In this document: one piece after another, positions 1-32,000 of the stretch
How the letters are laid out: each line of letters begins with the position of its first letter
Position numbering within the stretch: the first letter of the stretch is position 1
Origin: Methanothermus fervidus DSM 2088
Lineage (GTDB): Archaea > Methanobacteriota > Methanobacteria > DSM-2088 > Methanothermaceae
Assembly: GCA_000166095.1 (NCBI GenBank)
Contig: CP002278.1
Location: 1,080,001-1,112,000 of the forward strand
Direction of reading: 5' to 3'
DNA length: 32,000 bases
Position numbers and translations under genes: made by a program
Notes under the pieces: model-generated
What the model was told of the DNA's origin: nothing
What the model saw: only the letters and a program-made list of their open reading frames with translations
The model's database searches: none

Positions 1-181
1 CTACAAGATATAAATTCAAATTTCCTTTCCAGGCAACATAACCGCTAAAAGGCATTATAATTTCACTAGGTAGGGGAATACATGCGCTTTCAAGTACCAT
101 AGTGAAAAAAATGCCAATATATCCTGTTGATTCTATCAGCGAGATTATAAAGTTAGCGATTGTTTCAACAATGCCTGCCAT
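1..181 (-). CDS. DedA/VTT-domain membrane protein, N-terminal part (gene runs off the window)
   Basis: Not in the ORF track because it is truncated. Minus-strand translation from the ATG at 179-181 gives MAGIVETIANFIISLIESTGYIGIFFTMVLESACIPLPSEIIMPFSGYVAWKGNLNLYLV. This fits the DedA signature (LES..IPLPSE..MPF.G). A GGGGTGA SD-like motif lies just upstream. Confidence 0.6.
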   Translation of the reverse strand, partial: MAGIVETIANFIISLIESTGYIGIFFTMVLESACIPLPSEIIMPFSGYVAWKGNLNLYLV

Positions 182-198
182 TTCTTCACCCCAATTTT

Positions 199-596
199 TT
201 GAGCTACTCCTCATAGAAAAAACTTGCCCAAAAACTATCAGTTTTCTCTCAGACATGCGATGGGGATTGTCTCGTCCCCTTTTTAGGATCTGCATGCCGA
301 TATATAATCTCTTAACTTATTTTTTAATCCTTTTAATGCTCCCAGGTTTAACCTTCTCAACTACCTATCAGTTTTTTTCAGCTTGTAGAAGTCATCTTGT
401 ATGAAAAAAGTAGCATAAGGAAGTATATATAGTTTTTTCTAAGTGTTATTGCGTTGGAGAAAGAAAGAGTAAAGAAGAATTTGTGTATATTTTTTTAGAA
501 CAAGTTCTATTTTTGTACTTCATCTATATAAATACTTTTCTTATTTCTTAATCCCCGATAGAGTGGAAATCTGTTTTTTACAAAATCAATTTCAAT
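199..596 (-). mobile_element. MITE-like internal-deletion derivative (M1) of the tnpB element at 14463-15804
   Basis: The block starting TTGAGCTAC (199 onward) aligns with 14463-14700, including the last tnpB codons. Positions 395-596 align with 15600-15804 (tnpB start codon region plus the conserved upstream TATA-containing block, up to ..ACAAAATCAATTTCAAT). The tnpB body is absent. Confidence 0.75.
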
Positions 597-597
597 A

Positions 598-764
598 AGA
601 AGAGAGAGAGGTAAATTTCAAGTGTAATAGCTAGAGAGAATTGAGAGAGGTAGTTATAAGTTATAACTTATAAGTTATAAGTGAAATAGAGATAGACTTA
701 TTAAGTATGTTAAGACAAAACATTTTTATACTGTATCCTGCCTAAAAACAAAATAATCAGTTCG
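598..764 (+). promoter_or_regulatory. CRISPR leader / long-repeat-like element, copy A
   Basis: It directly abuts the first repeat at 765. It contains GTTATAAGTTATAACTTATAAGTTATAAG at 653-681. Positions 688-764 recur inverted at 2594-2667, and 598-717 recur inverted at 12008-12128. Confidence 0.65.
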
Positions 765-858
765 GTTTTAAAATAGACTAAATAGTATGGAAATACGAAA
801 TATTTACAACCATGTGCAAATGAAGCTGGTTTTAAGATAGACTAAATGGTATGGAAAT
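765..858 (+). CRISPR. Mini-array A: 2 repeats of 30 bp and 1 spacer of 34 bp
   Basis: Repeat 1 at 765-794 is GTTTTAAAATAGACTAAATAGTATGGAAAT. Repeat 2 at 829-858 is GTTTTAAGATAGACTAAATGGTATGGAAAT. The spacer at 795-828 is ACGAAATATTTACAACCATGTGCAAATGAAGCTG. Confidence 0.8.
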
Positions 859-1106
859 CGAAAAGAGGCTCAAGCAATAGAAATAGAAGTATACCATATT
901 TTTTCCTGTGTCCATTGTCTAAAAAAAGTCCTGAAAAGGAGCTTGTTGAATTAAAACAGAACGAAAATCCATAATATGTATTTGTATCAGAAAATAATAC
1001 ATGATCTACTGATACTGGTGCACTAACATTTTCTATTATAATAGAAGGTACAATAAAAGTTTCAATTCCAAATTCACGTCCATCAGAAACTCCTTTTCCA
1101 TTTAAT

Positions 1107-1832
1107 CTAATAAAAATAACATGCTCCATCATGGCTTTCATGGTAATAACCATTTTTTAGGCAATTTAACAAAATATTTGTGTTGTTATGTGTTGTATAT
1201 TCCTCATAAGGACATTTTTTGATTAAAAATGGAGAAATTGCATTTTTATAATAAGAAACATTTTTTAATCCTTTTTCAGATAAATATGCTGCCAAAGAAT
1301 CTCCATAATATATTTTAGATTTATCATGATGCAGATTTCCATATTTTCTTAGTTTTATAAAAGGTAACGGGTCTGGTAAACCTTCAATTGAAAATTCTTT
1401 TGTAATGGTCTCTTGATGTTTCACGTTTCCCTCTTCAACATCTAATGAAAAGTTTATATCAATTAAAAAAGGATCATTACTATTTGTTTTCAAATAATTT
1501 ATAATACAATTTGATTTAATACCTTTATTTTCATATTTTTTAGATATTTCGTTTATTTTTGATTCTATTATTTTTTTTGCGCTATCTGAACTATTTGTAT
1601 AGCTGACATTGTTATCAATGACATTATATGCCATATCTTCAATAACTTTCCTTGCAATTATTGGTACATTGTTTTTAATATCATCCACCGTATAAATAAC
1701 ATTTTTAGAGGATTTTTTGTTGAGAATTATTGAATTCTCCATATTTATAAACGAAAAAACAGCTGAAAGTAATAAAATTAAAGGTATTATTAGTAGAAAA
1801 GTCATATTACTTATTATATAACCTCTTTCCAA
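1107..1832 (-). CDS. Hypothetical protein with an archaeal class III (pilin-like) signal peptide; possibly continues into ORF 842..1153 across a frameshift
   Basis: The N-terminus MERGYIISNMTFLLIIPLILLLSAVF has a charged head, G, then a hydrophobic helix. I recognise no other domain. ORF 842..1153 begins right at a T6 run (1153-1158) and reads like real protein. Confidence 0.5.
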   Translation of the reverse strand: MERGYIISNMTFLLIIPLILLLSAVFSFINMENSIILNKKSSKNVIYTVDDIKNNVPIIARKVIEDMAYNVIDNNVSYTNSSDSAKKIIESKINEISKKYENKGIKSNCIINYLKTNSNDPFLIDINFSLDVEEGNVKHQETITKEFSIEGLPDPLPFIKLRKYGNLHHDKSKIYYGDSLAAYLSEKGLKNVSYYKNAISPFLIKKCPYEEYTTHNNTNILLNCLKNGYYHESHDGACYFY

Positions 1833-1923
1833 ATTTTCACCCCTTTTTTTAAATATTTTAAGTTTTGAAATAATTTTTTATGAAATTATAAATATTTAAA
1901 ATAAAGTAAATAAATTTATAGTT

Positions 1924-2514
1924 ATGAAAATAATTAAATTAGATCCCTATAATCCAAAAACAAAAGTTTTAAATAAAGTCAGGAGAATGTTAGCCGAAGG
2001 TAAAGTAATTATATATCCTACAGATACATTATATGGCCTTGGAGCTAATGCATTTGATGAAGATGCTATAAAAAAAGTTTATTCAATAAAAAAAAGATCT
2101 TTTGACAAACCTATTTCTATCTGTGTTCCAAACATGCGTTGGATTCGTAAAGTTGCTTATTTAAACGATAAACAAAAAGAAAAGATTTCTAAATTATTAC
2201 CAGGTCCATATACTATAATTTTAGAAAAAAAAGATATAATTCCGGATGTATTAACTGCTGGAAAGAAGAAAGTCGGAATAAGAATTCCAAAAAGTAAAAT
2301 TTCAATAGAATTAGCAAAAGAATTTCCAATTACAGCTACTAGTGCTAATATATCTGGTAGGGAAACACCGCCAACTGTTAAAGAAATAATTAAACAACTG
2401 AAAAATGTGGATTTAGCAATTGATGTAGGACCATTGCGTGGGGAACCATCTACGGTTATTGATTTTACAACTGATCCTCCAAAGATAATTAGGGGCTATT
2501 TCCATACTATTTAG
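1924..2514 (+). CDS. tsaC: L-threonylcarbamoyladenylate synthase, single-domain YrdC/TsaC type
   Basis: Motifs YPTDTLYGLGANAFDEDAIKKVYSIKKRSFDKPISI, TATSANISG and PSTVIDFT are typical of the YrdC/Sua5 family. The last codons and the stop (..GYFHTI*) lie inside CRISPR repeat 2498-2527. Confidence 0.85.
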   Translation: MKIIKLDPYNPKTKVLNKVRRMLAEGKVIIYPTDTLYGLGANAFDEDAIKKVYSIKKRSFDKPISICVPNMRWIRKVAYLNDKQKEKISKLLPGPYTIILEKKDIIPDVLTAGKKKVGIRIPKSKISIELAKEFPITATSANISGRETPPTVKEIIKQLKNVDLAIDVGPLRGEPSTVIDFTTDPPKIIRGYFHTI

Positions 2515-2593
2515 TCTATTTTAAAAGCAATCCATATGGAGTAGACTTTGGTTATCCACACCAATTTCCATACTACCTAGTCTATTTTAAAAC
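2498..2593 (-). CRISPR. Mini-array B: 2 repeats of 30 bp and 1 spacer of 36 bp, downstream of cas2
   Basis: On the minus strand, the repeat at 2564-2593 is GTTTTAAAATAGACTAGGTAGTATGGAAAT and the repeat at 2498-2527 is CTTTTAAAATAGACTAAATAGTATGGAAAT. The spacer at 2528-2563 reads TGGTGTGGATAACCAAAGTCTACTCCATATGGATTG on the minus strand. Confidence 0.8.
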
Positions 2594-2698
2594 CGAACTG
2601 ATTATTTTGTTTTTAGGCAGGATACAGTATAAAAATGTTTTGTCTTAACATGCTTATAAGTCTACCCTTAATAACGAGTTTCATTTATAAAGACTGAC
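2594..2698 (-). promoter_or_regulatory. Leader of mini-array B
   Basis: Positions 2594-2667 are a near-perfect inverted copy of 688-764. The segment lies between the cas2 stop and the first repeat. Confidence 0.6.
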
Positions 2699-2962
2699 TT
2701 AAAGTATAAAATCAATAGTGTTTTTTTCAATTCCAAGAACATATAAAGAAACATACTTTTTACTAGGAAATTTATAAATCATCACAGAGTCACGAGTTTC
2801 ATCTATTAAGTCCTTGAGACTTGTTTTTATCTCATTGAACTGTGCTTTACTCACTTCACCCTCAAATACAGAGTTTTGTCTCCAATGGAGATAACTTTTT
2901 AAAAATTTATGAACTCTGTTAACTCTTTTGACGTCAACATCATATACTATCAGTAAATACAT
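2699..2962 (-). CDS. cas2: CRISPR-associated endoribonuclease Cas2
   Basis: 87 aa. MYLLIVYDVDVKRVNRVHKFLKSYLHWRQNSVFEGEV is the canonical Cas2 N-terminal beta-strand/Asp motif. It is the last gene of the cas operon. Confidence 0.9.
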   Translation of the reverse strand: MYLLIVYDVDVKRVNRVHKFLKSYLHWRQNSVFEGEVSKAQFNEIKTSLKDLIDETRDSVMIYKFPSKKYVSLYVLGIEKNTIDFIL

Positions 2963-2973
2963 TTAATCACCTT

Positions 2974-3003
2974 ATTTCTATACTATTTGGTCTAATCTAA
3001 AAC
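2974..3003 (-). repeat. Solitary CRISPR repeat copy in the cas1-cas2 intergenic region
   Basis: The minus strand reads GTTTTAGATTAGACCAAATAGTATAGAAAT, matching the array consensus at 26 of 30 positions. Its orientation is the same as array B and the cas mRNA. No partner repeat lies at spacer distance. Confidence 0.7.
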
Positions 3004-3046
3004 GCTAAAGAAGATATATCTGTTCAATGTTTTGAATTTAAATTAA

Positions 3047-4026
3047 TTACCACCATGCCTTGAAACTTTCATATTTTTGATCACCTAAGACATGTTTTAT
3101 TAATTTATATGCCTCTAACCTCATCAGATATTTATATGATACTCTCCTTTTGAGTTTGGGGTGTTTTATAGTTGTATCGAGCTTAGCCTGATATTCTCTA
3201 AGGAAAATTTGTTTGCCTCTATCGTTGAGCATTACACCAAGGTCTCTATCAAAATCCTTCTCAGAAATCATGCCATTATTTACTATTTTAAATATTACTT
3301 GACTAACTATTAGAGGTTTGAAAATATCCGCTATATCTAGAGCAAGTGAAAATCTCTTTTCAGCAGGTTCATGCAAAAAGCTAATAGATGGATGAAGATA
3401 AGTATGATATATTTCAGATAGTGCAGATACATATAATAATGAATTACCAAAGGATAGTAATGCATTTAATTCAGTTGTCGGTGGTCTTATTTCTCGTTTA
3501 TCCATTTTAAATCTTTTAAGGATGCTGTTAAAGCTTTGATAATAATAATTCCACATCCGCCCTTCATTGCTCATTACTTGCGCAACATCTTCTTCTACAA
3601 CCTCTTTCCCTATTATATCAATATAGCTGTCAACAGCCTTCCCTCTTTTTTGTAGTACTTCAATGATTTGAGTAAATTATGTTTAATGCCAAGAACCATC
3701 TCCCTAGCAATTTCAGATCTCTTCTTGGGATCTAAATAATACTCTGACTGTTTTACTACGACAAGTCCTGAATTAAGCTGCACACGTGGGTACAAAGATC
3801 CCTCATAATAACCATACTTATTGAAAAAATTAACAAGTACTCCCTTCTTCATCAATATAGATAATGCTCCTGATTTAATTGAAACTTTACCATAACAGTT
3901 TATCTCATTTATACGATTTATTGGGAGAGGTTTCTTAATATCCTTATTGATGAAGTATAATGTACTTCCCTGGCGGGATAATATCCCATTGGAAGTTATA
4001 TATAATGGATCTTTCACCGAAATCAC
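3047..4026 (-). pseudogene. cas1: Cas1 integrase, split by one frameshift (ORFs 3613..4026 and 3047..3574)
   Basis: The two ORFs together cover a Cas1-length protein. The C-terminal half has IRPPTTELNALLSFGNSLLY and LALDIADIFKP. The reading frame continues across the T6 run at 3646-3651 (..LKYYKK / RGKAVDSYIDIIGKEVVEEDVAQVMSNEG..). Confidence 0.85.
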
Positions 4027-4030
4027 CTAG

Positions 4031-4518
4031 TTAAATCATGCAGAATTCATAATAACTACATTTGCGACAATAAGGTTTATAAATAGCTTCAGGAGGAGAT
4101 TCCATTCTAACGACCGTTTTTATGCCCTTCAAAATTTTTTCTATTTTCGATTCCACTTCAGACGTTAGGTAGAGTTCTTCCCTTTTCTTTTCAGCGGGAT
4201 ACACCACTATTCCTCTCGCGTTTTTACCCGTAAATTTCTTTATGTACCATAAGTAATAGTAAAGCTGATACCTGACGGGTTCTTCAAGACTACTTGACTT
4301 TTTTATTTCAAAAATCGTCAGATTTTCTTATTTATGAAATCTATTGAAATTTCACCGAAATTTATGCATTTCTTTTCTCTTGAGAAACTTTTTTCATGGA
4401 GAAGTCTTCCTATAAGTATGTCGTCGTTATCATAGTTCATGTTTATCTGGTTTGCGAAGAACCATAATTTCCGCTTACAAACCATATAGTACTGGACCAT
4501 GACCCCAGTTACTTTCAT
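4031..4518 (-). pseudogene. cas4: Cas4 (RecB-like nuclease with Fe-S cysteines), split by one frameshift
   Basis: The N-terminal ORF is 4318..4518 (YYMVCKRKLWF). The remainder is read by hand: ENLTIFEIKKSSSLEEPVRYQLYYYLWYI...YKPYCRKCSYYEFCMI*. The frame changes at the T4 run 4323-4326. Confidence 0.85.
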
Positions 4519-4533
4519 GGAACCACTTTGAAC

Positions 4534-6952
4534 CTATATAATGTTCCAACCTTCCTCTTCAACAATCTCAAAACCACATGCGTAACTATAATTAACTCCA
4601 TGGATAAGATAGAAATTTTTCATATCATCTACCTTGCCTTCGCGTAGCATCTTAAGAAATAGCCATTTGTATATTCCCACAGTATTTTCAAACTTATCAG
4701 GGTCTTTTTCATTGAAAGATACAGCTGGAACTACATTAACTTTTTCAAACTTCTCATCAGTGTCCCTAATTGATAGTAAACGTGAAATTTCTTCCATGTT
4801 GTCAGTCTTAAAGCGGATAGTGTAAGGTCCTCTTTTGATGATTTCATCATATTTATTATACCCTCTTTTAAGTTTTCTATTAAAAGAAAACTTAATTTCT
4901 TCTATTTCAAGAAGGGATTTGTAAAGATTGGAGACCATTTCACTCATTTCACCGAGGGATGGCTTTCCATCTTTTATTATATCCTTTGAACACTCTATTA
5001 ACTCTTTTTTGTAAGGATAAACCCATTTACCGTTCTTAGTTTCAGCTTCTATACAAGTTTCTATGTAAACTTCTCCTACTTTATAGGGATCTTTAGATCT
5101 ATTTATTCTACCTAATCTCTGCGTTATTGCGTCTATTGGTGCTATTTCAGTAAAGAGTACATCAAAGTCTATATCTAGGGAAATTTCCACGACCTGTGTC
5201 GCTACCACGACTAATCCTCTATCCTTCCATTTTTCTTTAACCTCGATTTCATTTTCTTTTTGTTTTCTATGCTCCTTTGTGAATTGTGAATGATAAAGAA
5301 TTAGATTAGAGTTCTTATCAAACGACTCGCTTGTTCTAAAATATCCAGACTTTTCCAAGGCCCTATAAACTTCTCTTGCCTTATTGACGGTGTTAACAAC
5401 GACGAGTACCTTCTTGTTATTATTAAATTCACTTATTATGTTGTCTATTTTATCAAGAATTGAAGAATTTTCGACTTTCAATGAAAATGGTCTGTACTCA
5501 AAAAGACTTTCTTCAGTTATCAAAGTATAATTTAGATCCTTTAAAAGAATATTCTTAAGATTTTTCAGGGAATGTTGCGCTCATTATTGCAAATTTACAA
5601 CCTCGATTATTAAGTTCTTCCAATATTCTTTTTAAGACACCCAACATTTGCCAATCATATGAATGAACTTCATCGACAATTAAAAGACAGTTTTCTATAT
5701 TCAATTGAGAAAGAGGCCACTTATAAACGTTGAAAAAACTCAAAAGAAATGAATCTAAGGTACAAACTGTTATAGGTTTTGAAAAGGTTTTGTTAATTAT
5801 CTTTTCCTTCCATATTTCTTCCTGATCGTCAGCATATTCTTCTGCAAGTATAATAGAAGACGATCCATGTAATATACCGACTTTATCCTTTCCAAAATAA
5901 TCCTTAAGACGTTTATACATTGAATTGCTGGTTACCTGTGTGGGCATGGTATATATTATCTTAGTGTGTTTATTTTTGACGTTGTTTAAAGCCCATAAAA
6001 GAGCTGCTTCTGTTTTACCTTCGCCTGTTGGTATCTTTATAAAGACGTTGTCTGAACTTTCAGAAGCTTCCTTTTGGAATCCTTTTAAACCATGAAATTC
6101 ATGGCCTCTTGAAATTACTCGGGATTTTATTTTATTTATAAGTTCATTCTTAGAAATGAATTCCATGTCAAGTTCATAAAATCCAGATGAAAACCAATCT
6201 GCTCTAATTAAGTTCCCTGTGATAAAAGCATAAATTTCTTTTATTTTTTTCTTTTTTGAAAGACTAGATTGATTGAGAATACTGTTTAGATTATCAATAA
6301 TACCTTTCTCCTGAGATCCCCATGAAAAAGTGCATCTTAATAAATCGTAAGGACTCTTTGACGGCAAATTAAACTTAAATTTATAAGGACATGACTTATT
6401 AAAAAATTCTTTATAATAATTTTTATATTGTTTAGCGAATTTCAATGTCTCTTTAAAAAATGTAGGAGGTTTTAAATCCCTAAACTTTTCACTTCCGTAA
6501 ATATCATCATGAAGAAGTGTATGGTGTGTGAGTATTGAAAGTGTAATATAATCAACATCGTCGATTTTTGGCATTTCAAGATTATAAGTAAAGTAAACAG
6601 AATATAATGGGTGATATGACTTCTGTTTCTTTAAAATTTTATCATTATAAAACTCAAGAGTCCCTTTTCCTATATCATGGAAAAACACTGCGAAAAATAA
6701 GACATCTAAAAGTAATTGTTTTTCAATGTTGTGCCTTTTTGCAAATGAATCAAAAGTTTGACTATTATCATTTATAAATTTTTCCAGTGACTCCAGAGCT
6801 TCTTTTGTATGCCCTTCAAGAGTGAATGACTTTTCATTATTGGTCTTTGCTATAAGATTTACTTCAAAAAAAGAGGGATCTATATTATATAATTCCTTAA
6901 ATTTGGTTTTATGATTACTGACAAATTCCTTTAAGTCCATCATTTGCATCAT
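4534..6952 (-). pseudogene. cas3: Cas3 (HD nuclease fused to a DEAD/DEAH helicase), split between the RecA lobes by one frameshift
   Basis: ORF 5555..6952 has HD motifs (FFHDIGK, LTHH), Walker A PTGEGKT, DEVH and MSAT. ORF 4534..5523 has the helicase C-lobe (VATQVVEISLDIDFD, RLGRINR). The frame stays open across the T5 run 5561-5565. Confidence 0.85.
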
Positions 6953-6998
6953 GAACCAACCTGAAATTTGATGGACTGCTCAGTATAAATTCATGGCA

Positions 6999-7720
6999 TC
7001 ATAAGAACTCTATGTTATAATGGTAGTCTTCGTCAAAGTAAAGATCCTTATTTCTGTTATATAATTTACATTGAAGACCTACAAACTCTACTATTTGGAC
7101 AAATTTAGTGGGTTTCCTAGGAATTACATTCTTATTAAAATTAAGATTGACTGAAATTATCCTAGGAGGGAATAAATTTGAATTGTCTGTTCTCAGAGGA
7201 CAATATCTAAACTCCATACCCTCTTCTAAGGTAAATACACTATGTACGATTGTGTCATTCTTTGGTTCCATGGTAATTTTTTTGGTTCTCTTATGATCAC
7301 CATCTCATCATCCATGCCAAGAGATGGAACTCTTGAAGGATACATCAAAAATTCCATCATCTTTTCCAAAAGATGGGAATCTTCTGCTGATACATAGATT
7401 AAATACTTACCTCTGTAAATTTTTTCGTGTTGGAGTATGTCTCTACCAGCTCCAGCAGACTTCCATTTTTTAAAAGTCCATGCATCATTGAATATAGAGT
7501 TTATATAAACAGGGATTATTCCAACCTGGACTTTATCAAGAAGTGCGTAATAGTCTCTCTCATTTTTACCCATGATATTTGTGAGCATGCCCACAACTTG
7601 CGTCTTTGTTGGAGCCAGGCATGTCAATTGGTAAATGGATGTCTGGGGCATCCTAAAAGAATTAATAAGGCCCTCAACAATGAATCTTACTGCCTCCATT
7701 TTAACACCAATCATACCCAA
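6999..7720 (-). pseudogene. cas5: Cas5 (type I-B), split by one frameshift
   Basis: The N-terminal ORF 7226..7720 (RFIVEGLINSFRMPQTSIYQLTCLAPTKTQVVGMLTNIMG) is Cas5-like. It continues into ORF 6999..7271 across the T7 run 7277-7283. Confidence 0.8.
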
Positions 7721-8621
7721 CCTTTTATATTGTCAAGGGCTTTGTTAACAGAAGTTACATTTTCTTTAAATTCAGATTTTATCTCCTCTTCATTACTGAA
7801 TATACCAGATCTTATGCCAATATAGTACTCAGCTATTATATCTTCAAATTCATCGATGACTTCCTTGATAGGACTGATGTCAATACCACCATCTTCATTT
7901 ACGTTGAGAGCATTGAGGAAAATAGGCGTGCCTGCTTTTTGCCTTGTAACAACTACAAACTTTGGTGTTAAATCATCAAGAAGCCTTGCTCTTTTTGCTC
8001 CTCCATCAATACTTTTAAGTGCATCTACCAGATACGCCACCCTCCTCTTTTTTCATCAGGGTCAATAACAGTATCAATCTCATAACTAAGTTCATCGACA
8101 GTGGATCCTATTGCATCCATATCTATTACAATTGTCCCCTTCATGAAGTTGAAGGTGTTTATTTCAACTTTAACAAAGTCTCCACCTTCCTGACCTTCTT
8201 TTTTTCTCGTTAAGAGATCATTGTATCCATTCCATGGGAATATACTTATAAGAGGAGAGACCTTTACTGGTGACCACCTTCTAAGAGCCATTGTGTTAGA
8301 ACCTTTAACAGCTTCCATGAAGCCAAATAAATCCAGATCAGGGTGATTCTTCAGTATTTCATTATACCTACTCTTATCTTTGCTTTTAGATTCTATTATA
8401 TACTCTCCATTCTTATCTACTTTTGTAAGTTTCATTCCAAGCTGATTCATTGTCTCTTTGAGGTAGTATCTTAGTGCTTGCCCAGAAACATAGGGGTAAT
8501 AGTTCCCCTTATTATCCTGAACTTTTTTTAAGATCACCATGTTTCCAGGATTTTCACTACTGTTGAGGTTATCTATGTTAACCTTAGTTATGTACCCTAT
8601 ATTTACAAATGTCCTATTCAT
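7711..8621 (-). pseudogene. cas7: Cas7 (Csh2/DevR-type backbone subunit), split by one frameshift
   Basis: The likely start is MNRTFVNIGY at 8621, preceded by GGAGGGG. It contains SGQALRYYLKE. It continues into ORF 7711..8040 across the T6 run 8048-8053. Confidence 0.8.
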
Positions 8622-8622
8622 T

Positions 8623-10300
8623 TTAATCCCCTCCTTTTTTCTTTGCGTATTTAGTGGATAGGTATTTTTGTATAGCATAAATAGCAAGATAATTCCTTAT
8701 TAAATTTATACTGTTTTCTTTTGTATCCATTAATATCTCTTGAATCAAATCACTGTATCTTTTGTCAGTCCCTTCTACTCGAGAGTTCCAGACTGCTCCC
8801 GCATCTTCTTTTAATATTTCGTATTCAAGGTTTTTGAAGAACTCACTAAGTCTTTCAAAATTTCCTATTTCTCTAATAGAATATAAAACATCTTTTTTAT
8901 CGTATTGAGCTGCGAAATATCCAATCCTGTTTCCGACAAGCCGACACACATTATGCAATTCCTTAATATCAGACATTCCAATTACCTCCAAATATTTTGT
9001 AAGAAATTTATAAAGAAGGAATGAGTTAATACTAGAAGGATTATTTTGTGAAAGATTATAAAAAGACAAGTCGCTCAAAACAGAGTCTATAGGGAGTCCG
9101 AAGAGGATCCTTCTTGAAATTTCTTCTCTGGGTAAATTCTTCATTTCATATTTGTTTATACCTTTATAATACGAATAATTCATTAGTAAATTTAAGAAAG
9201 GAGTACTAGATTCGTTTCTTAAATTTTTAATGCTGTCAAAAAATTGTGATATGTACGAAAGCTTGTTGTAAACCTTTAAATCATCCACGCCCCGGGTGGT
9301 AACAACAAAATAATATATGGAGAGATAAGCAAGTTCATCCCTGTCAATTATTTTTTCCTTAATTTTATGAATTAGAAGGAGTAATCTTGAATAAGGACCG
9401 CTTGTAACAAAATCTCCGCGTTTTAGAAAGTTTGTCTTTTTTGAAGATTCCTCAAGATAATCCTCAGGAATCATCAGAATCTTCTTTATATTATATAAAA
9501 AGCGGAGGGAAGGAGCCGATATCAGGAATACATTGTTATCAACAAAATAATTATTTAATAGACCATACTTGTAAATAAGATCACACATAAAACAAACTAT
9601 AATATCTTTTTTTGACCTTAAATCTCTAAAAGATGGCCTTTTGACACCCCCCTCCTACACCAAAGTCAAATATCAAATTGGTAGATTTTATTGAAAAAGA
9701 CATTTTTTTGCCGTTATCGTCTATATACTTTGAATACTTATTTCCACAGAAAAAACATTTGTCTCCTGCCAGAATTTTTTTAATTTTTGATGAAATAGAT
9801 TCTCCAAGTCTTTTTGGTTCCAAGTATATCATTACCATATTCTTTTCACCATACTGAAGCTTGCCACTTACCTTCCCTTCAAAATTACTTTTAGCCTTGG
9901 TCTCTTCATTTTTGAGGGCTTCGAGCTTTTCCTTTGATACTTCCATTCTAGGTAAAAGATTGTTTGTACGCTCAGATCTCTGTAAATATGGTTTAACATT
10001 AAGTTTTGGTGCTATAATGACCTTATCATTTTTTGGATCATAATAAGGTTTGTAATTTTTGGTTTCCTCAAATGCCTTGGAGTAATAAATACTTCTTAAA
10101 ATAAAATAGACATCTTCCAATTCCTTAAATGATCCATGGAAGATAATTTTATTATCTAAGAGTTTAAATTCGGAATCCCCATATTTCACGGTGTAATCAT
10201 CAATATTTTTGAATCTTTCGTCTTTTTTAATATTTAAAAAGATATTCACGAGCCCATTATCGTAAAGAAAATCCCTTTTCTCAAAACTTATTTTGATCAT
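8623..10300 (-). pseudogene. cas8b: Cas8b-like large subunit, split by one frameshift
   Basis: It sits between cas6 and cas7. The combined length is about 550 aa and it has a CFFCG motif. The frame stays open across the C6 run 9647-9652 (..FDFGVGG / VKRPSFRDLRSKKDIIVCFMCDLIYKYG..). Confidence 0.7.
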
Positions 10301-11013
10301 TTTATACTCCCCACTGTATTTAGCATTCCAAATCCCAGTGAATTCTTCTCACCAATGCCACAATCTAATATAAACCTATAAAATCTTTTGTTGTCCATAT
10401 TAAACTTTTCAAGATTCTTCCAGAGCGTCCCTATGACAATGAACATTTTACCTGCCCTTTTAAGTCTAACAGCAACCTCTCGAGCGTATTTAACCCTGTC
10501 AAAAATGTTTCCATCGAAATAATAATCACCATCATGAAAAGCATTATACTTTTTCAAGGCATTTTCTTTCAATCTTTCCATAAAAAATGAAAGGTCACAT
10601 GATTTTTTCATCGAAAAATAGATATTTTTCCTATTATTTTTATACAATACTACTGGCGTGCTCGTTATAAATTGTCTTCCAAATCGGGTTTTAAAAAGAC
10701 TCACAGATTCCAACTCAATTGGGATCTTTCCTAAATAATATGATTCATTTCTTTTAATTTCCTTTTTAATCGTTTTCAAAAGCCTAGGCGCTGGTGAAGA
10801 AATTATTAAATTTTTAGTTTCTCCTCTCTTAAAATTACTTATTGGGAAAATATTTGAAAAACAAAAATATTTGAAGCCTCTTCTGTTATGGTAACTTTCA
10901 AATTTAGAACTTCTCTTTAAAAATGAGTAAATAAATCCCTGAATAGTATAATTATTGACTGAGGTGTATCCAAAATCTTTCTTTGGTTTAAACTTGATAA
11001 GTAGTCTCATCAT
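10297..11013 (-). CDS. cas6: Cas6 crRNA endoribonuclease
   Basis: 238 aa. It has the C-terminal glycine-rich loop GIGEKNSLGFGML typical of Cas6. It is the first gene of the operon and is intact. Confidence 0.85.
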   Translation of the reverse strand: MMRLLIKFKPKKDFGYTSVNNYTIQGFIYSFLKRSSKFESYHNRRGFKYFCFSNIFPISNFKRGETKNLIISSPAPRLLKTIKKEIKRNESYYLGKIPIELESVSLFKTRFGRQFITSTPVVLYKNNRKNIYFSMKKSCDLSFFMERLKENALKKYNAFHDGDYYFDGNIFDRVKYAREVAVRLKRAGKMFIVIGTLWKNLEKFNMDNKRFYRFILDCGIGEKNSLGFGMLNTVGSIK

Positions 11014-11237
11014 TCAACCTTTATTTATAATAAAAAAATAATACTTAACTTCTTGTATATAAAAGTTATCATTTTTTAATTACCTTGTATTAATGTTAAG
11101 ATATTTATTTAAGTTCGTTAGATTAAACTCTGATTTTGTGTTGTGGGTCAGTTAAATGTTTATATCATTCTGTTTCCTGAATACCGTAGATAGGTTTGTG
11201 CGAAGTCATAATATAATACTGCATATGTTTCCATTAT

Positions 11238-11981
11238 TTAGAATCTCCTTCTAACAACTAACACAGTAATTAAAATTAGAAGCATGCCAATTAATATTCC
11301 ATGTATAGACGTTATTTTAGTTTCTCCTGAAGTATTATATTTCGTTTCTTTTAAATATGGATTAGCTTTATTTGGAACGTCTGTTTCTTTTAAACTATTA
11401 AGCACTGCAGAATATGCAACTGATGCAGCCTTATCAAAATGCTTCTCCACTATACTAGGATCTCTAGTCTTTAACCACTTATACCAATCATTCTTTTCGT
11501 TTTTCGCTGTTGACATCAAAGTATAGAGATCTCCTGGAATATACTTGATCTGTGGTGTATAACCAATAACTTGAGACTCATACATCTCATGATCTTTTTT
11601 TGACTCTTTAGCTATATTATGTGGAGCACAGAAAGAATCAGATATATAGTGAGTTGCAACTCCAAAGCAATAACTTGCATACTTGTAATTTCTTTTCTTC
11701 CAAGCATCTTTGCCTTTATTAAGCCATTTCTTAGCTTCATAATAAGCTGGAGGGAAATGGTGTTTTTTGAAGTCCTTAAATTTTAAGTCAGGGGCTGTTG
11801 AACCCTCCTTCATAGCTTCGAGGTCAATTTTGCTTTGATATTCAGAAGGTAGGTTGTTGTAGATCAATTCAACTATGTAGCGATGAGATTCTTCTTTCCA
11901 TCCATAGGTAAAGCTAAATGTAAATGGCAAAGACAGAACTAAAGCTAGTAGGAGGTATTTCTTGATGTTCAAGAAGCTCAC
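11238..11981 (-). CDS. Secreted, C-terminally anchored zinc phospholipase C / S1-P1 nuclease-like protein (tentative)
   Basis: It has a signal peptide followed by GWKEESHRYIVE, with His/Asp-rich motifs (STAPD, HH, HYISDSFCAPHN). A C-terminal TM helix is followed by RRRF. The family assignment is from memory of the PLC/P1 N-terminal W..H pattern. Confidence 0.45.
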   Translation of the reverse strand: MSFLNIKKYLLLALVLSLPFTFSFTYGWKEESHRYIVELIYNNLPSEYQSKIDLEAMKEGSTAPDLKFKDFKKHHFPPAYYEAKKWLNKGKDAWKKRNYKYASYCFGVATHYISDSFCAPHNIAKESKKDHEMYESQVIGYTPQIKYIPGDLYTLMSTAKNEKNDWYKWLKTRDPSIVEKHFDKAASVAYSAVLNSLKETDVPNKANPYLKETKYNTSGETKITSIHGILIGMLLILITVLVVRRRF

Positions 11982-11982
11982 A

Positions 11983-12009
11983 TCTCCATACTTTAGTCTA
12001 TGAATGCCT
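11983..12009 (-). repeat. Degenerate CRISPR repeat remnant attached to leader copy C
   Basis: The plus strand reads ATCTCCATACTTTAGTCTATGAATGCC, compared with the consensus reverse complement ATTTCCATACTATTTAGTCTATTTTAAAAC. The 5' two thirds match with a 2-nt gap. It occupies the position where the first repeat would be. Confidence 0.45.
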
Positions 12010-12128
12010 TGTCTTACACGCTTATAAGTCTATCTCTATTTCACTTATAACTTATAAGTTATAACTTATAACTATCCCTTCCCTCAATTCTCTCTAGCTA
12101 TTACACTTGAAATTTACCCCTCTCTCTC
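12008..12128 (-). promoter_or_regulatory. Leader / long-repeat-like element, copy C (orphan)
   Basis: It is an inverted copy of 598-717, including CTTATAACTTATAAGTTATAACTTATAAC at 12044-12072 and ..CTAGCTATTACACTTGAAATTTACC.. The proximal leader part found at 721-764 is deleted. Confidence 0.65.
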
Positions 12129-12182
12129 AAAAAGATATTTTTTAGAAAAATAAAAATTTATTTATTAGATTCTTTTGGAGGC

Positions 12183-13262
12183 ATGGTCATGCAAGAAATA
12201 AATTCTCTAAAAAATACAGAAAGATCTTTAAATTATTTAGATGAAATAAAAGATAAAGATTTTCTATTTACTTGTGTTATTGCTACAACTGAAACATCAT
12301 GCATTCCTGGAATAACTGGAGCAGGTGCAACACCTGAATTAACAAAATATACGCCAGCTCTTGACACAGAATTGGTAGTTTGTGGCAAACCATTAAGCAT
12401 GTCAGAAATTCCCCAAACTGTTGTTGAAGGTTCTTCAACACCCACACCTGCGGTTATAACAAGAGCAGTAGTTGAACTTTTGGATATCCCTTTTTTAGTA
12501 GTAGATGCTGGAGCAGAAATAAAACCAAAAATACCTTATATCGAATTAAATGATAAACCTGGAAAAGATATAAGAACAGGTAAAGCCGTTGATAAACCTC
12601 GCTCAATTTATGAAAAAGGTAAAATATTGGGAAAGTTTTTATCAAAAATAACAGAATATTTAATAATTGGGGAAAGCACACCTGCTGGCACAACAACTGC
12701 TCTTGGAGTATTAACTGCTTTGGGATATAATGCTAGCTTTAAAGTTAGTGCAAGTTTACCAGAAAATCCTCATGGATTAAAGAGAAAAGTAGTGATGGAA
12801 GGATTAAAAAATGCAAATATAGAACCTGGCAATATTGATGATCCATTTGACGCTGTTAAAGCTGTTGGAGATCCAATGATACCCGCTGTTGCTGGAATAT
12901 GCGCTGGATTTAAAAATTATATAACACTTGCTGGTGGAACACAAATGCCAGCAGTTTGTGCATTATTAAAAGAAGTAGAAAACTTTAATTTTTCTAAATT
13001 AGCTATAGCAACCACAGTTTTCGTTGTGAAGGATGAAAGTTCTGATATTTTAAATATAGTTGAGCAAATTGGTGATATACCTGTATATTATGTTGATCCT
13101 CATTTTGAAAAATCAAATCATGAAGGTTTAAAAAGATATATGGAAGGGCATGTGAAGGAAGGCGTAGGTGCTGGAGGGGCAATGTTTGCTGCAGTGTTAA
13201 AAGGTATTACTACCGATGAATTAAGAAAAGAAATTGAGAAAGTCTGTACAGTTGTTTTTTAG
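12183..13262 (+). CDS. Archaeal CobT-like protein (UPF0284 / TIGR00303 family, putative nicotinate-nucleotide-dimethylbenzimidazole phosphoribosyltransferase)
   Basis: Family-typical motifs are ATTETSCIPGITGAGATPELTKYTPALDTE, GESTPAGTTTALGVL and LAGGTQMPAV. The gene is intact at 359 aa. Confidence 0.8.
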   Translation: MVMQEINSLKNTERSLNYLDEIKDKDFLFTCVIATTETSCIPGITGAGATPELTKYTPALDTELVVCGKPLSMSEIPQTVVEGSSTPTPAVITRAVVELLDIPFLVVDAGAEIKPKIPYIELNDKPGKDIRTGKAVDKPRSIYEKGKILGKFLSKITEYLIIGESTPAGTTTALGVLTALGYNASFKVSASLPENPHGLKRKVVMEGLKNANIEPGNIDDPFDAVKAVGDPMIPAVAGICAGFKNYITLAGGTQMPAVCALLKEVENFNFSKLAIATTVFVVKDESSDILNIVEQIGDIPVYYVDPHFEKSNHEGLKRYMEGHVKEGVGAGGAMFAAVLKGITTDELRKEIEKVCTVVF

Positions 13263-13274
13263 TTTACCTTTCAA

Positions 13275-13477
13275 CCCTAAAATAGTCTGATTATTTTTTC
13301 ATTTTTTATTTTTAGTATATATAAGTTTTCTTAATTTATAGAGTATTTTTTGAGAGAGAAAGAAGGAGTAAGAGAGAGTTTGTATATATTTTTTAAAACA
13401 AGTGTTATTTTTGTACTTCATCTATATAAATACTTTCCTATTTTTTTCATCCCTGATAGGGTGGAAACCTGTTTTTT
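13275..13477 (-). mobile_element. Left-end-only fragment (M2) of the tnpB element family
   Basis: Positions 13313-13474 align with 15640-15785 and 25575-25718 (..AGAACAAGTG.TA.TTTTGTACTTCATCTATATAAATAC..CCCTGATAGGGTGGAAAC). No right-end block is present. The left boundary is approximate. Confidence 0.55.
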
Positions 13478-13522
13478 GATTGCTATTTTTTTTATTTCTA
13501 GAAAAATAAAAATTCTTAGAGA

Positions 13523-13576
13523 TGGCTCAGACAAGGCTGAATTCATCACTTATCAGAATAGTTCCTCATCATTGCC
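13523..13576 (-). ncRNA. Candidate C/D box sRNA
   Basis: The minus strand reads UGGCA-AUGAUGA(C)-GGAACUAUU-CUGA(D')-UAA-GUGAUGA(C')-AUUCAGCCUUGU-CUGA(D)-GCCA. Boxes are in canonical order. The D guide is 12 nt and the D' guide only 9 nt. A 4-bp terminal stem UGGC/GCCA forms with one bulged A. It is intergenic, just after the stop of ORF 13583..14065. Confidence 0.45.
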
Positions 13577-13582
13577 AAAACA

Positions 13583-14065
13583 TTAGACCCATTTAACTTC
13601 AGGAGTTATGAAGACAAAATTTTGAGAGAATGCTGGATCATAATATTCATATTTATCCCCAGTTCCAAACACTTCACATATGGATTTTCTAACATTGTAG
13701 TTTATCCTGTCTCCCAGCGATCGGAGAGAATGATTATTAAACAATCTATTTACATGCGCATAAACTTGTAGTTCAATTTCAAATTTCTTATATCTTTCAT
13801 TATAACCTTTAAATTTATATTCTATTTTAATTATTTTGGTTGCAGACGGAGATAATAATTCTGGTTTAAATTCAGTATAATTATCAAATGAAATTGTAGG
13901 ATATACTGCATAATTGTTCATTGTTGTTGCAAGGTTTGCACCAGATCTTGCGGCGCATAAAGCAACTGATAATTCATGTTCACGCTGCACCACAGAAAAA
14001 AGTGAATATGAGAAAATCAACAAAACTACGGCTATAAATGAATATTCAATAATCACAGAACTCAT
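13583..14065 (-). CDS. Hypothetical pilin-like protein (class III signal peptide-like N-terminus)
   Basis: The N-terminus is MSSVIIEYSFIAVVLLIFSYSLFSVV. There is a 4-nt ATGA overlap with the upstream gene, suggesting an operon. I recognise no other domain. Confidence 0.5.
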   Translation of the reverse strand: MSSVIIEYSFIAVVLLIFSYSLFSVVQREHELSVALCAARSGANLATTMNNYAVYPTISFDNYTEFKPELLSPSATKIIKIEYKFKGYNERYKKFEIELQVYAHVNRLFNNHSLRSLGDRINYNVRKSICEVFGTGDKYEYYDPAFSQNFVFITPEVKWV

Positions 14066-14456
14066 TGCATCACAACCCTAACTTTGTTATTCTCATTCTC
14101 AAAGAGATATTCTTTATTTGCATACAATTCTACATTATCTACAGGCACAAAAATAGTACTTTTGCATTTTAAATTCCCGCAAACACAGTATACTTCATCT
14201 TCCTTTATGTAAATATTGTATTGGCAATTGCAAATGGATTTTGGTAGTGAAAGATATACTTTATGTCCGTTACCTCCACTATAGGACAAAATTATGGAAT
14301 TAGATATGTTATCTGTTAAAGATCTCATTGCATATACTTTATTTTCGTTATTAGCATTGTCGATTTCATTATTTATTAATTGTACTAATAAAATCACTAC
14401 AAATAGAAATAAAAGTGAAGTGATGATTATATCAAATGCTAAGTAACCTTTTTCAT
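14062..14456 (-). pseudogene. Hypothetical pilin-like protein whose start codon is out of frame
   Basis: The ATG at 14454-14456 is followed by a T5 run (14449-14453). The body frame reads ..KGYLAFDIIITSLLFLFVVILLVQL.., a KG/hydrophobic class III signal. Adding one A would give MKKGYLAFD.. in frame. Confidence 0.45.
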
Positions 14457-14462
14457 CCGTTT

Positions 14463-14640
14463 TTGAGCTACCCCCTACGGAGCTTCCTGCTTCATAGAGA
14501 AAACTTGCCCAGAGACTATATCCTTACAGGAGATAGTTCTGAGTAGAGGTTTTCTCTCAGGCAGGCTATCAGGACTACCCCATTCCCTCAACAATATTCT
14601 ACACGCTGATATATAATCTCTTAGTTTATTCTTATAGGTT
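14463..14640 (-). ncRNA. Putative omega-RNA (reRNA) scaffold overlapping the tnpB 3' end
   Basis: By analogy with characterised TnpB systems. This roughly 180-nt block is what the deletion derivatives M3 and M4 retain. M1 retains a shorter, more diverged version that lacks the hairpin. The block ends with the hairpin GAGCUCCGUAGGGGGUAGCUC directly at the element end. There is no expression evidence. Confidence 0.4.
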
Positions 14641-15602
14641 AATCCTTTTGATGTTCCTCTTGGATTTACCTTCTTAACAATCTTACCGGCCCTTTCAGCC
14701 TTGTAAGATAGCATTTGAAGGAATTTACCCCAGGAAGCATCTAAAATACTTTTTGCAAGCTTATGATTTTTAACCATATTCTTTATAGTTAGATTCTCAA
14801 CACAAATCACGTCATAATTATCAACATAAAACCTACTTAGCTTATGTAGGAAGTCATCCCTTTGATTTCTTAACTTTTCATAACATCCTGCAAGTTTCTT
14901 TCTTTGCTTCTCATAGTTCTTAGAACCTTTCTTTTTCCTTGATAGTTTCCTCTGTTCAATTTTAATTCTCTCCAGGGTTTTTTCATAGAATCTTGGATTT
15001 TCTATTTGCCTTTCTTCACTGTCTGTTAGGAAATGCTTTATTCCAACATCAATTCCTATTGCTTTACCTGTTTTAGGCTTGGTTTCTTTTTCTTTCTCAA
15101 TACAAACTAAAGCAAACCATTTTCCAGATCTATAGCGTTTCACTATAATCTGTTTTATCTTCCCCTCAATTTCTCTGTTTATCCTAATTGGAATTTCTCC
15201 AATCTTTGATAGATATAGCCTATCTAGTCTTTTTCCAGTTTTTATTATCTTGAAACCAGATTGATTATAAATAAAAGATTTAAACCACTTTCCTTTATAC
15301 CGTAGTCTTCCGACCTTCTTACCATTTTTCTTAAGTTTGGCTAAAGCTTTTAAGTTGGAATGAAGCTGATAAAGCACAAGCTGTAAAACTTTTGCATATA
15401 CTTTCTTTAATTCAGTTTTTTCTTTCTTTAATTGAGTTAATCGCTTGCACATCTTATAATATGATATATACTCCTTAGAATTATTAATTTCACTTAGAAA
15501 ATAATTATAAACATGCCTACAAATCTCTAAAGTTTCCAATAGCTTGTCTTCCTGTTCTTTACTTGGATAAAGTCTGAACTTATATGCATAGATATGTGAC
15601 AT
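14475..15602 (-). CDS. tnpB: TnpB (OrfB) RNA-guided nuclease homolog, zinc-finger-less
   Basis: The start is YAYKFRLYPSKEQ. RuvC-I is IGIDVGIKHF, RuvC-II is VCVENL, and the RuvC-III region is LRDYISACRILL. The likely start is the ATG at 15600-15602, conserved in the MITE copies. The ORF track extends to 15617. Confidence 0.9.
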   Translation of the reverse strand: MSHIYAYKFRLYPSKEQEDKLLETLEICRHVYNYFLSEINNSKEYISYYKMCKRLTQLKKEKTELKKVYAKVLQLVLYQLHSNLKALAKLKKNGKKVGRLRYKGKWFKSFIYNQSGFKIIKTGKRLDRLYLSKIGEIPIRINREIEGKIKQIIVKRYRSGKWFALVCIEKEKETKPKTGKAIGIDVGIKHFLTDSEERQIENPRFYEKTLERIKIEQRKLSRKKKGSKNYEKQRKKLAGCYEKLRNQRDDFLHKLSRFYVDNYDVICVENLTIKNMVKNHKLAKSILDASWGKFLQMLSYKAERAGKIVKKVNPRGTSKGLTYKNKLRDYISACRILLREWGSPDSLPERKPLLRTISCKDIVSGQVFSMKQEAP

Positions 15603-15893
15603 GAAGAAAAGTAGCATGAGAGAGTATATATAGTTTTCTTTTTTCTAGGTATTTTTGGGGAGAGAAAGAAAGAGTAAGAGAAAGTTGTGTATATTTTTTT
15701 AGAACAAGTGCTAGTTTTGTACTTCATCTATATAAATACTTTTTCTGTTTTCTCTCAATCCCTGATAGAGTGGAAATCTGGTTTTTCACAAAATCAATTT
15801 CAATCTTCTTTTTATTTTTTTATTTTTTAAAAATTCTGTTTGTAAAAAATTCAAAAAAAATATAAATTTTAATAATTTATGATCAGGTATTTT

Positions 15894-15950
15894 TGTATAT
15901 ATAATAGTAAACTTAGATAGAATAATAATAAAAACATGAGGAGGTATTAT
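15894..15950 (+). promoter_or_regulatory. Promoter/5'-UTR block duplicated at 19253-19310
   Basis: TGTATATATAATAGTA..AGAATAATAATAA..GAGGAGGTATTAT is about 80% identical to the block immediately upstream of the adhesin-like gene start. It contains a TATA-like TATATATAA and a GGAGG. Confidence 0.5.
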
Positions 15951-15983
15951 ATTTTCAGGGAATAATACTTCAAAGGAAAAACC

Positions 15984-16928
15984 ATGAAAACCATAAAAAT
16001 AAGTCCAATAAGATGGAAAGTTATGGAAATTTATTATTGGGGAAGTAGATCATTGTTTAAAATTTTATTCGTATTGATATTTTTCATCCTCTGCGGTTTA
16101 CGTGGTATAACTAGGAAAAAGCATATAACACCAGAAGATAAAGCTCTTGAATATTTTTTATTTAAAATAGTTTTTATTTTAGTAATCATTGTTTTCCTAA
16201 TTACGTTAGTAGGCTTTGTTATAGAAATAGATCCTAAGAGAAGGATTACTTATTCCAATCGCATTTCTTTCGCAGTATTCATAATAATGATATTTTCACT
16301 GGTAATGTTACTTATTTATAATTTCGTTTTACCTGCCTTGCTCTTCTCCATCTTTCTACTATTTTTACCACTCCTACACATCAAATTAGCCTCTGAACAT
16401 TTAAAGAAGAAAAGATACGTTATGTATGAAAATGCAGAAGGTGAGATAACAGATAAATATGTTGATTATCCTCTTAAAGCATTTTTTGAGGATCCTGAAG
16501 AATCATTGAGGAAAGTGAGAGAAGGAGCAGATGAAGATAAAAAGAAATTAAATAAAGATGAAAAAGGACTCCCAGAAAATACAGAACTTGGAGAGCTTAT
16601 TGATGGAGAAACCTTTAGTTTCCCTTTTATTGGTGGTCTTATGATTTTAATCAGTTTATCTACCATACTTGGCCTTGATAAATTATTTAAATCTATTGGT
16701 GGTTTTGGTTTTGTAGCGAGGCTTGTTTTAATGTTTATTTTTATTTTTATACTACCATATCTCCTGTCTTCTTATTATGAAAAGAAAGCTAAGGCATACC
16801 GTCATGATCTCAGGGAAGAATATCTAGTTATAAACAGAGATAAGAAGATCATAAAGATCTATGATAGCAAGGAGGAATTCTTAGGGGATGGATATAAGGT
16901 GAGAGAGTTGGAGGACACCTCCTCATGA
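15984..16928 (+). CDS. Polytopic membrane protein, paralog 1 of an uncharacterised family (MKTIKISPIRWKVM..)
   Basis: 314 aa with several hydrophobic helices, an acidic soluble insert and a C-terminal YLVINRDKKIIKIYDSKEEFLGDGY. It is homologous over its full length to 24440..25312, and the first 42 nt are identical. Confidence 0.7.
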   Translation: MKTIKISPIRWKVMEIYYWGSRSLFKILFVLIFFILCGLRGITRKKHITPEDKALEYFLFKIVFILVIIVFLITLVGFVIEIDPKRRITYSNRISFAVFIIMIFSLVMLLIYNFVLPALLFSIFLLFLPLLHIKLASEHLKKKRYVMYENAEGEITDKYVDYPLKAFFEDPEESLRKVREGADEDKKKLNKDEKGLPENTELGELIDGETFSFPFIGGLMILISLSTILGLDKLFKSIGGFGFVARLVLMFIFIFILPYLLSSYYEKKAKAYRHDLREEYLVINRDKKIIKIYDSKEEFLGDGYKVRELEDTSS

Positions 16929-16946
16929 AAACCATAAAAATAAGTC
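16870..16946 (+). repeat. Gene-end/gene-start junction repeat J2
   Basis: AGGAGGAATTCTTAGGGGATGGATATAAGGTGAGAGAGTTGGAGGACACCTCCTCATGAAAACCATAAAAATAAGTC recurs at 24384-24460. The trailing ATGAAAACCATAAAAATAAGTC is an orphan start of a third family member (MKTIKISLILHLL*). Confidence 0.75.
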
Positions 16947-17010
16947 TAATTTTACATCTCCTTTGACTTTAACAAAAAAATTTTAATTTTTAATTTATAT
17001 AATTTTTATT

Positions 17011-17997
17011 ATGTTAGAAGAGTATCATAGAATTAGTAAGAATGAAAAATTAGCTAGATTCAAGGTTATTAAGAAAATTAGTGTTGATATTGAAGGAAAT
17101 GAAACATTGTCTAAGTTATGGGAGATACATGAAAATGCATTGAAAAAATTAAAAACTGGCAGAACAGATGAGGAAGTAAAATTTTCATTGTTAGATCTGA
17201 AAATATTAATTGCGGAAAAATTGTTTAGGTCTTGCTGTTTTTGTGAAAGAAGGTGTAAGGTTGATCGTACAAAAGAAACAGGTTTTTGTGGAGTAAAAGA
17301 ACCTAGAGTAGCATCGGAATTTATGCATATTGGAGAGGAACAGCCATTAATTCCAAGCCACACAATATTTTTCTCAGGTTGTACATTTAGATGTGTTTTC
17401 TGTCAAAATTGGGATATATCTCAATTTCCAGAAGCAGGCGTGGTTATATCTCCAAAAAAATTAGCAAAAATAATAGATAGAAAAAGACAGCTTGGTTCTA
17501 AAAATGTAAATTTTGTTGGTGGGGATCCAACTCCAAATCTTAATTACATACTAAAAGTCATGAAATATTGTAGAGAAAATATTCCTGTGATCTGGAATAG
17601 TAATATGTATTTAACTGTTGAATCTATGAAGCTTCTTGATGGATTTGTGGATTTGTATCTCACAGATTTTAAGTTTGGCAATGATGATTGTGCAAAAAAG
17701 TTAGCAAATGTTGATAATTATTGGGAAGTGATAACACGTAATCATTTATTGGCTGAGAAGTCTGGAGATGTAATCATAAGACATTTAGTACTTCCAGGAC
17801 ATGTTGAATGTTGTACAGAACCAATAATCGAATGGATAGCTGAGAATATGGAGAAGGCTGTAGTAAATATTATGGGACAATATAGGCCTGTTTACAAGGC
17901 AAATAAATATCCAGAGATAGCTAGATATCCTACTTCAGAGGAAATATATAAAGCTAGAAAACTGGCTGAAAAGGAAGGGCTTGAATTGCTCCCTTGA
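17011..17997 (+). CDS. Radical SAM protein, pyruvate formate-lyase-activating-enzyme-like (PflX type)
   Basis: It has the CxxxCxxC cluster in FFSGCTFRCVFCQNWDIS and an upstream Cys-rich CCFCERRCKVDR..GFCG. It is intact at 328 aa. Confidence 0.75.
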   Translation: MLEEYHRISKNEKLARFKVIKKISVDIEGNETLSKLWEIHENALKKLKTGRTDEEVKFSLLDLKILIAEKLFRSCCFCERRCKVDRTKETGFCGVKEPRVASEFMHIGEEQPLIPSHTIFFSGCTFRCVFCQNWDISQFPEAGVVISPKKLAKIIDRKRQLGSKNVNFVGGDPTPNLNYILKVMKYCRENIPVIWNSNMYLTVESMKLLDGFVDLYLTDFKFGNDDCAKKLANVDNYWEVITRNHLLAEKSGDVIIRHLVLPGHVECCTEPIIEWIAENMEKAVVNIMGQYRPVYKANKYPEIARYPTSEEIYKARKLAEKEGLELLP

Positions 17998-18004
17998 ATT
18001 TTTC

Positions 18005-18078
18005 CACTTATAACTTATAAGTTATAACTTATAACTACTTTCCTAATTTTAGCTGTTACACTTGAAATTTACCTCTCT
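18005..18078 (-). promoter_or_regulatory. Leader / long-repeat-like element, copy D (partial, orphan)
   Basis: CTTATAACTTATAAGTTATAACTTATAAC at 18007-18035 is followed by ..GCTGTTACACTTGAAATTTACCTCTC, matching copy C 12044-12125. No repeat or proximal leader is present. Confidence 0.55.
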
Positions 18079-18102
18079 TTGTTAAATATTGGAGGCATTG
18101 TC

Positions 18103-18498
18103 ATGGCTGAGAAAAAAGAAATTGAAAAATATTTTAAAAATTTAAGTAATAGGGAAAGAGCTATTTTTGAAGGTGCAATAAGCATGGGGGCACTTTTTCA
18201 TCAATTTATCGGCGTGCCTATAAGTAAAAAGAATTTAGAATTAATTAAAGATGCAATAGAAAGCTCAATAAAATTACAGCCTGCAATAAAAGATGTTAAG
18301 GTAAAGATTAATGAAAAAAAAGTGGAAGAAATGGAAAGTAAATTCAATTATACAACACTTACAGAAGAAATGTTGGATGTTAAAATTATTTCTAGGGTAA
18401 AGGATATTGAAGCTGTAATTAGGATGAAATACATAGACAAGCTAAAATATCCATTAATTTATGTTGAAAAAGTGAGAGGTGTGAATAATAAAATTTAA
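18103..18498 (+). CDS. Small conserved archaeal protein, possibly MptD-type dihydroneopterin aldolase (tentative)
   Basis: RERAIFEGAISMGALFHQFIGVPIS resembles my memory of the archaeal DHNA/MptD family motif. I prefer the ATG at 18103 because the SD context TTGGAGGCATTGTCATG is shared with the cobT-like gene. Confidence 0.45.
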   Translation: MAEKKEIEKYFKNLSNRERAIFEGAISMGALFHQFIGVPISKKNLELIKDAIESSIKLQPAIKDVKVKINEKKVEEMESKFNYTTLTEEMLDVKIISRVKDIEAVIRMKYIDKLKYPLIYVEKVRGVNNKI

Positions 18499-18547
18499 AT
18501 AGAGGTAATAACAAAATATTGTCATATAATTATTAAAGGTGCTATCA

Positions 18548-19252
18548 ATGCTCTTTGAAATAATATCAGATTCAATAAGATATCCATTTTCGAGATTTAC
18601 AAGGACAATATTTCTTGGGATATTGTATATTTTATCAATACTTATAATTCCACTTTTTGTTGGACTAGGGTATTGCATTAGGGTCATTAAAGTTTCGATA
18701 GAAGGTGAAGAAACACTCCCACCTTTTGATAATTGGGGAGAATTACTATTAAAGGGATTAAAATTGTTCATAATGGATTTATGTTATTTTATAATACCAA
18801 TAATTTTAATAGTTTATGGATGTGTTTCAACAGTTATGACATTAATAAATCAAAATCCTTATTTAGCAACAATGCCTGGAGCACAGTTGTACATCCGTTC
18901 TTTAATACTTAAAAATCCTACTGTTATATTAGGAATGATGTTAATACCTATTATTGGCATTTTTGAAAAAATGGGGCGCGCTAATCTAGCGTACTATGGC
19001 AGTCTTGGAGCTGCTTTTAATTTTAGTGAGATATTTAATATTATATCTGAAATTGGATGGGGTAGTTATTTAGCCTGGTATGTTGTTGTTCTTATTGTAC
19101 AGATTTTCTTGTATTTATTTTCATTATTTTTATTACAAATACCAGTTATTGGGTCTATAATTTCTTCTATTATTGTCATGCCTATACTACTATTATTTGA
19201 TGCTCGTGCTATAGCCTTAAGATATGTTTACAGACATGTTGATGAAGAGTAA
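18548..19252 (+). CDS. DUF4013-like multi-pass membrane protein
   Basis: The N-terminal FEIISDSIRYPF, then GYCIRVIKVSIEGEETLPPFDNWGELLLKGLK, and several TM helices fit DUF4013 as I remember it. Confidence 0.55.
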   Translation: MLFEIISDSIRYPFSRFTRTIFLGILYILSILIIPLFVGLGYCIRVIKVSIEGEETLPPFDNWGELLLKGLKLFIMDLCYFIIPIILIVYGCVSTVMTLINQNPYLATMPGAQLYIRSLILKNPTVILGMMLIPIIGIFEKMGRANLAYYGSLGAAFNFSEIFNIISEIGWGSYLAWYVVVLIVQIFLYLFSLFLLQIPVIGSIISSIIVMPILLLFDARAIALRYVYRHVDEE

Positions 19253-19310
19253 TGTATATATAATAGTAGTGAATAATTGAGAATAATAATAAGACAAGAA
19301 GAGGTATTAT
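19253..19310 (+). promoter_or_regulatory. Promoter/5'-UTR block, second copy (see 15894-15950)
   Basis: TGTATATATAATAGTAGTGAATAATTGAGAATAATAATAAGACAAGAAGAGGTATTAT runs directly into the ATG at 19309. Confidence 0.5.
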
Positions 19311-22300
19311 GGTTCCAAAGATTTTAAGAACCATAATACCTTTAATACTTTTTCTAATTTTGATTTCCCCTAGTTTTGCGAATTTAAATGTTTCTATAAA
19401 CTTAACAGCTAACAAAAATTCGACTTATTTTAAAGATAACATCAAATACACTATTTATATTAAAAACAATGGTTCTGAAGTTATAAAAAATTTAACAGCT
19501 GATTTATCTGGTCTTGGAATAGATAGTAAAAGTTTTAATGCAAGTATAACAAAAGGAAACATAGGTATTCTTGATCAATACACTCCTGAATGGAAGATTG
19601 GTGATTTAAATCCAGGTGAAACTGTAGCTGCAAATATAGAAGGGATTGTTGATTTTATTGGAGAATATAATGCTACAGTAGCAGTTACAAATGATTATAA
19701 TAATTATATAGAAAGTGAGCCTCTCTTAATAGTTTCAAAACCTGTTAATGTAGATTTATCAATTTCACTTATTCCAAATTCAACTTGTGTGCATTGGGGA
19801 GATTATATTAAAATATTAGTTAAAGTCAGAAATAATGGTCCTGATGATGCCGATAAAGTTTTAGCAATGTTAGTTACATATCCAGATTATGTGGGTTTAG
19901 GCATAAATGCAACCGCTGGAAACGCTGGAAAATTTTATGATGATTTTACGCTGCGATGGTATGTATATGTGTGGGATGTTGGTCGCGTAAAATCAAATGA
20001 AGAAAAAGTAGCAGAAGTTACTATTAAAGCTGTTAATTTCAATGAAGATCAAATTATAAGTAATTTCACTGTTATTGGCTATGTTTACATAGATGATGGT
20101 GGTATTATATACCTTTCCCCTGGGAAGAGTTATTGAATGATGAAGATGTAACTTCTATACTTCAGGAGGATTATGAGTCAGGATATTATAATGACTGTAT
20201 GGATAGGAACTTGATTAACAATTATGATAAGTTTAAAGTTACAATTTTAGAACCTGAGAAAGTAATTCCATTAACAGAGGAAGAAAAGAATATTAAGAGA
20301 AGTTATGAATGGTCTCAAGGTTTTAGTTGTCCATCTTTCATTCTTGGTGGTTTGGCAACAGCTTATAGACCAGATTTACTTTGGTATCCTGTACCCACAT
20401 ATGGATCTAATAATACGACAGTATTGGTAGCAACAGAATTACCTACAGATATAGAAACAAGCACAGGATCACCTAATGAATTAATAGATAAATTATTAGA
20501 GAATGCTCCGGAGATTCCATATATTCCATTAAATACAGAAATAATAATTGTGAGTAATTTTTCAGTAGTTCCAACATCTGGAAATGCTCCTCTAAAAAAT
20601 AAATGTGTCATGTTGTGTAAGTAATCATGGAAATAAAGAGGGAATTTATAGGGCTGAACTAAAAATAAATAATAATGTTGTTGATGTAAAAGAAGTTAAA
20701 GTCGGAGCAGGTGAATGCAAAAATATAACCTTCATATATACTTTAGATAAGCCAGGAACATATAATGTAACCATTGGAAACTTTCCAGAAATTAAAGTTA
20801 AGGTTGAGATTCCTCAAAAGGGGCGATTGTCTGTACCAATACTTCCACAAATTCCAGAGAACACAATAATATTAAATCCTATTTCTATCCAGCCTTCTAT
20901 TCAGGATAAGGAATTAGGAACCTACAACGTTACAATAGGAAACTTAACACCAGTTACAGTAACTGTAACAACGCCAGCAAGCTTCACACTAAGCAACTTA
21001 ACAGTCACTCCAACATCTGGAGTTGCACCACTAACAATAACTGCAACAGCAAAAGTTACAAACACTGGAGGAACAGCTGGAAACTACACAGCAGTACTCT
21101 ACATTAATGGTTCAGCAGTTGCAAATCAAACAGTAACACTAGGTCCGGGAGAGACAACAACTGTAAGCCTATCTTACACCTTAACACAAGCTGGAACCTA
21201 CAACGTTACAATAGGAAACTTAACACCAGTTACAGTGAATGTAACAACACCAGTTGTACCAACGCCAACTCCTGTAGTCCAGAATAAGACATTCTCAATA
21301 ATATTAAGAAATACAGGAACATCAACAATAACATTCAAATACTACATATCAGTTTACACAAATCCAGTTAATGGAACTAAAGTATACTACAAGGAATTAA
21401 CAATAACTCTAAAGCCAAATGAAACAAAAACAATAGAGTTAGGTAAATATCCTGAAATATATGCTGTAAGTACAACGATACTTATTGATAATAAGAGAAT
21501 AAAAAAATTGATTTTGGAGCTTAAATATTGTATTGAAGGATTAAATCCACAAACAATAATTTTAAATAAGAATGCCAAGTCAGGATTCAAATATGTTTCT
21601 AGATTTACAGGTAGAAATGGATATGTTGATTCTTGGTTTAATGAAATTTACTTTAGAAATATAAACCGGCAGATGGGTTACTATAATTATACAGTAGAAG
21701 AAATACCTGCAGATAAAGCGTTGTTAGAGTTAATACCAATCATTGGAACAAATATTTGTAATAGTGTTGTGATTGCCCCAAAAACTGTTATGTTTGACAT
21801 TGTTAATCCATCTAATTATATTTTAAATTTAAGAATAAAAATTAAGCCAGAATCCGTTAATAGTAAAAATACACGTAGAATAAAAAGTAAAAATACAATA
21901 ACAGGATCACTAGATACTTCTAAAACACTTTTATTTGATGATCTTACCTTAAATCCAGGACAGAGAATTGTTGGTAAGTTCTATGTTAAAGAGCCTGGAA
22001 TTTATAAAATAATGTTAGAAAGACTTTGTTATAAGAACACAAAAACAAAAGAAAAGGTAAGTTATAATATACCAAATGCATACCAATGGGTCGGAACAAT
22101 AATAGGAATTAAAAATCCAACTGACCAATTCATTGTTCAATCAAACGCTGAAAAATATTTAAATATTTCATTATCATCTAATATTGAAGATATAATAAGA
22201 GAAAAATTATTAAATGATACATTTAAAGTCCCACTAGATTCTGATTATAAATATGTGGGAGTTACTGTAATCGCCCCTGTATTTTATGCTAATTTATCTT

Positions 22301-24399
22301 CTCCTATATTATTCAGTGTGGGAGTAGTATCTTTTGTGATTAATGGTAAATTAGTCCCTATAGCTGTGTTATTTAACAATGACACAGCTTCACAACTTAC
22401 TGTTTTCATTAACACTACTAAGGATATCAAAATTATAAATAATATATTGTGTAAAACATATCATGCACTAATTGATCTGCTTCCAGATTATTTAAATAAT
22501 TATTACAAAATATATGACACTATTCATACTATCAGTACAAATGATGATGAGGAAAGGTTATTGGAATCTATAATTTCTTCCATGCTAGGCAAGTTTCTAT
22601 TTATTACAATGGAAGTTGATGAACCTGTGAAGATTTATCATTTTACTGAATATGGACTTACTAATCCATTCAGCCAGGATGAGGAGAATCATATAACTAT
22701 TATACCAGCAATATTTTGTAATGGTTGTTACCAAAATCTTAATATTTCTTTCATAGGTCCAGCAGTTACAAATCATATTTATTCAAATGAACAACAAAAT
22801 ATTACAATCATAACAGTTGAAAACTATGGATCTAAATTTATATTATCTTATAGTAAAGACCAAAAGTGTTATATTTATAAAACTAAAGATGGTAAGATAT
22901 GTAAATTAAAAACAAATAAGTATTTAGGTGATAAAATAGAATTAAGATTGGAAGAAGTACTTGAAGATTCAGGATATTGTGCTGCCATGACTTATACTAT
23001 TGTTAAAGAAAAAGTTAAAGATGACATATTGAAAAAACATATAGAATACTATGAAAAAAATTATAAGTATAAGGGTTTATACGGTCCCCTCATGGCATGT
23101 TACGGACAATTTCTAGAGGGTTTGTGCTTTTTCTATTGTCATGATTATAGAGCAGAAGAAATTGCTAAAGATGTTAATGTCACTTGGACAAGAGTAAAAC
23201 CAGCTGTAGTACTTTCGTGTGATATTCCTGGACACATCTCATCCTTTACTTTGGCATCAGATCATAATCTTGGCATTGAGGCCAAAGGAGATTTTGATAA
23301 TATTAGAAGATTTAATGCTGCAAGAACTGGAATTATTAATTACCTTGAAGTGTTAATACATAGTTCCTTATTTGACATAAACATAACAGAACAAGAAGCA
23401 CCTATCATTAATGTTCCAAGAGCAATTTTTGATGAAAGTTCCACTACTTACATTTATACTGATAATAATACGTTTGCAATTATAACAGACTCCTATAACT
23501 ATACAGACTTCTATTATAATGCAATTATAACAGACTTCTATACAGACTTCTACTTCGATTATAAATATCAAAGTTTTGTAGTGTTTGATAATCAAACAGG
23601 TATTATCAGAGACTTGTTAAAAAAACTAATAATAAGACATTGTGGATCATATTGTTTCTATTTCCAACAAGCAATGTTAGCATATGATCTTGCAAAAGAG
23701 CTTACAAATACAAGTTCAAAGATAAGAAAAATAATAGATGACGTAGGTCATAGAACAAAATTAATAACAATTTGTGAACCAAAGTTTTGGGCAGAAATCG
23801 CCTGTGGTATTTTAATTCAAATAGGCGCTGGCGTAAGTTTTGCAAATCCTCTTGTAGGTGTAGGGTTAATAGTTGCAGGAGTACTTGCCGATGCTGCATT
23901 AAAGGAACCTTGGAAAGATCCAGAAAGTGCCACTTATTGGCTCTTAGATTTAATATTATCAGTAATTCCGACAGGAAAGCTTGGTCAAATCGCAAAGACT
24001 TTGAAGTTATCGGGGGTTGTAGAAAGAATAACGTACTATACTTCTTATGGTCTTACTGTCGATGTTCTTAAGTATAAACTAGAGAATGAGGGAATCAAAG
24101 TCTATTTGGGAATAATTGATAGAAATTTAGAAGAAAAAGAAGTACCACAATTTATAAAAGATTTAAACTCAATGTTCAAATCAGAAGGAGTTGAAGTTAT
24201 ATCAGTTCTACATCTAAAATTTGAAAAAAAAGTAGGATTTATTGCCACAAGTTGGAAACCTTGGGCTGAAAATATAGGAATATCTGTTGTGGAGGCATAT
24301 CTTGAACCATATCTTGAACCATATGTTGGACCACCAGTTTGTAAGGTGTGGAGAATATTTTACAAAACTCTTAAGTCTTTATTAGGAGGGAATTCTTAG
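19309..24399 (+). pseudogene. Giant secreted CARDB/DUF11-repeat surface protein (about 1700 aa) interrupted by two homopolymer frameshifts (ORFs 19309..20136, 20133..20624, 20605..24399)
   Basis: It starts with signal peptide MVPKILRTIIPLILFLILISPSFA. Ig-like repeats follow (..YTIYIKNNGSEV.., ..VKVRNNGPDDA.., ..[29 protein letters not shown]..). A repeat unit is continuous across the A6 run 20594-20599 ([11 protein letters not shown] / [15 protein letters not shown]). The a/b junction is readable across C4 at 20117-20120 (..IIYLSP / WEELLNDEDV..). About 800 aa are unassigned. The C-terminus has a glycine-rich hydrophobic segment. Confidence 0.7.
20917..21236 (+). repeat. Exact 44-bp direct repeat (20917-20960 and 21193-21236) marking tandem duplicated Ig-like domain units
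   Basis: GGAACCTACAACGTTACAATAGGAAACTTAACACCAGTTACAGT occurs twice, 276 bp (92 codons) apart, and encodes [15 protein letters not shown]. Confidence 0.9.
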
Positions 24400-24481
24400 G
24401 GGATGGATATAAGGTGAAAGAGTTGGAGGACACCTCCTCATGAAAACCATAAAAATAAGTCCAATAAGATGGAAAGTTATG
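24384..24481 (+). repeat. Gene-end/gene-start junction repeat J3
   Basis: AGGAGGGAATTCTTAGGGGATGGATATAAGGTGAAAGAGTTGGAGGACACCTCCTCATGAAAACCATAAAAATAAGTCCAATAAGATGGAAAGTTATG. The 5' part matches 16870-16946 with one extra G. The 3' part matches 15982-16025 exactly. Confidence 0.75.
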
Positions 24482-25312
24482 AGATTTTATTCTAATAAAG
24501 TTAGTAAAATAGTTTCAAAAATTTTGTTTGTATTGTTATTATTTATTATAGGTTCTTTACGTCCTAGCCATAGATATTTTATGCCCATGAAAGAAATAAT
24601 TACAACATTAATTTTATTTATATTTGTAGGAATTATCCTAGTAATTTTTTTACTACCTAGCATTATTCTAGAGATAGATCCTAAAGAAAGGGCAAAGGAT
24701 ATACTTTTTACAATTTTGATCATACAATTGATGCTGGTTATTTTAGGATTAATATTTCAAATTACTGCGTTTATATTTATACTAATGGTGTCTCCAATCT
24801 TAGTTCTCATCTATATATATCAAAAATGCAAAGAGAAAGTATATGTTGTTTATGAAGATTCAGAGGGAAAAGAGATAGATAGGTATATATTTAATCTATA
24901 TACCTGTTATGATCGTGTAGACATTCCACTCTTTTCAAGTTATAGTATTTCAGATTTTATGGGGCGTGTTGTTGTGATACAATTTTTAATTTATTTTATG
25001 TTAGTGACTTTCCTCTGTTTTGCTATACTTCGTGTATTGGAGGCTAAATATGGTTTGGGAGCATGTGCAGCTCTATTGATTTTAATTGCAGTAGTTGTTT
25101 TTGCTCTTCCATTTTATTTTTATGTCTCAGGTATAGAAAAAAATAGTGAGAGGGCCACAATAAAGAAATACTTAGTTATAAACATGGATAAAAGGACAAT
25201 AAAAATTTATAATGATAAAGAAGAATTTTTAAGGGATAGATATGGAATGAAACGCCCTAAAAAAAGATATGAATTTATTTTTCCATTGGACTTTTTGAGC
25301 TACCTCCTATAG
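24440..25312 (+). CDS. Polytopic membrane protein, paralog 2 of the MKTIKISPIRWKVM family
   Basis: 290 aa. It shares the islands KILFVL, EIDPK, YVVYEDSEGKEIDRY and YLVINMDKRTIKIYNDKEEFL with paralog 1. The last five codons and the stop (LSYLL*) come from the M3 element end. Confidence 0.7.
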   Translation: MKTIKISPIRWKVMRFYSNKVSKIVSKILFVLLLFIIGSLRPSHRYFMPMKEIITTLILFIFVGIILVIFLLPSIILEIDPKERAKDILFTILIIQLMLVILGLIFQITAFIFILMVSPILVLIYIYQKCKEKVYVVYEDSEGKEIDRYIFNLYTCYDRVDIPLFSSYSISDFMGRVVVIQFLIYFMLVTFLCFAILRVLEAKYGLGACAALLILIAVVVFALPFYFYVSGIEKNSERATIKKYLVINMDKRTIKIYNDKEEFLRDRYGMKRPKKRYEFIFPLDFLSYLL

Positions 25313-25718
25313 AGCTTCTAACTTCATCAAAAAAGTATAATCCTAAGTAGAGTATTCTCCTAAATAGGCAATCAGAGCTACTCCACTCTTCAACAATACT
25401 CTACATATAGACTTATTCTTTGGAAAATAATTATAAAAAAATAATTATAAACATGCCTACAAATCTCTAAACTTTCCAATAGCTTATTTTTTGTTTTTAC
25501 TTGGATAAAGTCTGGATTTATATGCATAGATACATGGCATGAAAAAAGTAATGGATTAATATTATAGTTTTATTAATTTATAGAGTATTTTTTTGAGAGA
25601 GAGAAAGAAGGAGTAGAAAAGAGAGTTGTGTATATTTTTTAGAACAAGTGCTAGTTTTGTACTTCATCTATATATAAATACTTTTCCTATTTTTTCATGC
25701 CTGATAGAGTGGAAATCT
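25295..25718 (-). mobile_element. MITE-like internal-deletion derivative (M3) of the tnpB element
   Basis: It has a TTGAGCTAC.. right-end block, then about 120 nt of the tnpB 5' region (..ATAATTATAAACATGCCTACAAATCTCTAAACTTTCC..), the conserved CAT start, and the left-end block up to ..GATAGAGTGGAAATCT. Confidence 0.75.
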
Positions 25719-25751
25719 CTTTCCCTTTATAAAGTAGAAATTCCGAATAAT

Positions 25752-26657
25752 TTATCTGTGTGCCAATCCAACCATTTCATCCACAGACTTAAAATTATTT
25801 TCTTTCATGAATTTTTTAAGCCCATAAACAATGTCTTGAAAAATATTCACCCCTTTATAGAGAATTCCTGTTCCTATTTGTACAGCTCTAGCCCCAGCAT
25901 ATAAAAATTCAATAACATCTTTGTATGTTGTAATTCCACCTACACCAATTATAGGTATCTCCATATTTTCATAAATTTCATATACACAACGTATAGCTAT
26001 TGGTTTTATGGCAGGACCTGACAATCCTCCAAAACGATTGGATAAAACAGGTTTGGCAGTTTTAATATCAATTTTCATCCCAGGTCCTACAGAGTTTATC
26101 AATGTTAAGGCGTCACACCCGCCTTTTTTAGCATTAATAGCTATCTCAACAATATCAGCAACATTAGCAGTTAATTTTACACTTACAGGTAAATTAACAG
26201 CCTTTTTAACAGCTTTAACAACTTCATATGTAAGTTTAGGGTCCTGACCTATAAATGATCCATATCCTTCTCCTGCATGTGGACATGAAACATTTATTTC
26301 TATCATATCAACCAAATCAGATACTTCCTTTGAAACTTCAGCAAATTCTTTTGGAGATGACCCTGCAATAGATGCAATTATAGGTATTTCTTTTTTCACC
26401 TTCTTTAATTCTTCTTTAAAAATTTTGACACCTGGATTGGACAATCCAATTGCATTTAATATTCCACAATCTACCTCAACTATAACTGGGTTTTTGTAAC
26501 CTTTTTTTGGATTTTTTGTAAAAGATTTTGTTACAACCGCACCAGCTCCATGGTCATAAATTCTATTTAATGACGAGGCTGTCATTCCTAAAATTCCTGC
26601 TGCAAGCATTGTAGGATTTCTTAACTTCAATCCACAAATTTCTGTTTCTACATTCAT
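25752..26657 (-). CDS. pyrD: Dihydroorotate dehydrogenase, class 1B-type catalytic subunit
   Basis: LKLRNPTMLAAGILG, NAIGLSNPG, IEINVSCPH and GGLSGPAIKPIA are canonical PyrD motifs. 301 aa. Confidence 0.9.
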   Translation of the reverse strand: MNVETEICGLKLRNPTMLAAGILGMTASSLNRIYDHGAGAVVTKSFTKNPKKGYKNPVIVEVDCGILNAIGLSNPGVKIFKEELKKVKKEIPIIASIAGSSPKEFAEVSKEVSDLVDMIEINVSCPHAGEGYGSFIGQDPKLTYEVVKAVKKAVNLPVSVKLTANVADIVEIAINAKKGGCDALTLINSVGPGMKIDIKTAKPVLSNRFGGLSGPAIKPIAIRCVYEIYENMEIPIIGVGGITTYKDVIEFLYAGARAVQIGTGILYKGVNIFQDIVYGLKKFMKENNFKSVDEMVGLAHR

Positions 26658-26820
26658 GGGTTATTCCTCACAAACTTTTTACAAATAAATTTAACAAATT
26701 TTCTTTGAAAGAAAATTAAAATTAAGTTTTTAAGAATTATCCTTATACTAATATTAGAATATAAAAAATTTTGTACTCGGCACAAATAAATTTGATAGGG
26801 GGTTTCAACAATTGAGTAAG

Positions 26821-27900
26821 ATGAAATGTTATCTTGTCACATGTATTGCAGGTTTTATAGCTTTAGATGAGAATTTCAATATTATTGATTTTGAACCATT
26901 TAGAGGAAATAATATCAAAAAAATATTGGAATATCAGGAAGGAGAATTTTTAAAAGAAGAATCAAATATAATAGAGAGATTATCTAAAAAAGCATCTGAA
27001 ATTTTTGTTGAGAGGTATCATCCAAAATATGAAGATTTTGGAAATGTTGTAGTTGAATGTCCACATAAAGGTGGAGAATATGTAAGAGAAAATCTTCCAG
27101 AAATTTTAAAGGAAATAGGTAAAAAATATAAAAAAGACGTGCACGATGTTTTACTTAAATTAACACGGGAAAAAATTAAAAAGAGCGTAAAAAAAGATGT
27201 AACATTAGTACAGGCTGTCAATGCTTTGCAAGATGTTGAAGAAACATTGAATAAATTAATAGAAAGATTGAGAGAATGGTATAGCATACATTTTCCTGAA
27301 ATGGATAAAATAAGGAATCATGAAGAATATGTGAGGCTAATAACAAAATTTAAGAAAAGAGAAAAAATAATGAAAAAACTTAAAATAAAAGATACTATAG
27401 GCGCTGACTTTAAAGGTAAAGATGTAAATATCATAGTAGATTTTGCAGAAAAGGTAGAACAACTACAAAATATCAGAAAAAAATTGAGAAGATACATAGA
27501 TAAGAAGATGAAGGACATTGCACCAAATTTAAGAGATGTGGCTGGATCATTACTTGGTGCAAAATTAATTGCACATGTGGGAAGTTTAGAAAGATTAGCC
27601 TCATTACCTTCCTCAACAGTGCAAGTATTAGGCGCTGAAAAAGCTTTATTTAGACATTTAAGAAGAGGAGATAAACCTCCAAAACACGGACTTATATATC
27701 AACATCCATATATATGGAGAGCTAGATACCATATTAGGGGAAAAATTGCTAGAACTTTAGCTTCTGCAATTTCCCTGGCAGCTAGGAAGGATTTATTTAC
27801 AGGAAAACATGATCCAAACATTAAAGCAGAGCTTGATAGAAAAGTTAAAAAAATAATGAAAAAATATTCTAAATCCAAAAGAAGGAGACGAAAAAGATGA
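26821..27900 (+). CDS. nop5: C/D box sRNP core protein Nop5 (Nop56/58 homolog)
   Basis: It has [47 protein letters not shown] and a KKE/R-rich tail. It overlaps flpA by ATGA. I prefer the ATG at 26821 over the TTG at 26812. Confidence 0.9.
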
Positions 27901-28553
27901 TAGAGCTGCCAAATTTTCGTTTCTATAAGAAAAAACTTTTAACTTTAAATTTAACTCCTGGATTTAGAGTGTATGGTGAAAAATTGTTAAAAATTGGTGG
28001 GAAGGAATATAGGGTGTGGGATCCTTATAGATCTAAATTGGCTGCTGCAATACTAAATGGACTCAAAAAATTAACACTTACTCAAGATTCAAGAGTTTTA
28101 TATTTAGGGGCATCTTCAGGAACTACTGCATCACATATCTCTGATATTTGCAGGGATGGAATGTTATATTGTGTTGAAATTTCAACAAGAATGGTCCGGG
28201 ATTTAATTAAGGTTTGTGAAAAAAGAGAAAATATGGCACCATTACTTGAGGATGCAAGGAAACCAGAAAGATATTTACCTTTTATAGAGAAAGTTGATTT
28301 AGTTTATTGTGATGTTGCACAACCTGACCAAACAAATATTTTCATTGAAAATATGCGGCTATTCTTAAAAAATTCTGGACAAGGATTTATAGCAATAAAA
28401 GCTAGGAGTATTGACACTGCTAGAGATCCAAAAGAGATTTTCAAAGAAGAAAAACAAAAATTAAAAGAAGCAGGGTATAGAATCCTAGAGAGTATTAGAC
28501 TAGAACCATATGAAAGAGACCACATTGCATTTTTAGTTGAACATAGGGAATAA
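27897..28553 (+). CDS. flpA: Fibrillarin-like rRNA/tRNA 2'-O-methyltransferase
   Basis: It has [18 protein letters not shown], the SAM motif [18 protein letters not shown], and DVAQPDQ. 218 aa. Confidence 0.95.
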
Positions 28554-28559
28554 TGGGTT

Positions 28560-28958
28560 TTAAGTTGCTGATTTAGCGCCTTCAAATATAAGTTCCACAT
28601 AATCGTATGGTGTCTTCCCTATAAATTTGTAAAGTTCTAATTCTGGCATTTTTTTAAGTTCTTCAGTCTTTATACCTTCCTTTTTACTTAATCCTTCTAA
28701 ATAATATTTAAAGTCTGGGCCTAAGTTGTCTTGTAATCTATAACCTCGCCCAATAGCTGCTAATTCGCTTTTATCATATCCTTTAAGTAATTCATCTATT
28801 TTCTTCTTCAAAGATGGATTTAAATGCTTAAATGTACCACATTCAATTGCTGAGATAACATCCTTTGGAACTCCCAATTCTTCAGCTAGTTCTTCTTGTG
28901 TTTTTCCTTTAACTTTCCGATATCCAAGTATTATATCTTTAAGATCATCAACAATCAT
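28560..28958 (-). CDS. XRE-type helix-turn-helix DNA-binding protein
   Basis: GKTQEELAEELGVPKDVISAIECG is a classic HTH_3 pattern. The likely start is MIVDDLKD at 28958. Confidence 0.6.
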   Translation of the reverse strand: MIVDDLKDIILGYRKVKGKTQEELAEELGVPKDVISAIECGTFKHLNPSLKKKIDELLKGYDKSELAAIGRGYRLQDNLGPDFKYYLEGLSKKEGIKTEELKKMPELELYKFIGKTPYDYVELIFEGAKSAT

Positions 28959-29128
28959 ACTTCTACCTCCACACAAATCTCTATTTTTTCATGAATAAAT
29001 AATTTTATGTAAGTATTACTAACTATCATTGGAAACATTAGAGTGCAAAGAAATTTGCTTTTATTGAAAAAAATATTATTCAAAAAAGAAAAATAGGGCT
29101 GTAGTGTGTAAGCAATGAAAAAGTTTGG

Positions 29129-29728
29129 ATGGTGGAGATATTTGTGATAATCAAAGAAGCTATTAATGAAATTATCAACAGTGTCAAAAAAATTCAATCT
29201 GAGATAGATTATTCAGCTGCTGAAAAAATGGTGGAATTAATATTAAACTCAGAAAATGTTTTTGTAATTGGAGCAGGACGATCTGGATTGGTTGCTAAGG
29301 CATTTGCAATGAGGCTTATGCATTTAGGAATAAGTGTTTATGTTGTGGGTGAAACAATTACTCCAGCAATAAGGAAAGGAGACAGTTTAATAGCTATATC
29401 AGGGTCTGGAGAAACAATCTATGTTGTAAATGCAGCTAAGATTGCTAAAAAGAGAGGATCAAAAATTATATCAATTACATCTTACCCAAATTCAACTTTA
29501 GGAAAACTATCAGATTTAACAATTGTTATTAAAGGCAGGACAAAAATAGATAAGGAAAAAGATTATCTAACTAGACAAATAAAAGGGCAACATATATCAA
29601 TGGCACCATTAGGGACAATATTTGAGATTTCGTGCCTGGTGTTCCTTGATGGCGTTGTTGCAGAATTAATGACCAGGATGAGTAAAACTGAAGAAGATTT
29701 AAGAAAAAAACACAATGTTTTAGAGTGA
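29129..29728 (+). CDS. 6-phospho-3-hexuloisomerase (SIS domain)
   Basis: VFVIGAGRSGLVAKAFAMRLMHLGISVYVVGETITPAI..DSLIAISGSGET is the PHI/SIS signature. The size of about 195 aa is typical. Confidence 0.8.
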   Translation: MVEIFVIIKEAINEIINSVKKIQSEIDYSAAEKMVELILNSENVFVIGAGRSGLVAKAFAMRLMHLGISVYVVGETITPAIRKGDSLIAISGSGETIYVVNAAKIAKKRGSKIISITSYPNSTLGKLSDLTIVIKGRTKIDKEKDYLTRQIKGQHISMAPLGTIFEISCLVFLDGVVAELMTRMSKTEEDLRKKHNVLE

Positions 29729-30418
29729 AATACGGTGAGGACAGGTATAAACATTAAACCTTCTATCTCTAACAAAACCAACAATGGTTATGTTGTAGTC
29801 TTTAGCTAAAGACAGTGCAGAATACATAGGAGCTGCATTTGAAATTACTATAGGTATTCCTAATCTCGTAAGTTTTAAAATTAAGGAATCAGATACCCGA
29901 CCACTATAAACAACAAAACTTTCAGAAAAATTTAAATTTTTTAATATACCATGGCCAAGTACTTTATCTATAGCTGCATGACGACTTATATCTTCCTCAA
30001 ATATTTTATTTCCATCCGATATTAACCCAGCTATGTGCGTGCCTCCAGTTATTTTCCATATTTTAGCATTTTTTTCCAAGGATTTAAAAGATTCAAAAAC
30101 ATCCTCTGTTGAAATTTTAAGCTTAGATTTCACTGGAGATAAAGGTAAGGAATCTTTATTAACCTTAACTATTATAGTTTTTCCATCAATCTTCAATTCA
30201 TGTATATTTTTTAGGGATTTAACAATCCCATTTCCAAAAAGGTAACCAATTGTGAATGCTTTCAAAGATTTTGGTGTTATACGATATTTTTTGGTTTTTT
30301 CATTTATTTTTAATAAAAATTCTACATCATATGGAACAACTTCCTTTATTCTCTTCTTGGAATTATCTTTAAACCTTAATGCAGATACTTCTCTATACAA
30401 CATATTTGTATTTTCCAA
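29720..30418 (-). CDS. fdhD: FdhD-like sulfurtransferase (formate dehydrogenase accessory protein)
   Basis: GGTHIAGL, ISRHAAIDKVLG, SGRVSDSLILKLTRLGIPIVISNAAP resemble FdhD/NarQ family motifs. An alternative start MLYREV lies at 30403. Confidence 0.75.
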   Translation of the reverse strand: MENTNMLYREVSALRFKDNSKKRIKEVVPYDVEFLLKINEKTKKYRITPKSLKAFTIGYLFGNGIVKSLKNIHELKIDGKTIIVKVNKDSLPLSPVKSKLKISTEDVFESFKSLEKNAKIWKITGGTHIAGLISDGNKIFEEDISRHAAIDKVLGHGILKNLNFSESFVVYSGRVSDSLILKLTRLGIPIVISNAAPMYSALSLAKDYNITIVGFVRDRRFNVYTCPHRISL

Positions 30419-31319
30419 AGTATGGTGACCTCCTATGTATAGCTTCTATAAATAATTTTTTTAACATATAGTTAGATTTACACTTCAAAGCTGGTTTTAG
30501 ATCAACTAAATTGTCATTTCTTAAAAGACATGGCTTTATTTTTGCATCAGGTGTTATTCTCAACCTAGTGCAATTTGCACAAAAAACAGAATTATCCATT
30601 GGTCTAACAATTTCAATTTCACTACCGTCAATAAAGTATTTCTTACGTCCATGCATAAATTTCCTTTCCATGACTTTTTCTGCTTTTTTACGTATCTCCT
30701 CTTCAATGGAATCTAAGCTTTTATAATATTTCTCAAAATAATCCGAATTATCATCTATCTTAACCAATTCTATTATTTGTAAAATTGCTCCATGCTCTTT
30801 ACAAAATTCAAATAAATCCCAAACTTCATTTTCATTTATGTCTTTAAGAATTAGCATGTTGATCTTTACAGGGTGTAAACCTGCTTCAATTGCTTTTGAT
30901 ATCCCCTCTTTAACTTTGTCCAAAAAATCTTTTCCAGTTATAGATTTGTATATATGATTTTTCAATGAATCAAGACTTACATTTATTCTGTCAAGACCTG
31001 CTTTTTTTAACTTATATGCATAATTTTTAAGATATACTCCATTAGTTGTCATTGAAATATCTTTAAAATTAAGAGAGTTTAAGGCAGAAATAATTTCAAC
31101 TATATCTTTTCTTATTAAAGGTTCTCCACCAGTAATCTTTACTTTATTTATATCAAATTCCTTAGCCACCTTACATATCCTATAAATTTCTTCTTTGGAC
31201 ATTTCATAATTAGTGGGTAAAGTACCTTCCTTATGACAATATATACAGTTAAGGTTACACCTACGTGTTACAGATATTCTTAAAGACTTTATAGGTCTTC
31301 CAAACCTATCTTTAATCAT
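30393..31319 (-). CDS. moaA: GTP 3',8-cyclase MoaA (radical SAM, molybdopterin biosynthesis)
   Basis: It has DRFGRPIKSLRISVTRRCNLNCIYCH, TGGEPL, and a C-terminal CANCTRLRITPDAKIKPCL second cluster. Confidence 0.9.
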   Translation of the reverse strand: MIKDRFGRPIKSLRISVTRRCNLNCIYCHKEGTLPTNYEMSKEEIYRICKVAKEFDINKVKITGGEPLIRKDIVEIISALNSLNFKDISMTTNGVYLKNYAYKLKKAGLDRINVSLDSLKNHIYKSITGKDFLDKVKEGISKAIEAGLHPVKINMLILKDINENEVWDLFEFCKEHGAILQIIELVKIDDNSDYFEKYYKSLDSIEEEIRKKAEKVMERKFMHGRKKYFIDGSEIEIVRPMDNSVFCANCTRLRITPDAKIKPCLLRNDNLVDLKPALKCKSNYMLKKLFIEAIHRRSPYFGKYKYVV

Positions 31320-31358
31320 TTTAATCTCCTAATGAGCTAGTAAAATGTGTTTAAATTC

Positions 31359-31410
31359 TCAGTAAAAAAGTTCATCATGGCTTTAGCTCAGCTAACCCTC
31401 TTTTCATCAC
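31359..31410 (-). ncRNA. Weaker candidate C/D box sRNA
   Basis: The minus strand reads GUGAUGA(C)-AAAGAGGGUUAG(12 nt)-CUGA(D')-GCUAAAGCC-AUGAUGA(C')-ACUUUUUUA(9 nt)-CUGA(D). Box order is correct but there is no convincing terminal stem. It lies in the moaA upstream region. Confidence 0.3.
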
Positions 31411-31441
31411 TCATAACAGTGGACTACCCTACAGAATCTAC

Positions 31442-31881
31442 TTGAGCTACTCCCTACGGAGCTTCCTGCTTCATAGAGAAAACTTGCCCAAACTATATCC
31501 CTACAGGAGATAGTTTTGAGTAGAGTATTCTTTTAAACAGGCTATCAGGGCTACCCCATACTCTCAACAGTATTCTATATATTCTACATGCTGATATATA
31601 ATCCCTTAGTTTATTCTTACATGTTAGAAAATAATTATAAACATGCCTACAAATCTCTAAACTTTCCAATAGCTTATTTTTTGTTTTTTACTTGGATAAA
31701 GTCTGGATTTATATAAGTATATTCATGAAAAAAGTAATGGATAATATATAGTTTTCCTTTAGGAATTATTGCGTTGGAGAAAGAAAGAGTAGAAAAGAGA
31801 GTTTGTATATTTTTTAGAACAAGTGTTAGTTTTGTACTTCATCTATATAAATACTTTTCCTATTTTTTCATCCCTGATAGA
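31442..31881 (-). mobile_element. MITE-like internal-deletion derivative (M4) of the tnpB element
   Basis: The right-end block 31442-31620 is nearly identical to 14463-14640. It is followed by the tnpB 5' remnant and the left-end block, truncated at ..CCCTGATAGA. Confidence 0.75.
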
Positions 31882-31919
31882 AATAAGGCTTTTTTATGAG
31901 GTTTTTGTCTGAAAAAAAA

Positions 31920-32000
31920 TTAAGCGATATATAAAAAAGAATCACCAAATATCAATAAATCCACGTTCATGCCCTTGGCCTGTGAGATGCAATGCATATC
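31920..32000 (-). CDS. 3' end of an unidentified gene entering from the right edge
   Basis: The minus-strand frame is open to the window edge (..DMHCISQAKGMNVDLLIFGDSFLYIA*). It is too short to identify. Confidence 0.25.
   Translation of the reverse strand, partial: DMHCISQAKGMNVDLLIFGDSFLYIA

Follow-up and report, generated by a model that had tools for sequence, protein, structure and literature searches.

Many bacterial and archaeal genomes contain CRISPR-Cas loci that are degraded or orphaned, and cas operons that have become pseudogenes. The locus described here lies in a 32,000-nt window (the whole stretch of DNA that was analysed) of the Methanothermus fervidus DSM 2088 genome. As in degraded loci elsewhere, its cas lesions occur alongside array shrinkage and close relatives are intact, but decay in M. 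fervidus is unusually early, comprising only 1-nt indels in mononucleotide runs with no deletions or nonsense codons besides, and an intact sister allele exists for every gene. Gene order and protein families are shared with the type I-B systems of Methanobacteriales (Methanothermobacter spp.), including 80% identity between M. fervidus Cas8b and MTCT_0983 of Methanothermobacter sp. CaT2, whereas the M. fervidus operon has frameshifts in six of its eight genes and a solo repeat insertion between cas1 and cas2, and its arrays are down to two repeats each. Rescue by poly(A) slippage in Buchnera and Blochmannia (PMC5009743) also involves AT-rich genomes with frameshifts in A/T runs, but those endosymbiont tracts reach about 9 nt or more and lie in essential genes whose broken state is conserved, while the M. 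fervidus runs are 4–7 nt and lie in dispensable genes, with a broken state that is strain-specific. The A-rich, slippery-like sequence at the M. fervidus cas7 and cas1 sites likewise resembles archaeal programmed −1 frameshifting (a candidate Sulfolobus case and the Methanococcales Mg-chelatase; PMC5009743), from which the locus differs in having neither conservation nor a stimulator, in its mixed directions and in the involvement of six consecutive genes.

The operon occupies positions 2699–11013 on the minus strand in the order cas6-cas8b-cas7-cas5-cas3-cas4-cas1-cas2. NCBIfam matches on the fragments, together with PADLOC I-B model hits for the uninterrupted orthologues of the sister strain, confirmed the type I-B synteny proposed in an earlier, sequence-only reading. 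Effector families comprised TIGR01596 and TIGR01587 (Cas3 HD nuclease and DEAH helicase), TIGR02585, TIGR01895 and TIGR01877, with PADLOC matches to Cas3b, Cas7b, Cas5b and Cas6b as well. The Cas8b signature was present, the sister orthologue matching PADLOC Cas8b PDLC01563 over the whole profile (E = 1e-144) and the cas8b C-terminal fragment (P0019) being 97% identical to sister Cas8b. The adaptation module cas4-cas1-cas2 was identified through TIGR00372, TIGR03641 (Cas1b) and TIGR01573. A functional type I-B system has uninterrupted effector and adaptation frames; here six genes are frameshifted, as follows.

10297–11013, minus strand: cas6, intact, 238 codons (TIGR01877, E = 2e-30; PADLOC Cas6b, E = 1e-116)
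9626–10300, minus strand: cas8b N-terminal fragment from the ORF list, 224 codons, stop 6 codons past the G6 run, collinear with the 561-aa sister Cas8b
9647–9652, minus strand: cas8b frameshift, +1-nt insertion, coding-strand G6 against sister G5 (plus-strand C6)
8623–9646, minus strand: cas8b C-terminal part in the +1 frame (listed ORF 8623–9588), 97% identical to the C-terminal half of sister Cas8b
8054–8678, minus strand: cas7 N-terminal fragment (TIGR01875/TIGR02585 profile positions 1–196)
8048–8053, minus strand: cas7 frameshift, 1-nt deletion, A6 against sister A7 (plus-strand T6)
7711–8047, minus strand: cas7 C-terminal part (TIGR02585 profile positions 206–317)
7284–7720, minus strand: cas5 N-terminal fragment (TIGR01895/TIGR02592 Cas5b)
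7277–7283, minus strand: cas5 frameshift, 1-nt deletion, A7 against sister A8 (plus-strand T7)
6999–7276, minus strand: cas5 C-terminal part, collinear with the 237-aa sister Cas5
5566–6952, minus strand: cas3 N-terminal fragment, HD nuclease and first RecA lobe (TIGR01596; TIGR01587 profile positions 2–167)
5561–5565, minus strand: cas3 frameshift, +1-nt insertion, A5 against sister A4 (plus-strand T5)
4534–5560, minus strand: cas3 C-terminal part, second RecA lobe and C-terminal domain (TIGR01587 profile positions 207–352)
4327–4518, minus strand: cas4 N-terminal fragment (TIGR00372 profile positions 2–50)
4323–4326, minus strand: cas4 frameshift, 1-nt deletion, A4 against sister and outgroup A5 (plus-strand T4)
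4031–4322, minus strand: cas4 C-terminal part (TIGR00372 profile positions 122–179)
3652–4026, minus strand: cas1 N-terminal fragment (TIGR03641 profile positions 2–126)
3646–3651, minus strand: cas1 frameshift, 1-nt deletion, A6 against sister and outgroup A7 (plus-strand T6)
3047–3645, minus strand: cas1 C-terminal part (TIGR03641 profile positions 148–324, E = 1e-79)
2699–2962, minus strand: cas2, intact, 87 codons (TIGR01573; sister-strain protein identical)

All six runs and frame changes were where the sequence-only reading had placed them, with the mixed signs it had given (+1 in cas8b and cas3, −1 in the other four) and with cas6 and cas2 uninterrupted. Correcting each +1 site by one deleted base (cas8b and cas3) and each −1 site by one added base (the other four genes) yielded eight uninterrupted ORFs of 238, 558, 325, 240, 805, 162, 326 and 87 codons from cas6 to cas2, with lengths taken from the earliest start codon in each open frame. 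Since these six 1-nt corrections open all eight frames, the operon contains no nonsense substitutions, as had been proposed, and no further frameshifts.

Comparison with a sister strain (contig L002 of DRR667206; 98.5% DNA identity, identical Cas2) showed an intact operon encoding Cas8b, Cas7, Cas5, Cas3 and Cas1 of 561, 322, 237, 804 and 323 aa, and an intact Cas4 (162-codon ORF, called as 136 aa). In the alignment, all frameshifting indels fell at exactly the six runs, 1 nt each, and the two other coding indels were in frame (9 and 3 bp). The outgroup contig L013 likewise has an intact operon, with the frame open at each of the six sites. These results show that the six lesions are derived and confined to the window lineage. 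In a second lineage (contigs L029/L030), a near-identical operon carries an independent cas8b frameshift (A8 to A7).

The operon is adjoined by two arrays, each consisting of two repeats and one spacer with a leader present, and a further repeat copy lies within the operon:

2498–2656, minus strand: vestigial CRISPR array A, with leader at about 2593–2656, repeat 2564–2592, 36-nt spacer 2528–2563 and terminal repeat 2498–2526
702–858, plus strand: vestigial CRISPR array B, with leader 702–765, repeats 766–794 and 830–858 and one spacer 795–829
2974–3003, minus strand: solo copy of the CRISPR repeat, degenerate, lying between cas1 and cas2; shared by window and sister

Array B is convergent with array A, their leaders are 97% identical, and the terminal repeat of array A overlaps the tsaC stop codon. 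The outgroup lacks the solo repeat, with a gap of exactly 31 nt in its place. The outgroup contig L013 also has the 30-nt repeat type and the leader downstream of cas2. Searches of the window and of IMG/VR gave no target for either of the two remaining spacers. The M. fervidus genome paper lists 'CRISPR repeats 0'.

Polarised substitutions numbered 13 synonymous and 25 non-synonymous in the window lineage and 21 and 27 in the sister lineage (pN/pS 0.47 vs. 0.32; Fisher P = 0.39), with no rate acceleration in the window lineage. Because pN/pS did not differ significantly between lineages, most of the branch was under purifying selection; for the same reason, relaxed selection is not independently shown by substitutions. 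Non-coding DNA in three strain comparisons had 6 indel events per 14 substitutions (ratio ~0.4), so that six frameshifts correspond to about 14–15 neutral substitutions, among which ~0.8 nonsense codons are expected (5.6% of random substitutions make a stop codon). Six frameshifts with no nonsense codon are therefore what a brief period of neutral decay predicts. The sequence-only reading had found a single break in each otherwise pristine gene odd for slow decay, but in this lineage that premise fails, since indels in unconstrained DNA come close to substitutions in frequency. Runs of at least 4 nt make up 12.4% of the operon, and all six indels fall in them (P ~ 4e-6 under uniform placement). 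Frameshifts in the cas genes were more numerous in the window lineage than in the sister (6 vs. 0, P = 0.03), and six of the eight frameshifts in the window lie within 26% of its sequence (P = 0.005). The other two are in genes outside the operon, and the cas operon is not the only decaying locus in the window; the genome paper counts 28 pseudogenes. The sequence-only reading had mentioned neither this wider decay with its two extra frameshifted genes nor the vestigial state of the neighbouring arrays. The chance that the short cas6 and cas2 would both escape is about 0.47, and their intactness is compatible with chance and also with residual function.

We consider it most probable (roughly 85%) that the type I-B operon recently went out of use in the lineage V24S / DSM 2088 and has been decaying neutrally, which is ordinary recent gene decay. 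Array loss may have come before cas loss: once each of the two adjoining arrays had shrunk to a single spacer between two repeats, little or nothing would have been left to protect and selection on the cas genes would have relaxed. Slippage during replication of short mononucleotide runs, a type of mutation that is very frequent in this genome of 31% G+C, could then have produced the six indels independently, four as 1-nt deletions and two as 1-nt insertions; the second to sixth hits were presumably neutral. Each indel cuts its gene short within 1–16 codons, such that full-length Cas proteins are probably absent and both interference and adaptation are predicted to be non-functional. Among the three options offered in the sequence-only reading, recent multi-hit inactivation thus stands, in agreement with lesions that are derived relative to sister and outgroup and with the unaccelerated rate, while slippage-dependent expression is unsupported and assembly error is in practice refuted.

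The lesions themselves are real, lie in runs and are restricted to this lineage. It is highly improbable that the true operon is intact, with homopolymer miscalls (from 454 reads, for instance) behind the six indels. Although 454 data went into the original assembly, and in the SRR072198 Logan contig a further four homopolymers of the operon are under-called, the genome was finished at 605x (530x Illumina and 75x 454) and polished with Illumina reads, to a stated error rate of less than 1e-5. Logan contig L001, which comes from a separate, Illumina-based run set (SRR8649349, a sibling run of which contains the Illumina TruSeq adapter), was identical to the window across 8,834 bp with 0 mismatches, including all six sites, which for practical purposes refutes local assembly error. 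Contigs L004–L008 (SRR86493xx) matched at every aligned base, again including the six sites, the sole gap in these comparisons being the adapter-fused 5′ end of L004, away from the frameshifts, and SRR072735 contigs were 100% identical in both flanking regions tested. Two of the six lesions are also insertions in short runs (G5 to G6, A4 to A5), which is atypical of under-calling, housekeeping genes had no indels against two sister strains (5.8 kb at 25.7–31.5 kb), and long ORFs outside the operon are uninterrupted save for the two further frameshifted genes. Functional recoding, in which slipping of RNA polymerase or frameshifting of ribosomes at the runs would supply low levels of full-length Cas proteins, is quite improbable. 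It would be consistent with every break lying in an A/T or G run, with the cas7 and cas1 sites reading ..A AAA AAG.. after a −1 slip, and with run-length heterogeneity in low-coverage ERR97657xx contigs from another project, including an in-frame A4 at the cas1 site. However, the broken state is not conserved, since neither sister nor outgroup has a frame break at any of the six sites; +1 shifts are needed at two sites and −1 shifts at four; the runs of 4–7 nt compare with about 9 A/T for efficient transcriptional slippage (Atkins et al. 2016; PMC5009743); and a multi-subunit complex would require six low-efficiency events at once. Folding the 80 nt past each site revealed no downstream stimulatory RNA structure beyond that of shuffled sequences (z −1.49 to +1.28), and extra run-length deletions like those in the ERR97657xx contigs also occur outside cas and in a probable 454 run, pointing to noise. 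It is similarly doubtful that the ERR97657xx variants are real molecules, with RNA or DNA polymerase slipping on 4–7-nt runs at ~83 °C to yield a minority of in-frame templates; if they were, the 'dead' operon would keep low, stochastic expression. Reversible phase variation, with the runs as contingency tracts switching CRISPR-Cas off and on within populations, comes close to negligible. The independent cas8b frameshift in another lineage and the cas1-site variants in some contigs fit such switching, but the tracts are short (4–8 nt), six simultaneous reversions would be needed, and two datasets from cultures agree at every site; among assemblies, run lengths agree except in the noisy ERR97657xx and SRR072198 contigs.

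Adaptive loss, with selection favouring each hit instead of the hits being neutral, is unlikely, though less so than the readings above. A self-targeting spacer or toxic partial complexes, for example, could favour separate knockout of interference (cas8b, cas7, cas5 and cas3) and adaptation (cas4 and cas1), which would account for one lesion per gene. The spread of six indels over six different genes, a little more even than expected by chance (P = 0.024–0.033 under random placement), points this way, as do arrays reduced to one spacer each and the excess of frameshifts over the sister lineage, but the P-value is weak and post hoc, and the neutral indel rate is enough for the number of lesions. 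Moreover, a single hit in any Cascade gene ends interference, so hits two to four would gain nothing, and neither spacer has a target among the sequences searched.

A recently dead cas operon is a fresh instance of an already known phenomenon, and the chief value of the analysis is a clean negative: the pattern of one frameshift per gene reflects neither assembly error nor recoding and is not worth pursuing as either. Of modest value is the snapshot it gives of CRISPR-Cas loss in which all lesions are 1-nt run indels with intact sister alleles, allowing the indel-to-substitution ratio in unconstrained DNA to be estimated in a hyperthermophilic methanogen with a reduced genome. In practice, M. 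fervidus DSM 2088 is best regarded as CRISPR-defective, and the DRR667206 strain is the choice for work on this I-B system.

The type I-B operon cas6-cas8b-cas7-cas5-cas3-cas4-cas1-cas2 occupies window positions 2699-11013 on the minus strand, and six of its genes carry a 1-nt frameshift at exactly the mononucleotide runs named by the sequence-only reading. Three-frame translation bore out the mixed signs of the shifts, with stop codons 1-16 codons past each frame change.

Frameshifted runs of the cas operon (window coordinates, minus strand, run on the coding strand), with the run length in L002, a sister-strain contig from DRR667206.
9647-9652, minus, cas8b: G6, +1 shift; G5 in L002
8048-8053, minus, cas7: A6, -1 shift; A7 in L002
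7277-7283, minus, cas5: A7, -1 shift; A8 in L002
5561-5565, minus, cas3: A5, +1 shift; A4 in L002
4323-4326, minus, cas4: A4, -1 shift; A5 in L002
3646-3651, minus, cas1: A6, -1 shift; A7 in L002

Once one base was deleted at cas8b and cas3 and one was inserted at cas7, cas5, cas4 and cas1, the operon read as eight open ORFs of 238, 558, 325, 240, 805, 162, 326 and 87 codons, with lengths taken from the first start codon in each open frame. The operon therefore holds no other frameshifts and no nonsense codons, and the original observation of it was confirmed in full. Matches of the cas fragments to NCBIfam models followed the expected order over complementary profile ranges (Cas7, positions 1-196 then 206-317; Cas3 core, 2-167 then 207-352; Cas1b, 2-126 then 148-324). 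No NCBIfam model matched the large-subunit (Cas8b) fragments of the window; the intact sister-strain orthologue is a full-length PADLOC Cas8b match (E = 1e-144), and the remaining cas genes were each matched by their own I-B-specific PADLOC model. An exact-protein search with Cas6 returned no match, probably because the start of the gene had been called elsewhere, and the scan for promoters upstream of cas6 was uninformative, being of bacterial type while the host is an archaeon.

The sister strain L002 has an identical Cas2 and 98.5% DNA identity to the window. Its operon is intact, encoding Cas8b, Cas7, Cas5, Cas3 and Cas1 of 561, 322, 237, 804 and 323 aa and a cas4 ORF of 162 codons (136 aa according to the gene caller). 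In the pairwise alignment with the window, the frameshifting indels were exactly the six runs; the other indels were in-frame (9 bp and 3 bp) or intergenic (three). The operon of the outgroup L013, a Methanothermobacter-like contig with ~80% protein identity, is also intact and in frame at six of six sites. Together, these two comparisons make the window states derived, by four 1-nt deletions and two 1-nt insertions.

Assembly error, one of three explanations that the sequence-only reading had offered, was assessed against contigs independently assembled from public runs, which we recovered by an exact-protein search with Cas2. Over 8,834 bp, contig L001 (SRR8649349) showed 100% identity to the window, and contigs of four sibling runs agreed with the window at all aligned bases, the sole gap being the adapter-fused end of L004. 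Because L004 starts with an Illumina TruSeq adapter, the SRR86493xx contigs represent Illumina data; they plausibly derive from MNase-seq of M. fervidus cells in the Regensburg collection (GSE127678; PMC6877293), a link drawn from the date. The genome itself was sequenced with 530x Illumina and 75x 454 coverage and Illumina-polished, and its errors are stated at fewer than 1 in 100,000 (published V24S genome description). Noise in run length does occur in other assemblies: relative to the window, L032 (SRR072198, probably a 454 run) has four extra deletions and the low-coverage ERR97657xx contigs (L003, L009, L021 and L031) have seven, one of them outside cas, all of 1-2 nt and in mononucleotide runs. 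At the cas1 site, the ERR97657xx contigs show A5 at one contig tip and A4, which restores the frame, in one contig. These extra deletions, probably platform or low-coverage noise, illustrate how run lengths vary and, the cas1 site excepted, remove none of the six lesions, and since Illumina contigs reproduce the window and the genome was Illumina-polished, assembly error is not supported. Bypass of the breaks by programmed frameshifting or transcriptional slippage, under which the genes would still be expressed, is likewise not supported. The requirement for a frameshift is not conserved, with L002 and L013 in frame, and shift directions are mixed across the six sites. Although the breaks do lie in mononucleotide runs, these are only 4-7 nt long, compared to the ~9 A/T described for efficient transcriptional slippage (PMC5009743), and the 80 nt 3' of each site gave no more stable a fold than shuffled controls (z, -1.5 to +1.3). 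Six inefficient events would also be needed together, for a multi-subunit complex with almost no crRNAs to load.

Two vestigial arrays lie near the operon.
2498-2656, minus: array A, downstream of cas2, a leader and then no more than two repeats with a single spacer
702-858, plus: array B, convergent with array A, a second leader copy with two repeats and one spacer

The 64-nt leaders are 97% identical, and public short-read contigs break at 2578-2622 because the leader is duplicated. The arrays bracket a 1.6-kb segment with tsaC/sua5 and a hypothetical gene, both of which read outward and have their stop codon within the terminal repeat; both proteins end in FHTI. The genome description counts 28 pseudogenes and no CRISPR array, and Tandem Repeats Finder run on the window did not detect the two-repeat arrays. 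Neither spacer had a protospacer in the window or in IMG/VR (24-nt seeds), and a metagenome scan with the CRISPR repeat matched a single contig, which is unrelated, has 39% GC and bears three repeats. Shrinkage of the arrays to two repeats and one spacer each would have relaxed selection on the cas genes. Separately, a solo, slightly degenerate CRISPR repeat lies between cas1 and cas2 (2974-3003) in the window and L002, and is missing from the Methanothermobacter-like operons L013 and L029 as an exact 31-nt gap. It may be an ectopically inserted repeat or a repeat-like element with a regulatory role; a CreTA-like role was considered as well.

A scan of genome contigs returned a Methanothermobacter-like MAG that bears the label Bacillota and a distant Cas3 from Clostridiales. 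In the operon of L029/L030, cas8b has zero mismatches to L013 but carries a frameshift at a site different from that of the window.
9294-10960 of L029: cas8b, ORFs of 193 aa and 319 aa split by one A8->A7 deletion

This deletion is either an independent homopolymer frameshift within the same gene family or assembly noise; if it is not noise, operons of this AT-rich family would usually be hit first by run indels. Within L013 (1-12286), the cas operon has 36% G+C and its upstream flank 53%, which, with the ~80% protein identity to the Methanothermus operon, suggests from composition and similarity that a Methanothermobacter-like genome recently acquired a Methanothermus-type I-B operon by horizontal transfer. 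A binning error probably accounts for the label Bacillota on this MAG contig.

Elsewhere in the window (~30% G+C, chromosome of V24S 31.6% according to the genome description), genes for fibrillarin, Nop5, archaeal CobT, MoaA and FdhD are consistent with a methanogen, and scanning the window for Rfam families and tRNAs found nothing. Intergenic DNA at 652-690, 12039-12131 and 18002-18086 shares a 7-bp tandem repeat (ACTTATA/AGTTATA, 4.4 copies) that has a conserved ~40-nt flank; two of the copies lie ~100 nt upstream of a gene (cobT at 12183 and an ORF at 18079), and the repeat is possibly a shared regulatory element. Partial copies of the terminal sequences of a TnpB-like element lie at 211-561, 25295-25707 and 31442-31880. 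Two paralogous multi-pass membrane-protein genes (15984-16928 and 24440-25312) with nearly identical 5' ends and a common 77-nt upstream segment (97% identical, 16874-16950 vs. 24389-24465) bracket a cluster of surface-protein genes.

Other features of the window, including two further frameshifted genes.
14475-15617, minus: TnpB-like ORF of IS200/IS605 type (OrfB_IS605, TNB/zinc-finger region truncated)
20133-24399, plus: large CARDB-repeat surface-protein gene; a +1 frameshift in an A6 run (20594-20599) leaves ORFs of 163 aa and 1264 aa
842-1832, minus: conserved ~320-aa hypothetical with a hydrophobic N-terminal segment and a 1-nt insertion near 1105-1110

The joined CARDB peptide matches the next CARDB repeat without gaps (E = 6e-26), and its break recurs in contigs from SRR072735, SRR86493xx and ERR97657xx. 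An intact 320-aa protein at 98% identity, presumably of a sister strain, covers both ORFs of the hypothetical (1107-1832, 241 aa; 842-1153, 103 aa). The window thus has at least eight frameshifted genes compared to 28 pseudogenes genome-wide in the genome description, a comparison of counts and not of gene membership; of the eight, the cas operon holds six (p = 0.005). Housekeeping genes at 25.7-31.5 kb were 99.64% identical to the sister strain with zero indels.

We polarised operon substitutions with the outgroup. The window lineage had 13 synonymous and 25 non-synonymous changes (pN/pS 0.47) and the sister lineage 21 and 27 (pN/pS 0.32), a non-significant difference (Fisher p = 0.39), and no rate acceleration was seen in the window lineage, which indicates that most of its branch passed under purifying selection. 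In a simple two-phase mixture, ~1/4 of the branch, or ~15 substitutions, falls in a neutral phase. Non-coding DNA in three strain comparisons had 6 indel events per 14 substitutions, such that six indels alongside ~15 neutral substitutions are what the mutation spectrum of the lineage predicts, and, with only 5.6% of random substitutions creating stops, ~0.8 nonsense codons are expected. One break per otherwise pristine gene, which had seemed odd for slow decay, is not anomalous given these rates. Runs of at least 4 nt make up 12.4% of the operon, yet contain six of six indels (p ~4e-6), a placement that fits polymerase slippage during replication. The spread of six hits over six different genes departs mildly from random placement (p = 0.024-0.033) but was noticed post hoc. 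Very recent multi-hit inactivation, the remaining proposal of the sequence-only reading, is supported by the derived lesions and is unsurprising in so indel-rich a spectrum. The operon is a case of ordinary, neatly documented recent CRISPR-Cas decay, in a region that is a decaying, dispensable portion of a small, reduced genome.

What the first reader, a model, noticed from the sequence alone, without database searches (positions are those of the whole stretch)
19309..25312. Possible archaeal polymorphic-toxin-like locus: giant secreted repeat protein with a membrane-active-looking C-terminus followed by a polytopic membrane paralog
The protein has several parts in order. A signal peptide is followed by at least five CARDB/DUF11-like Ig domains and then about 800 aa I cannot assign. 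Next comes a glycine-rich hydrophobic stretch ([39 protein letters not shown]). After that comes [22 protein letters not shown], which loosely recalls the TG motif of bacterial pre-toxin domains; this is a weak recollection and needs an HMM check. The protein ends with a roughly 170-aa tail with no motif I recognise. The next gene (24440..25312) is a multi-pass membrane protein coupled through the junction repeat. A second paralog (15984..16928) sits behind a copy of the same promoter block but has no giant gene. That arrangement is what is expected for toxin plus cognate immunity plus orphan immunity. Polymorphic-toxin-like loci have been predicted computationally in archaea but are essentially uncharacterised. 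The giant gene is frameshifted twice, so it may be inactive here while the putative immunity genes persist.
Basis: inference. Interest (0 to 1): 0.7.

Follow-up and report, generated by a model that had tools for sequence, protein, structure and literature searches.

The report
Decayed archaeal polymorphic-toxin-like surface protein locus
A broken giant surface-protein gene of the hot-spring methanogen Methanothermus fervidus belongs to a previously unannotated family in its order, in which a constant domain is followed by swappable C-terminal modules paired with a matching downstream gene, as in bacterial contact-dependent toxin/immunity systems.

Summary
The window is Methanothermus fervidus DSM 2088. 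The observation largely holds. One ~1,696-codon gene (19309-24399) is split by two single-base frameshifts. Both recur in independent read assemblies, so they are real.

The gene encodes a signal peptide, about five DUF11/CARDB Ig-like domains and a ~445-aa orphan stretch. It ends in a two-helix glycine-rich hydrophobic hairpin, a conserved motif and a 139-aa unique tail.

The main new result is a ~260-aa conserved "core" domain just before the hairpin. It is absent from Pfam and NCBIfam and has no PDB match. An exhaustive search found 86 relatives, and 53 Methanobacterium/Methanobrevibacter loci were fetched.

In those loci the core sits 280-450 aa from the C-terminus of giant adhesin-like proteins. 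Identity between close relatives collapses abruptly after it, for example from 100% to 42%. The next gene co-varies with tail type, and truncated orphan core-plus-tail cassettes follow. That is polymorphic-toxin architecture.

Several things remain unsupported:
- PT-TG homology: the HMM search is negative.
- Any toxin fold.
- Mfer_1153 as cognate immunity: it and Mfer_1146 are unique to this genome and unrelated to the family's partner proteins.

The "junction repeat" is an 83-bp duplication flanking 7.4 kb, a rearrangement scar rather than a coupling device. Toxicity is inferred, not shown.

The parts
19309..20112 (+). Giant gene, segment 1 (frame 1): signal-like N-terminus plus two DUF11 Ig-like domains
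20094..20136 (+). Interval containing frameshift 1 (one base missing relative to an intact frame; frame 1 to frame 0)
   Evidence: same ORF split in independent assemblies
20115..20597 (+). Giant gene, segment 2 (frame 0): end of DUF11 domain 2, linker, start of CARDB-like domain 3
   Evidence: internal repeat 20553-20598 / 20992-21037
20594..20599 (+). Frameshift 2: A6 run with one extra A (frame 0 to frame 1)
20599..21621 (+). Giant gene, segment 3, Ig-like part (CARDB-like domains 3-4 and a fifth Ig-like domain). It is 73% identical to the C-terminus of Mfer_1076.
21622..22956 (+). ~445-aa region with no relative outside this genome
   Evidence: (only self fragments such as P0036)
22957..23739 (+). 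Conserved ~260-aa 'core' (pre-C-terminal) domain of the family. It is absent from Pfam and NCBIfam. The AF2 model is confident (about pLDDT 90 over much of the first ~180 residues) and has no PDB match.
23785..23901 (+). Small-residue-rich hydrophobic helix-turn-helix (predicted membrane hairpin)
23902..23979 (+). Conserved post-hairpin motif [12 protein letters not shown]...SVIPTGK. The family consensus is acidic patch, then W/F, then S-x-IP.
   Evidence: not PT-TG by HMM
23980..24399 (+). Unique 139-aa tail plus stop. The last codons and the stop lie inside the junction repeat.
24383..24465 (+). Junction repeat, copy 2: 3' end of a Mfer_1146-type gene fused to the 5' start of Mfer_1153
24440..25312 (+). 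Mfer_1153, a six-TM membrane protein and candidate partner/immunity. Its last 6 codons come from an IS-derived MITE.
15984..16928 (+). Mfer_1146, a six-TM paralog (31% identity) and candidate orphan partner
16868..16950 (+). Junction repeat, copy 1: 3' end of Mfer_1146 plus a 26-nt remnant start of a further paralog (16925-16950)
14463..15790 (-). IS200/605-type TnpB element next to Mfer_1146
25295..25730 (-). Internally deleted (MITE-like) copy of the same element, overlapping the 3' end of Mfer_1153

Best explanation
The locus is a decayed member of an order-wide Methanobacteriales family of giant secreted adhesin-like surface proteins built like bacterial polymorphic toxins.

Shown in relatives:
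- A constant ~260-aa core domain marks where exchangeable C-terminal modules begin.
- Each module is paired with its own downstream gene.
- Spare truncated core-plus-module-plus-partner cassettes lie further downstream.

Shown in M. fervidus:
- The C-terminal module is of the membrane-hairpin class: two small-residue-rich hydrophobic helices, an acidic/aromatic interface motif and a unique 139-aa end.

Inferred mechanism:
- The stalk presents the module at the cell surface.
- The hairpin inserts into a neighbouring cell's membrane from outside and dissipates its ion gradient, as TspA or TelE of Gram-positive bacteria do.
- A polytopic membrane partner in the producer binds the hairpin and neutralises it.

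State of the M. fervidus copy:
- The delivery gene is dead (two real frameshifts).
- Its 3' end abuts an 83-bp duplication.
- Two intact six-TM paralogs (Mfer_1153 downstream, Mfer_1146 8 kb upstream) persist as candidate retained immunity genes.
For: FAMILY MEMBERSHIP
- phmmer E-values reach 1e-23 against 1.84e9 proteins, with 86 non-self hits.
- The hits carry PMBR, PKD, beta-helix and Big_1 domains and signal peptides.

ARCHITECTURE
- In 53 loci the core lies 280-450 aa from the C-terminus.
- At least 20 loci carry same-strand truncated core ORFs downstream.

POLYMORPHISM WITH SHARP BREAKPOINTS
- L008 vs L009: core 100%, tail 42%, partner 41%.
- L022 gene vs its orphan: core 98%, dropping to 58% overall in the tail, with no similarity beyond the breakpoint.
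- L048 vs L040: 80% then 21%, with a TPR versus a 6-TM partner.

DOWNSTREAM GENES
- 50 of 53 distinct C-terminal modules have a same-strand gene immediately downstream: 28 with >=2 TM and 16 TPR-like.
- Hairpin tails pair with one 5-6-TM family (8/12 vs 1/40, Fisher p=5e-6).

M. FERVIDUS COPY
- Its tail scores highest against a hairpin-module HMM built without it: 13.0 bits, versus 10.0 for the best of 1000 shuffles.
- Mfer_1153 starts 41 nt after the giant gene's stop and has six TM segments.
- Its only relative among 5.8e9 proteins is Mfer_1146.
- The frameshifts are real.

FUNCTIONAL ANALOGUE
- TspA is neutralised by membrane-bound TsaI, and strings of TsaI homologues follow tspA (PMC10941976).
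Against: - No toxin activity is shown for any family member.
- No tail matches a known toxin or pre-toxin domain.
- Mfer_1153/1146 are not homologous to the partner family seen with hairpin tails or to anything in the 53 loci.
- Their adjacency to the giant gene runs through a rearrangement junction.
- No orphan C-terminal fragment accompanies Mfer_1146.
- A hairpin could simply be a C-terminal membrane anchor, as the ALP literature assumes (PMC11532034).
- How a module would cross the pseudomurein wall of a target cell is unknown.
- The hairpin HMM score is weak.
- The tail-type and partner-type classes behind the p=5e-6 table come from hand-written regular expressions written after reading the sequences, so that test is indicative only.
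Confidence: 0.5

Rival explanations
1. It is a non-toxic kin- or partner-recognition system. The variable C-terminal module and its co-varying membrane or TPR partner form a matching identity pair, comparable in logic to Proteus IdsD/IdsE or the proposed VARTIG module of Thermococcales. The pair sets adhesion or fusion specificity rather than killing.
For: The cassette polymorphism and partner co-variation are the same as for the toxin reading. No toxin fold was detected. The carriers are adhesin-like proteins. VARTIG was proposed with similar alternatives (PMC8416519).
Against: Orphan cassette arrays and retention of partner genes beside a dead carrier gene are more typical of toxin/immunity systems. 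Cytoplasmic TPR partners are hard to reconcile with surface recognition.
Confidence: 0.2
2. In M. fervidus it is an ordinary adhesin-like pseudogene. Its hairpin was a C-terminal membrane anchor. Mfer_1153 and Mfer_1146 are an unrelated lineage-specific membrane-protein pair brought next to it by recombination and IS activity, so there is no functional link.
For: - An 83-bp direct repeat flanks the 7.4-kb segment carrying the rSAM, DHNA and DUF4013 genes and the giant gene.
- The giant gene's stop lies in that repeat.
- A TnpB element and a MITE abut both paralogs.
- The paralogs are not homologous to the family's partner proteins.
- The ALP literature reads C-terminal TM helices as anchors.
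Against: The only two copies of the membrane family in 5.8e9 proteins both lie within 9 kb of the only core-domain gene in the window. Position, strand, size and six-TM topology mimic the partners of hairpin tails in relatives. The anchor idea does not explain cassette polymorphism in the family.
Confidence: 0.2
3. The gene is functional through two compensating programmed frameshifts or phase variation, and the locus is an active system.
For: The two shifts compensate (-1 then +1, 470 nt apart). The second lies in a homopolymer (A6).
Against: Neither site has a canonical slippery heptamer in the right register (by inspection). The runs are short for contingency loci. All independent assemblies show the same state.
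Confidence: 0.05

Closest known systems
Bacterial polymorphic toxin systems (CdiA-CT/CdiI, Rhs, LXG; Zhang et al. 2012, PMC3482391)
   Same: A giant secreted repeat protein. A constant region followed by sharply variable C-terminal modules. A cognate gene immediately downstream that co-varies. Arrays of truncated orphan cassettes that keep a piece of the constant region.
   Different: No homologous part was found: no VENN, PT-TG, PT-HINT or Rhs core, and no known toxin or immunity domain. The carrier is an archaeal Sec-type adhesin-like protein in organisms with a pseudomurein wall. Toxicity is untested.
TspA/TsaI and TelE of Gram-positive type VII secretion (PMC10941976)
   Same: The C-terminal module has hydrophobic, glycine-zipper-like helices proposed to act on the membrane from outside. 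Immunity is a membrane protein thought to bind those helices. Immunity paralogs occur in multiple copies near the toxin gene.
   Different: There is no LXG domain and no T7SS. There is no sequence similarity. Mfer_1153/1146 are not DUF443 proteins.
Adhesin-like proteins (ALPs) of Methanobacteriales (PMC11532034; bioRxiv 10.64898/2026.08.03.742440)
   Same: Same organisms and the same N-terminal building blocks (Ig-like, beta-helix, PMBR). The relatives found here are such proteins.
   Different: The two ALP papers read here do not mention toxin or immunity, and the one searched for it (PMC11532034) has no hit for a conserved region. C-terminal TM helices are read there as anchors.
VARTIG module of Thermococcales (PMC8416519)
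   Same: An archaeal large Ig-domain surface protein with a hypervariable C-terminal part and variable downstream genes. The organisation is noted as similar to polymorphic toxin systems.
   Different: In VARTIG the variable part is an Ig domain, and that paper reports no counterparts outside Thermococcales. Here the variable part is a set of non-Ig modules after a distinct core domain.
Pre-toxin TG domain (PF14449)
   Same: Position between the carrier and the variable end. A short conserved loop-like motif containing TG/IP-G residues.
   Different: No HMM match for the M. fervidus tail or for ten family tails. PT-TG's most conserved Gly/Asp/Arg 15-residue signature (PMC13483458) is not evident by eye in the motif.

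Membership tests
Polymorphic toxin system (organisation, sensu Zhang et al. 2012) | Large secreted multi-domain carrier protein | tested here: met
   Signal-like N-terminus and DUF11/CARDB domains. Relatives have signal peptides and PMBR, PKD and beta-helix domains.
Polymorphic toxin system (organisation, sensu Zhang et al. 2012) | Conserved body with a sharply variable C-terminal module among close relatives | tested here: met
   Met in the family: core 80-100% identical with tails 21-58% and abrupt breakpoints. It cannot be tested within Methanothermus because only one genome exists.
Polymorphic toxin system (organisation, sensu Zhang et al. 2012) | Immediately downstream gene that co-varies with the C-terminal module | tested here: met
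   50 of 53 modules have a same-strand downstream gene. Tail class and partner class are associated, p=5e-6 on crude motif classes. For M. fervidus itself only position is shown.
Polymorphic toxin system (organisation, sensu Zhang et al. 2012) | Orphan module/immunity cassettes downstream | tested here: met
   At least 20 of the 53 related loci have them. The M. fervidus window has no orphan module, only a paralogous membrane gene.
Polymorphic toxin system (organisation, sensu Zhang et al. 2012) | C-terminal module is a toxin neutralised by the downstream protein | not testable with these tools
   No known toxin domain by Pfam, PDB sequence, PADLOC or PHROGs searches. Expression experiments are needed.
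Pre-toxin TG domain (PF14449) | Match to the Pfam model | tested here: not met
   No hit at E<=10 for the last 339 or 219 aa. No hit at E<=1 for ten family tails.
Core-domain C-terminal-cassette family of Methanobacteriales (defined here) | ~260-aa core domain with motifs (M)KAAYGTFL, HD..AD, NVTW.R, S..E, D..TG..RD and G.YC, placed before the C-terminal module | tested here: met
   phmmer E down to 1e-23. Core HMM positions 6-241 match ORF aa 788-1058. Invariant W, R, E and C residues are present.
Hairpin-class C-terminal module | Two small-residue-rich hydrophobic helices followed by an acidic patch, W/F and S-x-IP | tested here: inconclusive
   The HMM built without M. fervidus scores it 13.0 bits, rank 1 of 1001. 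Alignment is collinear. The score is weak.
5-6-TM partner family of hairpin-class modules | Motifs SYQG, R-x-K-x-F-S-D, GY-x-P and FPD..N..P.DLR..KG | tested here: not met
   hhalign of Mfer_1153+1146 against 10 members gives probability 1%. phmmer finds no hit in any locus.
Adhesin-like proteins of Methanobacteriales | Large secreted protein with Ig-like and/or beta-helix repeats in a Methanobacteriales genome | tested here: met

The most novel reading that the evidence does not exclude
A subset of the enigmatic, massively expanded adhesin-like proteins of Methanobacteriales, including gut and rumen Methanobrevibacter, are contact-dependent delivery vehicles. They would carry a home-grown archaeal repertoire of exchangeable effector modules (membrane-hairpin, helical, Ig-like and other classes). 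Each module would have its own immunity family (polytopic membrane or TPR proteins). All would be organised around a new pre-effector domain with no bacterial homolog. This would be an independently evolved archaeal counterpart of CDI/Rhs systems.
Probability: 0.4. Interest if true: 0.85.

Novelty: new variant of a known kind. Interest (0 to 1): 0.65.

Why it matters
Experimentally characterised inter-archaeal antagonism systems are very few, and archaeal polymorphic toxin systems were described in 2021 as predicted but not yet characterised (PMC8416519). Adhesin-like proteins are the largest unexplained gene family in gut and rumen methanogens and are usually read as adhesins only.

The constant domain defined here, together with cassette-like tails, co-varying partners and orphan arrays, gives a concrete and testable hypothesis for what part of that family does. 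It also points to cultured strains that carry the family: Methanobacterium sp. MBAC-LM and Methanobrevibacter curvatus DSM 11111 have uninterrupted copies, whereas the copy in Methanobacterium sp. MZD130B is split into several short ORFs. The core motif provides a simple search handle.

For M. fervidus itself the locus is a fossil, informative mainly as the deepest-branching member that places the family at the level of the order.

Tried and rejected
- Pfam, NCBIfam, PADLOC and PHROGs scans of every part gave only DUF11/CARDB hits for the stalk.
- The PT-TG idea was rejected by the HMM search.
- The word-indexed homolog search with ORF3 found only Ig-repeat relatives. With the family profile it was swamped and returned 3 hits.
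- Foldseek of the core model against PDB gave no match at E<=0.001; the best E was 0.16. PDB sequence and profile searches were empty.
- The AF2 model of Mfer_1153 was too weak to use for fold search (pLDDT 56).
- hhalign of Mfer_1153/1146 against the partner family was negative.
- The Logan contigs turned out to be the same strain, differing only by indels, so no second allele is available.
- The viral collection holds no relative.
- Rfam and tRNA scans found nothing.
- Makarova et al. 2019 (mBio e00715-19), the paper most likely to have touched this family, is not in the held library. Prior description could therefore not be excluded.
- The 7.4-kb segment as a mobile element was considered and left open. 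It carries housekeeping-type genes (DHNA, radical SAM).
- Programmed frameshifting was judged unlikely.
Full report
IDENTITY AND OBSERVATION

The 24440-25312 product is 100% identical to Mfer_1153 of Methanothermus fervidus DSM 2088, and 15984-16928 is Mfer_1146. These two are the only members of their family among 5.8 billion clustered proteins. M. fervidus belongs to the Methanothermaceae, order Methanobacteriales. The window has about 30% G+C.

The "giant gene" is three collinear ORFs: 19309-20136, 20133-20624 and 20605-24399. The frame changes from 1 to 0 somewhere in 20094-20136. It returns to 1 at the A6 run 20594-20599, where removing one A restores ...[13 protein letters not shown]... 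in register with the next CARDB-type repeat. Two single-base corrections give an uninterrupted 1,696-codon frame.

The 275-aa and 163-aa ORFs are called identically in Logan assemblies from three unrelated run series: SRR072735, SRR8649345-49 and ERR97657xx. The frameshifts are therefore real features of the strain and not sequencing errors. The 1,264-aa ORF itself is absent from the protein collection.

DOMAIN ANATOMY

- The N-terminus is hydrophobic and signal-like.
- DUF11 x2 and CARDB x1 score above Pfam cut-offs. A further CARDB is just below, and a fifth Ig-like unit is weak.
- ORF3 aa 103-344 is 73% identical to the C-terminal 250 aa of the paralogous surface protein Mfer_1076, including a 78-aa identical run. 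Mfer_1076 ends exactly where the giant's unassigned part begins.
- An exhaustive HMMER search with ORF3 aa 340-1264 returned 88 proteins. Two are fragments of the same gene. The other 86 all align to ORF3 aa ~785-1045, a few as far as aa 1170.
- The ~445 aa before that region has no relative anywhere.

A CONSERVED CORE DOMAIN AND ITS FAMILY

The shared ~260-aa region has these motifs: (M)KAAYGTFL, HD..AD, NVTW.R, S..E, D..TG..RD and G.YC, with invariant W, R, E and C. It is not in Pfam-A (2025) or NCBIfam r20.

With a 31-sequence alignment, AlphaFold2 models much of its first ~180 residues at pLDDT around 90, as an alpha/beta domain. Foldseek finds no PDB match at E<=0.001; the best E is 0.16. 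A profile search of PDB sequences is empty.

The proteins that carry it have pseudomurein-binding repeats, PKD, Big_1 and right-handed beta-helix domains and signal peptides. They are the "adhesin-like proteins" of Methanobacteriales.

A pattern scan of GTDB representative genomes gave 53 loci in Methanobacterium and Methanobrevibacter, often five per genome. In these the core consistently lies 280-450 aa from the C-terminus of proteins of 600-2,700 aa. No relative was found in IMG/VR.

POLYMORPHIC-CASSETTE ORGANISATION IN THE FAMILY

Four observations are all direct.

1. Variable tails. The sequence after the core falls into at least six unrelated classes:
   - a membrane hairpin plus acidic/W/IP motif;
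   - helical modules ending in a TM segment;
   - a DHYxPxEYW class;
   - an Ig-like WDGxG/DIT class;
   - others.

2. Abrupt breakpoints between close relatives.
   - L008 vs L009 are 100% identical through the core, up to the first helix of the hairpin. The tail is then 42% identical and the next gene 41%.
   - The L022 gene and its own downstream orphan are 98-100% identical up to ...RQVLGNAFP and unrelated after it.
   - L005_9104 vs L020 go from 89% to 36%.
   - L048 vs L040 go from 80% to 21%, and the downstream gene switches from a TPR protein to a 6-TM protein.

3. Co-varying downstream genes.
   - 50 of 53 distinct modules are followed at once, on the same strand, by a gene.
   - 28 of those genes have >=2 predicted TM segments and 16 are TPR-like.
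   - Hairpin tails pair with one conserved 5-6-TM family (8 of 12, against 1 of 40 others; Fisher p=5e-6). That family has motifs SYQG, RxKxFSD, GYxP and FPDxxN..DLRxxKG.
   - Helical tails pair with TPR proteins, and Ig-like tails with ~119-aa 4-TM proteins.
   - The motif classes are crude, so the table is indicative.

4. Orphan arrays.
   - A core HMM finds 95 ORFs in these loci.
   - At least 20 loci carry additional same-strand ORFs that begin inside the core, at HMM positions from 5 to 171.
   - These ORFs carry other tails and are followed by their own partner genes.
   - Identical arrays occur in independent assemblies (L004 and L018).

This is the organisation that defines bacterial polymorphic toxin loci, as summarised in PMC3482391. 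None of the tails or TM partners matches any Pfam family, PT-TG included.

THE M. FERVIDUS COPY IN THAT FRAME

After the core and a short linker comes [39 protein letters not shown]. This is followed by [26 protein letters not shown], and then by 139 aa with no relative.

The hairpin and motif align collinearly with hairpin-class tails, for example YYADDLNKGW...FxFDVGxSxIP and GLxKDPTNPYNWLDFG. An HMM of that module built from 12 other sequences ranks the M. fervidus tail first among itself plus 1,000 shuffles, at 13.0 against 10.0 bits. This is supportive but weak.

It also lacks, by eye, the Gly/Asp/Arg signature reported for PT-TG (PMC13483458).

Mfer_1153 starts 41 nt after the giant gene's stop. 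It has six predicted TM segments arranged 2+2+loop+2, as does Mfer_1146. That resembles the partner family of hairpin tails in size and layout. There is no detectable homology, however: hhalign probability is 1% and no locus gives a phmmer hit.

The AF2 model of Mfer_1153 is poor, with mean pLDDT 56, and its fold search is meaningless.

THE JUNCTION REPEAT

Positions 16868-16950 and 24383-24465 are about 97% identical. Copy 1 is the 3' end of Mfer_1146 (...[17 protein letters not shown]) overlapping an ATG, followed by 26 nt of a further paralog start and then unrelated sequence. Copy 2 is the same 3'-end sequence, out of frame, followed by the real start of Mfer_1153.

The giant ORF reads into copy 2 and stops 14 nt inside it (...LLGGNS*). 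The ancestral state was therefore a head-to-tail pair of paralogs with overlapping stop and start.

The two copies now flank a 7.4-kb segment carrying a radical-SAM gene, dihydroneopterin aldolase, a DUF4013 membrane protein and the giant gene. This is a recombination scar, not a translational-coupling device.

The history is unresolved. One option is Campbell-type insertion of the segment. Another is duplication of the pair followed by reciprocal deletions. Because the M. fervidus tail is as long as its relatives' tails, at most a few terminal codons were lost.

The first 53 coding nt of the two paralogs are 94% identical although the proteins are only 31% identical. This suggests gene conversion at the ends.

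A TnpB (IS200/605-type) element at 14463-15790 lies 194 nt upstream of Mfer_1146. An internally deleted copy at 25295-25730 supplies the last six codons of Mfer_1153.

INTERPRETATION

Shown:
- family membership;
- cassette polymorphism with partner co-variation and orphan arrays in the family;
- pseudogenisation and rearrangement in M. fervidus.

Inferred:
- the modules are effectors delivered to neighbouring cells;
- hairpin-class modules act on the membrane;
- polytopic partners neutralise them in the membrane, by analogy with TspA/TsaI and TelE (PMC10941976);
- Mfer_1153 and Mfer_1146 are retained immunity genes.

The main alternatives are a non-toxic recognition system, and, for this genome, a fortuitous adjacency created by rearrangement.

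LITERATURE

The two ALP papers read here do not mention toxin or immunity, and the one searched for it has no hit for a conserved region; that paper treats C-terminal TM helices as anchors. The VARTIG paper states that archaeal polymorphic toxin systems are predicted but uncharacterised, and reports no VARTIG counterparts outside Thermococcales.

Full-text searches combining polymorphic toxin with Methanobrevibacter, Methanobacterium or pseudomurein found nothing relevant. Makarova et al. 2019 could not be read. A prior computational mention of this family cannot be excluded, which tempers the novelty rating.

VERDICT

It is wrong in three details: PT-TG, the promoter block, and coupling by the repeat. 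The M. fervidus locus itself is a fossil. Its value is that it led to an unannotated, order-wide system resembling polymorphic toxins on methanogen adhesin-like proteins.

Noticed in passing
window 14463-15790, 25295-25730, 31442-31880, 241-561, 13356-13459: One full IS200/605-type TnpB element, plus at least two internally deleted MITE-like copies and further end fragments, all within 32 kb. The copies at 14463-15790 and 25295-25730 have the same orientation and bracket the whole Mfer_1146 to Mfer_1153 region.
   Followed up: partly
window 601-701, 12024-12127, 18002-18049: A ~100-nt intergenic repeat with a TTATAAGTTATAACTTATAAG core, 88-96% identical between copies, in both orientations. 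One copy sits between the radical-SAM and dihydroneopterin aldolase genes.
   Followed up: no
window 702-794 and 2564-2656: A 93-nt inverted repeat, 97% complementary, flanking 1.77 kb that holds three short ORFs.
   Followed up: no
window 20911-21636 versus Mfer_1076 (P0001): The Ig-like part of the giant gene shares a 250-aa block with the C-terminus of another M. fervidus surface protein. The block is 73% identical and includes a 78-aa identical run. That protein ends exactly where the giant's unassigned region starts, which suggests recent exchange between surface-protein genes.
   Followed up: partly
window 18539-19252; L043 8940-9938; L031 8981-9698: A DUF4013 membrane protein lies directly upstream of the giant gene. 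DUF4013 homologs also lie downstream of family genes in two Methanobacterium loci. This may be chance.
   Followed up: partly
window 24440-25312 (Mfer_1153 model): The three soluble segments conserved between the two membrane paralogs are aa 2-5, 133-152 and 241-257. They are the best-predicted parts (pLDDT 72-80) and are all beta strands, so they may form one small sheet domain on one face of the membrane.
   Followed up: no
L005 to L056 (many hits start at M[KR]AAYGTFL): At least 19 of the 86 family hits are stand-alone ORFs that begin exactly at the conserved Met of the core motif. The same Met is conserved inside full-length genes. This is compatible with orphan cassettes or with internal initiation.
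   Followed up: no
L007, L012, L013, L016, L020, L030, L042, L052: Several family loci sit on short contigs binned into bacterial MAGs (Phycisphaerales, Anaerolineales, Atribacter, Bacteroidota, Bipolaricaulota). They are near-identical to Methanobacterium loci, so they are probably mis-binned archaeal contigs.
   Followed up: no
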